Below, one piece after another: positions 1 through 50,279 of a stretch of DNA of 50,279 nucleotides (position 1 is its first letter; the number at the start of each line of letters is the position of its first letter). The position numbers were made by a program, and so were the translations under genes. The stretch is from assembly GCA_048941285.1 (NCBI GenBank), contig JBHLNS010000022.1, positions 1 to 50,279 on the forward strand, given 5' to 3'. This stretch comes from Promethearchaeota archaeon (GTDB lineage: Archaea > Asgardarchaeota > Lokiarchaeia > Sigyniarchaeales > SOKP01). The notes under the pieces were generated by a model that worked only from the letters and a program-made list of their open reading frames with translations, was not told where the DNA came from and did not search any database.

Positions 1-384
1 TGGTGGGCAGATGATATGGATGATTTCACGGAGGGTAATAGAGATAAATGGAAATGGACTATGATGATAATGCAACCCGATTGGATAACTCAAGAGATAA
101 TAAATGAAGCAATTAAAAACACAATAGAAAAAAGCCCTGAACTTGAAAAAGTAATAGCAAAACTCCGTTTTGAAAAATACAAGGAAGGCAAAGCAGCACA
201 AATTATGCATATAGGCCCATATTCAGAAGAAGGTCCCAATATTGAAAAAATACACAATTTCATTAAATCTCACGGCGGATCATTTAATGGGCGTAACTAT
301 AAACATCATGAGATTTATCTTAGTGATCCAAGAAAAGCAAAACCAGAAAATATGAAAACTGTGATAAGGCAACCATTTAATTAA
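1..384 (+). CDS. GyrI-like small-molecule-binding domain protein (5' truncated by window edge)
   Basis: Frame is open from base 1 (WWADDMDDF...). Contains W-x-W-TMMIMQP, AQIMHIGPYSEE and HHEIYLSDPR, typical of the GyrI-like family. Confidence 0.85.
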   Translation, partial: WWADDMDDFTEGNRDKWKWTMMIMQPDWITQEIINEAIKNTIEKSPELEKVIAKLRFEKYKEGKAAQIMHIGPYSEEGPNIEKIHNFIKSHGGSFNGRNYKHHEIYLSDPRKAKPENMKTVIRQPFN

Positions 385-487
385 TATTTTTTTTAATTCT
401 CCTTACTTTTTTTAGATATAATCATCAAAATCTTTAAATTTTAAGTCTCAAGTAATTTTAATTAACTAAAAATATTTAGTGAAGAAA

Positions 488-1033
488 ATGAGTGAAGAAA
501 AAAATTTACAAAAAATTAATGTACGAGATTGGATTGTGCTTAGTACGGTGATGATTGGAGCAGTTCTGACAATTTTAGCTTTAATTTGGCAAGTTCCACC
601 AACAAATGGCATAGTTACAAGCACTTTTTTATTAATGGTGTCATTTATATTTTTTGTTAATTCTGTATCTGCTAATTCGAAAGCTCAATTTGAAGCAAAT
701 TTAGTGAACGTTGCTGAATCTCGTATTAATCGATTCGTATCTTTCGCAGAATATTCATTCGGACTTGGTTTTACTTTAGTTATAACAGGATTCACAATTC
801 TTGGGTATGAATATCTCTTAAGCTATGTTGGTCATGAATTAGTAGCTTTAATGCTCCCAATTACTTTTTTAGCAATCACATGGATAATTATATTTCTATA
901 CAATATTATCAATTATTCTGGCAAACCAATTGGAGCGATTAGAAGTTTAAAACGTAATCTATGGATGTTATTAGAATTATTCTGCCTAATAATAATCATA
1001 TTTGATTTTTTTGGGATAATCTTAATTCCCTAA
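488..1033 (+). CDS. Hypothetical polytopic membrane protein
   Basis: About 5 hydrophobic segments. ATG at 488 (MSEEK); alternative GTG at 479. Confidence 0.7.
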   Translation: MSEEKNLQKINVRDWIVLSTVMIGAVLTILALIWQVPPTNGIVTSTFLLMVSFIFFVNSVSANSKAQFEANLVNVAESRINRFVSFAEYSFGLGFTLVITGFTILGYEYLLSYVGHELVALMLPITFLAITWIIIFLYNIINYSGKPIGAIRSLKRNLWMLLELFCLIIIIFDFFGIILIP

Positions 1034-1046
1034 ACTTTTTTTTAAA

Positions 1047-3455
1047 TTAAATAAAACATGACAGATCTTTTTGAAGAGATTTCTTATTATAATCTGAAGT
1101 CAATAATTCCTCAAGTTCAGGGAATTCAAAAGGAAAAATGTTTTCAAAAGCTCTTTTCAGTAGTTCAACATACTTTTTTCGATCATATTCATGTTTCTTT
1201 TCATCATATAAATCTGAAAGGACTACTTTTTTTTCAGGGAAATTCGGATCAGCATCAGCATTAAGAATAATATATCTCACGTTCTTTCCTGCGGACGCTA
1301 TAACACCCGATCGTTCTAATTGTCTAGCAGCAACTGCTTGATATGAATTTACCTTATATTGATTTGGACTTCGAGAGATCTTTTGTTTTATCGTGAGTTC
1401 ATCACGGGAAACTTTTCCGGAGTACACCCTCTCCACATATTCAAAGAGTTTTTTCTTTGCTTCCGGTATTCTTTTTTTAAACTCATCAACTGTCATTGCT
1501 CCTTGAAATATATCAATAAAAGCATACTGTGCATCTTTCACAATTTTGGGCATATCTCTACGCCGTACTTCAATGCCTCTGACCTTTATCTCACCATCGC
1601 TTTTGATACCCCAATAATGACTAAGTGCAGGGACATCTGGCTCTGCTCGAGAAGGTAAAAAAACAATAGTATTAAAGCGCCCATCCCAACTCATTGGAAT
1701 ACTTGTGCTTTCGGAAATTTCTTTTGCAATTTTCTTTGTAATTATTTCAAATTCCTCTGGAGTTCTTCCTTTTTTATCTTGAAGCCACATTGAATCAACA
1801 ATTCCATGAACAACTTTACAATTATAATTCTTCGCAATTTCAGCAGATCTCAATAAAAACTCACGAGCAAAAGCACAAACTGTTTGATGTGCCTCAATTT
1901 TGCCAAAACGAGCATTCTTGAATCCAAGATATCCGAAACTTACAACAAGCACCCATTTCAAAGCAATATCCGTGAATTTATAGCGAAGATCATCATGTGT
2001 CTTATTATATTCTTTGCACTCTAAACGTTTTCTAAGGGGGAGGCTTATCGATTTTGATATTATACCCTCCCTTTTTGTGCATATATGGAAATTAAGACCC
2101 GGCACTTTAATGCCCATTCCATCGTCCTTGCAACACTTGCAGTTAATTGTTTCTGAAGAAATGTTAAAATTTGCCATTAAAGATGGATACATTGAAGAAA
2201 AATCCAATTCTACAACTTGATCGAAAACACCGATTAAAGGTTCAAATATATGACCGCCCCGATCATTTGTGATTAAGTCTATACAGTTTCGAAAACCTTC
2301 TGGGCTTTTCTTGAAAGGCGGGATAAGATGATCTAGTTTATATGCATTATAGTATTGTATCGATTGCAGGGCACCACCAATTGTAACTCTACATAATCTC
2401 TGCATAGGGACCCGAGACACCCTTGCAACTTCAATAACTCCGGGAATATTACCTTCACTAAAATGTAGACTGCCATAAGTCGTAGTGTCTAAATGAAAAC
2501 GCCCCGTAAAATAGACTTGTGTTTTAGAACGTCGCATTATTATTCCGTAAGACATGTAATGATCTGAGTTTCCTGATAGATTAAAGATACATTTCCTAAG
2601 TGGTGTTCTAGTGCGAGAAAAATATATATCCTTTGACACTCGATTCGCTGACGCTCGCGCAGCTAAGTAAGGAAATACAAATTCATCTCCTCCGCGTGTT
2701 AATATAATGTCAGGATCTAATCTTTCAATCACCTTACTAATTGCTTTGATTGTTTCACCTTCATCAGCCTTATCAATTAGGATCTTTCTCTTTCTCTGTC
2801 CATCTGCTCTTGGGATATTGGCTTTCTCATCCTTTTCAACAATACTGACTTCTGCATATAGTAGAGGATCATTGAAATAAGCTTTCATTCCACGCTGTCG
2901 TATTTTAATATCTAGCCACACAGCTTTCAGAGGCGGTAAATCATAAAATAATTCTTCATTGTCATCATTTAATTCTAATGATATCAGGCGCATTATTGAA
3001 GCACCAACTCTTCCCTTATTCTCAACTTTGACCCTGAAACTGCAAAGAGACATCGGAAACAAGTCATTTACATAGAAATACATCTGAGAAATTGGAAGAT
3101 CAGTATTATACAAAGTAAAAAGACCGATTTCATCGATTTCGTTAATTGTCTTCTTAAAAACTGAAGGCTTCACAACAGAAACTCCAAGAATTTTTGTTTT
3201 TTTGTGATCCTCCAGCTTCACATATTTTTCACAAATTCTTACATCCTCTACATTATGGTGGGATTTAATAATCTGTTTTAGTCTTTTAAAGTCTTTACCA
3301 ACATGTTTTTTTGGCACAGCGAAAAATTCGGGGCAGAAGTCATGAAAAATTTTTATGACTTTTTGCTCTTTTGCTTTTTTGACCCAGAGAATTACTCCAT
3401 TGCTATATGTGGAAACATCTAAAAGCCAACCATCAAATTGTTCATGAAAGTACAA
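1047..3455 (-). CDS. polB2: Family B DNA polymerase, PolB2 (Dpo2-like) group
   Basis: Motif A DFSSMYPS is intact. Motif B is KWVLVVSFGYLG (canonical KxxxNSxYG). Motif C is HGIVDS (canonical YGDTDS), the PolB2 signature. Exo motifs are degenerate (LDIK; GGDEFVFPYL). C-terminus QKDLSCFI. Confidence 0.92.
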   Translation of the reverse strand: MYFHEQFDGWLLDVSTYSNGVILWVKKAKEQKVIKIFHDFCPEFFAVPKKHVGKDFKRLKQIIKSHHNVEDVRICEKYVKLEDHKKTKILGVSVVKPSVFKKTINEIDEIGLFTLYNTDLPISQMYFYVNDLFPMSLCSFRVKVENKGRVGASIMRLISLELNDDNEELFYDLPPLKAVWLDIKIRQRGMKAYFNDPLLYAEVSIVEKDEKANIPRADGQRKRKILIDKADEGETIKAISKVIERLDPDIILTRGGDEFVFPYLAARASANRVSKDIYFSRTRTPLRKCIFNLSGNSDHYMSYGIIMRRSKTQVYFTGRFHLDTTTYGSLHFSEGNIPGVIEVARVSRVPMQRLCRVTIGGALQSIQYYNAYKLDHLIPPFKKSPEGFRNCIDLITNDRGGHIFEPLIGVFDQVVELDFSSMYPSLMANFNISSETINCKCCKDDGMGIKVPGLNFHICTKREGIISKSISLPLRKRLECKEYNKTHDDLRYKFTDIALKWVLVVSFGYLGFKNARFGKIEAHQTVCAFAREFLLRSAEIAKNYNCKVVHGIVDSMWLQDKKGRTPEEFEIITKKIAKEISESTSIPMSWDGRFNTIVFLPSRAEPDVPALSHYWGIKSDGEIKVRGIEVRRRDMPKIVKDAQYAFIDIFQGAMTVDEFKKRIPEAKKKLFEYVERVYSGKVSRDELTIKQKISRSPNQYKVNSYQAVAARQLERSGVIASAGKNVRYIILNADADPNFPEKKVVLSDLYDEKKHEYDRKKYVELLKRAFENIFPFEFPELEELLTSDYNKKSLQKDLSCFI

Positions 3456-3458
3456 TTT

Positions 3459-3731
3459 CTATTCTGTTCCTTTTATCGTTTCTTCTAATTCTTTTACTTT
3501 TCCTTCTAGCATTTCGATTTTCTTTTCTTGTTCGACCGCAAAAGAAATAAACAAAACTTCTGACAACATTGGACGCGCACTCATGCTGCCGGCATCTGCA
3601 TGAATTCGCGCAAAATTCATCAATTTATCGAATATCTTCTGCTCTTCCGGGCGCAGTGCTCTTTTGAAATCCTTCCAGCTTTCAATCTCATGTTCTAAAG
3701 CAGGTCGAAAAGAGGGTACAGTTCTTCCCAT
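3459..3731 (-). CDS. Small PolB2-associated helical protein (arCOG07300-like)
   Basis: MGRTVPSFR...W..FKRALR.EE...FDKL...AR..A.A pattern of the small gene usually found directly upstream of polB2. Stop is 3 nt from the polB2 start. ATG 3731 preferred over the track's 3800. Confidence 0.8.
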   Translation of the reverse strand: MGRTVPSFRPALEHEIESWKDFKRALRPEEQKIFDKLMNFARIHADAGSMSARPMLSEVLFISFAVEQEKKIEMLEGKVKELEETIKGTE

Positions 3732-3779
3732 ATCTGACACTTTGATTTTGAGTAAAATCCAAAAAAGAAAGTATTTCGG

Positions 3780-3814
3780 CAAATTAAAACAAAAATACAA
3801 TACAAATTTTCTGA
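3780..3814 (-). promoter_or_regulatory. Shared upstream motif, copy 1 (upstream of small partner-polB2 operon)
   Basis: caaattaaaacaaaaatacaatacaaattttctga matches 7167-7201 at 28/35 positions without gaps. Confidence 0.6.
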
Positions 3815-3880
3815 TTTTTTTAAAAGGAAAATAATAATAGTTCGGAAAATATTACTATATAGAATTTATGAGATGTTTAG

Positions 3881-4849
3881 ATGTACAAAATAATCGATTC
3901 TCTTTGTTATGTACCTACTGAAGAGGTATTTGTAGATCTTCTTGTTTCATTACCACCTCAAATGGGACGATATCTTAAGGACGTTTTTGGCCCAAGAGTA
4001 GCACCTCTTTTAGGGATCACATCAGAAGAGCTATATAGAATGAAATCAACATTGAATAGCTCCGAACTTATAGAAGCAATAAAACCATTTTTACCTAAAA
4101 TAAGAAAATTAACTATGTCTATTGAAAAATTTGTCGATCAACTCAATAAAATGGGAGTTGAAAAAGCCGTCATTTTCAATTTAGATGAAGAAACTCCAAG
4201 TGGAATAAAAGGATTACCAAATGATTATTATGCTGAAATAGTACGACAGTTTCCAGATAAATTTATAGGTTTTGCTGGAATTGACCCATTAAAAAAAAAG
4301 AAAGCCCTAAAAGAGATTAGAAGGTCATATGATTTAGGCCTTAGAGGGATTGCAATTAGGCCATTTATGTTTCAAATTCCACCATCACATAAAAAAATGT
4401 ATCCTATATATTCCACTTGCATAGAGCTTGATATTCCGATATGGTTTCATATATCAATCAATTATTCTACTAATACAATGGAAGTGGAACGCCCCATTTA
4501 TCTTGATATTGTTGCCCAAGATTTTCCTGAATTAAAAATGATTGCTGGACATGGGGGTTGGCCTTGGATTAATGAAATGATAGCAGTTGCCTGGCATAAT
4601 CCTAATATTTATATTGATATCGCTTCTTACCTACCTAAATATATTGGTATGAAGGGAACTGGTTGGGAACCTCTTATCCATTATGGTAATTCGGTTTTAC
4701 AAGATAGGATTCTATTTGGATCTACCTGGCTGTTCATGGGAATGTCAATAAAAGAATTAGCTGATGAGGTTATGAAGTTGCCGTTGAAAGAAGTAGTGAA
4801 GAAAAAATGGCTTTATGGCAATGCAGCTAAACTTCTTGGTATAAACTGA
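3881..4849 (+). CDS. Amidohydrolase family (amidohydrolase_2-like) protein
   Basis: FIGFAGIDP, IPIWFH, IAGHGGWPW, NIYIDIA, RILFGS and LYGNAAKLL motifs. Confidence 0.85.
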   Translation: MYKIIDSLCYVPTEEVFVDLLVSLPPQMGRYLKDVFGPRVAPLLGITSEELYRMKSTLNSSELIEAIKPFLPKIRKLTMSIEKFVDQLNKMGVEKAVIFNLDEETPSGIKGLPNDYYAEIVRQFPDKFIGFAGIDPLKKKKALKEIRRSYDLGLRGIAIRPFMFQIPPSHKKMYPIYSTCIELDIPIWFHISINYSTNTMEVERPIYLDIVAQDFPELKMIAGHGGWPWINEMIAVAWHNPNIYIDIASYLPKYIGMKGTGWEPLIHYGNSVLQDRILFGSTWLFMGMSIKELADEVMKLPLKEVVKKKWLYGNAAKLLGIN

Positions 4850-4863
4850 TCAGATTTAATAGA

Positions 4864-4974
4864 TTATTCTTCTTTTTCATTGCACTCTGGACAAAATATC
4901 AGTTCAAAATCTTCTAAATCACTTCTCCAAACATATATCATACCATTTCCTTCACACAATTCGCATCTTTTCAC
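4864..4974 (-). CDS. 36-aa zinc-finger microprotein (not in ORF track)
   Basis: GTG start with AAGGAGA just upstream. Translation MKRCELCEGNGMIYVWRSDLEDFELIFCPECNEKEE has CxxCxGxG and CPxC. Confidence 0.65.
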   Translation of the reverse strand: MKRCELCEGNGMIYVWRSDLEDFELIFCPECNEKEE

Positions 4975-5204
4975 ATCTCCTTTAGGATATACAAAATAAT
5001 TCGTAACGATAACTCACTTCCTTTTTTATTCATGATATTTGAACTTGAAAATTCCATCATTATACTATAAAATACCCTATTTAAGTGTTTTCATAAAGTT
5101 TGAAATTTGTAAAGATATTATGTTAATAATTATTGGAAAAAAATTATTAAATAAGACTGAAACTTATTAATTTATTAGAAAAAACCGAATATACCAGTAA
5201 AGTA

Positions 5205-5621
5205 ATGACTGAAAACAACAATGAATGGCATGCCCCCTGTGGAATTTTTTGCAAGAGATGTCCAGGAGTAGAATCTTTTGGATGTAAAGGATGTAGAGCT
5301 CAAGAGGGGCAAATTCATAAATTTCCCGTATGCAAAACTTATAAATGTGTTACAAGGAAAGGATTTGAATTTTGCTATGAATGTAATGAATTCCCATGTG
5401 AAATGTTACAACCAATTGTAAAATTTGAAATCTTTGAGCCTCACAATTCAAAAGTTTATAACTTGGTTATGATTCAAAAATATGGTTTAGAAGAATGGAA
5501 TAAAATCTGTGATGAAAAATCTAATCTTTATTATCAAGGAAGGAAAATTCGATATGGTGGTGATCCTTTGACACTTGGGCAAAAAGATCCTAGTATATAT
5601 AAAAAAAAGAAAAAAGAATAA
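5205..5621 (+). CDS. DUF3795-like Cys-rich protein
   Basis: APCGxxCxxC...CxGC...CxxxxC...FCYECNEFPC pattern. Confidence 0.75.
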   Translation: MTENNNEWHAPCGIFCKRCPGVESFGCKGCRAQEGQIHKFPVCKTYKCVTRKGFEFCYECNEFPCEMLQPIVKFEIFEPHNSKVYNLVMIQKYGLEEWNKICDEKSNLYYQGRKIRYGGDPLTLGQKDPSIYKKKKKE

Positions 5622-5720
5622 TAAATATTTTTCAATATAATTTTTAAAATAAATATTCCCTATAATACCTCGACCAAAACTAATCTTAAAACAAATTTGT
5701 TTCTTTTATTAAAAAGGATA

Positions 5721-6038
5721 CTAATGCATTGATTTTTTCTCAGCTTTTTCAACTCTTTCAGCTTCTTTTTCAGCTTCCTTGTCAGCTTTCTTCTTATCTT
5801 TTTTAACTTTATCGGCTTTTTTTTTAACTTCTTCGTCGTCTCTCTTGAGTCCATCAGCAACCTTCCTTGATTCCTTAGTTTTTTCTGTTGCTGCCTTCTC
5901 ATGTTTTTCATAATCTTCTTTCGTTGCTTCCCTAATAGCTTTAGCTCCACATTTTTCACAATATAATGTGTCTGTATGAGTAAATTCTCCGCATGAATCA
6001 CAGATTAATTTAAATGTTTTTCTAAATGTCTTATCCAA
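5721..6038 (-). CDS. Zinc-ribbon protein with Lys/Glu-rich helical tail
   Basis: CDSCG...CEKCG followed by a charged helix. TTG start with GTGAGGA upstream. Confidence 0.7.
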   Translation of the reverse strand: MDKTFRKTFKLICDSCGEFTHTDTLYCEKCGAKAIREATKEDYEKHEKAATEKTKESRKVADGLKRDDEEVKKKADKVKKDKKKADKEAEKEAERVEKAEKKSMH

Positions 6039-6396
6039 AATTCCTCACATCTTTTATTTTTTTTTTCCAGTACTAATCTTACTAATATTTACTTTATTTA
6101 AAGGCTATTTATACTTATATATTTATATGTGTGGTAAAGATTAATTCACATTTTATTAATAGATAGAAATCATAGAAATGTAGCTTAATATAGAGGAAAA
6201 TTAACCCCAATAGACTCAAGTTGTATTCTTAAAGAATTTTTCTTATTTTGCGATTTCCCCTTTTTTTAAAAAAAAAAATTAGGAGATTTAACTGGTAGCA
6301 AGAAAGTAGAAGTATTTAAAATTTCAGAGATTCAATAGATCTTGGATCTTTTATAATCATATTCGCTGCAGTTTTACTAGTGTCAATATTAAAGAT

Positions 6397-7149
6397 TTAC
6401 ACCCAATAATCTAATGTAGTATTTTTTAAAGGAATCTTTTTCTTGGTCGTGCGAGGTTTCCACTTTAGCAACCGATTTTCTGGAAGATATGGGTGTTGTA
6501 CGAGAACATATTCTACATACCTATCATCATCATTTATCTTCACGAGCACATTTCCAAAATGAGAAAGTATTTTTCCACCCTTTGGTCTAAAAAGGGAATT
6601 ATCGTGTAAAGGTGCTGTTATAATAATGAGAGGATTTGCTTTCCAGAGTATCTGTTTAATCCCGTCTACTATCCTTAGCAAATCTTCAAATGTCTGTCTT
6701 TCATAACCTTCAAATAGAGTCGTAATCCCAGAGATTAATACGACTTTCACATCTTCAAGTATAGAAAGTCTATTCTCCAAAATCTCGACCATTTGATCCC
6801 ATGTAAACGCTCGTGAAATAAGAATGCTTTCTAGCACTTTCCGTGGTGACAGATTCTGGGATACTGCAAACTTACTTACATTATAAGGATTAAAACGGTT
6901 ATTTCCATCGATAAAAGCAACTCTAATACCCTCCCCGAGTCCTCCATTGGTAAAAGCTTTCTGGGCAATAACGGCAGTGGTTAACAAAATATTGTTCGTT
7001 AGCTTCTTATCCCCATAGAGTAAATACACCAAATCACGATGAAAGCCCCCAGAAAGCAACTCATCTAACGTGCTATCCCCACTTGAAATAAGAGAGATAT
7101 TACTGTTCCTTTTATATAATGTGAATCCTGTCTGATTCAGAGTCATCAT
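6397..7149 (-). CDS. Inactive RecA/RadA-superfamily protein (PolB2-cassette type)
   Basis: SSGDSTLDELLSGG, then Walker A reduced to YGDKKLT. AFIDGNNRFNPY and ILISRAFT present. Walker B region is VLISG. C-terminus NTTLDYWV. Confidence 0.85.
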   Translation of the reverse strand: MMTLNQTGFTLYKRNSNISLISSGDSTLDELLSGGFHRDLVYLLYGDKKLTNNILLTTAVIAQKAFTNGGLGEGIRVAFIDGNNRFNPYNVSKFAVSQNLSPRKVLESILISRAFTWDQMVEILENRLSILEDVKVVLISGITTLFEGYERQTFEDLLRIVDGIKQILWKANPLIIITAPLHDNSLFRPKGGKILSHFGNVLVKINDDDRYVEYVLVQHPYLPENRLLKWKPRTTKKKIPLKNTTLDYWV

Positions 7150-7166
7150 ATGAAGTAACTATTCTT

Positions 7167-7201
7167 CAAAATAAAACAAAGATACACCGACAATTTTCTG
7201 A
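7167..7201 (-). promoter_or_regulatory. Shared upstream motif, copy 2 (upstream of radA-like gene)
   Basis: caaaataaaacaaagatacaccgacaattttctga, 17 nt upstream of the ATG at 7149; 28/35 identical to 3780-3814. Confidence 0.6.
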
Positions 7202-7484
7202 AATATTCGTGATTTCTCTATGGGGTAGTATCACTATTTCTTTTTACAAAAAAAGAAGTTCTTTTAAAAGTAAAATCGTTTCATGAAGACGGAGGGGGGT
7301 GATTGAAAGTAAAAATAAGAAATTTCTAATGACTGAGATATTTGGCATTTCTATAGTGTAATGATTATAAAAAAAAAATTGATTGGTAAAATCAAATTTT
7401 ATAATAAGTAATGTTTAATATCAATCTGCCAATTTTATAGTTTAAAAACTAAATAAATGTATATTATTAAAATTAAGTGAAAAT

Positions 7485-9194
7485 ATGATGAGTTATAGTA
7501 GTCGTTTTTGGAAAGATAAATATGATAAAGGAATTACTGATTTGAATCCTAAAGAATTCGATTTTTCTTTTACTGAAATTACCAGAAAAACATTTGAAGA
7601 ACTCCCTGAAAAACTAGCAATTGCGTTCTACGGTACGGAAATCTCGTATGGAGAATTGGATAAATTATCGAATGAATTTGCTCATATGTTAATTGAGAAT
7701 GGAATGAAGAAAGGAGATGTACTGGGAATAAATACTGCGAATATTCCCGAATATATAATTGGGATATTGGGTGCTTTAAAAGCAGGAATTATTGTTTCAG
7801 GAGTTTCTCCACTTCTTTCAGCCGTTCAAATAGAATATCAGTTAAATGATTTAGGTGCTGAAGGAAAGCAAGTTGCTTTGCTTACATTGGATGCTATTTT
7901 TGCAGGTCATATAACAAAGATTTATACCAAGATTCCTTCATTAAAACTTGTGATTACAACTTCAGTTGGTGGGTTTATGCCCAAAATGCTTGCAAAGCTA
8001 GGGAAACTAGTAGGAAAGATCCCCAAAGGAAAGGTAACTCCTTTAGAAGGAGTAAATGTGCTTGAATATCATAAACAAGTCAAAGGGAAATATCCTGATG
8101 ACCTACCAAATGCAAAAGTAAATCCAAATGATATTGCATTCATCCAGTATACTGGAGGTACTACTGGTCCCCCAAAAGGAGCGAAGTTAAGTCACAGAAA
8201 TTTCGTAGCAGATATAAAAATCTTTCAGCATTGGCTTAGTTGGGAGTTTGGAACTGGTTTTGGATTATCAGGGTTTCCATTTTTCCATATAGCAGGATTA
8301 TTTACTTGCGCAAATGTCATAATGCTAGGCTGGAGTCAGATCTTAATCCCTAATCCAAGAGACACTGACCATATTATTAAAGAAATGCTGAAATATAGGC
8401 CAACTGTCTTAGCGAACGTACCCACATTGTATCAAATGTTGATAAAGAATCCAAAATTTACAAAAATCGATAAAGATATGATAGATTATGCTATTTCAGC
8501 AGCAGCACCTTTTCCAAAAGAGTCACAGGAGATATTTGAGAGCATAATTGGTGAAGGCAAACTTATAGAATTATATGGTATGACTGAAACTTCACCTTTA
8601 ACAATTGGTAATCCTTCAAAAGGAAAGAAAAAACTAGGACACATTGGCCTACCTTTTCCTAATGTGGAATTTAAGCTCGTAGACCCAGATTCGGGAAAAG
8701 AAGTACCTTTAAATGAAGCTGGAGAAATTTGTGTGAAAGGTCCGATGGTGATGGAGGGATATCATAACAAACCAGATGAAACTAAGAAAGCTATTGATTC
8801 AGAGGGCTATATGCATACCGGTGATGTTGGGATTATGGATGAAGAAGGATATGTGAGAATTGCAGATCGTACAAAGGATATGATTATTGTTGGTGGGTTT
8901 AAAGTTTTCTCAGCAAAATTGGAAGATACATTGACAAAGCATCCTGCTATTGAAATGGTAGCCACAATTGGCATTCCAAATCCTGATAGACCTGGATCTG
9001 AAATAGTTAAGGCCGTAATACAAATTGCGCCAGATTATGAATATGAAAATGAAGAGGCATTAAAAGAAGAGATTTTGGCATTTGCTAAGAAAGAATGTGC
9101 ACCTTATGAAGTTCCAAAAATAATAGAATTTACATCAGAATTACCACTTACCGTAGTGGGGAAAGTTGATAAGAAGCTCTTGAGAGATCATTAA
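7485..9194 (+). CDS. fadD: Long-chain fatty acid--CoA ligase (AMP-binding)
   Basis: QYTGGTTGPPKG, YGMTE, TGDVG, DRTKDMI and PLTVVGK motifs. Confidence 0.9.
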   Translation: MMSYSSRFWKDKYDKGITDLNPKEFDFSFTEITRKTFEELPEKLAIAFYGTEISYGELDKLSNEFAHMLIENGMKKGDVLGINTANIPEYIIGILGALKAGIIVSGVSPLLSAVQIEYQLNDLGAEGKQVALLTLDAIFAGHITKIYTKIPSLKLVITTSVGGFMPKMLAKLGKLVGKIPKGKVTPLEGVNVLEYHKQVKGKYPDDLPNAKVNPNDIAFIQYTGGTTGPPKGAKLSHRNFVADIKIFQHWLSWEFGTGFGLSGFPFFHIAGLFTCANVIMLGWSQILIPNPRDTDHIIKEMLKYRPTVLANVPTLYQMLIKNPKFTKIDKDMIDYAISAAAPFPKESQEIFESIIGEGKLIELYGMTETSPLTIGNPSKGKKKLGHIGLPFPNVEFKLVDPDSGKEVPLNEAGEICVKGPMVMEGYHNKPDETKKAIDSEGYMHTGDVGIMDEEGYVRIADRTKDMIIVGGFKVFSAKLEDTLTKHPAIEMVATIGIPNPDRPGSEIVKAVIQIAPDYEYENEEALKEEILAFAKKECAPYEVPKIIEFTSELPLTVVGKVDKKLLRDH

Positions 9195-9565
9195 CTGGTT
9201 AAATTTTAGAAATATCTAAGTTTGAAAATGGGAAAATTTAAACGAATCAATAAATATTTTCTACTTTTTTTTACTTTTTTTAACTTTAACTAATTTATTA
9301 AAGTGCGCTTGTAAATTCAAACCTCTACTTTGAATATTCTTCAACAATTTAAACGAGATAACCTTTTAGAAACCAAAGTAATAGTTAATTATATTAATAA
9401 AATTACTAACTAAAATTATAAAAATCATACATTAATCTAGAAAATTCTTATTGAGTTTGAATGAATAAATAATTTTAATAAATCTTTTTAATAAAAAATA
9501 GCTTATTTAATATCACAATTCGATTTTGAATTGGATTTATTAAATAAAAAATGTGAAATTTTAGT

Positions 9566-11281
9566 ATGTCAAATCCGTATGAAAGTAGATTTTGGAAGAA
9601 AAGTTGGGATCTCGGTTTGGAAGATCTTGATCCAAAAGAATTTGAAACTACTTTTGCTGAACTGGTACAAAAGATGTTTGATAAATACCCTAATAATTTA
9701 GCACTTGCTTATCAGGGATTAGAAATCAGCTATGGTGAGGTAGATAGGTATTCGAATCAATTTTCAAATATGTTGCTGGAAAATGGGTTTAAAAAGGGAG
9801 ATGTAGTAGCTATTAATTTAGCAAATATTCCAGAATATGTATATTCAGTTATAGGTACACTTAAAGCTGGATGTATTGTTTCAGGTATTAGCCCTCTACT
9901 CTCTGATGTTCAAATGCATTATCAAATAGATGATCTTGGAAAAGGTGGAAAAAATGTCGCTTTAGTCACACTTGATGCAATTTTTCAGCATCGTTTAAAA
10001 AACATTGCTGATCAATTGCCACAATTAAAAGTAGTTGTAGCTACAAGTGTAATCGGCTCCTTTTCTAAAGAAGATCAAGCAAAAATAAAAGCAGTGAGAG
10101 ATATTCCTTCAGGGGAAGTCACACCATTAGAGGGAAAAACAGTTTATAATTTTCAAGACGATGTACTGACTAAATTTTCTACTGATTTACCTAAAGTTGA
10201 TATAACTCCTGATGATATTGGCTGGATTCAATATACCGGCGGAACCACAGGTCCTCCTAAAGGTGCGATGCTAAGTCATAGAAATTATGTTTCAAATATG
10301 AAAGCTATAATTTCTTGGCTTCAATGGGAAGAAGGAAAAGGGGTTTTATTATCAGGATTTCCAATGTTTCATATTGCAGGTTTAACAGTGTGCCAAGGAG
10401 CTATTGCCTTAGGTTGGAGTCAAGTTTTAATTGCTAATCCGCGTGATGCATTACATATTTGTAATGAAATGAAAAAATATAATCCAACTGTCCTTGTTAA
10501 TGTACCTTCTTTATATCAAATCTTAATTAATTTTCGTAAGTTTAAAAGATTGGACCACTCAAAATTGAAAATTTGCATTTCTGCTGCATCTCCATTTCCA
10601 AAAGAATCTCAGGAACTTTTGGAGAGTATAGTTGGTAAAGGTAAATTATTAGAGCTTTATGGAATGACAGAATTATCACCAGTAGCAACAATGAATCCCT
10701 CTATAGGTAAGAAAAAATTAGGTAAGGTAGGTGTACCAATTTTAAATGTTGAGTTAAAGCTCGTTGATCCTGAAACTAATGAGCCGGTTCCATTGGGAGA
10801 ACCTGGAGAAATCTGTGTAAGAGGCCCTTTAGTTATGCAAGGATATTATAATAAACCAGAAGAAACCGCAAAAGCAATAGATAAAGACAGCTATATGCAT
10901 AGTGGTGATATTGGAATAATGGATGAGGACGGATTCATTCAGATTGTTGATCGCACCAAAGATATGATTATTGTTGGTGGATTTAAAGTCTTTTCTGCCA
11001 AAGTTGAAGACACACTAGCAAAACATCCAGCAATTGGGGCGGTAGCATTAATTGGTCTCCCTAATCCAGATAGACCTGGTTCTGAAATAGTCAAAGCATT
11101 TATACAAATTAATCCCGATTTTGAATTTGATGGAAATGAGAATGCGTTAAAAGAAGATATATTGAAGTTTTCAAAAGAGAATTTAGCACCTTATGAAGTG
11201 CCGAAACAAATTGAAATTTCAAAAGAGCTACCACTCACTGCAGTTGGGAAAGTTGACAAAAAAGTTTTGAGATCTGGTTAA
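9566..11281 (+). CDS. fadD: Long-chain fatty acid--CoA ligase (tandem paralog)
   Basis: Same adenylation motifs; colinear with 7485-9194. Confidence 0.9.
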   Translation: MSNPYESRFWKKSWDLGLEDLDPKEFETTFAELVQKMFDKYPNNLALAYQGLEISYGEVDRYSNQFSNMLLENGFKKGDVVAINLANIPEYVYSVIGTLKAGCIVSGISPLLSDVQMHYQIDDLGKGGKNVALVTLDAIFQHRLKNIADQLPQLKVVVATSVIGSFSKEDQAKIKAVRDIPSGEVTPLEGKTVYNFQDDVLTKFSTDLPKVDITPDDIGWIQYTGGTTGPPKGAMLSHRNYVSNMKAIISWLQWEEGKGVLLSGFPMFHIAGLTVCQGAIALGWSQVLIANPRDALHICNEMKKYNPTVLVNVPSLYQILINFRKFKRLDHSKLKICISAASPFPKESQELLESIVGKGKLLELYGMTELSPVATMNPSIGKKKLGKVGVPILNVELKLVDPETNEPVPLGEPGEICVRGPLVMQGYYNKPEETAKAIDKDSYMHSGDIGIMDEDGFIQIVDRTKDMIIVGGFKVFSAKVEDTLAKHPAIGAVALIGLPNPDRPGSEIVKAFIQINPDFEFDGNENALKEDILKFSKENLAPYEVPKQIEISKELPLTAVGKVDKKVLRSG

Positions 11282-11425
11282 ATTAAATAATAAATTTCTA
11301 TTTAAATTATTTTTTTCTTATTATATTGTATTACAGTTATGACTAATAGTACCAAAAGAAGTAAAAGAAGGCATTTAGACAACTAATTTTAGAAAAGTTT
11401 TTTTTTGGAGGCAAACCATTAAATC

Positions 11426-12172
11426 TTGATGAAACTGAAAAAGCACGTTTTGGGTGATATCTTAATTTGTTTTTTTATTCTCTCCAGCATTACTAGTCCT
11501 ATATTTGCTCATTTTCAACTTGGTGATTCCACGCTCCCCATAGACGAGGAAGGGTACATAGAATATGATTTTGAAGATAATTTAGCTCCCGGACCTTTGA
11601 GACTCAAAGTAGATTTTGTGGATCTATATAAGATTTATGAACCAATTGAAGCTTTGGGAGTCAATATTACTATCAGTGAGCTCAATACCACTAGTAATAA
11701 ATATCAAGTATTAATTGTTGATTCTATAAAATGTCAAAATCTAACATGCTTGGGTTATAATAAAACCCTCCAATATTTTAGATACAATCAATCTATGAAT
11801 AATCTTTTATTATATGGTTATGGAGGATATTATATTATCCCGAATGACCCTGTAGATGTAAATATTGTAAAAGGGTTTATTGAGGGGTACACCAATTGGT
11901 CTGTAAATGTTGATAACAACATAATAACCATTGATACTACTAATAATCAAATTATACTCACTTATAGCGAAGAAGGGATATTAATAAAAGAAGAAGTTAA
12001 AAATAACAATATAATAATATCCGTTTTAACATTTATATCAATATCAGGAAATCAAACTAAAGATATAGGCGATATGGACGTTGTATTATTTGTTTCAATA
12101 ATTATTTTAATAGGAGTCGCTTCAGTGATAATTAAGAAAATTTATATTAAAAATCGTGAATACATCCAATAA
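11426..12172 (+). CDS. Putative secreted/surface protein with C-terminal membrane anchor
   Basis: N-terminal signal-like segment, Asn/Thr-rich body with several NxS/T sequons, C-terminal TM helix followed by KKIYIK. Confidence 0.65.
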   Translation: MMKLKKHVLGDILICFFILSSITSPIFAHFQLGDSTLPIDEEGYIEYDFEDNLAPGPLRLKVDFVDLYKIYEPIEALGVNITISELNTTSNKYQVLIVDSIKCQNLTCLGYNKTLQYFRYNQSMNNLLLYGYGGYYIIPNDPVDVNIVKGFIEGYTNWSVNVDNNIITIDTTNNQIILTYSEEGILIKEEVKNNNIIISVLTFISISGNQTKDIGDMDVVLFVSIIILIGVASVIIKKIYIKNREYIQ

Positions 12173-12193
12173 ACTTTATTACCATCTACCTGC

Positions 12194-12979
12194 TTAACTG
12201 GTATAAATTTTATTCATCTTATCTTCTACAATAGAAACTACTTCAGGTAGAATATTACCTATTTTCTCATGAATAACGACTTTCGCAGCTGAATCCATAT
12301 CAGTCTCTTGAATATTTATAATAGCTAATTTAGCCCCTTGGGATAAAACTCTAGCGGGGTACCAAGCTGCAGGATAGACTACGAGAGATGACCCTAATAC
12401 CAGTAATAAATCACAACCTTCAAGCATTTTATCTGCAGCTTCAAGTGTTTCAGACTCAAGTTGTTCACCGAAGAAAATAGCGTTGGGTTTAAGCAAACCT
12501 CTACATTTTTCACAAGATGGATATGATTTTCCTTTCATTACTTGATTAACCATTACAGTAATTTCAAAAACCTGCCCACATGTCATGCACTTTGCTTCAT
12601 ACGCATTTCCATGTAATTCTACAATATTTTTTGTTTTAGCTTTATGGTGTAATCTATCAATATTTTGTGTTAGTATTCCTTTTAATTTTCCAAGTTTTTG
12701 AAGCCTCGTTAAAGTTTTGTGCCCTATGTTTGGTCTTGCTCTAAAAATTTGCTTGCCAGTCTCTAACATAAATTGCAAATTTTTTCGTGTGTTTGCTATA
12801 TAGGAATGAATTGATGCGAATTCATAAGGATCCACCTTTTCCCATAAGCCAGAACCAGGTGTTCTGAAGTCACTTATGTTACTTTCGGTAGACATTCCCG
12901 CTCCAGTGAGAGCTATAATGTTTTTTGAATTGATAATTAATTGTGCTAATTTGTCAATTTTTTCTTCAATAGAAATCAT
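12194..12979 (-). CDS. cobB: NAD-dependent protein deacylase, Sir2 family
   Basis: TGAGMSTES..DFR, TQNID.LH, ELHG, CxxC...CxxC, GSSL.VYPAA. Confidence 0.92.
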   Translation of the reverse strand: MISIEEKIDKLAQLIINSKNIIALTGAGMSTESNISDFRTPGSGLWEKVDPYEFASIHSYIANTRKNLQFMLETGKQIFRARPNIGHKTLTRLQKLGKLKGILTQNIDRLHHKAKTKNIVELHGNAYEAKCMTCGQVFEITVMVNQVMKGKSYPSCEKCRGLLKPNAIFFGEQLESETLEAADKMLEGCDLLLVLGSSLVVYPAAWYPARVLSQGAKLAIINIQETDMDSAAKVVIHEKIGNILPEVVSIVEDKMNKIYTS

Positions 12980-13043
12980 ATAATACTTTTGAATTTGTTT
13001 TTTAAAAAAATTTTATGATTATATAAGCTTATAAAATATTTTA

Positions 13044-13889
13044 TTGCCTTATGATTTTATTGTATTAATGCTTGTTGAAGAATTTAAACAAATAAAATAT
13101 GAAAAAGAGTTTAATGGAATATTAACAGTTACCTTAAATTGGCCTGAAAAAAAAAATGCGCTCTCACCATTAGGTCTTCTTGAGATCTGGTACGCAATTG
13201 ATCATGCTGAGAGAGATAAAGAAGTTAAGATTATGATTTTAACAGGGTGTGAAGAAGCAGGAGCTTTTTCTTCAGGAGGTTACTTTACAGGGGATGTTTT
13301 GAAAGAGATCCCTGAAAAGTACAGAAGTGAGGTTAACTTAAGAGATATGGCTTCAAAAAGGTTATGTCTTAAATTTTGGGATTTTTCAAAGCCAGTTATA
13401 TCTGTAATTAATGGTTTTGCGGTAGGTGGAGGATTTACACTTCCTGTGATTTGTTCAGATTTAATTTATATGGCTAAGGATACATGGTGGGCATTATTTT
13501 TTGTAAAAAGAGCAGTTATTCCAGATTTTGCCACCACAGTTCTTTTACCTTTAATGATAGGTTTTAATAAAGCTAAAGAACTATTCTTTTTTGGTGATAG
13601 GATGATTGCTCAAGACGCAGAAAGATTAGGACTCGTTAATAAAGTATTGCCCAAAGATGAATTAATGCCTTTTGCAAGAAAGCAGGCCTTAAGACTTATT
13701 CCGCCTCACGGACCATCACTTTCAATTAAATTAATGAAGAAAACCTTGCATACATATTTTAGGAATATAATAGAAACACAACTAGATATAGAAAACAAAA
13801 TGTGGGCAAAAGCTATCCGAAGTGAAGATTTTGGAGAATCTCTAAAAGCTTTGAAGGAAAAGAGAGAGCCAACTTTTATAGGAAAATAA
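13044..13889 (+). CDS. Enoyl-CoA hydratase/isomerase family protein
   Basis: TLN.PEKKNAL, AFSSGG, KPVIS.INGFAVGGG, EKREPTF.GK. True start may be the ATG at about 13068. Confidence 0.88.
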   Translation: MPYDFIVLMLVEEFKQIKYEKEFNGILTVTLNWPEKKNALSPLGLLEIWYAIDHAERDKEVKIMILTGCEEAGAFSSGGYFTGDVLKEIPEKYRSEVNLRDMASKRLCLKFWDFSKPVISVINGFAVGGGFTLPVICSDLIYMAKDTWWALFFVKRAVIPDFATTVLLPLMIGFNKAKELFFFGDRMIAQDAERLGLVNKVLPKDELMPFARKQALRLIPPHGPSLSIKLMKKTLHTYFRNIIETQLDIENKMWAKAIRSEDFGESLKALKEKREPTFIGK

Positions 13890-14126
13890 AGTTGTCTCTC
13901 TATGAAAATTATAGGATGCCACGATCTAGATTTGTACCATTTTCAAAAAGTGAATTAAAAAAAAAAAATTATTAACGATTATTTTTATTTATTGAATATA
14001 ATATAATATTATAATTATTCTCAAATATGCAAAATTTATCATTCTAAATTAGAAATATAAAATAGAAACGATGAATTGAAGCGGATATTGAGTAAATCTA
14101 ATTAACTAGAATGGTGAGTCGGTAAA

Positions 14127-14681
14127 ATCTCTGAGCAAATAAAGAAATCATTTATCTACAAGCTTTGTATCGTAGGTGATGGCGGCGTAGGGAAAACTTC
14201 TATGGTCCTCCGCTACTGTGAGAACACTTTTAAAGAAAATTATATTATGACAATTGGGTCTAACTTTTCTACAAAGCAGGTTGACCTAGAGGAGTACCCT
14301 TCATATCTTATTAAGCTTCAATTATGGGATTTGGCAGGACAGAAACATTTTAGTTTTGTTCGTCCACCTTTTTATCGCGGAAGTAGCGCAACTATATATA
14401 CGTTTGATCTTACAAGAAGAAGTTCATTTCAAAATATCTTAAATTGGAAAAGTGAAGTAGAAAAAGTAATCGGTGATGGCAAACCATGCATTTTAGTGGG
14501 AAACAAAATAGATTTGGCAGAACAGGGTCAAAGGGAAGTTGGGACTGGAGAGGGCGAAGCACTAAAGGAAGAACTACACGCGATAGCCTATATTGAAACT
14601 AGTGCAAAAGATAACATTCAAGTAGAGCCAGTGTTTAAGGATTTAACTCTTGCTATTTTAGAGAATACTAAAAAGATATAG
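14127..14681 (+). CDS. Rab/Ras-like small GTPase (eukaryotic signature protein)
   Basis: The reading frame extends upstream of the track ATG (14202) through G1, KLCIVGDGGVGKTS. G2 TIG, G3 WDLAGQ, G4 GNKID and G5 ETSAK follow. Start inferred at ATC 14127. Confidence 0.9.
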   Translation: MSEQIKKSFIYKLCIVGDGGVGKTSMVLRYCENTFKENYIMTIGSNFSTKQVDLEEYPSYLIKLQLWDLAGQKHFSFVRPPFYRGSSATIYTFDLTRRSSFQNILNWKSEVEKVIGDGKPCILVGNKIDLAEQGQREVGTGEGEALKEELHAIAYIETSAKDNIQVEPVFKDLTLAILENTKKI

Positions 14682-14763
14682 CTTTTTATTTGTTATAAAC
14701 CATAAATTAAAATTTAGTTGTATATTTTTAAAGTATAAAATCAAATAATAGTAGGTAAATTAA

Positions 14764-15483
14764 ATGTTTGGAGCAGCAGGTAGGGCATATGATCGTGCTT
14801 TAACTGTCTTCAGTCCAGAAGGACGTCTATTCCAAGTAGAATATGCTTTAGAAGCAGTTAGGCGAGGAACACTCGCTGTAGCAGTGAAATCAAAAGAAGA
14901 TGTATGTTTAGCAGCACAAATCAAAATTGCTTCAGTGTTGATGGATGCTAATTCGATCGATAAATTATTTCAAGTAGATGAACATATTGGTGTAGCTATC
15001 TCAGGATTACATGCAGATTCAAGAGCATTGATTAATTATGCGAGAGTTCAAGCTCAATCATTTAGATTAACATATGATGAACCTGTTCGTTTGAATATGT
15101 TAGCTAAGGCAATTGCTGATCTAAAACAGCAATACACCCAGTTTGGGGGTGTAAGACCTTGGGGATGTGCACTTTTTTTCATTGGAATTGATGCGAGTGG
15201 CACGCAAATCTTCACAACATCACCAAGTGGGATTTATCGTTCGTTTAAAGCATATGCTATTGGAACGGGTGAAGCGAGTGCCCGAGAATATCTTCTTGAA
15301 AACTATACGGAAAATATGACTTTTGATGAGCTCATGAATTTTACATTAAAAGCACTTAAGGAATCTATTGATGAAGAAGCAACAAAAGAAAATATTAGAA
15401 TAGCATATGTTAAAGGCGAAGATAAAAAGTTCCATATGTGTAAAGAACAAGAAGTAGAAGAATTTTTGGCTAAATTAACATAA
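14764..15483 (+). CDS. psmA: Proteasome subunit alpha
   Basis: YDRALTVFSPEGRLFQVEYALEAV signature; YTQFGGVRP.G. Confidence 0.96.
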   Translation: MFGAAGRAYDRALTVFSPEGRLFQVEYALEAVRRGTLAVAVKSKEDVCLAAQIKIASVLMDANSIDKLFQVDEHIGVAISGLHADSRALINYARVQAQSFRLTYDEPVRLNMLAKAIADLKQQYTQFGGVRPWGCALFFIGIDASGTQIFTTSPSGIYRSFKAYAIGTGEASAREYLLENYTENMTFDELMNFTLKALKESIDEEATKENIRIAYVKGEDKKFHMCKEQEVEEFLAKLT

Positions 15484-15592
15484 ATCTTATTTTTAATAAT
15501 ATTATAAAAGATTTTATTATCTAAATTTATATTATAGATAATAATATAATATCTAGAATTTTTCATGCTAAACTGAAAAATAGGCAATTTTT

Positions 15593-15988
15593 ATGGGTAA
15601 AAAGAAAAAGATTAGAGAAGAATTTGACAGTCTTTTTCAGAAAGGTGATGAAAAGGCTATTAAAAAGATGTTAGATAAGAATCCATGGCTACTTGATGAA
15701 GTTTCACATTCTATGGATGAAGGAATGGAAGAACAAAATCAAATTATTGCCGCATTAGGCGTAATGGAAGATGAACTCGGGGGATCTGTACCAATTGATG
15801 AGATTGTATTTAGTTTAAGGGTAGATTTTAATATTCGTAAAACGGAGGATGAAATACATTCCATTTTGGCTAATGTCGAGAAATTGAACCTTGTTAAAAG
15901 AGATACAAATGGGTGGAGGCTAACTAATGAAGGGGGTAAAATTTGCGATGATTATCTTAATAGAAATCTAGGAAAAATTGATATATAA
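15593..15988 (+). CDS. Hypothetical protein, probable C-terminal winged helix
   Basis: Three helices followed by LV..D..GWRLT.EG wing pattern. Confidence 0.6.
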   Translation: MGKKKKIREEFDSLFQKGDEKAIKKMLDKNPWLLDEVSHSMDEGMEEQNQIIAALGVMEDELGGSVPIDEIVFSLRVDFNIRKTEDEIHSILANVEKLNLVKRDTNGWRLTNEGGKICDDYLNRNLGKIDI

Positions 15989-16103
15989 TTGATTAAATAT
16001 TTATTTTCGGTTAATGATTTTTAAAGTAAAACTAAATTATTATTTAAAACTTGTATTAAGATTTTTAATTTTTAAGTTTATTCTTGAAGTTTCTTTAAGG
16101 TAG

Positions 16104-19100
16104 ATGAGATATATGGAAGAAAAAAGAGAGGAAAAGTTTGATCAGGAATTCGATGATGAGGAGTTAGATTTAACTAAAGACGCTTTTTTTACGGATTTAA
16201 TGGATATGGAAGAAGAAATTGCCACTGAAGCTTATGAACTCGTGGAGCATGCTATTAATCTGATACGAACCCAATATTATGATGATAGTATTGAAATTTT
16301 ACGTCAAGCAATTGGATTATATACACAAATTAATCGAACAGAAGAAATTGAAGCCATAAATAATAAAATTTCAGAAGTTTATATACTTAAAGAAGAAGCT
16401 TTTAGAGAAATAGAAGTAAAACCAGAAAAAAAAACCGAAGTTATAATTGAGCCTGAATCGATCGATCAAACTGAAATTGAAGCTGATTTGATACAAAAAG
16501 CAAATCAATTAATTATTGAGGCTCATGAATTGTCTAATAACAATCAATTTGAGGAGGCTCTTGATAAGTATGATGAAGCTGAAAAAATCCTTGAAGAAGT
16601 TCACAGATCTGATGAAATAGAAAGATTATATTTATTAATTGAAGAATGTTATAACAAAAAAGCAGAATATTTGCGTAGTATAAAAGTAGAAGGACCAAAA
16701 GACTTAGTAGAAACAGAAGCAGTTCCAATAAAAGATAAAGAAAAAGAAAAAAAACTAAAGCAGTTTCTTGAAGCTAAAAAGCGGGAAGAAGAGATATCAT
16801 CTAAAGCATATGAGTTATTAGAACAAGCAGTAGAATTAGCAAAAATGAATGAATATGATGAAGCTATTAACTTATATAATAAAGGAGTAAACTTATTTGA
16901 AGAATTGAATTGGACATATGAAGTTAAAAGAATTCGAGATACTATAGAGCTACTAGAAAAAGAAAAGATTAAATACTTTGAAGAAGTTAAAAAAGAACGA
17001 GTAGAAATTGGGCAAAAAATAGAAAGCGAATTCCATAAAGGAAAATTGATTGATGATCAAGTTAAAGAAATAAGTGAACAAGAAAAAATTGCCCAAATGG
17101 AAAGAGTGAGGGGGATAGAACTTCAAAAAATGGAACTAGAATTTTTTAAAGCCCAAATTGATAATATGGCTACAGAAGCTGCTAGAATGGGTCGAGAGTA
17201 TGAATTAGCAATGCATAAAGCGATTAAAGAAGGAAAATTATTAAAAGAGTGCATTTATCCTAAAGTAATTGAAATGTATAAAAAAATAAAAGAATTATTG
17301 CTTGATAAAGGTTGGAATAATGAAGCTGCAATCTATGATAATACAATAAATGTATATATCCAAAAATTCGAACAAGACCAAAAAATTCGACAAATTGAAG
17401 CAGATAAGATAATAAAACAAAAAGAAACAGAAGAAATGTTAAAGATGGAGAGTGTCGATAAAGATAAAGTTGTGGATGAAAAACAGCGAGCATTATCTGA
17501 AGAAGAACGTCAAAAACAACTCGAAATCCAAAATTTAAGAAATCAAATTGATGATAAGACAAAAAGAGCTGAACGGTTAGCTAGAGAATATGAAGTAGCA
17601 TTGCGACAAGGGAAATTTGAATTAAAATGCCCATATCCTGAAATTATTAATCTTTTTGAAGAAGCTAAACAAATAGCCTTAGAGAGAGGTTGGGAGACTG
17701 ATGTTATAATTTTTTCAAGTCAAATATATACTTATAAACAAAAATTAGAAAAAGATAATCGGTTGCGGCAAATTGAGGCTGATAAAGTAAGGAAGCAGGA
17801 AGAGATTGAAGAATTATTTAAAATTAAAGAAGAACCGATTACCGATTCAGATGCTGAAAAATTAAAAACTCTACAAGAACAAAGAGAATTAGAAAAGCAA
17901 AAAGAAGAGTTTGATAGTGTTATTGATGTAATGATAAATCGAGCTGAATCTATGGCAAAAGAATATGATTTAGCTATGAAAAAAGCCATAAAAAAAGGGA
18001 GATTAGCAGAAAAGCCCCCTTTTTTGAAAATTATTGGTATCTATGAAAGTATAAAGCGAATGTTGATTGAGAAAGGAAGAAAAGAAGAAGCAGAGGCATA
18101 CACAAATCAAATCAATTATTATACACAAAAACTAGTACAAGATAATAAATTACGAGAAGTAGAAGCTAAAAAAGCTCAAAGAGAGAAAGCACTTGAAGAA
18201 ATGCATAAAATGGGACAAGAAATAGGAATAGATGAAATAAAATTGGCAACTATTGAAAGAAAAAAAGAGGATGAGGATTTTGAAAAATATATTTCTGAGA
18301 ATGTAAGTATTGCTGAAAAAATGGTACGAGACTTTGAAATAGGAAAGAGAAAGGCTTACAGAGAAGGAAAAGTCCTTGAAAGCACTCCATATAAAGAAGT
18401 AATAGAAATTTATAAACAAATTCGAGATAGGGTTTATGCAAGGGGATGGAGGGAACAAGCAGAAATATATACAAATCAAATTAAAATTTATCAGGGCAAA
18501 CTGGATAAACATGAAAAGCTTCTTGAAGTGGAGATTCAAAAAGCTCAAAGAGAAAAAGAAATTGAAGAAATGCATAAAATGGGTAAAGGAGTAGAAATAG
18601 ATGAAAAAAGATTGGAAACTATTGAAAGAAAAAAGGAAGAAGAAGATTTTGAAAAACTTATTTCTGAGAATGTAAATATCGCTGAAAAAATGGTACGGGA
18701 CTATGAAATAGAAAAGAGAAAGGCATACAGAGAAGGAGTTATCCTCGAAAATACTCCATATAAAGAAGTAATAGAAATTTATAAACAAATTCGAGATAAG
18801 GTTTATGCGAGGGGATGGAGGGAACAAGCAGATATATATACAAATCAAATTAAAGTTTATCAGGATAAGCTGGATAAACATGAAAAGCTTCTTGAAGTGG
18901 AGATTCAAAAAGCTCAAAGAGACAAAAACATCGAAGAAATGCATAAAATGGGAAAGGGAGTAGAAGTAGATGAAAAAAGATTGGAAACTATTGAAAGAAA
19001 AAAGGAAGAAGAAGATTTTGAAAAACTTATTTCTGAGAATGTAAATATCGCTGAAAAAATGGTACGGGACTATGAAATAGAAAAGAGAAAGGCTTTCAGA

Positions 19101-21722
19101 GAAGGAAAAATCCTTGAAAATACCCCATATAACGATGTGATAGAAATTTATAAACAAATTCGAGATAAGGTTTATGCGAGGGGATGGAGAGAACAATCAG
19201 AAATATATGCAAATCAAATTAAAATTTATCAGGATAAGCTGGATAAACATGAAAAGCTTCTTGAAGTGGAGATTCAAAAAGCTCAAAGAGATAAAAATAT
19301 TGAAGAAATGCATAAATTAGAGAAGATTGAGTTTGATCAAAAAGATTTAAGCATTATACAGAAAAAAAAAGAGGAAAAAGAGTTTGAAAAGTACATTACA
19401 GAAACATTAAATAAAGCTGAAAAATTAGAAAGAGAATTTGATTCCGCTATGAAAAAAGCGATCAAAAAAGGTACTATAATAGAAAAAACACCCTATGCTA
19501 AAATCATTGAAATATATAGCCAAATTAAAGATAAACTTGAAGAAAAAGGCTGGACAGAACAATCACAAATATATAAAAACCAAATTAAAATTTACCGAGA
19601 AAAGTTAGATAAACATGAGAAATTACTAGAAACAGAACAACAAAAAGCTCAAAGAGAAAAAGAAATTGAAGAAATGCACAAGCTAGGCAAAAAAGAAGCC
19701 ATACCTGATAAGTCAGAAAAAATTAAAGAACTTGAAGCAGGAGAAAAGGAAGAAGATATTTTACTAGATAAAGCTATGGATCTTATAGACGATGCAGAAA
19801 AAGCAGTAAAACGTTATGAATTAAGCATTAGGAAAGATATTTTAGTATATGAAAGCCCTTATGACAATGCAATATCAAATTATGAGAAAGCTCGTGGAAT
19901 ATTTCAAAAAATCGGATGGAATGAAGAGGCTAGCCGTTTAATTAATACAATTAAATTTTATATGGATAAAAAAGAGAAAGATGATAAACTCAGAGAGATT
20001 GAGCAAAAGAAATTGAAAGAGCCTTCTATTGAGTTAATAGTAGCTGATATTAAACCTGATAAGGAATTTATTGATAGACAAAAAAGATTACTGGAAATTG
20101 AACAAAAACAGAAAGAAGGAGATAAAGTTGCTTCTGAAATATTAAATAATATTCAAAATGCGGAGAGAATGGCACAGGAATATGAAATAAAAATAAAAGG
20201 TGGTATATTTGATTACGAGGCTCCTTATGAGAAAATAATCGAAATTTATCGAAATGCGAGGAAAAGGTTCGAAGAAATTAATTGGAAAGAAGAATCTGCG
20301 AAATTAAAAAACACAATTAATTTTTATAAAGAAAAATTGGTTAAGGATAAGAAAGTACGTGCACTAGAAGCTGAGAAGATTAAAATAAGAGAAGAAGAAT
20401 TGTTATTACAACAAAGATTAGTGGAAGAAGCAAAAATTGAACAAGAGAAATTGATACAAAAACGAAAAGAATTGCTAGATTTAAAACAGGAGCGCGTAGC
20501 GCAATTTGAAACGCAAAAAGACAAGGCATTTCGCTTAATGGATCAAGCTAAACGTGAATTAAGACAAAACTATTTTGATAAAGCGATTGAATGTTATAAT
20601 GAAAGTGAGAAGATATTTATTAATATTAACTGGCAAGAAGGAATTAAAATGGTTCATGAATCAGTTGCAATGATCACTAGCAAGAAAAAAGAATTTGAAC
20701 TGGAAAAACAAAAAATCGAAGAACAGAAAATTGAAAAAATATTAATTGAGGAAAAATTGGAAGAACAATTAGCTGAAGCTCAAATTTTAAGAAAAAAGCA
20801 ACAAGAAGAGAAAAGAAAAGAACTTTTGAAGGTTCAAAAAGAAAAGGAAAAAGAACGTCAAGTATCAGAAGAAGCTTATGAACTTTTAGAAGAAGGTACT
20901 GCTTTAATGGACATTAAAAAATTCAATGAAGCTTATGAGAAATTTATTGCTGCTCGGGAATTATTCGAGAAAATAGGATGGCATCGAGAAGTTTCACGTA
21001 TAAATAATGAACTCTTGTTCAAACTTAAAAGGGAACAGAAACAAGCAGAGACTCTAGAAGAAATTAAATTACAAAAAATTGAAGAAGAAAAACAAATGGC
21101 CTTATTAAAAGAAGAAGCTAAAAGAGAAAGAGAAGAAGAAGCTAAAAGAAAAAAAGAAGAAAAACGCAGATTTGTTAAAGAAGAAACTCTTAGAAAAATT
21201 TCTGCTAAATTAGATAAAGCAAGTAAATTAATCGAGAAATATCAATATAATGAGGGGATCTTAATGATGCTAGAAGAGACTCAACGATTAAAAAGTCTTG
21301 GCCAAGAGGAAGAAATTTTAAAAATCAATGAGCAAGTTGAAAATATAAAAAGCGAAGCTGATATACCAATAATTATTTTAGAAATGTCTGAAGGTGAATT
21401 AGAAAATAAAAGCGTCAAAGCGGCATATAAAGCACTAGATAATGCTCAAGGAGCATTAGTTGAAAATCAAAATAAAAGAGCCATTTCAGAATTAAACGAA
21501 GCTAATTATCACCTTGGCAAATTAAAGATTGGAAAGAAATTTGTTAAAGAAATAAATGAAAAAATTACTGATATTAGAGAAAAACTTGGTGTAGAGCCAA
21601 GTAAAGAAAAAATTACAATTTCATCTGAAGATGAGAAAGAAAAACTTAAAGCTAGAATAGCAGCAAGAAGAGAAGAGAGAAGAAAAAAGGTTTTTGATTT
21701 ATTAAAGAAAGATAGAGAATAA
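16104..21722 (+). CDS. Giant (1872 aa) all-helical repeat protein with MIT/TPR-like units and coiled-coil linkers
   Basis: Uninterrupted E/K-rich ORF. Recurrent AE..(A/V)R(E/D)YE...PY..(V/I)IEIY...GW units and AYELLE.A......Y.EA...Y units. Confidence 0.85.
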   Translation: MRYMEEKREEKFDQEFDDEELDLTKDAFFTDLMDMEEEIATEAYELVEHAINLIRTQYYDDSIEILRQAIGLYTQINRTEEIEAINNKISEVYILKEEAFREIEVKPEKKTEVIIEPESIDQTEIEADLIQKANQLIIEAHELSNNNQFEEALDKYDEAEKILEEVHRSDEIERLYLLIEECYNKKAEYLRSIKVEGPKDLVETEAVPIKDKEKEKKLKQFLEAKKREEEISSKAYELLEQAVELAKMNEYDEAINLYNKGVNLFEELNWTYEVKRIRDTIELLEKEKIKYFEEVKKERVEIGQKIESEFHKGKLIDDQVKEISEQEKIAQMERVRGIELQKMELEFFKAQIDNMATEAARMGREYELAMHKAIKEGKLLKECIYPKVIEMYKKIKELLLDKGWNNEAAIYDNTINVYIQKFEQDQKIRQIEADKIIKQKETEEMLKMESVDKDKVVDEKQRALSEEERQKQLEIQNLRNQIDDKTKRAERLAREYEVALRQGKFELKCPYPEIINLFEEAKQIALERGWETDVIIFSSQIYTYKQKLEKDNRLRQIEADKVRKQEEIEELFKIKEEPITDSDAEKLKTLQEQRELEKQKEEFDSVIDVMINRAESMAKEYDLAMKKAIKKGRLAEKPPFLKIIGIYESIKRMLIEKGRKEEAEAYTNQINYYTQKLVQDNKLREVEAKKAQREKALEEMHKMGQEIGIDEIKLATIERKKEDEDFEKYISENVSIAEKMVRDFEIGKRKAYREGKVLESTPYKEVIEIYKQIRDRVYARGWREQAEIYTNQIKIYQGKLDKHEKLLEVEIQKAQREKEIEEMHKMGKGVEIDEKRLETIERKKEEEDFEKLISENVNIAEKMVRDYEIEKRKAYREGVILENTPYKEVIEIYKQIRDKVYARGWREQADIYTNQIKVYQDKLDKHEKLLEVEIQKAQRDKNIEEMHKMGKGVEVDEKRLETIERKKEEEDFEKLISENVNIAEKMVRDYEIEKRKAFREGKILENTPYNDVIEIYKQIRDKVYARGWREQSEIYANQIKIYQDKLDKHEKLLEVEIQKAQRDKNIEEMHKLEKIEFDQKDLSIIQKKKEEKEFEKYITETLNKAEKLEREFDSAMKKAIKKGTIIEKTPYAKIIEIYSQIKDKLEEKGWTEQSQIYKNQIKIYREKLDKHEKLLETEQQKAQREKEIEEMHKLGKKEAIPDKSEKIKELEAGEKEEDILLDKAMDLIDDAEKAVKRYELSIRKDILVYESPYDNAISNYEKARGIFQKIGWNEEASRLINTIKFYMDKKEKDDKLREIEQKKLKEPSIELIVADIKPDKEFIDRQKRLLEIEQKQKEGDKVASEILNNIQNAERMAQEYEIKIKGGIFDYEAPYEKIIEIYRNARKRFEEINWKEESAKLKNTINFYKEKLVKDKKVRALEAEKIKIREEELLLQQRLVEEAKIEQEKLIQKRKELLDLKQERVAQFETQKDKAFRLMDQAKRELRQNYFDKAIECYNESEKIFININWQEGIKMVHESVAMITSKKKEFELEKQKIEEQKIEKILIEEKLEEQLAEAQILRKKQQEEKRKELLKVQKEKEKERQVSEEAYELLEEGTALMDIKKFNEAYEKFIAARELFEKIGWHREVSRINNELLFKLKREQKQAETLEEIKLQKIEEEKQMALLKEEAKREREEEAKRKKEEKRRFVKEETLRKISAKLDKASKLIEKYQYNEGILMMLEETQRLKSLGQEEEILKINEQVENIKSEADIPIIILEMSEGELENKSVKAAYKALDNAQGALVENQNKRAISELNEANYHLGKLKIGKKFVKEINEKITDIREKLGVEPSKEKITISSEDEKEKLKARIAARREERRKKVFDLLKKDRE
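18171..19680 (+). repeat. Intragenic tandem repeat, 369-bp (123-aa) period
   Basis: AAAGCTCAAAGAGA...GAAGAAATGCA anchors at 18171, 18540, 18909, 19278 and 19644. The first three units are near-identical and the fourth is diverged. Confidence 0.9.
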
Positions 21723-21766
21723 TTATCTATTTTATCCTCTGATTTAAAAAAAATAAAAAAATTAGA

Positions 21767-21997
21767 TTAAATAAGTAGATTTTCTTGAATTTCATTTTCT
21801 ACTTCAGATTCGAGCATATTAGGAGCAATATTTCTATTTACCGATTCTTCAATCAAATATTCTGTCTTAATTAAATCACGTATAGCAACTCGAATTGCCT
21901 CTGAACGATTAGGGAATTTTCCATCTACCACAAGAATCTCTAAGACTTTTAAATAAGATTCGGGCAAATTAACTGAGATAAGTTTCATAACAATCAT
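21767..21997 (-). CDS. Ribbon-helix-helix (CopG family) regulator, CdrS-like
   Basis: MKLISVNLP...LV.DGKFPNRSEAIRVAIRDLI. Start at 21997 or 21988. Confidence 0.85.
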   Translation of the reverse strand: MIVMKLISVNLPESYLKVLEILVVDGKFPNRSEAIRVAIRDLIKTEYLIEESVNRNIAPNMLESEVENEIQENLLI

Positions 21998-22040
21998 CTA
22001 ATACTTTTATTTAATTGATAAAAATATATACGAGAGTGAT

Positions 22041-22059
22041 ATATTTAAAGATTTAGTGG
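22041..22059 (-). promoter_or_regulatory. Putative archaeal BRE-TATA promoter of the RHH gene
   Basis: Minus strand CCACTAAAT-CTTTAAATAT about 45 nt upstream of the start; similar to the element upstream of grpE. Confidence 0.45.
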
Positions 22060-22281
22060 AAACTAACCCCAAGAAGTCCGACAGAATGCCAATATTCCTT
22101 TAAATACTTGTTTGGATTATTTTCTTTAAAATTATTACATGAGAGGTTAGATTCATTATCAATTAGAAAATTATGAGTTTTCAATTAATTCCAAAAATTT
22201 TTATATAGGTATAATATGTAACACGTAACATAAAAAATAAAGATGTTATAATCTAAAAAAAATGTCCAAGAAGGGATAAAT

Positions 22282-22599
22282 ATGTCAAATATTGAAAACC
22301 AATTAAAAGATCATTTAAAAAATGGATCGGATTGGGAAAAAATGGAAACTCCTGTTGAAGGTGTTTTTGTAGTTAAGGTTCCTGCTACAAAAACTAAACC
22401 AGCATTACTTTTCTTAGAAATTAATCCTTTAAAAGATGATGGAAAACCTCTAAAAAAGAGAGGATTATTTGTGGGATCTAAAGAAATACTTTTAAAATTT
22501 AGCGAAGCGTTGAATGATGATAAGACTTTTCAATTGATCGGAGAATTGGAGAAAATAAACCCTGAAATTATAAAAAATACTAAAAAATTAAAAATGTAA
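22282..22599 (+). CDS. Hypothetical protein
   Basis: Clean ORF with AAGGGA upstream; beta-rich DWEK..T..EGVFVVKVP...LEINP...KKRGLF segment. Confidence 0.7.
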   Translation: MSNIENQLKDHLKNGSDWEKMETPVEGVFVVKVPATKTKPALLFLEINPLKDDGKPLKKRGLFVGSKEILLKFSEALNDDKTFQLIGELEKINPEIIKNTKKLKM

Positions 22600-22795
22600 G
22601 GATTAATTTCTTATATTTCGCTAATTCATAGTTTATTTATAAATTATTTTTGGTTTTAAGAAAATATTTAATTTTTAATTTTATTATTTAATTAATATAA
22701 TTGCTTAGTATAAGTATAAAATTCAAATAGTTTAAACTTATATTATTCAAAAAAAATTAAATAAAATTAATTAACTTAAGAGCTGTTTTTGAGAA

Positions 22796-23080
22796 ATGTC
22801 TGCAGAGGATGGGGTTCATTGTATAGTATGTGGAAAGGAAAACTTTTCTCTTGCCCATGATGAATGGATGAGGAGAGCTTTTCCTTTTGTTGAACAAGGT
22901 CAATTGAAGATGTGTTCTGGTTGTGGAGCAAAATATTTAGTTTGTGAAAGTTGTGGAGGCCTTTACTGTCGTATACATCCCGCTCTTGAAAGTTGGGAAC
23001 TTCCAGACAAATGTCCTAAGTGTGGATGGGTAAATGAAAGTGTAAAAGCGTGGGATGGAACATCTGCCCGCCATTTTTAA
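22796..23080 (+). CDS. Cys-rich zinc-binding protein
   Basis: Four CxxCG motifs plus CxxH in 94 aa. Confidence 0.7.
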   Translation: MSAEDGVHCIVCGKENFSLAHDEWMRRAFPFVEQGQLKMCSGCGAKYLVCESCGGLYCRIHPALESWELPDKCPKCGWVNESVKAWDGTSARHF

Positions 23081-23262
23081 CACTTATGTTTATAAGTGCT
23101 AAATTTATTTTAATTTTTTTAAAATGCTATTGTTTTAATTAAAGGGTATATTAATTAACATCTCATCTGTTATTTTATCAATTTTACGTCAAGAAAATTT
23201 AAATTATAAAATAGCAATAATTATTTTAATAGAAAAGTATATGACATTTACGATGGTTTAAC

Positions 23263-23739
23263 ATGAGTTCAAATATTAAAGTACTAGTTGCTAATCCTGA
23301 AAACATTGATGATTTAAGAGAATTAACAAAGCAATTAGTTGAAGGTTTGGGGCAAGAATTCGACCCAAAACGTTTTGATTGGGGAATAAGGCGTCGTCTT
23401 TATGATCCTCTTCAACGCCACGGAATATTAATAGCTATTGACGAGGATTCTGATGAAGTTATCGGAATGATTATAGCAGAGCTTCGTATTGACCCATTTG
23501 GTTCTTCTGAGGGCTATATCAAACAATTTTTTCTTAAAGAAAAGTATAGAAAGAAGGGAGCAGGACATCTTTTATTAGAAAAAGCTTTAGAGCATTTGAA
23601 AAAGATAAAGGTTGAAAAAATTCGAGTAAATATTAAAGAGAAAGCAGTTGAAGCTTCTAAACTCTATGAAAAAATGAAATTCAAAAAAGTATATGAAGTT
23701 TTAGAGTTAGAACTTACAAAAAAGAACTCTAAAGATTAA
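23263..23739 (+). CDS. GNAT family N-acetyltransferase
   Basis: YRKKGAG..LL acetyl-CoA motif and A.KLYEK..F. Confidence 0.88.
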   Translation: MSSNIKVLVANPENIDDLRELTKQLVEGLGQEFDPKRFDWGIRRRLYDPLQRHGILIAIDEDSDEVIGMIIAELRIDPFGSSEGYIKQFFLKEKYRKKGAGHLLLEKALEHLKKIKVEKIRVNIKEKAVEASKLYEKMKFKKVYEVLELELTKKNSKD

Positions 23740-23769
23740 ATATGCGATAATATTGATAGGATTACCAGC

Positions 23770-24732
23770 ATGTTAGAGATTCCTTGGACTGAAAAATATA
23801 GGCCAACCACATTTGATGAAATCGTCAGTCAGAATATCGCAATTAACAATCTTAAAAAATTTGTAAAAACTACAAATATCCCTCATTTAATTTTTGCTGG
23901 TCCTGCGGGAACTGGAAAAACGAGTACTGCTTTAATAATAGCTAGATCTTTTCTTAAAGATGAACAATTAGATACAAATCTTTTAGAATTGAATGCTTCT
24001 GATACAGTAAGAATTGATTTTGTAAGAAACGTTCTTAAGAATTTTGTTAATCAAAGTTTAGTAAAAGATGGATCTCTAAAATTTGTTCTTCTTGATGAAG
24101 CTGATAATATACCGGGACAAGTCCAGCAAGCGCTTAGAAGAATAATAGAAAAAACTTCAAATAATATAAAGTTCATACTTTTATGTAATTATATAAATAG
24201 AATAATTGATCCAATTGTATCACGATGCGCTGTCTTTAGATTTGTTAATTTACCTAAAGAAAAAATAATTGAAAGATTAGAAGATATCTCAAAAAAAGAA
24301 AAATTGAGAATACCTCCTGATAAAGCAAAAGAATTCTTTGAAAAATTGTATTTTATTTCAGGGGGGGATTTGAGAAAAGCTATCAACACATTTCAAATGT
24401 CAGTTGCGCTTGAACTCTTGGATAATTTAGATATCAATGAAATTTTAAAGATTTCAGGATTTCTAGATGAAAAGACTCTTAATAACCTAATTTCAGCTCT
24501 TAAGAGCAAAGATATTATGAAATCTGGAGAGATAATAGATTCTATTGAAATTCTTGATAGTCGAAATTTTATAAGACAAATTTTAGAAATTTTGCCATCA
24601 TTAAATTTGACTCCTGTAAAAATATCTGATTTAAGAGCTTATTTTGGAGAAATTGATTATAGGATAAGTCAAGGTGCAGATGAACAAATACAGATATCCG
24701 CTCTATTAGCAATGATTATAGAGAGCATTTAA
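23770..24732 (+). CDS. rfcS: Replication factor C small subunit
   Basis: PWTEKYRP, GPAGTGKT, LELNASD, LDEAD and SRC. Confidence 0.95.
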   Translation: MLEIPWTEKYRPTTFDEIVSQNIAINNLKKFVKTTNIPHLIFAGPAGTGKTSTALIIARSFLKDEQLDTNLLELNASDTVRIDFVRNVLKNFVNQSLVKDGSLKFVLLDEADNIPGQVQQALRRIIEKTSNNIKFILLCNYINRIIDPIVSRCAVFRFVNLPKEKIIERLEDISKKEKLRIPPDKAKEFFEKLYFISGGDLRKAINTFQMSVALELLDNLDINEILKISGFLDEKTLNNLISALKSKDIMKSGEIIDSIEILDSRNFIRQILEILPSLNLTPVKISDLRAYFGEIDYRISQGADEQIQISALLAMIIESI

Positions 24733-24749
24733 TCTTAAATTATTATTTC

Positions 24750-25823
24750 ATGAAAAATGAAGAAAGGGTAATTAATTTGATTGATGAAAGTCCTATATGG
24801 CGGATTAAGTATCATCCAAAGAATTTAGATCAAGTTTGTGGAAGAGAAAGTGTTAAGAAAACTCTAAAACAAATCGTCCAACAAGGTAATTTTCCACATT
24901 TATTATTTTTAGGTTCTAAGGGGATCGGGAAAACATTGATTGCCCAACTGTTTTCAAAGGAATTTCTAACTAACAATTATGATGCAAATTTTAAATTGGT
25001 TTATGCCAACGTTCCTTTAAATGATGAAGAAAGAAAACAATCAAGAAGTGATTCATATGTATCTACAAGTAAAATAGGAAGCATTGCAGGAAGAACAATA
25101 ACTACACCTGCATTTATTCAAGTAAGAGTAAAACCATTTGTTCAATTAAAAGTCTTAGGAGATGCTCCATTTAAAATTCTTGTTGTAAATAATTTTGAAG
25201 TCTTAGGCTCAGATCAACAAGGCTTTAGAAGATTAATGGAAATTTATGGCTCAAATTGTAGAATGATTTTGATAACAACTAAAATTTCGAGTATAATCAA
25301 TCCAATAATAAGCAGATGTCAAATTGTTTTAATATCTCGAGTAAAATTAAATGAATTTAAAGATTTGATTCTTGATATCGCTAAAAAGGAATCCTTAAAA
25401 ATAACAAATGATTGTATTGAAATTTTATATAGAATTTCGGATGGGAGAATATCAAGAGCTATAGATATCTTGCAATTGAGTAGTATTTCTGATAATACTA
25501 TTTCTGCAGACATTCTATATGATAGCTCCCAAAAATTTTATAATGATTTAATAAGAAGCCTATTAATGGTGGCTTTTAAGGGAGATTTTTCAAAGACACG
25601 AGACCTAGCACGAAAAATTCTTTCTAATTATAAATATAATGTGCATGAATTGTATAATCTCTTACTTATTGAATTAAATAAATTACCACTAAGCAGTTTT
25701 GCCCGAATTAAGTTGATTAATCTAATTGCAGACTCTGATTTTAGATCTCTTGATGGGAGAGATAATGACATTCAAGTTTCTGCACTTTTATCAAAAATTT
25801 GTCTATTTTCAGAATATATGTAA
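24750..25823 (+). CDS. rfcS2: Replication factor C small subunit, divergent second paralog
   Basis: W..KYHP, FPHLLFLGSKGIGKT, QQGFRRLME and PIISRC. Walker B is VVNNFE. Confidence 0.88.
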   Translation: MKNEERVINLIDESPIWRIKYHPKNLDQVCGRESVKKTLKQIVQQGNFPHLLFLGSKGIGKTLIAQLFSKEFLTNNYDANFKLVYANVPLNDEERKQSRSDSYVSTSKIGSIAGRTITTPAFIQVRVKPFVQLKVLGDAPFKILVVNNFEVLGSDQQGFRRLMEIYGSNCRMILITTKISSIINPIISRCQIVLISRVKLNEFKDLILDIAKKESLKITNDCIEILYRISDGRISRAIDILQLSSISDNTISADILYDSSQKFYNDLIRSLLMVAFKGDFSKTRDLARKILSNYKYNVHELYNLLLIELNKLPLSSFARIKLINLIADSDFRSLDGRDNDIQVSALLSKICLFSEYM

Positions 25824-25836
25824 ATGAGCGAGGCAA

Positions 25837-27192
25837 ATGTCAAAAAGAAAATCGGATATTCCATGGGTTGAGAAATACCGCCCAAAAAGTATCAGAGAAA
25901 TGGCTTTACCTACAGCTAGGCTTGGTAGACAGCGAATAAAATTAGATGAAGAATTAATAAATTTCATAAATCAATTCTTTAAAGAAAGAGAAATAATTAA
26001 TAAGGAAAATAAAGAGATTCGGGAATCTAATAGAGCTGCTATTGAGAAAGATCAAAGAGAAGAAAAGCAAATAGCTCCTGAAAAAGCTGCTGTTTTATTA
26101 GAAGGTCCACCTGGAATTGGAAAAACATCCATAGTCTATGCTCTTGCTAATGATTTTAATATGGAAGTTATAGAAACCAATGCATCAGATACACGAACTA
26201 GGGATGCCTTAGAAAGAAAGTTGAAAGAAACTACAAAAACTCGTGGAATTTTGGATTTTATTACTGAATCTAAAGAAAAATTAATATTAATTGATGAAAT
26301 TGATGGAATATATGGCGTTCAAGATAGAGGAGCTATTCCTACTGTAATCGATTTAATTCAGAATACTCAATTCCCTATTATTATGTGCTCTAATGAATAT
26401 AAAACAAATTTACAACCACTTTATAATAAAATTAAAAGATATGAGGTTCATCCTTTGGCTAAGAATGAAATAATTAAAATAGCAAAGAATATCCTCAAAA
26501 AGGAGAATATTACCAATCTTAAAAATGAGGATTTAGAGTTAATTATTGATAAAAATAATGGGGATTTAAGAGGAGTGATTAATGATATTCAAGGGATTGG
26601 CCAAGGTAAGATAGAAGATGATGTTAAAGATCTTATTCTAAGTCTACATCGAGATAGTTTAGAAGAAATATTTACATTAATTAGAGATTTATTTCAAGTA
26701 ACTTCTTTAAGAGAAGCTCGAAACGTTGTGAATCGATCTGATGTTGATTACAATTTCTTATATAAATGGATAAATGAGAATCTTCTTACTTTTATTAAAT
26801 CCAATAGAGAGCTTATCGTGGCTTTTGAGAATCTTTCACTAGCTGATGAAATATTTGGGAGAATTCGTGCAACTCAGTATTGGGGATTATTACCTTATTT
26901 TTTCGACATTTTTGCGGGAGCAGTTGCTTTATCTAGAACTGAAACACCTATATCAAAAGGTTTTCAAAGAGTTGTATTTCCAAGATACACTTCAGGTACC
27001 TACTTTTCTTTAACGAATGTTGAAAAAGAGTTAATGGATAAAATTAAAAAAAAATATGAAATCTCTGAAATTGATTTCAGTCATGATTTCCTTCCCTTTT
27101 TGAAGATTTTATGTGGTAGTTCAAGAAAACAACTTAAAAATGTTTCTGATTGGTTAGAATTAGATGCAAAGGAAAAGAAATTGTTAAAATAG
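25837..27192 (+). CDS. rfcL: Replication factor C large subunit
   Basis: PWVEKYRP, GPPGIGKT, IETNASD.R, IDEIDG, GDLR.VIND, W..EN, LS.AD. Confidence 0.93.
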   Translation: MSKRKSDIPWVEKYRPKSIREMALPTARLGRQRIKLDEELINFINQFFKEREIINKENKEIRESNRAAIEKDQREEKQIAPEKAAVLLEGPPGIGKTSIVYALANDFNMEVIETNASDTRTRDALERKLKETTKTRGILDFITESKEKLILIDEIDGIYGVQDRGAIPTVIDLIQNTQFPIIMCSNEYKTNLQPLYNKIKRYEVHPLAKNEIIKIAKNILKKENITNLKNEDLELIIDKNNGDLRGVINDIQGIGQGKIEDDVKDLILSLHRDSLEEIFTLIRDLFQVTSLREARNVVNRSDVDYNFLYKWINENLLTFIKSNRELIVAFENLSLADEIFGRIRATQYWGLLPYFFDIFAGAVALSRTETPISKGFQRVVFPRYTSGTYFSLTNVEKELMDKIKKKYEISEIDFSHDFLPFLKILCGSSRKQLKNVSDWLELDAKEKKLLK

Positions 27193-27473
27193 TCCTAACA
27201 AACCCTAATATTAATAGGATTTGATCTCCAAAAATGAGTAGATCAAATTTAAAAAATAGTAAAATATAGGATAAAACACATTTAAATTATTACTCGAATT
27301 GATAATTATTTTAATATCGATTATGAATTTTTATTTTTTTTCAATATAATTTATTTATATTCATTTTTTGAATTAGATTTTATAATATCCAATTATAACA
27401 ACAATCATTTAAATATCGCAATACACCATACATCAAGAAAATGAATTAATGAACAAATTATTATAAAATTAAA

Positions 27474-28136
27474 ATGTCACAAATAAAACCCGGAGAAAAA
27501 GAAGTAATTAGGAGCAGGTCATCACAATTAATAATAGAATTATCAGGAGCTGCAATATTTGGAGCTTTATCTGTCGTTGTAGGGGCATTCCTTGCTCCAA
27601 ATATACCAAGAATAGCGGGTTGGTTTATTGCAATTGTAGACCCAATTTCAATTTTATGGGTTGCTTGTTTATTAGTATTTGGTGTAAGAGCAGGCATTTT
27701 GTGTAGCGTTGTTGGAGCTGTTGGATTAATGCCTTTTGATTTTACAGGATGGATTGGGCCTTCAATGAAACTTGCTGCTACGATTTCTTTAATTTTTATT
27801 CCAATTGTATTTCTAAAATTATATAAGAGAGAACCTGGACAATTAAATAGTAAAAAATTGAAAGAACCAAAAAACTATATTATATACGGTTTAATAGGTA
27901 CTGTGCTTCGCATTGGTGTGATGGAACTCTTGAATATTATAGCATATTTAACAGTTTTTTCAGCCTATGCTGGTATGATTACTTTAGAATTTCTAGGGTT
28001 GCCTCAAATAACAGGAATGACAGCAATCCTAATTGGGGCACCTCTAATTAATACCTGGCAGAGTGCATTAGATCTTCTAATTCCATATCTATTAGTTTTC
28101 ACGACTAAACTTGATGAAAAATTTGAAATTTGGTAA
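27474..28136 (+). CDS. ECF transporter S-component-like membrane protein
   Basis: About 6 TM segments; AIFGALS, D.ISI......FG..AG pattern. Confidence 0.65.
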   Translation: MSQIKPGEKEVIRSRSSQLIIELSGAAIFGALSVVVGAFLAPNIPRIAGWFIAIVDPISILWVACLLVFGVRAGILCSVVGAVGLMPFDFTGWIGPSMKLAATISLIFIPIVFLKLYKREPGQLNSKKLKEPKNYIIYGLIGTVLRIGVMELLNIIAYLTVFSAYAGMITLEFLGLPQITGMTAILIGAPLINTWQSALDLLIPYLLVFTTKLDEKFEIW

Positions 28137-28227
28137 TCTTAGCACTAAATTCCTTTTTATTTTTTAAATGATATTCTAATTATACTAATTTAATTATATC
28201 TATATTTATTAATGAGGTGAGATTTTC

Positions 28228-29025
28228 ATTTTAGAAAAAAATTTTAAGCAGATTTTATGTAAATTTGAAGATGGAATATTTTATATAACGATTAATCGCC
28301 CAGATAAATTGAATGCTTTACAGTATCCTTTATTAATGGAAATTGTAGATGTATTGGAAAATCTTAAAAAAGAGAAATCAGTTCGAGTAATTGTTATAGA
28401 AGGCAGTGGTAAAAGTTTCTGTTCTGGTGATGATATGATAAGTATGGGACCAGACGGTGTTAAATTCGAACCCTTAGGGGATGGTTCTAAAATGCCCCAT
28501 CATAAAGTAGTTCGTTTAATCCGAGAAATACAAAAACCTATTATAGCATTATTGCACGGGTATTGCTTGGGCGCAGGATTTGATATTGCCTTGGCTTGTG
28601 ATTTTAGATTAGCTGCTGATGATTTGAAAATTGGGGATCATCGTACTACAAGAGCTCATTGTGTATTAAGTGGAGCAACCTGGTTTCTCCCTAGACTTGT
28701 TGGTTTTGGACGAGCAACAGAAATAATTTTAACAGGACATCATCTTAGTGCGAAAGAAGCTTTAAATATTGGATTAATTAATCAAGTTTATCCCAGTGAA
28801 ATATTCAAGCAAAAATCGTTAGAATTTATAAAAAAGATAGCAAACTTACCAACAAAGTGTCTTGGATATAATAAAGCTATGTTAAATTTTTCACAATTTA
28901 ATGAACTTTTCCCATCATTACAAAATGAATTCAGATTATACTGTAAAAATATAAGAACTTATGATTTTGGGGAAGGAATGAAATCTTTTATAAAAAAAAG
29001 AGAACCAAGATTCAAAGGGAGATAA
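28228..29025 (+). CDS. Enoyl-CoA hydratase/isomerase family protein
   Basis: Frame extends upstream of the track start through ITINRPDKLNAL. FCSGDD, HGYCLGAG, ALACD and KKREPRF.GR present. Start inferred at ATT 28228. Confidence 0.88.
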   Translation: MLEKNFKQILCKFEDGIFYITINRPDKLNALQYPLLMEIVDVLENLKKEKSVRVIVIEGSGKSFCSGDDMISMGPDGVKFEPLGDGSKMPHHKVVRLIREIQKPIIALLHGYCLGAGFDIALACDFRLAADDLKIGDHRTTRAHCVLSGATWFLPRLVGFGRATEIILTGHHLSAKEALNIGLINQVYPSEIFKQKSLEFIKKIANLPTKCLGYNKAMLNFSQFNELFPSLQNEFRLYCKNIRTYDFGEGMKSFIKKREPRFKGR

Positions 29026-29080
29026 GAATTATTTTTTAGAGATTATCCAAGTTTAAAATTTACTATTAATTTCTAATGAT

Positions 29081-30343
29081 ATGAAACTTACAAAAGACAT
29101 ACAAGACTTTTTAATAAATGAAGCTTTAGAACGATTTTTAAGATATTTGAAAGTATGGACTACCTCAGATGAGAGTGTAGAAATGGTTCCTTCAACGAAA
29201 AACCAATTAGATCTTGGAAAATTATTAGTAGAAGAATTAAAGGAATTAAAGCTAGAAAATATTGTTCATGATGAATATGGATTTGTCTATGCCTATTTAC
29301 CACCAAGTAAAGGTTTTGAAAAGGTGCAAACCATTGGTTTATTGGCTCATGTTGATACTTCACCTGCAGTAAGTGGAAGAAATGTAAAACCTGTAATTCA
29401 TCGAAATTATGATGGAAAAGCCATAAAATACGCTCAAAATAAAGACCTTGTCTTAAGTTTTAAAGATTCTCCTAATTTAGAAGATTATATTGGTCTTGAT
29501 ATAATCACTTCTGAAGGAGATACGCTTTTAGGTGCTGACGACAAAGCTGGTGTTGCTGAAATAATGACAGTATGTGCTGCATGGAAAAAATTTGATGAGT
29601 TAAAACATGGTCCATTAGTCATTTGCTTTACTACAGATGAAGAAACTGGATTAGGGATTGATAAAGCAGATTTAAAGAAACTTCCTAAAATTTGTTATAC
29701 AATAGATGGAGGTGAAATGGGTGAACTAGAATTTGAATGTTTTGATGCTTGGTTAGCAAAAACTAAATTTGTAGGTTTGAATGTTCACCCTGGAAAGGCA
29801 AAGAATAAAATGATTAACGCAATACAAATTGCATGTAGGTTTTTTAATGATCTTCCTGAATCTGAATCGCCTTCATATACAGAGGAAAGAGAAGGATTTT
29901 TCCATTTAACAAAACTAGAAGGAACTGCGGAAGAAGCTAACTCAAGAATGCTAATTAGAGATTTCATAGAAGAAAATAACCATAGAAGAATGGATTATTT
30001 AAAAAATCTAAAGAATGCATACGAAATTCGTTATCCGGGTCTAAAAATAGAGATTAATTTTAGACATCAATACCAAAATATGGTCAAGTACCTAGAAAAA
30101 AAACCTAAGGCGGTTGATTTAGCTAAACAAGCAATTGAAAAGGCGGGATTGGAAATTAAAATAAATCCTATAAGGGGAGGTACAGATGGAGCCCGTTTAA
30201 GTGCCAAGGGTATTCCAACACCAAATATATTTTCTGGAGGTTTATTGTATCATTCAAGAAAAGAATACATCCCAACTATAGCTTTACAAAAAGCCTCTGA
30301 AGTATTAATATACTTAGCTGAGCTTTGGACACAACAATCATAG
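29081..30343 (+). CDS. pepT: Peptidase T (M20 tripeptide aminopeptidase)
   Basis: AHVDTSP, LLGADDKAG, DEE.G, TIDGG, HPG.AK.KM.NA, IRGGTDGA.LS. Confidence 0.95.
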   Translation: MKLTKDIQDFLINEALERFLRYLKVWTTSDESVEMVPSTKNQLDLGKLLVEELKELKLENIVHDEYGFVYAYLPPSKGFEKVQTIGLLAHVDTSPAVSGRNVKPVIHRNYDGKAIKYAQNKDLVLSFKDSPNLEDYIGLDIITSEGDTLLGADDKAGVAEIMTVCAAWKKFDELKHGPLVICFTTDEETGLGIDKADLKKLPKICYTIDGGEMGELEFECFDAWLAKTKFVGLNVHPGKAKNKMINAIQIACRFFNDLPESESPSYTEEREGFFHLTKLEGTAEEANSRMLIRDFIEENNHRRMDYLKNLKNAYEIRYPGLKIEINFRHQYQNMVKYLEKKPKAVDLAKQAIEKAGLEIKINPIRGGTDGARLSAKGIPTPNIFSGGLLYHSRKEYIPTIALQKASEVLIYLAELWTQQS

Positions 30344-30357
30344 ATTTCTTTATTTTT

Positions 30358-31161
30358 TTATTTTTTCAGTCTTTTTATACTGGCTAATGCAATTTCTCCC
30401 TCTAGGTTAACACAATTTTTATACCTATTATCTTTCCAAGAAATGTTCCATCCATCGAGAGGATTATAATAACTATAAAAAATCGCACCAAATTTAATAT
30501 TATTTTTATTGCATATTGTAGCTAACACATTAACCTCTCCATTTTCCATTGAAATACATCCCTTTTTCTGTAATTGTAATATTTCTTGTTTATTTATTCG
30601 ATAGAATGCTTCCTTACTATAATTTTTTCCTAAATGATAACTTTTAACTCTTTTTTTTGTCTCCTCAGTGAGGATATTAATAATTTCTTTATTTATTTCA
30701 ACTTCTTCATTTGACTTTCTTCCATAATGTAAGGATGTTCCATCTAATCCTAGACTGTGTGTAGGAATAATGTAATCAAGCAATTTTACTTTTTCACCTA
30801 TACCCCATGAGCCACAAACAAGGAGGATTGTTTTAGCACCACAATAGATCAAATCTTCTGCATTTGAGGCCATTAATGAAGCACCCATTGGAGGTAATAT
30901 TACAGATAGGGAAATATCTTCATATTGCCCTCGATATAATCTCCCCCCACCATAGGGATGATATGATAATAACCATTCTGATTCTTTTAGATTAGTAATT
31001 TCTTTTAGATAATTCAATAATCCCTCAGAGAAAATGATCATCACTATGGGATCGACTTCAAAATCTTTCATATTTTTATTACCTACAACTATAGCTGTTT
31101 GAACTACGTCTTTAGAAGTAAGACAAAAAATTTTTTTCATTTGTATTATCACCTTAAACAC
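30358..31161 (-). CDS. Nucleoside phosphorylase (PNP/UDP) family protein
   Basis: MGAS....EDL...GAK.I..CGS.G, DGTSLHY, EAFYR and SMEN motifs. Start possibly ATG 31140. Confidence 0.75.
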   Translation of the reverse strand: MFKVIIQMKKIFCLTSKDVVQTAIVVGNKNMKDFEVDPIVMIIFSEGLLNYLKEITNLKESEWLLSYHPYGGGRLYRGQYEDISLSVILPPMGASLMASNAEDLIYCGAKTILLVCGSWGIGEKVKLLDYIIPTHSLGLDGTSLHYGRKSNEEVEINKEIINILTEETKKRVKSYHLGKNYSKEAFYRINKQEILQLQKKGCISMENGEVNVLATICNKNNIKFGAIFYSYYNPLDGWNISWKDNRYKNCVNLEGEIALASIKRLKK

Positions 31162-31221
31162 CCAATAATCAAATTTATTTAACTATTTAGGTGTGGAGTC
31201 TAATAATACTTGATATCAAAA

Positions 31222-32436
31222 TCATTTCTTAAGAATCTTAGAAAAATCAGTGATAGTAAATATAATAATACATATCAATAAAAGGATTGAAATATAAGTA
31301 AAAGCCCATGTATAAGAGAGATCATAAATTAAGCCGAAGATAAAAGATTCCGCCATAGAGATAAGCCCTACAGAAAAATAATAATATCCATAAGCCCTAC
31401 CTCTTTTACTTTTACCTGCTAAGTCAGCAATGTAAGCTCTCGATATTGGATCTACAGATGCTTGGTAAAAACCGTACATTACAAATACTATGATAATGAT
31501 GATTAATGAAAAGAGAGATACGTCTATTGGAATCGCTAAAATAAGACAGGATATAAGCAGAATGCTTAAACCTATATCTATTACTTTCTTTCTTCCAATT
31601 CTATCAGAAAGTATTCCAGTAATTGGTGAAAATATTGTATAAACAATATTGCTTAATAGATATAAAATTGGTATGAAAAATATGAAATTAACAAAACCAC
31701 CAGCTCTAATTTGGAGAAAAGCAATGTCTAAACTAGCAAATTCAATGACGCCTAATATGATAATTAATTTAATGAATTTTTTACTCAATTTCTCCATTTT
31801 TGGTTTTTCACCAACAATTCCAAGCTTTTCTTCTAACTCGTTTGGATTTACATCTTTTATAGTAAAAATGAGAATTATCGCGAGAAAACCAGGGATAATG
31901 GAAAAAAATATTATTTGAGAATAACTCCAACTTAAAAATAAGAATAAAAATGCTAAAAATGAACCTAAAACAGCACCTAAAGTATCCATAGCCCTATGCA
32001 TTCCAAATGACTTTCCTTGTTCTTTAGCGTAATAAGATATTAGGGTATCTCGAGAAGATGTTCGAAGTCCTTTACCAAGACGATCAATAGATTTTAACCC
32101 TAATATGTACCCCCAAGAAGGACTAAATGCCATGAATGGTTTAGAAAGATTTGATATTGAATATCCCACTACAATAAATGGTTTTCTTTTATTAATTCTA
32201 TCACTCATCCACCCAGAAACTCCTTTTAATATATTCGATATTGCCGTTGTAAAGCCAGTAATTAATCCTAAAATTACTCCAGTTCCTCCAACTTCTAAAA
32301 TAAAATATGGGAGTATGCTTTGAATCATTTCACTTGAGACATCAGTAAAAAAAGACACAAGTCCCATTATAAAAATCGGAATTGTAACTCCTAAAATAAG
32401 CCTAACAGCTCGAGTAGACTTATCTTTTTCTGCCAT
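31222..32436 (-). CDS. MFS transporter
   Basis: About 12 TM segments; SFFTDVSSEMI, G..SDR..KRK, DRLGKG.R, G.HRAMDT.GA. ATG 32436 preferred. Confidence 0.9.
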   Translation of the reverse strand: MAEKDKSTRAVRLILGVTIPIFIMGLVSFFTDVSSEMIQSILPYFILEVGGTGVILGLITGFTTAISNILKGVSGWMSDRINKRKPFIVVGYSISNLSKPFMAFSPSWGYILGLKSIDRLGKGLRTSSRDTLISYYAKEQGKSFGMHRAMDTLGAVLGSFLAFLFLFLSWSYSQIIFFSIIPGFLAIILIFTIKDVNPNELEEKLGIVGEKPKMEKLSKKFIKLIIILGVIEFASLDIAFLQIRAGGFVNFIFFIPILYLLSNIVYTIFSPITGILSDRIGRKKVIDIGLSILLISCLILAIPIDVSLFSLIIIIIVFVMYGFYQASVDPISRAYIADLAGKSKRGRAYGYYYFSVGLISMAESFIFGLIYDLSYTWAFTYISILLLICIIIFTITDFSKILKK

Positions 32437-32504
32437 AATTTGAAAAATTTTTTTAGTAGAATAAATATAATAAAAATAATTGAATAAAATAAATTGTGAT
32501 TTCA

Positions 32505-33191
32505 ATGTCGGATGATGATAAAACCTTAAATGTTATTGATGAGGCAATTCGAGCAGCTGAATCAAGTTTCAAGGAATTTATTGAAGCACTTGAAACTTCA
32601 AGAACTGCCTTATTAAAACTTGAAAGTGATAAAGAAGAATTAAGTAAGACTAAGGAGACACTTGAAGATGAAAAAAAGCTGTTAGAAGAAGAAAAAAGCA
32701 AATTAGAAAGCGAGAAACAAAATTTAGAGCTAGAAAAAAAAAAATTAGAAGATGCAACCAAAAAACTTGAATTAGAGAAGCGAGAAAGAGATCAAAGAAT
32801 TGGTTCTTTAACTGAAGAGCAAATGAAATTATTAGATGAGTATCAAAAAGTTAAAGTAGAATTATCGAAATTTATGAAAGCTGCAGAGGAAGCTGAAGAA
32901 GCAGAATATAATTTTGAAAGAGTTCGTGCCTTACTCTCTATATATACTGTATTAGTTTCAGAAATATGGGCTGGACAAGCCCATTACAGAATACTTCTTA
33001 CATTACATGGAGATAAAGAAGTTATGACGAGAGATGAATTAAAAACAACTCTAGGGATAGGTGGTGCTTTTGTATTACATTCAGTACAGGAATTAGCTAA
33101 AGTAGGATTAGTAGATTATGATATGGATACTAGTACAGTAAAATTGACAAGCCGGTTATTTCCAAAAAAAGCATTAGAAGAAAAAAAGTAG
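32505..33191 (+). CDS. Coiled-coil protein with C-terminal winged HTH
   Basis: About 8 heptads of the LE.EK.. type, then RILLTLH....TRDELK..LG.......VQEL...GLV.Y. Confidence 0.7.
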   Translation: MSDDDKTLNVIDEAIRAAESSFKEFIEALETSRTALLKLESDKEELSKTKETLEDEKKLLEEEKSKLESEKQNLELEKKKLEDATKKLELEKRERDQRIGSLTEEQMKLLDEYQKVKVELSKFMKAAEEAEEAEYNFERVRALLSIYTVLVSEIWAGQAHYRILLTLHGDKEVMTRDELKTTLGIGGAFVLHSVQELAKVGLVDYDMDTSTVKLTSRLFPKKALEEKK

Positions 33192-33215
33192 AATTTCTTA
33201 AAGTTTACAAACTTT

Positions 33216-34262
33216 TTATTTAGTAATAACCATCTCGTGAAGTGTAAGTCCTTTTTCTGAGTAAATTTTCCCATCAATGTGTATAATAAGTTGAAATTTA
33301 GAATTTAATCGAAAATAGCCTGGTTTTAACTTTAATAGATTTTTGGCAAAGAAGCGTGTAATGGGTCCTAATTCATAAAGTAAATTATCAGCATCAATGA
33401 TCTCTTGGACTTCAAGGATAATTTCATGACGATTTTTAAAGGTAAATTTTAGAGATTTCGGATATTTATTTCCAGCTTTTGCATTGTATTCAAAATGATC
33501 TTGTAGGAGTTCATATTCCCCAGTACTGATAATTACATTTTCGTTTTTTGCGAGCATTAGAACTTTGATTGGATAATTTTCCATTTTCTTATTGCATTTA
33601 ATGTAAGCAAAAATAGCAGTGAAGTTATCAGAATATATTCTCCCCCAATACCAATAGTCTATTATCATAGCAAAATTAAAATTTAACCAATTATGATCAT
33701 GATATCCAATACCCTTTACTTGAATGGTTTCATTATCAACCCTAATAGTACCTTCAACATCTGCTCTGGGTAGAGCTACAACCCAACCAAATTGATTTGC
33801 TTTACCAAACTCAATATACCCTTTTCCAGGTTTCCAACCACATACTTTTGCAGTATATTTTAAATGAAGACCGTATTCTCCCTCATCTAGGAAAATTTCG
33901 TAGCGGGGTAATTTTTCATCTAAATAATCAACTTTTATAAAATTCCTACCAATTTGAACATCTGGTAGATCATATGAAGCAATAAAATCAGAAGGAATGT
34001 AGTCTACCACTCTCTGTATTTTCTCTCCATTAGGCTTATAAATCGTAATCTCTACTCCGGTTTTTCCAGTTCTTTCGTGTTTTGCTCGAAAAAATCCTAC
34101 AACTGTAAACCCATTATCAAGACGAGCATCAAAATACCACCATTCTCTTGTTCCTTTCTTTTCCATATCAATGTGTAGTGCATCATCTTTAGGTTGAATT
34201 GGTTCAATTCTACCATCCTTTCTGCCAGGTCCTAACCAGGCTTCTATAATTTTGGTATTCAT
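33216..34262 (-). CDS. CrtC/tocopherol-cyclase/AttH-like (lipocalin-fold) hydratase-family protein
   Basis: EWWYFD, G.GYHDHNW and W.WGR motifs. Confidence 0.75.
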   Translation of the reverse strand: MNTKIIEAWLGPGRKDGRIEPIQPKDDALHIDMEKKGTREWWYFDARLDNGFTVVGFFRAKHERTGKTGVEITIYKPNGEKIQRVVDYIPSDFIASYDLPDVQIGRNFIKVDYLDEKLPRYEIFLDEGEYGLHLKYTAKVCGWKPGKGYIEFGKANQFGWVVALPRADVEGTIRVDNETIQVKGIGYHDHNWLNFNFAMIIDYWYWGRIYSDNFTAIFAYIKCNKKMENYPIKVLMLAKNENVIISTGEYELLQDHFEYNAKAGNKYPKSLKFTFKNRHEIILEVQEIIDADNLLYELGPITRFFAKNLLKLKPGYFRLNSKFQLIIHIDGKIYSEKGLTLHEMVITK

Positions 34263-34304
34263 TATAAATCGTATTTCAATATTATATTTAATGTAATATT
34301 ATTC

Positions 34305-34721
34305 TTACTCGTTATAACTTGTTAAAAATCTAAATATCTTCAATAATATGAACAATTTTCTAATTCCACGTATTTTTATTTTACGGGTTAACCATTTTTT
34401 CGCGACACCAAACAGTGAAAGCCGATTCATTGCAATAGCAAGGAAAGTTTGTGTATCCATTTCTAAAAAACCATTCCATCCTACTTTTCGCTTCTTCAAG
34501 TTTTCTTTTGGTTTATTTGGAATGCTTTCTACCCTCAATAATCCCTTCTCAATTATAATTATTGCCGCATTTTTTAAATTCGATGCATTTAAAAGGAATT
34601 TAATAGTAAGATTTCCAAATTTTTCTCGAAACTTTCTATTTTCGTTCAAGGGTGCTAAGATACTATTAATTAGAACCGCAAATCCCCTAATTTTTTTGTT
34701 TTCTTGGTTTGATTCTGCCAT
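34305..34721 (-). CDS. SCP2 sterol/lipid-binding domain-like protein
   Basis: LEMD.QTFLAIA........W.T.KIKIRG pattern of the SCP2 C-terminal region. Confidence 0.6.
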   Translation of the reverse strand: MAESNQENKKIRGFAVLINSILAPLNENRKFREKFGNLTIKFLLNASNLKNAAIIIIEKGLLRVESIPNKPKENLKKRKVGWNGFLEMDTQTFLAIAMNRLSLFGVAKKWLTRKIKIRGIRKLFILLKIFRFLTSYNE

Positions 34722-34755
34722 ACTATTGCTAAAAAACTTGATTTTTTATTTTAAT

Positions 34756-36315
34756 TTATGGTGAAATGTAAAATCCAGAATCAGATATATTATTTGGGTC
34801 AAAAGTTTCTTTAATTTTTTTTAGCCATATATGATAGTTGGACATATGAGGCCCAAATAACTCATGCATACGCGTGCCTTCTACGAAAAATGGAGCACCA
34901 AGATGTTTTAATAAATCTAACTGATTACTTTTCTCCATATATTCAGCCATTCCTTTCACGCTATTCTTTTCTGTTTGATCAAACATAGTAGGAGACTCCA
35001 TATGAAAATAATGCCCGGATTCATATGATGTCATCCATGTACCCTCTCCAAAATCGTTCGCAATTGCTTTTTTCCTGATAAACTCTTGCTTTAGAGTGAT
35101 GTTTGATCTGGTGCTCCGAAGACATACCGCTGCTGTATCAGCAACTCCTTTAGAAGATTGAAACCCTCCAGTAGCTATAAATCCATGTAATCCTAGATTT
35201 GAACGGAGTGCTTCAGCAAAAAAGATTGGATTAGGTGAGTATACGCTTCCAATAATGTTTTTTAATTTAAAATTCTCAATTATAACATTCATTACTTTTT
35301 GTTTATATGTAAATTCTCTTTTTGTACGAGCAGTTATTAATACAACTAAAGGAGCTTTCAACTGCCCAATTGGAATTTTATCCATTAAGCTTTCAATCGA
35401 ATTGGAAAAGATAGCCATAACAGCAAAACCAGATAAATAACTGCACATAAAAGATATTTCTTGCTCTTCCACAGCTAGCATAACATTTTCGAGCTTTTTG
35501 AAATTTTTACAATTCAAAACATATAATTTCATAAAATCTGGAATTTCAAAATCATAATTGGGAGAATTTCCTTTAACTTTAAAATCAGTATTACATGGAT
35601 AGGGAAATAACTTTACAGCAACTTTGGTAAAAACCCCAAGTCCTGATTTGGTTCCTGCCCAACCGCGCATGATTCCTCTTAAACTTGGTCCTGGTCCATC
35701 ACCATGAAACCAGTCTGGGTTGTTTTTTAAACCATAAGATCCTAATCTCATAATATCACCATCTGGTAAAACCCATTCTACTGCTAAAACATTTCGAGCA
35801 CTGTGGCCTGTTGAAGGAGAGGTAAAACCAGGACCATTCATACTTGTTGCACTTGCTAAGGGGGATACTTGAGGACCTGCTCCAGGCATATGGCAATTAA
35901 GACCCATCTTCATAATCTCAGATTGTAATTGTGCCCCACTAACATAAGGTTCGATAACGGCATAAAGGTTTTTCTCATCAATTTTGACAATTCTATTCAT
36001 TCTGCGAAGATCGATTATTAGAGAATTATCTAATGAGGGTTGGTTCCAAGGACCAAGCCCCGTACTCTGAGCTTTGAATACAATTCTAAATTTGTTGCAT
36101 AATTTTATTAGTTTTTGGACCTCTTCAGTAGTTGATGGTAGTACAACTGCTTTAGGAATTGGAGAGAAAGGAATAGGATCTTTTGCTTCCATATAATTAA
36201 CAATTTCCATGCACCAGTTATAAGCATAAATATTTGTTATAACATCACCATCGTTGATGTTTCCTACTCCGACCACATCTTCAAATTCTTTAAATACATC
36301 TTTCTCTAATACCAT
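34756..36315 (-). CDS. FAD-binding oxidoreductase (VAO/GlcD family)
   Basis: PKAVVLPSTTEEVQ, IDLRRMNRI, VLAVEWVLPDG, G.LGVFTK, IKETFDPNNI. Confidence 0.88.
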   Translation of the reverse strand: MVLEKDVFKEFEDVVGVGNINDGDVITNIYAYNWCMEIVNYMEAKDPIPFSPIPKAVVLPSTTEEVQKLIKLCNKFRIVFKAQSTGLGPWNQPSLDNSLIIDLRRMNRIVKIDEKNLYAVIEPYVSGAQLQSEIMKMGLNCHMPGAGPQVSPLASATSMNGPGFTSPSTGHSARNVLAVEWVLPDGDIMRLGSYGLKNNPDWFHGDGPGPSLRGIMRGWAGTKSGLGVFTKVAVKLFPYPCNTDFKVKGNSPNYDFEIPDFMKLYVLNCKNFKKLENVMLAVEEQEISFMCSYLSGFAVMAIFSNSIESLMDKIPIGQLKAPLVVLITARTKREFTYKQKVMNVIIENFKLKNIIGSVYSPNPIFFAEALRSNLGLHGFIATGGFQSSKGVADTAAVCLRSTRSNITLKQEFIRKKAIANDFGEGTWMTSYESGHYFHMESPTMFDQTEKNSVKGMAEYMEKSNQLDLLKHLGAPFFVEGTRMHELFGPHMSNYHIWLKKIKETFDPNNISDSGFYISP

Positions 36316-37620
36316 TTATATGGCCTCCACAGGACTTTCTTTAGATGTTTTATTTGTTGAAGTTATTGCTCTTAGTAGAATTTCACTAATATCATAAAAC
36401 TTCAAATTTGAACCTTTTTCCGATAATCCATCTTTCATATTGGTAGAACAAAATGGACATGCAGAAATTATTACTTCTGCTCCCGTATCTTCTGCTTCTT
36501 CAATGCGAGTTTTAGCTGTTTCAAGAGCAAATTCTGGGAATGCAGATTTAACACCCCCTCCAGCACCACAACAATATGCGTATTCTTTAATTCTTTCCAT
36601 TTCAATAAGGTTAATCCCTGGTATTTTATTTAATAACTCCCTTGGAGAATCATATATTCCATTTTTTCCACACCTCTTTGGTTTTTCAGGCATATTAATA
36701 GAGACAAGAGGCATCATTTGTAATGCATCACCATCCCAAACTTCATATGGTTCAGAACAACGCCCTAAGTGACAAGGATCATGATAAGTTACCGTTAGTG
36801 GTACCTCTTTTATTAAATTTAATTGTCCACTATCGATTATTTCATTAAATAATTCTGTAGTATGAAGTATTTTAAACTTATAATCTCTTTCCAGAGGATA
36901 ATCGACTTTAAACGTGTCATAACATCCAGCACAACTAAAAACAATTGTTTCTATCTTTTCTTTCTCAATTATATCAAGATTTTTATTTAACTGATCTATA
37001 AATGAATTTTTATCACCAGATTTTAAGATTGGGCTTCCGCAGCAATATTCATTATCACTAAGAATTTTAAATGGATAGTTTGCAGCATTCATCACTCGTG
37101 CAGTAGCAATCGCAATTTCTTTTCTCCTGTAGGATGAGGTGCATCCAACAAAATATAAGGTTTTTGCGTTAGGATCAATCTTAACATCATTTGGCAACCA
37201 ATCTAACCTTTTTTCGTGAGGTTCATTATAGGGATTATTTTTTTCTTTTATAGATTCAATATATTGCCTTTGTTTTGGCGTTGGCCCATACCCTAAAGAT
37301 ACCAATTTTTCTCGGAGTTTAATGATGATTTCAAGTGGTTCCAAAGTATTTAGGAATTTACACGAGACAGCGCATCCACCACATTCAGTGCATTTATACA
37401 CAATATCCACTAATTCTTGTGATGGTTTTATTCTCCCCATCTCTAGCATTAAAGCGATTATTATACGCCCACCTGCACTATATGCATGAAAATTAAACAT
37501 ATCGATTGAAGGGCAAATTGTTGCATACTTTTGGCTTTTTATTTGTAATTGTGGTATCCACTTGCAGATCGAGCATCGTAGGCAACGTTTTATCATTTGG
37601 TTATATTCTAACTCATTCAA
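36316..37620 (-). CDS. Fe-S oxidoreductase with CCG domains (HdrD/GlcF/GlpC-like)
   Basis: CxxCxxC...CP and CxxCxxCxxxC; FVGC, CCG, SCAGC, YHDPCHLGR, CCGAGGG, SACPFC. Confidence 0.9.
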   Translation of the reverse strand: MNELEYNQMIKRCLRCSICKWIPQLQIKSQKYATICPSIDMFNFHAYSAGGRIIIALMLEMGRIKPSQELVDIVYKCTECGGCAVSCKFLNTLEPLEIIIKLREKLVSLGYGPTPKQRQYIESIKEKNNPYNEPHEKRLDWLPNDVKIDPNAKTLYFVGCTSSYRRKEIAIATARVMNAANYPFKILSDNEYCCGSPILKSGDKNSFIDQLNKNLDIIEKEKIETIVFSCAGCYDTFKVDYPLERDYKFKILHTTELFNEIIDSGQLNLIKEVPLTVTYHDPCHLGRCSEPYEVWDGDALQMMPLVSINMPEKPKRCGKNGIYDSPRELLNKIPGINLIEMERIKEYAYCCGAGGGVKSAFPEFALETAKTRIEEAEDTGAEVIISACPFCSTNMKDGLSEKGSNLKFYDISEILLRAITSTNKTSKESPVEAI

Positions 37621-37758
37621 TAATGCAAGAACTCCCTAATTTATAAGATATAACTAGTCAAAATTGATTTTATGTAATTTTTCATCAAATAAATTAATAA
37701 CGATTAGAAAATCTAATATTATACATTATTATCAAACAAATTAAAAGAATAAATCATT

Positions 37759-39219
37759 CTATTCTTCAAAACATAAGACTCCAGGATTTAAAATATTATT
37801 AGGATCAAAAATTTTCTTCACTTTTTTTAGTGCTATTTGGGTAGAAGGCCCATGTCTCTTATAAACTTCCTTAGCCCATAAGCCATAAGGGCGATTAAAA
37901 AAAGCACCAGAATCCATTAACTGAATACTAATATTTAAAAACTTTTCCTTAATTTCTAAAGTTTGTTTCTTATCATCAGGATTGTAATAAATATCAAATT
38001 CGCAGTGATAAGATGTTCCTTGGTTAATTGGCTGAATATAAACGCCTAAATCATTTGAAAATTGTTTATTTGCTAAAGATATGAATTGCTTAATTCTCTC
38101 ATAATTTGATATAAAAAATATATCTTGATATCCCCCATTCAATCGCAATCTCCAAGGATTGTGGTCAGCATTATTTACAAATTTTAAGATTTCATTTTCA
38201 TTTATTATTTTATATACGTTCAATTCAAGATGTTTTTCTCTGATAATATCTTGAATATCTTCTTGCAGATAAGATATCCTATCATATGCTAGATCGCCTT
38301 TTCCTGATATAATAAAGATTAAATTCCAATTGGGTAATTCTCCAGCTAAATCTTTAATATCGGTTGATTTTTCTTTAATTAAACAGGCTAAGTTAAGATT
38401 ATTTAGAATAAATAGCTCATCGCACAATCTATATTTTAAAAGTTCATGTTGAAAACCCAAGAGATCTTCAATTTTATCTGATTGAAAATGATATACTTTT
38501 TGCATTGTTGGAAATAATTCCAACTTTACTGTAGCCCAGGTAACAATTCCAATACTTCCTTGTGCTCCTTGTATAACCCTAAATGGACTAAATTGAGTAG
38601 GTCCCATTGGATTGACTTGAGCTTGTCCCGACTTTCTTTGTTGTTTAATACTCCCAGGTCCTGCTGCGGTTCCTGTCTTAAATAATTCACCATTTCCGAA
38701 ATAAACTTCAGTACAAAGTAATGGATCAGATGAATCCCACATATAACGTGGGATTGTGGGTGGTTCACGTTCAAGTGCTGCTGTAAGAACAGATTTTGAT
38801 GCTCTAGGGGATAAAGGCATTAATAACTTCAATCCTTTTTTACGTAAAAGAGGGATTAGGTCACCAAAAGTAACCCCAGGTTCAATCATAACTACTCTGT
38901 TTTTCCTATCAATATTAATAATTTTATTCAATTTAGAGAGGATTAATATAACCCCATTGTTATACCGTGAAATAGTATCACCATGATGTCTAGGACCTGA
39001 AGGAGAACTAACTGGAACAATAGAAAAGTTAAAGGAATTAGCTGCTTTTAAAATCTTTTGAATTTGCTTTCTATTTTTAGGCCAAATTATATATTTTGGA
39101 TAATTCTTGGGTAAAAAACTTAAATCTTCTGAAAATTCTTCAAGCAAAGTAGAATCATTTGAAATATTTTTTAAACCACAAATTTTAACTAATTCAGTGT
39201 GTATCTGATCTTCACTCAT
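37759..39219 (-). CDS. FAD-binding oxidoreductase (VAO/GlcD family)
   Basis: L..LNKI..ID, IEPGVTF, G.QGS.GIVT, KK.FDPNNILNPG. Confidence 0.88.
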   Translation of the reverse strand: MSEDQIHTELVKICGLKNISNDSTLLEEFSEDLSFLPKNYPKYIIWPKNRKQIQKILKAANSFNFSIVPVSSPSGPRHHGDTISRYNNGVILILSKLNKIINIDRKNRVVMIEPGVTFGDLIPLLRKKGLKLLMPLSPRASKSVLTAALEREPPTIPRYMWDSSDPLLCTEVYFGNGELFKTGTAAGPGSIKQQRKSGQAQVNPMGPTQFSPFRVIQGAQGSIGIVTWATVKLELFPTMQKVYHFQSDKIEDLLGFQHELLKYRLCDELFILNNLNLACLIKEKSTDIKDLAGELPNWNLIFIISGKGDLAYDRISYLQEDIQDIIREKHLELNVYKIINENEILKFVNNADHNPWRLRLNGGYQDIFFISNYERIKQFISLANKQFSNDLGVYIQPINQGTSYHCEFDIYYNPDDKKQTLEIKEKFLNISIQLMDSGAFFNRPYGLWAKEVYKRHGPSTQIALKKVKKIFDPNNILNPGVLCFEE

Positions 39220-39363
39220 CTTTATTAAAAAAAAGCTATTTCTTTCTTCTTAAAATACTTCCATCTATTAAGATATTTTTATTCAAAAAAATAAAACTTT
39301 ATTTAATACATAAGCATTATTAAACAATTATATTTTTTTAAAGAATTATTTAAGGAAATTCAG

Positions 39364-40773
39364 ATGAAAAATTATGATCTCATAATAGTGGGTGCTGGAC
39401 CAGGAGGATCTGTAGCAGCAAAAACTGCCTCTGAAAATGGTCTAAAAACTATCTTTTTTGAGCGTAGTCGTAAACCTGGAGAAAAAAATTCCTCAGGTTG
39501 TGGTTTAGGACCTAGAATGTTTAGAGATTTTCCTGAAATGATGAAAAGTTTAACTCCTGACATTTGTCCTTCAATGAGAGCTGGAACTGCTTCACGTAAT
39601 TATTTTGTAAATAAAGATGACATCGTAGCTGGTTATATTATGGCTCGTCCAACAGAATCTGTTTCATATGAACCCGCAAAGTCATGGATTACTATGAATG
39701 TTTATCGGAGTGAGTTTGATCCTTGGATTTCTAAATTTGCTACTGATGCTGGTGCTGAATTAAAGACTTCAACTTTAATTGTTGATTTATTAAAAGAAAA
39801 TGGTAGTGTGTGTGGTGTTATTGATGAAAAAGGAGAGAAATATAGTGCTTCTATTGTTATTGGTGCGGATGGTGTCATATCAACTATAGCACAAAAATCT
39901 GGATTAAGAACAAAATGGCCACAAAATCAAGTTACATTAGTGCCACAATATGATTTTCAGGCACCCTCAGAAAAAATTGATGATATTATGGGTGATGAAA
40001 CATTAGGTATATGGTGGGGATCAAACTTTCCAGCATCATATCAAGTTTTTTTTAATGATGGTTTTCATCAAGGATTAGGCAACTGGATGAATTGGTGGGA
40101 TAAAAATCCATTATATTATTTAAACCGTGTTGTTAATCTCAAATATTATCAAAGATTGTTAAAAATATTGGATGCTAAACCACGTGAGCTTCAAGCGCAC
40201 CTACTTCCTTGGTTAGATTATCCTTATAATACTCATACCGATGGAGTTATATTAATAGGGGATGCTGGTGGGTTTCCATGTCCACTTGAAGCAGAAGGAA
40301 TATATCCTGCTATGGTAACAGGAAAAATAGCAGCAGAGGTAGCTTCTGATTCAATATCTTCTGGAAATGTGTCAAGGGCAAATCTTAAAAAATTTGATGA
40401 AGAATGGCAAAAAACTAGTATTGGTAAAGAGTTTGAGGCTGGCTTTGAGTTATGGAATATATGGAAAGCTTTGCCATTTAGCCCAAAAGAAACCATGTCT
40501 TGGTTTGTACCAATGATAATGGAAATCATTGGAGGAATATTTGATTGGTCACAACCTCATGCTTTAAGAGTGCGTCAAATTATAAGGCACGTAAGATCAT
40601 ATTTACCTAAAGCAACACCTTTTATAATGGCATACGTATTTCCTTTATTAACCAAGGTTTTTGAGGATGATTTAGATAAATTAATAGATCCTAAGAAGAT
40701 TATGAAAGTTTTACCTAAACTTTTGGATTTATTACCACAGAAAAAGAAGAAGAGAGGTGTTCAACAAAAATGA
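39364..40773 (+). CDS. FixC/geranylgeranyl reductase family flavoprotein
   Basis: YDLIIVGAGPGG, ER...PG.KN.SG, R.EFD.W, GADG, IGDAGG.......EGI. Confidence 0.85.
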   Translation: MKNYDLIIVGAGPGGSVAAKTASENGLKTIFFERSRKPGEKNSSGCGLGPRMFRDFPEMMKSLTPDICPSMRAGTASRNYFVNKDDIVAGYIMARPTESVSYEPAKSWITMNVYRSEFDPWISKFATDAGAELKTSTLIVDLLKENGSVCGVIDEKGEKYSASIVIGADGVISTIAQKSGLRTKWPQNQVTLVPQYDFQAPSEKIDDIMGDETLGIWWGSNFPASYQVFFNDGFHQGLGNWMNWWDKNPLYYLNRVVNLKYYQRLLKILDAKPRELQAHLLPWLDYPYNTHTDGVILIGDAGGFPCPLEAEGIYPAMVTGKIAAEVASDSISSGNVSRANLKKFDEEWQKTSIGKEFEAGFELWNIWKALPFSPKETMSWFVPMIMEIIGGIFDWSQPHALRVRQIIRHVRSYLPKATPFIMAYVFPLLTKVFEDDLDKLIDPKKIMKVLPKLLDLLPQKKKKRGVQQK

Positions 40774-41039
40774 ATATAGAACTACAAGGATTAACCAAAC
40801 GAATTTCAGGTACGGGTGACTTCATTTCAATAGATTATAATAAATGTAATAATTGTGAACGTTGTTTGGTTATATGTATTATGAATTTGTGGCGCAAAAA
40901 AGAAGGAAAAGTCTATATTATTGACGAATATCAATCAAAATGTTTAGAGTGTGCTGCTTGTTACCAAGTTTGTGATGCTGGTGCAATAATATTTCAATAC
41001 CCTAAAGGTGGTACAGGAATAGTCATTGAAAAAGGGTAG
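40770..41039 (+). CDS. FixX-like 4Fe-4S ferredoxin
   Basis: CNNCERCLVIC and CLECAACYQVC, plus YPKGG.G. 4-nt ATGA overlap with the upstream gene. Confidence 0.88.
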   Translation: MNIELQGLTKRISGTGDFISIDYNKCNNCERCLVICIMNLWRKKEGKVYIIDEYQSKCLECAACYQVCDAGAIIFQYPKGGTGIVIEKG

Positions 41040-41233
41040 ATTAAATTTGAAAGGCAAATCAACAATTATTTATGAATTATATAACTATTAGGAAAATATT
41101 ATGAAAAATGCCATTCGAAAGGAAAAGTAGTGAAAATATTACATAATTAATCTTGTAAGTTAACAATAATATGAACTTAACTATATACAAACATTAATCA
41201 GAATTAATTTTATTTAACATTAATCTCTTAAAA

Positions 41234-42178
41234 TTGAGTTTAAACATGATAATAAAACCTCATCGAATTGATATTCATCATCATATTCTCCCTCCTGAGT
41301 ATCTATCATCATTAGCTACGATTGGTGTTAGTACTGTTACTAATGTATCTTTCCCTAAATGGGATCCAGAATATAGTCTTGAGTTTATGGATCGGCAAGG
41401 CATTGCAGCAGCAATAACATCAATATCTTCTCCAGGAATTTATTTTGGAGATCCAAAATTTACTAGAAATCTCGCGCGTGTTTGTAATGAATATTCTGCT
41501 AATTTAATAAGTAAATATCCAAAGCAGTTTGGTGGATTTGCTATATTACCTCTTCCTGATATTGAGGCATCATTGGTTGAATTAGAGTACGCTTTAGACA
41601 CATTAAAATTAAATGGTGTAGGAATGCTCACTAATTTTAATGGTAAATACATCGGTGATCCTGAATTTGAAGACCTTTTTTCTGAACTAAATCAGCGAAA
41701 AACAATAGTTTTCATTCATCCAGATATTCCTCCTGAAGAAAAGTTACCCAATCTTAATTTCCCTTCCGCAATTTTAGAATTTGTTTTTGATACAACACGA
41801 GCAATAGCAAATCTCATGCATCATGGTATTTTTGAAAGATATCCTAATATTAAGTTTATTTTCGCTCATGCTGGAGGAACAGCACCCTATATTGCATGGA
41901 GGATTTCCTTTGGAAATAAAAAATTGATTCATCAATTCAAAAGTCTTTATTATGGTACAGCGCTGTCTGCTACTAAGATTGTTTTCCAATCTTTGATGGA
42001 ATTAGTAGATCATTCCCATATCCTCTTTGGGAGTGATTTTCCATTTGTTCATGAAATTACTATAAAAAAAATGATTCGAGAAATTGTAAACTACAGCGAG
42101 GTTGATAAACAAAAATGTTTAGATATTGAACAGAAAAATGCATTATCACTTTTTCCACAATTTAAATCTATTATATAG
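41234..42178 (+). CDS. Amidohydrolase_2 family (ACMSD/aromatic decarboxylase-like) protein
   Basis: IDIHHH, FIHP, FDTTRA, AHAGG..P and LFGSDFPF. ATG 41246 is a likely start. Confidence 0.87.
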   Translation: MSLNMIIKPHRIDIHHHILPPEYLSSLATIGVSTVTNVSFPKWDPEYSLEFMDRQGIAAAITSISSPGIYFGDPKFTRNLARVCNEYSANLISKYPKQFGGFAILPLPDIEASLVELEYALDTLKLNGVGMLTNFNGKYIGDPEFEDLFSELNQRKTIVFIHPDIPPEEKLPNLNFPSAILEFVFDTTRAIANLMHHGIFERYPNIKFIFAHAGGTAPYIAWRISFGNKKLIHQFKSLYYGTALSATKIVFQSLMELVDHSHILFGSDFPFVHEITIKKMIREIVNYSEVDKQKCLDIEQKNALSLFPQFKSII

Positions 42179-42217
42179 ATAATTCTTAAATATTTAAAAA
42201 AAAAGAATATCACCAAA

Positions 42218-42328
42218 AATCCATTAACAATTATGTTTTTCACACCTCATGCTGATGATATTGAACTTGGAATCAAGGTTTATTATACCTTTTTAAAAGT
42301 AAAAATCTGGGGCTACAAGAAATTTTAA
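42218..42328 (+). pseudogene. Remnant of a PIG-L family deacetylase N-terminus
   Basis: Frame reads NPLTIMFFTPHADDIELG (PHxDDxExG motif), then loses similarity and stops at 42328. Confidence 0.55.
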
Positions 42329-42372
42329 AATCGTACAATCCAAGAAGTTAGCTTAATACAGACATAAAGGAA

Positions 42373-43353
42373 TTAAATGTATTGAGCTTTATTAACTGAG
42401 TTAAGTACTTCCATATTTCTCCCTTTAATCATTTCTATTGATTCTTGGCGAGCTAAGCCTAGATATTGTCTTGGTTCAATATGATCTGGGTGATCATACA
42501 AATATTTTCGTATCATAGCAGTAAAAACTATTCTAAAATCTGTCGCAATATTAATCTTACAAACTCCATATTTTGTTGCTTTCTTAAGTTGGTATTCAGG
42601 AATTCCAAAAGCATTAACTACTTTTCCGCCATTTTCATTGATAATCTTTAGATAGGTATTAGGGATGGACGATGAACCATGTAAAACAATAGGATATTTA
42701 CCTAATCTTTCTCTTACTTCTTGAAGTATATCAAAACGTAAATCAGGAATATCTTCCTCTTTTTCAACTTTAAATTTATAAGCTCCGTGGGATGTTCCTA
42801 TAGCAATAGCTAAAGAATCACAATTTGTCTTATCAACAAAATCTTCAACTTGTTTAGGATCGGTATAATAATGTTTGACCTCTTTTACTTGATCCTCGAT
42901 GCCTGCAATCACTCCTAATTCAGCTTCTACACATACATCTTTTTCATGAGCATATTGAACAATTTTTTTGGTTATACTAACATTTTCGTCATATTTTAAA
43001 TGGCTACCATCAAACATAACACTTGAAAATCCATTGTCTATAGAATTTTTAGCTAATTCAAATGAATTTCCGTGGTCAAGATGTAAAGCTATTGGGATAT
43101 CATACCCTAATTCTTTCGCCATTTCTACTGCTCCTTGTCCCATATATCGAACCATGACGGGATTAGCATACTTTCCAGCACTTGGGCTATTTTGAAGGAT
43201 AACCGGGGAATTTGTTTCTCCACAACCAATAATAATTGCTTGTAATTGTTCTAAATTGCTGAAATTATATCCTGGAACTGCAAAATTTCTTTCTAAGGCA
43301 ACTTCAAACATTCTTTTTGTATTCGATAATCCTAATTCTTTAAAAGACACCAT
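42373..43353 (-). CDS. fba: Fructose-1,6-bisphosphate aldolase, class II
   Basis: ALHLDHG, FSSVMFDGSH, VEAELG, AIGTSHGAYK, VLHGSS, KINI.TD. Confidence 0.95.
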   Translation of the reverse strand: MVSFKELGLSNTKRMFEVALERNFAVPGYNFSNLEQLQAIIIGCGETNSPVILQNSPSAGKYANPVMVRYMGQGAVEMAKELGYDIPIALHLDHGNSFELAKNSIDNGFSSVMFDGSHLKYDENVSITKKIVQYAHEKDVCVEAELGVIAGIEDQVKEVKHYYTDPKQVEDFVDKTNCDSLAIAIGTSHGAYKFKVEKEEDIPDLRFDILQEVRERLGKYPIVLHGSSSIPNTYLKIINENGGKVVNAFGIPEYQLKKATKYGVCKINIATDFRIVFTAMIRKYLYDHPDHIEPRQYLGLARQESIEMIKGRNMEVLNSVNKAQYI

Positions 43354-43482
43354 AAATATTGGTCACAATCTATTAAACAATTGAAATTAAAACAATCGTA
43401 ATATGAATAGAGATGACAATATCTATTTAAAGTTATTTTCAAAAAAAAATAGAAATGTTGTTAGTAAATTGTTATGAGCCAT

Positions 43483-44376
43483 TTAAGCTGATAAAGTTAT
43501 ATTCAATTTCCTTTTTAATTCCTTATAGCGTGAACGAAGAGTTACTTCGGTAACTCCGATTACTTGTACAATTTGTTGTTGCGTAACTTCTTTATCTTTA
43601 AGTCTACATGCTAAATATATTGCTCCAGCACATAAGCCCTTTGGATCTTTTCCACCAATAGAGAATTTTGATCTATATGCATTAAGAATTTTAGTGGTTA
43701 ATTGCTCAATTTCAGAGTTTAATCTTAAATCTGACATGTATTTTGGAATAAGATTTACAGGATTTGTAGATGGTGGGTTTAATTTCAATTCTCGAATTAA
43801 TGTTGTGTAGCTTCTCCGTACATCTTTAGCATTTACGGATGCTTCATTCAATATTTCTTGAAGGGTTCTAGGAAGTTTTTTCCTTTTACATGCTAAATAA
43901 AGACAAGCAGCAACCATGGCATTAATAGATCTTCCTCTTAATAATTTCTTTTTAAAAGCTTCTATATAAAGACGCATTGCATCTTCCCTTACATAATTAG
44001 GTAAATTCAAAATGGTACTAATTCTTTTTAATTCTGTAGATGCAATTAATAAATTTCTTTTTTGCCATGTTATACGTGTGTTCCACTTAGCAGCTCTTTT
44101 TAAATCAGGACTACTTATCTTTTTTTTATCTATAACTGTACTCAACCCCATATCTGGTAGTAAGATTGAAATTGGAGCCCCCGTTTGCTCTCTACTAAGC
44201 TTTTCTTGCTTAGTATATGCTCTCCTACCATTATGTGAAAAATCAACATTTTTTTCATGAATAACTAAACCACATTGATTACATACAACATCTCCAGTAT
44301 TAATCAATGGAATTATTGAGCCCCCACATTCGGGACATAGATTTAAATATTCATTATTTTTAATTTTAACATCCAT
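43483..44376 (-). CDS. tfb: Transcription initiation factor IIB
   Basis: CPECG...CNQCG zinc ribbon; RGRS..A..AACLYLAC; GKDP.GL.AGAIY.A; GVTEVTLR.RYKEL. Confidence 0.95.
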   Translation of the reverse strand: MDVKIKNNEYLNLCPECGGSIIPLINTGDVVCNQCGLVIHEKNVDFSHNGRRAYTKQEKLSREQTGAPISILLPDMGLSTVIDKKKISSPDLKRAAKWNTRITWQKRNLLIASTELKRISTILNLPNYVREDAMRLYIEAFKKKLLRGRSINAMVAACLYLACKRKKLPRTLQEILNEASVNAKDVRRSYTTLIRELKLNPPSTNPVNLIPKYMSDLRLNSEIEQLTTKILNAYRSKFSIGGKDPKGLCAGAIYLACRLKDKEVTQQQIVQVIGVTEVTLRSRYKELKRKLNITLSA

Positions 44377-44416
44377 TATATTATCCTCATTATCTTATTT
44401 TTTTTAAATATAATAA

Positions 44417-44437
44417 AAGAATTGTAGACCAATTCTT
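44417..44437. promoter_or_regulatory. Perfect inverted repeat between dnaJ and tfb
   Basis: AAGAATTG-tagac-CAATTCTT, 40 nt upstream of the tfb ATG. Confidence 0.45.
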
Positions 44438-44491
44438 ACATTCCCTCTATTTTTTTTCATTTTTTATTTTATTACAATTATCCATATTTAT

Positions 44492-45502
44492 TTATAAACC
44501 CACAGCCTGTAATTTTTGTAATAAACTTTTCTGGTTTTTGTTCAATTTATCAGGAACTTTGATTTTAATTTTAATCAATAAATTTCCTCTTTGATCTGAA
44601 TTGATTTTATAAAATCCTTGATTTTTTAATCTTAATAATGAAGAATCATTGGTTCCTGGAGGAACAGTAACGTTTAAAGTTTTTTCTACCCCAGAGACTT
44701 GAACTTTTCCTCCAAGTGTAGCTGTTGTATAAGGAACTTCTTGTTCTATATAAATGTCATCATCTCTTCTTTCAAATTTTGGATGCCTTCTTATATGTAT
44801 AGCAATATATAGATCACCAGGAGATCCTCCGTTTTCTCCTAACATTCCCTTCCCTTTTAAACGTAATTTTTGATCATCCTTTACCCCTCTTGGAATGTTT
44901 ACATTTATAGTCTTCATCTCACCCGTGGTTGGATCTTTATATTGAACTTTTTTCTTACCTCCATAATATGCATCCATAAAATCTATTTCCATATCATACC
45001 TTAAATCATCCCCTTCTCTAGGGAGATTACTATAACTTGGAGATCTTGCTCGGGTGCTTCCTCCTCCTCTCCTATTAAAAACATCAAAAATATCTCCTAA
45101 ATCATTAAAAAAGTCAAATCCTCCCATCCCACTCCTGGAATTAGCCCCATTCCCAAAAATTTCATTGAAATTGAACCCTTCAGGAGTTCCGGAGGTGGAA
45201 TAATAATAAGTGGTACCATCTGGGCTTCTTTGAACTCTTGCACCACCTGGTGCTCCTCCCCAATTTTGATATGTTGAAGAATCTCCTTCTACAACACCAA
45301 ATTTATCATACATTTCTCTCTTTTTGTCATCGCTTAAAATACTATATGCCTCATTTACCTCTTTAAACTTTTCTCCCGATTTTGGTTCATCTGGATTAAC
45401 ATCAGGATGATATTTACGAGCCATTTTACGGAATGCTCTTTTGATCTCTTCTTTTGAAGCTCCTTTCTCAATCCCTAGTATTTGATAATAGTCTTTTGCC
45501 AT
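44492..45502 (-). CDS. dnaJ: DnaJ-class co-chaperone (class II, no zinc finger)
   Basis: J-domain with HPD, G/F-rich region and C-terminal domain; no CxxCxGxG repeats. Confidence 0.93.
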
Positions 45503-45571
45503 ATTTAATAACCTCTAAATAAAAATAATTTATAACTTAAATCTTAAAAAAAAATTAAAAAAAAATTGAAC

Positions 45572-47476
45572 TTAATCATATTCGGCATCTACTACGCTAT
45601 CATCTTGGCCTGTAGCTTTTCTAAATTGTTCCTCTTCAATTTCATCTTGTGTTTTTCCTTTATACCCATATGATGCTCCTGGCATATCTCCCATACCTCC
45701 TGGTGGACCGCCTTGATAAGCTCCAGAGCCTTGTTGCTGACCGTACATACGAGATGAAACTTCATGTAATGAATTTTGAAGAGCCTCAGCAGCACTTTTA
45801 ATTCTACTGACATCATCTGATTCCATTGCACTTCTTAAATCAGAAATTTTACTAAGTATTTTTGATTTCAAATCGCCGATAACACTTTCATTTTCTTTCA
45901 AAAGCTTCTCTGTTTGATATATTAATGATTCTCCTTGATTTTTAGCTTCAGTTAATTCTTTGAATTTTCTATCTTCTTCGGCATGTTGTTCAGCTTCTCT
46001 TATTTTTTGCTCAATATCATTATCAGACATCTTAGTCGATGCTGTCACCGTTATCGATTGACTTTTTCCAGTTCCTTTGTCTTTTGCCGAAACATTTAGA
46101 ATTCCATTTTGATCAATATCAAATGATACTTCAATCTGTGGCATACCTCTTGGAGCAGGGGGAATACCAGTCAAATGAAATTTACCTAATGTTATATTAT
46201 CAGCTGCTCTTGGCCTTTCACCTTGTAATACATGAATTTCTACTGCTGGTTGATTATCTGCCGCTGTTGAGAAGATCTCAGTCTTTTTAGTTGGAATCGT
46301 AGTGTTTCTTTCAATTAGTTTAGTAAAAACTCCACCTAAAGTTTCAACTCCTAATGATAATGGTGTCACATCGAGTAGTAATAGATCTTGGACTTCACCG
46401 GTTAATACCCCGCCTTGAACTGCAGCACCCATCGCAACACATTCCATTGGATCAATGCTACGTTCTGGTGTTTTTCCTAATAAATCCTCGAATTTCTTTT
46501 GAATAACAGGCATTCTTGTAGGCCCACCAACTAATATAATTTTATCAATTTCTCCTCTAGCTAGTCCCGCATCTCTTAAGGCTTTTAAAATAGATGTATC
46601 TAATCTACTTAAAACTGGTTCAATTAATTGCTCTAATTTAGCTCTCGTAAGTATCATATTCAGATGTTTAGGCCCTGTATTTGTCGCCGTAATATAGGGT
46701 AAATTTATATCAGTTGTAATCGATGTTGATAATTCAATTTTAGCTTTTTCTGCCGCTTCTTTTACTCTCTGCATAGCCATTGAGTCTCCTCTCAGATCTA
46801 CTCCTTCGGATTTCTGAAATTCTGATACAATATGATCAACAAGTATCTTATCCATATCTGTGCCTCCTAATTGAGTATCACCTGCAGTTGAAATCACTTC
46901 AAACACTTGATTATCCATTTCCATTATTGTAACATCAAAAGTACCACCACCAAGATCCAATACAGCAATTTTTAGTCTAGCATTTTTCTTATCCAATCCA
47001 TAAGCTACAGCCGCGGCAGTTGGTTCGTTAATTAAACGCTTAACATTTAATCCCGCGATCCTTCCTGCATCCTTAGTGGCTTGTCTTTGATTATCGTTAA
47101 AATAGGCTGGTACAGTAATAATAGCTTCAGTTACTTCTTCTCCTAAATAAGCACTAGCATCTTCCTTTATTTTTCTAAGAATCATGGCGGAAATCTCTTG
47201 AGGAGTATACTCCTTATTATCGATTCTTACTGTATATGAAGTACCCATTTTTCTCTTTATTGCTGTTATTGTACGATCTGGATTTGAGATCGCTTGCCTT
47301 CTCGCCGGTTCACCTACTAACCTCTGATCATCCTTCGTAAAAGCAACCACAGAAGGAAATGCTTTACCACCTAAAGTTAATCCTTCCGCACTTGGAATTA
47401 TTGTTGGTTTACCTCCAACTAATACAGCTGCTGCTGAATTTGATGTTCCTAAGTCAATTCCAATTATTTTTCCCAT
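45572..47476 (-). CDS. dnaK: Chaperone DnaK (Hsp70)
   Basis: [46 protein letters not shown]; VVDAEYD tail. Confidence 0.98.
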
Positions 47477-47534
47477 ATTTCATCACTCTTTTTTATTTTA
47501 ATTTTGATATTTTTTTGATTTTTTATAATAAATT

Positions 47535-48221
47535 TTATAATTTTGATTTTTTTGAGATTTTGACCTTTGCCGGTCGTAATACCTTATCTTTAAAATAATA
47601 ACCTTTAGTTAGTTCTTCTAAAATCGTATTTTGAGGGAGATCTTCAAGACCATCTTCCACTATTACCGCTTCATGTTTATATGGATCAAATTTCTGTCCT
47701 TCTGAATTCATTGGTCTGACACCTTCTTCATTAAGTATTTTTTCGAAATTCTTCACAATTATTTCAAAACCATTTTTAATACCGTCCATGTTATTAAAGA
47801 CTTTGAGTAAATTTAATGCTCGTATTAAATCATCATAATGATCAATTAACTTTTTTAAAATAACCTCCATGACATAGTCTCGATACCTGTCGTTTTCCCG
47901 CTCTGAACGCTTCTTATAGTTCTCAAAATCAGCGCGTACCCTTAGAAGTGAATTCATAAATTTTTCTTTTTCCTCCATTAATTCTTTGAATTTACGTCCA
48001 TCATCCTTCATATCATCAAGTTCCTTAAGCAATTTATCGTTCTGAGTTTTAATTTTCTTGTGTTCTTCTACTAACGCTTCATATTTCTCGGCCTTTGCTT
48101 TAAGTTGCTCAAAATCAGTTCTCGAAACTGAAATTTGATTTAATGCTCTACCCGCAGAAACGCGATTGTTTGTAATTCTGTCAAAATAATCTTCAAATAC
48201 CATAGTTCTTTTATCTCCCAT
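47535..48221 (-). CDS. grpE: Nucleotide exchange factor GrpE
   Basis: LR..ADFENYKKR, G..FDP..HEA, KGY...KVLRPAKV. Confidence 0.95.
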   Translation of the reverse strand: MGDKRTMVFEDYFDRITNNRVSAGRALNQISVSRTDFEQLKAKAEKYEALVEEHKKIKTQNDKLLKELDDMKDDGRKFKELMEEKEKFMNSLLRVRADFENYKKRSERENDRYRDYVMEVILKKLIDHYDDLIRALNLLKVFNNMDGIKNGFEIIVKNFEKILNEEGVRPMNSEGQKFDPYKHEAVIVEDGLEDLPQNTILEELTKGYYFKDKVLRPAKVKISKKSKL

Positions 48222-48347
48222 TTCTTTTATTAAATTTTAATTCGTTATTTCAATTTCTTTGATTGTAAAACCTCATTTTTTTTATGTAAGCTTTTGTTGT
48301 CAATCGGGGGTTTACATCAATATGTTATTATATAAGTATTAACTGAC

Positions 48348-48364
48348 ATATTTAAAGGTTGTGG
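48348..48364 (-). promoter_or_regulatory. Putative BRE-TATA promoter of the grpE-dnaK-dnaJ operon
   Basis: Minus strand CCACAAC-CTTTAAATAT about 130 nt upstream of the grpE ATG. Confidence 0.45.
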
Positions 48365-48609
48365 TTTTATGAAATAAAGGAGAAATTAAGTAGAGGTGTG
48401 TAAAATTAGTAAAAGAGAGAATTTTTTTTTAAAATAAATATGATGTTTATAACATAAATTATATGATTATTGAACCTTAGAAGTCTGTTCATCAGCTTTT
48501 TTGGTTCCTAATAGGTTATATCTGTTTAAAAATTCATTCATAAATCTTGTTTCACATTTCATTACTAAAAAATAAAAAAATAATACCCTTTTTGATTTTA
48601 TTCTATGAT

Positions 48610-49779
48610 TCAATTATTTATTTTAGCGATAAAATCTTTTGATGGCATTTCTCCAAAAGCGAATAAGTTAACAACTTGTTCCCTAAATTTTGAGTCGATC
48701 TCAGATATTTCAAGCATTTTATTTAGATTTCTGCCTTCATTTTCGTAAAAAAAATTGATCATTGAAGATTTTTGTTTGAAATTCCTAATAATTTTTTTGA
48801 TTTCTTGATTAGTTCTATACATCTTTAAACTGGGTTTCGAATAATCTTCATCTTCTAATGCTTTGATAGCTGTTTCTGCAGCAATCCTACCAGAGATTAC
48901 GGCCGTTTGAATTCCTTCACCACTTATGGGAGAAACAAAACCTCCAGCATCGCCTATAAGCATTAAATTATCATCATATAGGCTTTTTTCCAAGACTCCT
49001 TCAGCAGGAAAAGAATATGAACTTGACCATATAATCTCGTTATTCGAGCTTGGAATATATTTTTTAACATTTGGATTACTAATAAACTCTTTATAGGCTT
49101 TATGAATATTATATTTTAAGTTATCCTTACCAAATGTAAACAAGCCAATATTGAACCGGCGATTATTTAATGGGAATATCCAACCATAACCTTGATATGG
49201 TTTAAAGTATACATATACACTTTCTTCATCTAATTGATGAGTTCCCTCCATAATTTCGCATTTTCCAATTGCTAATTCGTTAACTTTCCATTTTGGTCTT
49301 ATTCCTGATTTTACCGCTAATTTAGAACTCATACCATCAGCAACTATAATAATATTTCCATGAAATTCCTTGTAACCATTTATTGTTTTGGTGTTTATGC
49401 CAACTTTTTTTTGATTTTTATTAATGAAATCAAAGGATAAATTGTGAGCAAAAAGTTCTGCTCCGGCATCAATTGCTGCATCTCTCATTATATTATCGAG
49501 TTCTAATCTATCCATTATTATGGAATATTCACTACTAGATCCCTTAAATTCTAGTCTATGATAATCTGCGGAATACATTACAACTCCCCGTATTTTAGGA
49601 ACGGCTAATTTTTTCAAATCGGGGTATAGATCTACAACACTAGAATGAACAGCACCACCACATGGTTTCCGCCAATTCACATTTTTTTCAATTAAGGCAA
49701 CTTTGAATCCAGCTTTAGCTAAAACTTCGGCACATTGCGATCCAGAAGGTCCTGCACCTGAAATTACTACATCATACAT
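48610..49779 (-). CDS. Geranylgeranyl reductase family flavoprotein
   Basis: YDVVISGAGPSG, KPCGG, ADG..S, YGWIFP, IGDAGGFVSP.SGEGI. Confidence 0.9.
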   Translation of the reverse strand: MYDVVISGAGPSGSQCAEVLAKAGFKVALIEKNVNWRKPCGGAVHSSVVDLYPDLKKLAVPKIRGVVMYSADYHRLEFKGSSSEYSIIMDRLELDNIMRDAAIDAGAELFAHNLSFDFINKNQKKVGINTKTINGYKEFHGNIIIVADGMSSKLAVKSGIRPKWKVNELAIGKCEIMEGTHQLDEESVYVYFKPYQGYGWIFPLNNRRFNIGLFTFGKDNLKYNIHKAYKEFISNPNVKKYIPSSNNEIIWSSSYSFPAEGVLEKSLYDDNLMLIGDAGGFVSPISGEGIQTAVISGRIAAETAIKALEDEDYSKPSLKMYRTNQEIKKIIRNFKQKSSMINFFYENEGRNLNKMLEISEIDSKFREQVVNLFAFGEMPSKDFIAKINN

Positions 49780-49791
49780 GATTAAAAATAA

Positions 49792-50016
49792 TTATTCCTT
49801 TCTGAATTTTATAAGTACGATAATTCCAGCACAAACCATGACAGCAACAACTGATAGAGTAGTTACTAAGACGGTGGCAATTCCAATTCTACGGGCAGCT
49901 AAGGGCATTCCCAGACGTTCCCATAAAGAAGGAAAAATAGCAAGTATTATTACGAGTGTAATAATGTTTAATCCAGCCACTCCAAATAATATAAATCCAA
50001 TATTCTTTTTTTTCAT
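49792..50016 (-). CDS. Small two-TM membrane protein
   Basis: MKKK followed by two hydrophobic helices; ends 12 nt before the GGR start. Confidence 0.6.
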   Translation of the reverse strand: MKKKNIGFILFGVAGLNIITLVIILAIFPSLWERLGMPLAARRIGIATVLVTTLSVVAVMVCAGIIVLIKFRKE

Positions 50017-50152
50017 TTTAAATAAACCTTTTAAGAGTATGAATTATGATTTTAGCTGAAACTCCATTTGAAAATAAATATTGAATATTTTATTAAACCA
50101 CCAGATTCTTCATATATAATCTTATTTAAGATTATTCCCAAACTAAATGTGT

Positions 50153-50278
50153 TCATCTCCAAAATTTTCTTAAACGTTGAGAAATAGCATCAATTTCATC
50201 TGGAACTACTTCTATTTCTTTTCTTATCCAATCCGAAATCCATTTTATTTTGGATTTAAACCGAGAGTCCAAAAAGAT
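50153..50278 (-). CDS. C-terminal end of a probable XPD/Rad3/DinG-family helicase (truncated by window edge)
   Basis: Open frame IFLDSRFKSKIKWISDWIRKEIEVVPDEIDAISQRLRKFWR* resembles the hhhDxRF...xWI tail that follows motif VI in XPD/Rad3 helicases. Confidence 0.55.
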   Translation of the reverse strand: MFLDSRFKSKIKWISDWIRKEIEVVPDEIDAISQRLRKFWR

Positions 50279-50279
50279 T

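Follow-up and report, generated by a model that had tools for sequence, protein, structure and literature searches.

The window examined here, a 50,279-nucleotide stretch of an Asgard (Promethearchaeota, Lokiarchaeia-type) genome, probably carries the genes for all three components of the archaeal PolB2 translesion-synthesis complex (the "PolB2 mutasome"), arranged as two transcription units with the same type of promoter. ORF calling places the trio on the minus strand, at 1047–3455 (802 aa), 3459–3800, and 6397–7149 (250 aa), with the iRadA gene on the upstream side and 2665 nt from the ppb2-polB2 pair. The first-pass annotation had described three same-strand genes at 1047–7201: a PolB2 with an HGIVDS motif and a dead exonuclease, a small helical gene abutting it, and a RecA-fold gene without a functional Walker A. 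Each of these parts is present at its place, and the observation is confirmed. The features are as follows.

1047–3455, minus strand: polB2, PolB2-type B-family DNA polymerase of 802 aa, TTG start, stop codon 1047–1049
1050–1073, minus strand: PCNA-box-like C terminus of PolB2, QKDLSCFI, last 8 residues, fits Q-x-x-[LIMV]-x-x-[FYW]-[FYWLIVM]
1791–1808, minus strand: PolB2 motif C, HGIVDS, residues 550–555, aligned with YIDTDG of Pyrococcus furiosus PolB
2187–2213, minus strand: PolB2 motif A, VELDFSSMY, catalytic Asp418 retained, aligned with LDFIALYPS / LDFRALYPS of PDB PolB chains
2664–2693, minus strand: Exo II equivalent, GGDEFVFPYL, residues 255–264, from the HMMER alignment with 4ahc/3a2f
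2901–2918, minus strand: Exo I-like WLDIKI, residues 180–185, from the translation; it lies outside the HMMER alignment and the equivalence is our reading
3459–3731, minus strand: ppb2 (arCOG07300 family), helical protein of 90 aa with the N terminus MGRTVPSFR
3780–3814, minus strand: promoter element of ppb2-polB2, TCAGAAAAT-N7-GTAT-N5-TTTTAAT, some 83 nt ahead of the ATG
3881–4849, plus strand: amidohydrolase (Pfam), intervening gene, not part of the system
5205–5621, plus strand: DUF3795 (Pfam), intervening gene, not part of the system
5721–6038, minus strand: Zn-ribbon/Lys-rich (Pfam), intervening gene, not part of the system
6268–6278, minus strand: T11 run some 120 nt past the iRadA stop, read from the sequence
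6397–7149, minus strand: iRadA, inactive RadA/Rad51 homolog, 250 aa, from paralog alignment and synteny
6400–6423, minus strand: PCNA-box-like C terminus of iRadA, NTTLDYWV, Asn replacing the usual Gln, fits [QN]-x-x-[LIMV]-x-x-[FYW]-x
6727–6744, minus strand: Walker B equivalent, VVLISG, Asp replaced by Ser, from the paralog alignment
6991–7014, minus strand: Walker A equivalent, GDKKLTNN, with no GK[ST], where five RadA paralogs encoded in this genome have G-x4-GKT
7167–7201, minus strand: element upstream of iRadA, TCAGAAAATTGTCGGTGTAT-N5-TTTTATTTTG, core 50 nt before the ATG

PolB2 matches Pfam DNA_pol_B (1.3e-25) and DNA_pol_B_exo1 (3.6e-10) and scores 308.8 bits against NCBIfam NF004416, under the cut-off of 516; every NCBIfam polymerase and RadA match at the locus falls under its cut-off. 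The gene is the sole polB adjoining a PPB2 gene in the source genome, and its orthologs, found at 80 loci, are 59–94% identical. The alignment of HGIVDS with YIDTDG indicates that Ile replaces the first Asp of the DxD pair, and the motif is without variation in 66 of 66 orthologs. Motif A continues as LDFSSMYPS with its Asp conserved; Asp418 (motif A), Lys500 (motif B), and Asp554 are invariant across 46 orthologs. The change from NGDSFDFPYL to GGDEFVFPYL means that the Asn and the second Asp of Exo II are lost, and the Exo I consensus, DxE, has Glu where WLDIKI has Lys (D-I-K). The D(K/R) loop motif described in PMC11791011 has no confident placement in this PolB2; D228 of ILIDK lies outside the columns conserved at 90% or more. 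A Y-family polymerase gene, a possible inserter, is also present in the genome.

The earlier assignment of the trio to PolB2, arCOG07300 (PPB2), and an inactive RadA is borne out by the MGRTVPSFR start, Pfam, and the paralog alignment. The small gene most likely begins with the ATG at 3731, which gives a 90-residue protein predicted by AF2 to be all-helical (pLDDT 94), and its stop is separated from the polB2 start by 3 nt. The PPB2 family has 806 representatives at E ≤ 1e-3; the consensus N terminus of 87 diverse representatives is MGRTVPxFR, which the window protein fits, and the MGRT motif is named as the PPB2 hallmark in PMC11791011. Among relatives, ppb2 immediately precedes polB2 in 73 of 73 loci. 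iRadA matches Pfam Rad51 (2.1e-14) over residues 16–146 only, scores 57 bits against the NCBIfam RadA model (cut-off 259), and lacks the N-terminal domain found in the five RadA paralogs. G-x4-GK[ST] occurs in 0 of 58 orthologs. The T11 run that follows the gene is a possible archaeal oligo-T terminator.

The distance between iRadA and ppb2, which the first-pass annotation took to be unusual here, is the norm in this family. The gap exceeds 200 nt in 54 of 58 related loci (range 42–7101 nt) and mostly contains a DUF3795 gene, although which of the intervening genes are present differs between relatives; a contiguous trio is seen within the family at L072/L073, with a gap of 42 nt. The annotation's proposal that the radA-like gene co-occurs with polB2 is upheld: iRadA lies ahead of polB2, on the same strand, in 48 of the 50 loci that have a flank of at least 8 kb. 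Scattering is also common in the rest of the phylum, where, of 26 chosen genomes, 6 have a contiguous trio (G126, G138, G268, G002, G004, and G284, all of other families) and 19 a scattered one, with distances of up to 1.18 Mb. iRadA directly abuts PolB2 in G132, G134, G136, and G137. The term "split" holds for the cassette and not for PolB2, which is one intact ORF.

The two units carry the same upstream motif, as had been noted. Both promoters have the architecture AGAAAAT-N7-GTAT-N5-TATA, about 35 nt long, and just two sites in the 3.55-Mb genome fit it, the iRadA and PPB2 promoters. The elements at 7167–7201 and 3780–3814 share 28 of their 35 positions. In a comparison of the iRadA 35-mer with all 7.1 million genome positions, the PPB2 site was the top non-self match, and the runner-up score, 24/35, was shared by 14 sites. 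Agreement between the two 35-mers within a genome ranges among relatives from 12 to 28 of 35, the window being at the top of the range. A position weight matrix (PWM) from the iRadA side gives 40.3 bits as compared with 16.4 for the next-best genome site; the PPB2-side matrix, which is far more degenerate, gives 29.7 bits as compared with 21.0. The core is conserved in 58 of 58 iRadA and 73 of 74 PPB2 upstream regions of relatives, with identical consensus and spacing in the two sets. With its TATA-like box about 27 nt ahead of the ATG, the iRadA transcript is probably leaderless.

The motif was found upstream of no further gene in the genome, the next-best PWM matches being mostly within ORFs, and it is absent from the Y-family polymerase promoter. 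An 11-nt core PWM from this family did not score above background at 24 separately encoded PolB2, PPB2, and iRadA promoters of other families (Mann-Whitney p = 0.21, or p = 0.27 for the 12 group medians; one of the 24 at the 95th percentile). Because the motif was found before no other gene and did not rise above background in other families, the "co-regulated" of the first-pass annotation remains an inference from the shared, conserved promoter architecture of the two units.

That restriction to two promoters also means that the motif may be a duplicated promoter instead of a regulator's site. A reading with a real, though lesser, chance of being right leaves the identities in place and gives the promoter likeness no regulatory meaning: the iRadA promoter, or part of it, would have been copied before PPB2 at the split, and the shared positions would reflect the needs of any promoter of the lineage, with no dedicated factor and no coordinated switch. 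The two-site distribution, the background scores in other families, and the greater degeneracy of the PPB2-side element are all consistent with a copy, as is locus L068, where PPB2 is preceded by an iRadA-type element, AGAAAATTGTCGATGTATC. However, AGAAAAT and GTAT, which precede the TATA-like box, are conserved at equal spacing in both sets among loci with PolB2 59–94% identical, while adjacent positions vary. AGAAAAT has 188 matches, evenly distributed, in 2037 upstream regions, and this lack of positional preference argues that it is not a generic promoter part. In addition, TTGTCGG, a G+C-rich string where the genome averages about 30% G+C, hardly varies before iRadA.

Two further readings concern the proteins. 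PolB2 might be a catalytically dead scaffold or regulator rather than a working polymerase, as proposed in 2014, when PolB2-type proteins were interpreted as inactivated (PMC4104785), and the Ile in motif C and the missing exonuclease residues agree with this. We consider it very unlikely, because Dpo2 of Sulfolobus islandicus, the motif C of which is 401-IID-403 (PMC11791011), has robust polymerase activity in spite of its motif C substitutions and is an active, exonuclease-free extender of lesions and mismatches (PMC8764526), and because Asp418, Lys500, and Asp554 are invariant. That iRadA acts independently of PolB2 in this family, for example as a RadA-paralog recombination mediator, the separation marking a lost partnership, is very unlikely. 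The genes are 0.1–7 kb apart in 54 of 58 loci and many genomes of the phylum have the three genes scattered, but the same-strand upstream position, the dead ATPase site in all 58 orthologs, and the matched promoter are retained, and iRadA abuts PolB2 in the four genomes named above. A predicted fold of PolB2(1–420) with iRadA bears on both sides of the question. Its ipSAE of 0.58 (runs 0.62, 0.55, and 0.58) compares with 0.01 for the best control, with contact agreement of at least 89% and partner pLDDT of at least 79; it counts as weak support, since 116 of 157 solved complexes reach the mark that it passes, as do 2 of 215 mismatched pairs, and the passing pairs at or below 0.60 comprise only 18 solved complexes and both mismatches.

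The "PCNA-docked" lesion-tolerance complex of the first-pass annotation, and with it the overall interpretation, is partly supported: the PCNA-box-like C termini are present on PolB2 and iRadA, and the complex itself has the fold score given above. The PolB2 motif is found within the last 20 residues in 57 of 66 orthologs, and the iRadA motif within the last 14 in 52 of 58, with Gln in 0 of 58; both occur together in 39 of 52 genomes. The FEN1-like protein of the source genome ends in QVSLDDFF, and the iRadA of G123 ends in QRNLNFWL plus 3 residues. Judged by these motifs, PolB2 and iRadA may bind PCNA.

The mutasome idea, put forward in the annotation as a candidate, is already in print, since the operon link of PolB2, PPB2, and iRadA was described in 2014 (PMC4104785) and the trio was modelled in 2025 as a heteropentamer and compared with Pol V (PMC11791011). 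The three protein families of the window are those of the system in S. islandicus and other archaea and bacteria (PMC4104785; PMC8764526; PMC11791011). The likeness extends to the dead exonuclease, the Ile in place of the first Asp of DxD (IVD in the window, IID in S. islandicus), the MGRT N terminus of PPB2 with Arg3 and Arg9, an iRadA with neither ATPase residues nor an N-terminal domain, the order iRadA-PPB2-PolB2 and its orientation, and the C-terminal clamp-binding-like motifs. In contrast, the window genes are interrupted by three unrelated genes, as is the rule in the family, whereas the main text of PMC11791011 describes such genes as "only rarely interspersed"; two transcription units have look-alike promoters, and the word "promoter" is absent from that main text; the paired clamp-box-like motifs, frequent here, are "rare" according to PMC11791011; and no orc1/cdc6, SRAP, or DUF72 was found among the scanned ORFs of the window.

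Other systems are more distant. The Escherichia coli Pol V mutasome (UmuD'2C-RecA) likewise joins a translesion polymerase to a RecA-family partner through an oligomerisation-like motif and has a small subunit with an N-terminal arm reaching the active site (PMC11791011), but its catalytic subunit is Y-family rather than B-family, its RecA has ATPase activity and also serves recombination, and UmuD' is dimeric and unrelated to PPB2; the likeness is analogy, not homology. Eukaryotic Pol zeta (Rev3-Rev7, Pol31/Pol32) is also a multisubunit B-family extender with an inactive exonuclease (PMC11791011) but has other accessory subunits. The Sulfolobales Orc1-2 damage-response element, 5'-ANTTTC-3' (PMC6061795), is fitted by ATTTTC in the reverse complement of AGAAAAT, and each of the two elements is found in promoters of PolB2-system genes; however, only five specified bases are common, in opposite orientation, the 20-bp Sulfolobus consensus is otherwise unmatched, and no orc1/cdc6 is nearby, so the resemblance is a lead only. 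Compared by family assignment only, DnaE2 of the ImuA-ImuB-DnaE2 system, the parallel drawn in the first-pass annotation, is a C-family polymerase not homologous to PolB2, ImuB is a dead Y-family polymerase, and PPB2 has no counterpart. In that bacterial system, as in the window, a damage-tolerance polymerase is encoded with a RecA-like protein that has lost its normal function and an accessory protein.

In the reading that we prefer, PolB2 would be the catalytic subunit, without proofreading and with an I-V-D motif C as in Sulfolobus Dpo2, and iRadA would be an ATPase-dead RadA bound to it; in the published models a PPB2 trimer inserts its MGRT arm between the two (PMC11791011). These models and the predicted fold suggest that the three proteins form a complex here. 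In this family, insertions between iRadA and PPB2 would have split an ancestral iRadA-PPB2-PolB2 operon, leaving iRadA alone and PPB2-PolB2 as two transcription units. In Sulfolobales, the gene for Dpo2 alone among the polymerase genes is damage-induced (PMC8764526), and by analogy the trio may be damage-induced. The shared architecture of about 35 nt would be a common control site that holds the subunits in step, and through their PCNA-box-like C termini PolB2 and iRadA would attach the complex to the sliding clamp.

The PolB2 locus contains three genes on the minus strand, which encode the B-family DNA polymerase PolB2, the small helper protein PPB2 (arCOG07300) and the inactive RadA homolog iRadA. 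The genes of this trio have been linked previously (PMC4104785), and their products have been modelled as a complex, the PolB2 mutasome (PMC11791011). The first-pass annotation had reported three same-strand genes and a shared upstream motif at 1047-7201, and all parts of that observation are borne out here. The ppb2 stop lies 3 nt ahead of the polB2 start.

Features of the polB2 locus and of its surroundings in the window
1047-3455, minus strand, polB2 open reading frame, 802 residues
3459-3800, minus strand, ppb2 open reading frame; translation probably begins with the ATG at 3731, which gives 90 residues
3780-3814, minus strand, PPB2-side promoter element, TCAGAAAATTTGTATTGTATTTTTGTTTTAATTTG
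3881-4849, plus strand, Amidohydro_2 gene (Pfam) between ppb2 and iRadA
5205-5621, plus strand, Cys-rich DUF3795 gene (Pfam) between ppb2 and iRadA
5721-6038, minus strand, Zn-ribbon/Lys-rich open reading frame (Pfam) between ppb2 and iRadA; a small protein with a long Lys/Glu-rich tail, downstream of iRadA and on the same strand
6397-7149, minus strand, iRadA open reading frame, 250 residues
7167-7201, minus strand, iRadA-side promoter element, TCAGAAAATTGTCGGTGTATCTTTGTTTTATTTTG
7485-9194, plus strand, divergent AMP-ligase gene beyond iRadA
14202-14681, plus strand, Ras-family small GTPase gene
16104-21722, plus strand, open reading frame of 1872 residues with no Pfam match at E<=1e-5
23770-27192, plus strand, three consecutive replication-factor-C-like AAA+ genes (Rep_fac_C, DNA_pol3_delta2 and AAA), about 17 kb from the polB2 locus
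43483-44376, minus strand, TFIIB-family gene

The closest public relatives are metagenome-assembled genomes labelled Promethearchaeota, Promethearchaeia or Lokiarchaeota, plus a few with other submitter labels, in agreement with the Asgard origin supposed in the first-pass annotation. Three near-identical polB2 loci (L061, L066 and L075) come from assemblies labelled Nanopelagicaceae bacterium, Nitrosopumilaceae archaeon and "bacterium", and their contigs are probably mis-binned Asgard contigs. No public RNA run was listed with the sequence of the locus, and three RNA runs from one study shared almost no sequence words with it.

PolB2 matches the Pfam DNA_pol_B domain (1.3e-25) and the exonuclease domain (3.6e-10), and it aligns with PolB chains in the PDB, including the solved Pyrococcus PolB, at E 2.4e-37. 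Its best NCBIfam models, NF004416 and NF004418, describe a generic type B polymerase and score below their cut-offs (308.8 bits against a cut-off of 516 for NF004416). In the alignment with Pyrococcus PolB, the Asp of motif A is retained (LDFSSMYPS), whereas motif C reads HGIVDS in place of YIDTDG, so that Ile replaces the first Asp of the DxD pair. HGIVDS is invariant in all 66 PolB2 orthologs, and Asp418, Lys500 and Asp554 are invariant in an alignment of 46 sequences, as in a B-family fold with motifs A, B and C. According to PMC11791011, the first Asp of motif C is substituted in most PolB2 proteins and the motif reads IID in S. islandicus. Exo II reads GGDEFVFPYL against NGDSFDFPYL, with both the Asn and the Asp replaced, and the stretch of the translation that we read as the equivalent of Exo I has D-I-K; judging from these two stretches, the proofreading exonuclease active site appears to be lost. 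Dpo2 has been shown to be active although it has no exonuclease, extending termini that are mismatched or lie opposite a lesion (PMC8764526). There are two candidates for the D(K/R) loop motif, which is placed after the iRadA-binding beta-alpha motif in PMC11791011: PRADG (residues 215-219), in which Pro215, Ala217 and Asp218 are invariant, and ILIDK (residues 225-229), in which Asp228 is conserved in fewer than 90% of sequences. The genome contains one further polB gene, in pieces at contig ends, and a gene for a Y-family polymerase. The PolB2 match in the related genome G123 (G123:C2:286719-288986, minus strand, locus L136) contains one in-frame TGA.

PPB2 begins with MGRTVPSFR and has Arg at positions 3 and 9. 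PMC11791011 singles out the N-terminal "MGRT" arm with Arg3 and Arg9 as the region of PPB2 (formerly arCOG07300) that is best conserved and central to its function. When 1.84 billion representatives were searched, 806 relatives were obtained at E<=1e-3. Those 86 of the best 150 listed relatives whose N terminus matched query residue 1 were aligned with the query, and the consensus of these 87 diverse rows is MGRTVPxFRxxLExE..W..FRRALR, in which Gly2 is invariant and Met1 and Thr4 are conserved in at least 90%. AF2 predicts a protein made up of helices alone (pLDDT 94), at residues 8-17, 20-24, 28-43, 45-51 and 56-89, and the long C-terminal helix of the model would be compatible with a homotrimer built around a coiled-coil pillar. 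A fold search returned generic helical matches and nothing specific. No family was matched in NCBIfam or in a copy of Pfam that lacks PF26485.1, the accession that PPB2 homologs bear as a precomputed assignment in the protein database. In one subclade of related loci (L052, L054-L057, L062, L064, L066 and L071), a TGT codon precedes the conserved GRT and an ATG precedes the TGT, and therefore the predicted N terminus is MCGRT rather than MGRT; this applies to 5 of the 60 called PPB2 reading frames. Several genomes of another family of the phylum, f2 (G133, G135, G132, G134, G136 and G137), have two to five PPB2-like genes; none of these genes adjoins PolB2 where this can be checked, and a second type of copy begins with MGRTIPSYR.

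The match of iRadA to Pfam Rad51 (2.1e-14) covers residues 16-146 only, and that to the NCBIfam RadA model NF003301 (1.6e-15, below its cut-off) begins at profile position 68. Five other Rad51-family reading frames in the genome, which score 320, 299, 235, 130 and 40 bits, were used for a paralog alignment. The Walker A equivalent of iRadA is GDKKLTNN as against G-x4-GKT in all five paralogs, and the Walker B equivalent is VVLISG, whereas the paralogs have the Walker B Asp. iRadA also lacks the N-terminal domain of the five paralogs. A P-loop (G-x4-GK[ST]) was found in none of 58 iRadA orthologs. Judged by its sequence, the RadA-like gene thus bears the features of iRadA as described in PMC4104785 and PMC11791011. 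Extra fragments that correspond to the 3' end of iRadA (query residues ~150-250) are present at four related loci (L004:6788-7089, L008:7045-7146, L076:6863-6964 and L049:4884-5018), 0.6-1.4 kb downstream of the intact gene, and look like remnants of insertion or duplication at the junction between iRadA and PPB2.

Both large subunits end in sequences that resemble the clamp-binding PIP box. The C terminus of PolB2, QKDLSCFI, fits the pattern Q-x-x-[LIM]-x-x-[FYW]-[FYWLI], and 57 of the 66 orthologs have the canonical pattern in their last 20 residues. The C-terminal tail of iRadA ends in NTTLDYWV, which is PIP-like only; the pattern with Asn in first position is present in 52 of 58 orthologs, and Gln takes that position in none. 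The PolB2 and iRadA patterns are found together in 39 of 52 genomes; clamp motifs are said in PMC11791011 to occur in iRadA or PolB2 but "rarely in both". For comparison, the C termini of the FEN1-like protein and the other PolB in the same genome are QVSLDDFF and IKKMDAFF, and iRadA of G123 has QRNLNFWL near its C-terminal end. In complex prediction with residues 1-420 of PolB2 and iRadA, for which we supplied alignments of 46 and 43 rows, the ipSAE was 0.58 (0.62, 0.55 and 0.58 in separate runs) as compared with 0.01 for the best control, a value of 0.60 or less being a weak pass; contacts agreed by at least 89% between runs and the partner pLDDT was at least 79. Of 157 solved complexes, 116 attained the mark, as did 2 of 215 mismatched pairs; those that did so at or below 0.60 included only 18 of the solved complexes and both of the passing mismatches. 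The score may partly reflect a resemblance to interfaces of the Rad51-Rad51 or BRC type.

Eighty related loci, with PolB2 59-94% identical, were compared, the gene order being determined by tblastn. In each of the 73 loci with 300 nt of flank or more, PPB2 comes immediately before PolB2. An upstream iRadA on the same strand is present in 48 of the 50 loci whose upstream flank reaches 8 kb or more and in 60 of the 66 where it reaches 1.5 kb or more, so that co-occurrence of the radA-like gene with polB2 in relatives, on which the first-pass annotation had made its reading depend, is upheld by the synteny survey; the two exceptions among the 50 are L046, which has only a C-terminal piece at the locus edge, and L047. 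The same annotation had considered the separation of iRadA from the other two genes to be unusual, and this did not survive the comparison. The distance between iRadA and PPB2 in 58 loci ranges from 42 to 7101 nt with a median of 2032 nt, and is less than 200 nt in only 4 loci, 200-1000 nt in 13, 1-3 kb in 20 and more than 3 kb in 21. Judged by the genes that occupy the gap in the window itself, 19 of the 58 gaps contain DUF3795 alone, 12 contain DUF3795 and the amidohydrolase, 8 contain these two and the Zn-ribbon gene, 3 contain all of these together with an iRadA 3'-end fragment, 8 contain other combinations, and 8 have none of the genes detected. By these distances and contents, separation is the usual state in the family, and the iRadA-PPB2 junction behaves as an insertion hot spot. 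The commonest occupant is the DUF3795 gene, found on the opposite strand in 46 of the 58 loci, and relatives of the Zn-ribbon gene are present in 18; in the 19 loci where DUF3795 is the sole detected occupant, it may share its intergenic region with ppb2. In L072 and L073, which are the most divergent of the loci (PolB2 59-60% identical), the gap is 42 nt, with GAGGTGA, a TTG start and no internal promoter, and this arrangement can be read as the ancestral operon state.

The PPB2 profile has a match in 254 of the 379 genomes of the phylum with a completeness of 70% or more; for the family to which the window belongs, the figure is 111 of 128. The three genes were searched for in 40 chosen genomes, which are not a random sample (23 genomes of families f2-f6 with a PPB2 match and 17 from other families), and all three were found in 26. 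The trio is contiguous in six of these (G126, G138, G268, G002, G004 and G284); in the window, the order iRadA-PPB2-PolB2 and the strand are kept although the series is interrupted, and G003 has a 1.4-kb gap. At least one gene of the trio is elsewhere in 19 of the 26 genomes: five could be measured on a single contig, one is rearranged, and 13 have the genes on different contigs. The rearranged genome, G128, has only the C-terminal part of PolB2 (residues 335-786), on the strand opposite to iRadA-PPB2.

Genomes in which a scattered trio could be measured on a single contig
G129: PolB2 at 3.00 Mb, iRadA at 3.30 Mb, PPB2 at 4.18 Mb
G132: iRadA abuts PolB2; the nearer PPB2 copy is 954 kb off
G137: iRadA abuts PolB2; PPB2 is 375 kb off
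G123: iRadA and PPB2 together; PolB2 is 20 kb off
G318: PPB2 and PolB2 together; the iRadA-like gene is 229 kb off

Five distant iRadA-like proteins from G129, G132, G137 and G123 were checked and all five lack GK[ST]. The assignments in family f30 have E values of 1e-21 to 1e-34 and are less sure. According to the main text of PMC11791011, the genes of the trio are "only rarely interspersed"; the words Asgard and Lokiarch are absent from that main text. The Asgard genomes provide a natural gradation from a contiguous "tight operon" through an interrupted one to genes spread across up to 1.18 Mb, and from this series we conclude that the PolB2 partnership does not depend on co-transcription.

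The two units of the locus carry the same upstream motif, as the first-pass annotation had noted. The iRadA-side and PPB2-side 35-mers have 28 positions in common, and both show the spacing AGAAAAT-N7-GTAT-N5-TATA. When the iRadA 35-mer was compared without gaps with all 7.1 million positions of the genome, the top non-self match was the PPB2 site; no site had 25-27 matches and 14 had 24. By our arithmetic, the chance that the best match in the genome would fall within 150 nt ahead of the partner gene is ~2e-5. The structured pattern occurs twice in the 3.55-Mb genome, at the iRadA and PPB2 sites only, and since it was derived from those same two sites this shows the absence of more copies and is not an independent probability. 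AGAAAAT itself has 188 matches in 2037 upstream regions, evenly spread, and is no general positional promoter element.

Among the relatives, the iRadA-side consensus is ATTTcAGAAAATTGTCGG.GTAtc.t.gTTTTaTTTTG, and the core, with at most one mismatch, is present in all 58 upstream regions, 47-51 nt ahead of the start codon in 46 of them. The PPB2-side consensus is AAAT.AGAAAATtt..aatGTaTttTt.TTTtAAT, and 73 of 74 regions have the core, for the most part 61-94 nt ahead of the ATG; many of these sites read AGAAAATTTTCGATGTAT, and that of L068 is AGAAAATTGTCGATGTATC, which is of the iRadA type. In any one genome, between 12 and 28 of the 35 positions are identical in the two elements, the window being at the top of this range. 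The base ahead of AGAAAAT in the two promoters of a genome is TT in 18 cases, CC in 16, CT in 10, TC in 8 and others in 5; an association between the promoters was set aside as uninterpretable, the genomes being related to one another. In both promoters a T/A-rich box, at 7167-7175 and 3780-3790, lies 23 nt beyond AGAAAAT and is a putative TATA box. Given this box, the iRadA transcript is predicted to be nearly leaderless, the PPB2-PolB2 transcript would have a leader of ~30 nt with a GTG/GGTG Shine-Dalgarno-like string, and the conserved element would lie at about -55 to -36, overlapping the BRE position. A run of 11 T residues is found ~120 nt past the iRadA stop.

The search for further carriers of the element in the genome disclosed no second strong site of either type. 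The exact 13-mer AGAAAATTGTCGG has one occurrence; if up to one mismatch is allowed there are 9 sites, and if up to two are allowed, 96. In position-weight-matrix (PWM) scans, the iRadA-type site scored 40.3 bits and the next 16.4, and the PPB2-type site 29.7 bits and the next 21.0, below which the scores tail off continuously. Of the 18 next-best matches, 13 are inside reading frames and three are at promoter distance. One of these three belongs to the gene of an 888-residue DEAD/Helicase_C/DUF5814 helicase (G000:C68:41210-43947, plus strand, locus L175/L178), which has TAGAAAATTTGATTTGG and a T/A-rich box 71 nt upstream; it was rejected as a regulon member since, among 27 orthologous upstream regions, a similar element is confined to the close relatives L178-L181 plus L189 and L198. 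The motif is absent from the promoter of the Y-family polymerase gene of the same genome. In other families, related-looking strings were picked out by eye upstream of separately encoded mutasome genes of f2, f4 and f6, namely AAAAATTCTGTCGG in G132, AAGAAATTTGTCGCC in G134, G136 and G137, and GAAATGTCGG in G123, as was a reverse-oriented CCGACAA upstream of iRadA in G129 and PolB2 in G123. An ungapped 12-nt PWM gave mixed matches on 316 kb. An 11-nt core PWM trained on the window's own family and applied to 24 promoters of the other families, with 2036 upstream regions as the null, was not above background (p = 0.21, one of 24 at the 95th percentile; p = 0.27 for 12 group medians). A scan for bacterial-type promoters and terminators gave 32 sites as against 31.4 expected and no terminators, the models being uninformative for an archaeon.

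The likeness of the locus to bacterial ImuA-ImuB-DnaE2 is an analogy only: the polymerase is of the B family and not the C-family DnaE2, and no DnaE2 or Y-family-like ImuB genes were found among the scanned reading frames of the window. The reverse complement of AGAAAAT fits the ANTTTC element given for the Sulfolobales Orc1-2 regulon in PMC6061795, a match of five specified bases in an AT-rich genome; no orc1/cdc6 gene was found among the scanned reading frames of the window. An Orc1-2-type element is therefore no more than a lead suggested by this similarity. Of the earlier reading of the locus as a lesion-tolerance complex, the gene observation is confirmed and the novelty is not, the proposal being essentially the published PolB2 mutasome model; co-regulation of the two units, docking on PCNA and induction by damage are putative.

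Damage-induced mutagenesis in Sulfolobus is due to the polymerase PolB2. To our knowledge, the three-protein complex has so far only been modelled. There is nothing categorically new here with respect to the PolB2 mutasome picture. What the locus and its relatives add are a series of stages in the break-up of the operon in Asgard genomes, a matched pair of promoters that is unique in the genome and conserved in its own family, and the clamp-box-like tails on both PolB2 and iRadA in this clade, which bear on the seating of the complex on PCNA.

These features can be accommodated in a mechanism in which a dedicated operator of ~18 nt, AGAAAATT[GT]TCG[GA][TA]GTAT, just upstream of the TATA box, would be bound by a factor whose only targets in the genome are the two promoters of iRadA and PPB2-PolB2. 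The operator would then be the cis-element of an Asgard switch that responds to DNA damage or replication stress, and such a switch could have let the mutasome operon break up with the balance of subunits retained. Asgard genomes tolerate a trio dispersed across distances of up to 1.18 Mb, so that assembly of the complex would draw on unlinked genes coordinated in trans. We put this mechanism forward tentatively, considering it in its entirety to be possible and rather doubtful. If the motif is merely a duplicated promoter, the locus is an ordinary one. The 35-nt architecture of the two promoters, found nowhere else in the genome, would provide the bait for an Asgard transcription factor that controls damage tolerance.

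Follow-up and report, generated by a model that had tools for sequence, protein, structure and literature searches.

In this study, we describe a conserved promoter element of a Lokiarchaeial lineage that occurs as two 35-bp copies, at 3780-3814 and 7167-7201, in the window (the whole 50,279-nt stretch of DNA analysed). The two copies are, as read from sequence, the promoters of the iRadA and PPB2-PolB2 units, the two halves of a split PolB2 "mutasome" operon, and the explanation that we favour, and hold to be reasonably probable, is that a box upstream of each TATA element serves as a factor site co-regulating a small, lineage-specific translesion-synthesis regulon, which is probably damage-responsive.

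On the minus strand the copies read TCAGAAAATTTGTATTGTATTTTTGTTTTAATTTG (3814..3780) and TCAGAAAATTGTCGGTGTATCTTTGTTTTATTTTG (7201..7167). Direct reading and a recount both gave 28 of 35 identical positions without gaps, the figure reported in the first-pass annotation, and a repeat search widened the pair to 40 nt (3775-3814 and 7162-7201) at 78% identity. Both copies lie 5' of minus-strand genes in identical orientation, 48 nt from the ATG at 3731 and 17 nt from the ATG at 7149, as that annotation had also noted, with the qualification that the start codon kept in relatives of iRadA is a second ATG at 7146, 20 nt from the copy. The annotation had seen the element at no other gene of the window and had proposed a shuffle test and a genome scan with a position weight matrix (PWM); at ≤3 mismatches its consensus yielded these two sites alone in the window, and none of 100 shuffles gave any match. 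When the genome (3.55 Mb) was scanned with the consensus at 7.1 million positions on both strands, the runner-up had 6 mismatches in the 30 specified positions, and a PWM built from both promoter sets scored the two sites at 53.6 and 47.2 bits, the next genome site reaching 15.8. In these scans the full 35-bp pattern is restricted to these two promoters. With the 7167-7201 copy as query, no genome site other than its partner matched at ≥25/35. The 3780-3814 copy, which is more A+T-rich, found one further 28/35 match, 5' of a signal-peptidase gene on contig C64, and for this reason its raw identity is moderately rare and no more; it is conservation at orthologous loci, not raw identity, that provides the decisive evidence. 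No Asgard damage operator had been known to the first-pass annotation, and our literature search likewise found no published description of such an element.

The genes that these promoters would control form the PolB2 mutasome operon, in the order iRadA, then PPB2-PolB2. iRadA (6397..7149, minus strand) is a RadA/Rad51 paralog (Pfam Rad51, 2.1e-14) with a degenerate Walker A motif (YGDKKLT), its NCBIfam RadA/RadB matches falling far under their cut-offs; the family is described in section 3.1 of PMC11791011 and in the portion of PMC4104785 consulted. PPB2 (arCOG07300/DUF8156; 3459..3731, minus strand) is a helical protein of 90 aa that begins invariably with MGRT and was recognized by precomputed DUF8156/PF26485 labels, the Pfam copy searched giving no match; its structure model is all-helical (pLDDT 89), comparison of the model with PDB folds returned no match, and the protein is present in 51 of 61 related genomes. 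Beginning 3 nt past the PPB2 stop is a PolB2-type family-B DNA polymerase (1047..3455, minus strand; Pfam DNA_pol_B and exo domain, NCBIfam type-B polymerase), one of three PolB-family matches in the genome. Its translation contains the PolC motif HGIVDS and the Exo I motif DIK, so that PolC is substituted (His for Tyr, with loss of the first Asp) and the exonuclease motif degenerate, in line with the PolB2 features listed in the part of PMC8764526 used for comparison.

A RadA paralog with an inactivated ATPase site, a helical PPB2 of ~90 aa and the order iRadA-PPB2-PolB2 together identify the mutasome, its three families and their order matching those of the operon of Makarova et al. 2014 and Timinskas et al. 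2025, the consulted portions of which describe no promoter element. Unlike that operon, the one of this genus comprises two transcription units with look-alike promoters, often with unrelated inserts. In the window, the inserts between the halves (3881..6038, Pfam assignments) are an amidohydrolase (plus strand), a DUF3795 protein (plus strand) and a Zn-ribbon protein (minus strand); in relatives the genes are adjacent in the order iRadA-PPB2-PolB2, and the iRadA-PPB2 gap ranges from 36 nt to several kb. PolB2 operons are damage-induced in other archaea, according to section 3.1 of PMC11791011 and the excerpted text of PMC8764526.

The core common to the promoters consists of TYAGAAAAYT, a 15-nt spacer and a TATA box, and if the start site is placed by TATA spacing, the box would lie at about -55 to -46. 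At iRadA, box 1 (TCAGAAAATT; 7192..7201, minus strand, direct reading) forms with the preceding TT the palindrome TTTCAGAAA, and TYAGAAAAYH was found in 61 of 74 unique iRadA upstream regions. It is followed by a GTCGG sub-box (7187..7191, minus strand), specific to the iRadA-type (B-type) promoter and invariant in L031-L060; TGTCGG occurs at -75..-35 in 69 of 85 unique iRadA upstream regions, and the Promethearchaeum loci L143-L147 have a TTGTCG form. The TATA box (TTTTATTTTG; 7167..7176, minus strand) begins 25 nt after the box 1 start, and the iRadA mRNA is putatively leaderless because the TATA box is followed after 20 nt by the conserved ATG (7146). At PPB2-PolB2, box 1 (TCAGAAAATT; 3805..3814, minus strand, direct reading) marks the 5' boundary of the conserved block, and the TATA box (TTTTAATTTG; 3780..3789, minus strand) again begins 25 nt after the box start; a short 5' UTR is predicted for this transcript since the ATG is 48 nt downstream of the TATA box.

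In 60 of 61 iRadA regions the TATA-like element lies 24-26 nt from the start of the box, and the distance is exactly 25 nt at iRadA (45/61), PPB2 (28/45) and the two additional gene families small2 (23/31) and DUF72 (23/28). For iRadA and small2 the ATG comes 20-25 nt past the TATA box. These promoters have the layout of an archaeal TATA/BRE core promoter with an upstream regulatory box, in which a TATA-like element keeps a constant spacing to the box and precedes the start codon or TSS by ~20-30 nt. TGTAT, the second motif of the original pair, has no fixed position at DUF72 or small2, and the 35-bp shared element of the first-pass annotation, real and selectively maintained at both halves of this DNA-damage-tolerance cassette, reduces to ~10 bp and a spaced TATA box in what is common to all members.

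The check that the annotation had named, conservation at orthologues, came out in favour of the element. The PPB2 copy has stayed in register at 28 of 29 same-genus loci. The iRadA copy is near-invariant and is kept in 29 of 30, the exception (L042) being cut by a contig end, although the related genomes are non-independent observations. Flanks are divergent, while box and TATA columns stand at 90-100%. Allowing ≤1 mismatch, the composite TYAGAAAAYT-N5-TGYAT-N5-TTTWAWT gave 53 matches in 61 genomes, all within the genus and at most two per genome, of which 52 lie directly 5' of located iRadA or PPB2 genes; the reversed pattern, as control, gave 2 matches in the 61 genomes, and the composite was absent from all 24 non-genus genomes. 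Where the PPB2-PolB2 unit is inverted (L122, L128, L132, L133), the element is inverted along with it. Both copies are thus functional, and no duplication relic, because they are kept in dozens of same-genus Lokiarchaeial genomes despite diverged flanks.

At the same spacing, the core box is conserved also 5' of DUF72 (PF01904; kept upstream in 28 of 30 loci) and of small2 (a ~52-aa gene; 28 of 30 loci), both outside the window; these two were found through the box search, so that box presence at them is partly circular and the independent PolB2 link alone counts. As to that link, small2 is as a rule encoded a few kb downstream of PolB2; of the 31 other same-genus genomes with small2, at least 20 have it on the contig and strand of the cassette. 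DUF72 is reported to be enriched beside polB2 (PMC11791011, section 3.1). A small2 paralog carries the iRadA-type composite form TTTCWGAAAWTTGTCGG, with TTTCTGAAATTTGTCGG in 14 of 14 loci. The box is hence conserved at 4-5 PolB2-linked transcription units, and further linked genes of this kind are what would be expected of a small regulon. Outside the genus, the box was absent in the 18 DUF72 upstream regions examined. Across this genome, it occurs in sense at -140..-20 of 48 of 2968 crude ORFs (1.6%), and together with the TATA spacing at 8 (0.27%), three of which are iRadA, PPB2 and DUF72. A box-only PWM at >15 bits gave 8.2 matches/Mb in intergenic and 4.0 in coding DNA; with a short A+T-rich box and an enrichment of only ~two-fold, regulon membership is therefore unreadable from sequence alone. 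The negative control, a box 5' of a wHTH gene on contig C8, was unconserved in 4 of 4 orthologs.

The plus strand reads ATTTTC at 3806-3811 and 7193-7198, which the first-pass annotation had fitted to the ANTTTC hexamer of Sulfolobales, and the box (GAAAAT, the complement of ATTTTC) might accordingly be the Lokiarchaeial counterpart of that damage-response element, bound by an Orc1-2-like Orc1/Cdc6 paralog. Damage genes are activated by Orc1-2, which binds ANTTTC, and in Sulfolobus the polymerase induced by damage is dpo2 (PMC6061795 and PMC8764526, in the parts consulted); this genome has three Orc1/Cdc6 paralogs (Cdc6_C-containing genes), and archaeal polB2 neighbourhoods are enriched in orc1/cdc6 according to section 3.1 of PMC11791011 and the consulted part of PMC4104785. 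The element of Sulfolobales is likewise, from the excerpts at hand, a short non-coding box just upstream of BRE/TATA at weak-BRE promoters of several damage-related units. The fit is nevertheless weak. ANTTTC lies on the coding strand at -44..-39 in Sulfolobus (PMC5817253, and PMC6061795 for orientation, in the sections seen), whereas here the coding strand reads GAAAAT and the hexamer falls at about -52..-47, ~8 nt further upstream if the start site is placed by TATA spacing; GAAAAC variants (C at box position 9) do not fit ANTTTC, and 3273 of 17791 random 35-nt windows from the intergenic DNA of this genome (18.4%) contain ANTTTC on one strand or the other. The conserved Lokiarchaeial word, of the form TYAGAAAAYT, is longer (10 nt), the promoter set counts 4-5 members versus 214 motif-bearing genes in S. 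acidocaldarius (PMC5817253, portion consulted), none of the cassette loci fetched contains an orc1/cdc6 gene, and the exact box is absent upstream of all three Orc1/Cdc6 paralogs, which leaves a weak putative link and makes Orc1-2-like control quite unlikely. Another candidate for the box-binding factor is a TrmB-family regulator of 340 aa whose gene neighbours small2 on the upstream side: at 16 of 30 loci that gene immediately precedes small2 and is transcribed in the same direction, and in this genome it lies ~1.5 kb beyond PolB2 (contig C38 overlaps the window start). Its phyletic distribution mismatches the boxes, however, as a search at E≤1e-20 did not detect it in 18 of 36 same-genus genomes, and among these G003, G005 and the single-contig G006 keep boxes at iRadA, PPB2 and small2, so that we give this candidate very little credence. 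The pair could also be a neutral relic of local duplication from operon splitting, the copies being direct repeats 3.4 kb apart that flank iRadA and the inserted genes, and iRadA and PPB2 being adjacent (10-120 nt apart) elsewhere in the class, e.g. in L061-L064, with no separate PPB2 promoter seen at loci of this type. Yet the PPB2 copy is present at a ~127-nt gap without insert (L109, L123), the box is also found at unlinked genes, and similarity kept in the 28/29 and 29/30 same-genus loci and in the wider sets, in dozens of species with diverged flanks, refutes neutrality, to which we assign next to no probability; duplication may still have been the origin of the PPB2 promoter.

Two further alternatives concern how the box would act. 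As a constitutive promoter-strength element (an extended BRE or UP-like A-tract) it would be read by the basal machinery, and the genes would merely share similar or strong promoters. The box is indeed A-rich and at fixed TATA distance, 48 ORFs elsewhere in the genome bear it, and no candidate factor fits it; against this, generic promoters of this genome have a flat composition profile 5' of TATA-like elements, with no such pattern, the eight ORFs with box and spacing include three linked to the cassette, the box keeps its C and G positions within ~76% A+T DNA, and the chance box at C8 is unconserved, all of which makes a constitutive element unlikely. Alternatively, in an SOS-like manner, the box might be the operator of a repressor analogous to LexA that damage removes, thereby permitting transcription. 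Sites of the iRadA type and of the small2 paralog form the palindrome TTTCWGAAA followed by GTCGG, reaching toward the BRE, and bacterial PolB2 operons adjoin lexA (PMC4104785 and section 3.1 of PMC11791011, as excerpted); as at bacterial SOS boxes (imuA-imuB-dnaE2, PolB2 operons), a common cis-element precedes a mutasome that pairs an inactive recombinase paralog with an error-prone polymerase, and only a few genes besides belong to the set. In contrast to SOS boxes, the common box lacks palindromic symmetry and sits upstream of the TATA box, separated from it by 15 nt, instead of covering TATA or the start site; transcription uses archaeal TBP/TFB, no LexA was identified, and TTTCWGAAA, confined to iRadA-type sites, is rare elsewhere (PPB2 1/63, DUF72 0/30, small2 6/50 with paralog regions pooled), which renders a repressor improbable. 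A LexA_DNA_bind search returned two weak wHTH matches, and archaeal control genomes match too, so that the search is uninformative.

Archaeal activators usually bind upstream of BRE/TATA, and the ARA and ArnR boxes and Ptr2-type UAS imply action by TBP/TFB recruitment. The present box, by its putative start site, is positioned upstream of BRE/TATA at fixed spacing like these upstream activating boxes, which PMC5817253 mentions, and differs from them in its unrelated sequence and Asgard lineage. Under the co-regulation reading that we favour, one sequence-specific factor would bind the box at all sites and, once bound, would help recruit TBP/TFB, so that iRadA, PPB2-PolB2, DUF72 and small2 would be co-regulated as a small, lineage-specific translesion-synthesis regulon, probably responding to DNA damage. 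Damage induction is proposed by analogy with other archaea, and we infer where transcription starts, that the box activates and does not repress, and that one factor is common to all sites; none of the candidate factors considered fits the box. A bolder version, which we offer as speculative and rather doubtful, would make TYAGAAAAYT/TTTCWGAAAWTTGTCGG the operator of the first Asgard DNA-damage regulon, in which a dedicated factor, possibly an Orc1/Cdc6 paralog as in Sulfolobales, switches on the PolB2 mutasome together with a DUF72 enzyme resembling UvdE and two ~50-aa proteins not noticed before, which would be novel components of translesion synthesis.

To our knowledge, the Orc1-2/ANTTTC damage-response circuit of Sulfolobales is the only circuit of this type elucidated in archaea to date. 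Our results add a conserved, precisely placed candidate cis-element before the genes of the PolB2 mutasome and a few genes linked to them, which provides a concrete probe for factor pull-down or DAP-seq and a defined promoter set for in-vitro transcription, and nominates two small gene families and DUF72 as candidate new PolB2 partners. The pair, together with the linked boxes, suggests a small co-regulated repair gene set, and that an operon split by insertions can stay co-regulated via look-alike promoters. The TTGTCG core of the iRadA promoter reaches cultured Promethearchaeum (L147), and if the reading as an Asgard damage regulon is true, this would make the circuit testable in culture.

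The three cassette genes form a PolB2 "mutasome" operon, iRadA-PPB2(arCOG07300)-PolB2, on the minus strand. iRadA (6397-7149) is a RadA/Rad51 paralog whose Walker A motif is degenerate, PPB2 (3459-3731) is a 90-aa helical protein assigned to DUF8156/PF26485 by precomputed labels and without a match in the Pfam copy used, which lacks PF26485, and PolB2 (1047-3455) is a family-B polymerase with the PolC motif HGIVDS and the Exo I motif DIK. In the accessible parts of the literature, the three genes are described as usually adjacent and co-oriented, PolB2 operons as damage-induced, and PolB2 neighbourhoods as enriched in orc1/cdc6 in archaea, lexA in bacteria, and SRAP and DUF72 genes (PMC11791011, PMC4104785, PMC8764526). 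SRAP had no match in the window's genome. In the window, genes for an amidohydrolase, a DUF3795 protein and a Zn-ribbon protein separate iRadA from PPB2, and the gap between the two ranges from 36 nt up to several kb in relatives. In Promethearchaeum loci L147, L143 and L144, PolB2 directly follows the iRadA homolog after 44 nt with no PPB2 between them, and several genomes of family f2 have 2-5 PPB2 homologs away from the cassette (five in G047, four in G054). Loci L105 and L115 have ATA at the conserved PPB2 ATG position and no in-frame ATG nearby, which may mean that translation starts elsewhere or that the sequence is wrong at this point. Locus L104 (DATKTW010000160.1), from a MAG labelled Nanopelagicaceae (actinobacterial), has a Lokiarchaeial cassette, with iRadA 74% identical and PPB2 and PolB2 alongside, and looks like a mis-binned contig. 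With the queries used, iRadA and PPB2 were not found in genomes G022, G029, G032 and G034, and PPB2 alone was not found in G012.

Read directly on the minus strand, the two copies of the element are TCAGAAAATTTGTATTGTATTTTTGTTTTAATTTG (3814..3780) and TCAGAAAATTGTCGGTGTATCTTTGTTTTATTTTG (7201..7167). A recount agrees with the 28/35 ungapped identity of the first-pass annotation, and the similarity of the pair reaches 40 nt at 78% identity. The annotation had seen the element nowhere else in the window, and its consensus, allowing up to three mismatches, indeed returned just these two sites and 0 sites in 100 shuffles, the next-best site in the whole genome (a 3.55-Mb assembly of 101 contigs with 29.7% G+C) having 6 mismatches. 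As an observation, an element shared by both cassette halves is confirmed by sequence and whole-genome scan. Queried with the 7167-7201 copy, no genome position other than its partner reached 25/35; the A+T-richer 3780-3814 copy gave one unrelated 28/35 match, ahead of a signal-peptidase gene, and the raw identity of the two copies is therefore suggestive, not decisive. This sole other match (contig C64 of the window's genome, 99986-100020) lies 27 nt 5' of the signal-peptidase gene and consists of two box-like halves in inverted orientation, TAAGAAAAT-N8-ATTTTCTGA. Rfam gave no match at E<=1 in window 3300-7900, a sigma-70 and terminator scan gave shuffle-level scores only, and profiling the genome's promoters in general yielded no usable BRE consensus.

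Two similar stretches in one locus might be a neutral relic of local duplication, a possibility raised by the first-pass annotation and decided by comparison with same-genus Lokiarchaeial relatives. The PPB2 copy is in register in 28/29 same-genus loci (24-35 of 35 positions identical), a 1-nt insertion being seen in L015, and the iRadA copy is kept in 29/30 (31-35 of 35 identical), the upstream region of the remaining locus, L042, being cut by a contig end. The composite pattern TYAGAAAAYT-N5-TGYAT-N5-TTTWAWT, with at most one mismatch, had 53 matches in 61 related genomes and at most two per genome, compared with 2 matches of a reversed-pattern control in the same genomes; all genomes with the pattern belong to the genus (32/36 and the window's own), and by coordinates 52 of the 53 matches lie just 5' of iRadA or PPB2 genes. 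When 69 iRadA and 62 PPB2 upstream regions are aligned, conservation stays at ~90-100% in the columns of the box and the TATA box and falls to background in the flanks; upstream of PPB2, the conserved block begins at its 5' end with the box. Four loci have the PPB2-PolB2 unit in the opposite orientation to iRadA, and there the unit has carried the element along. Since both copies are kept while their flanks diverge, and the element moves with the inverted unit, a neutral duplication relic is excluded, although the PPB2 promoter may still have arisen by duplication. The state of box position 2 (C/T) agrees between iRadA and PPB2 in 22/29 loci, which is not counted as co-evolution because the genomes compared are related and are not independent observations.

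The element is thus a functional promoter architecture. Of the 35-bp element first described, the 10-bp box, 15-nt spacer and TATA box are what the two copies share under selection, and the whole 35 bp is not common to all promoters of the set. The box lies at 7201-7192 in the iRadA promoter and 3814-3805 in the PPB2 promoter, and the TATA box at 7176-7167 and 3789-3780, respectively, all on the minus strand and conserved in relatives; the box word is TCAGAAAATT and the composite form TTTCAGAAAATTGTCGG. The conserved iRadA start in relatives is the second ATG (7146), 20 nt past the TATA box, which suggests a leaderless mRNA and a box position of about -55 to -46, and the 48-nt gap between TATA box and ATG at PPB2 would leave a short leader. 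Extra invariant parts, a palindrome TTTCAGAAA and GTCGG, are found in the iRadA copy. Far outside the genus, iRadA promoters have a TTGTCG(G) core ~10-12 nt ahead of a TATA-like element; TGTCGG is found at -75..-35 in 69/85 unique iRadA upstream regions, and Promethearchaeum loci, including L147 of the cultured strain, have AAGAAATTTGTCGCC...TTTATT. The strict composite pattern was absent in 24/24 genomes outside the genus, and no box was found in the 18 DUF72 upstream regions examined there.

A second conserved non-coding block (window ~7262-7330; + strand ...TTTTAAAAG..CATGAAGACGGAGGGGGGTGATTGAAAGTAAAAA) lies 110-175 nt 5' of iRadA. It is also found in L038, L044, L055, L060, L102, L113, L147 and other loci, is recognisable out to Promethearchaeum loci even with a different gene next to it, and matches nothing in Rfam; no reading frame longer than 3-9 codons is conserved in it. 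In 22/85 loci, the window's genome not among them, a second TTTTGTCGG lies 164-166 nt 5' of the proximal copy in the same orientation, and loci L157-L159 have a similar distal TTTTGTCG(G/A) upstream of small2, a gene of ~52 aa.

Neither a 40-column full-length PWM nor a box1+TGTAT PWM found a third site in the genome, and the set was therefore first taken as two-member; further members surfaced when 41 genomes were searched for box and TATA with the spacer left free. The box of DUF72 (PF01904), TTAGAAAATA on contig C74 of the window's genome, lies at about -113 with a TATA-like element 25 nt from the box start, and is kept in 28/30 same-genus loci while the DNA 5' of it diverges. The box of small2, at -55, is kept in 28/30 loci, and a small2 paralog has TTTCTGAAATTTGTCGG and a TATA box in 14/14 loci (TTTCTAAAATTTGTCGG on contig C65 of the window's genome), a promoter of the iRadA-type composite form. 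TYAGAAAAYH was found in 61 of 74 unique iRadA upstream regions, 45 of 63 for PPB2, 28 of 30 for DUF72 and 31 of 50 for small2 and its paralog, with a box-to-TATA offset of exactly 25 nt in 45/61, 28/45, 23/28 and 23/31, respectively. As background, a sense box at -140..-20 occurs in 48/2968 crude ORFs (1.6%) and the box with TATA spacing in 8/2968 (0.27%), three of the eight being iRadA, PPB2 and DUF72; a box-only PWM showed just two-fold intergenic enrichment. Because DUF72 and small2 were found through the box, having it is no evidence in itself, and they are judged by their independent link to PolB2 alone.

small2 is present in the window's genome and 31/36 other same-genus genomes and in 0/24 outside the genus; by coordinates, at least 20 of these 31 have it on the same contig and strand as the cassette, 3-13 kb beyond PPB2. 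In the window's genome it is on contig C38, and the end of this contig overlaps the window's first ORF: this truncated ORF (window 1-384) continues the ORF at the C38 end (L192:3521-3835), with the same residues in both. The two contigs appear to abut, which would place a TrmB regulator and small2 ~1.5-3 kb beyond PolB2. Both small2 (C38:8823-8978; L192:1821-1979, - strand) and its paralog (C65; L193:1469-1618, + strand) encode ~50 aa, share the N-terminus ..SYYDWEL.., were found only within the genus and match no Pfam family; small2 typically follows PolB2 at a distance of a few kb, often after a TrmB-family regulator. Both genes may belong to the PolB2 system without having been recognised as such.

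Related words were seen at two other places in the window's genome. On contig C3 (1260-1291; L148, with L150-L153), a ~45-nt block, TTAGAAAATT-N15-TTTAAAT, is invariant in 5 aligned genomes and was found in 8 genomes by pattern search; it lies ~60 nt from a divergent Cys-rich gene, whose sequence looks HdrC-like, and is followed by ~450 nt without a conserved ORF and with repeated (G/A)TGATCAAAA words. On contig C80 (~6280-6325; L194), TTAGAAAATT precedes AGAAAATTTGTCGGAGTCCT by 26 nt, both words of the small2-paralog promoter on C65; with no clear downstream gene, this site is possibly a small gene missed in annotation or a degraded copy.

The first-pass annotation proposed a candidate SOS-like operator containing ATTTTC, as a fit to the ANTTTC hexamer of UV-responsive Sulfolobales promoters. 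In the available text of the Sulfolobus studies, A(N)TTTC is a coding-strand motif at -44..-39 that immediately precedes weak BREs; Orc1-2 binds it, and induction depends on it (PMC5817253, PMC6061795). By contrast, ATTTTC here lies on the opposite strand and, by the inferred start site, ~8 nt further upstream, Lokiarchaeial box variants with GAAAAC do not fit, and 18.4% of random 35-nt intergenic windows contain the hexamer; the claimed fit is thus weak, and membership in the Sulfolobus class is not supported. Where the two systems are similar is in their logic, an upstream box common to damage-tolerance genes including PolB2. Nor is there support for a LexA-type operator: the common box is no palindrome and lies 5' of the core promoter, and a LexA_DNA_bind profile search gave weak, uninformative hits. 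Among candidate factors, none of the three Orc1/Cdc6 paralogs in the genome has an exact box upstream or lies in a cassette locus. PPB2 is unlikely to bind DNA, its predicted model being helical and neither fold nor sequence comparison giving a PDB match; in the part of PMC11791011 available, it is modelled in complex with PolB2, binding through its N-terminal arm. The TrmB-family regulator is directly upstream of small2 in 16/30 loci, but was rejected as the factor since it was not found in 18/36 genus genomes that keep the boxes, including the single-contig G006. A wHTH gene on contig C8, one of the five other ORFs with box and spacing, was rejected as an autoregulated factor since its box is lost in 4/4 orthologs.

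The first-pass annotation knew of no described Asgard damage-response operator, and no description of the element was found in the published text searched. The 10-bp box marks a small genus-level promoter set centred on the PolB2 mutasome; its sequence pattern is best read as regulation by an upstream-binding factor, and by analogy it is plausible that this promoter set responds to DNA damage.
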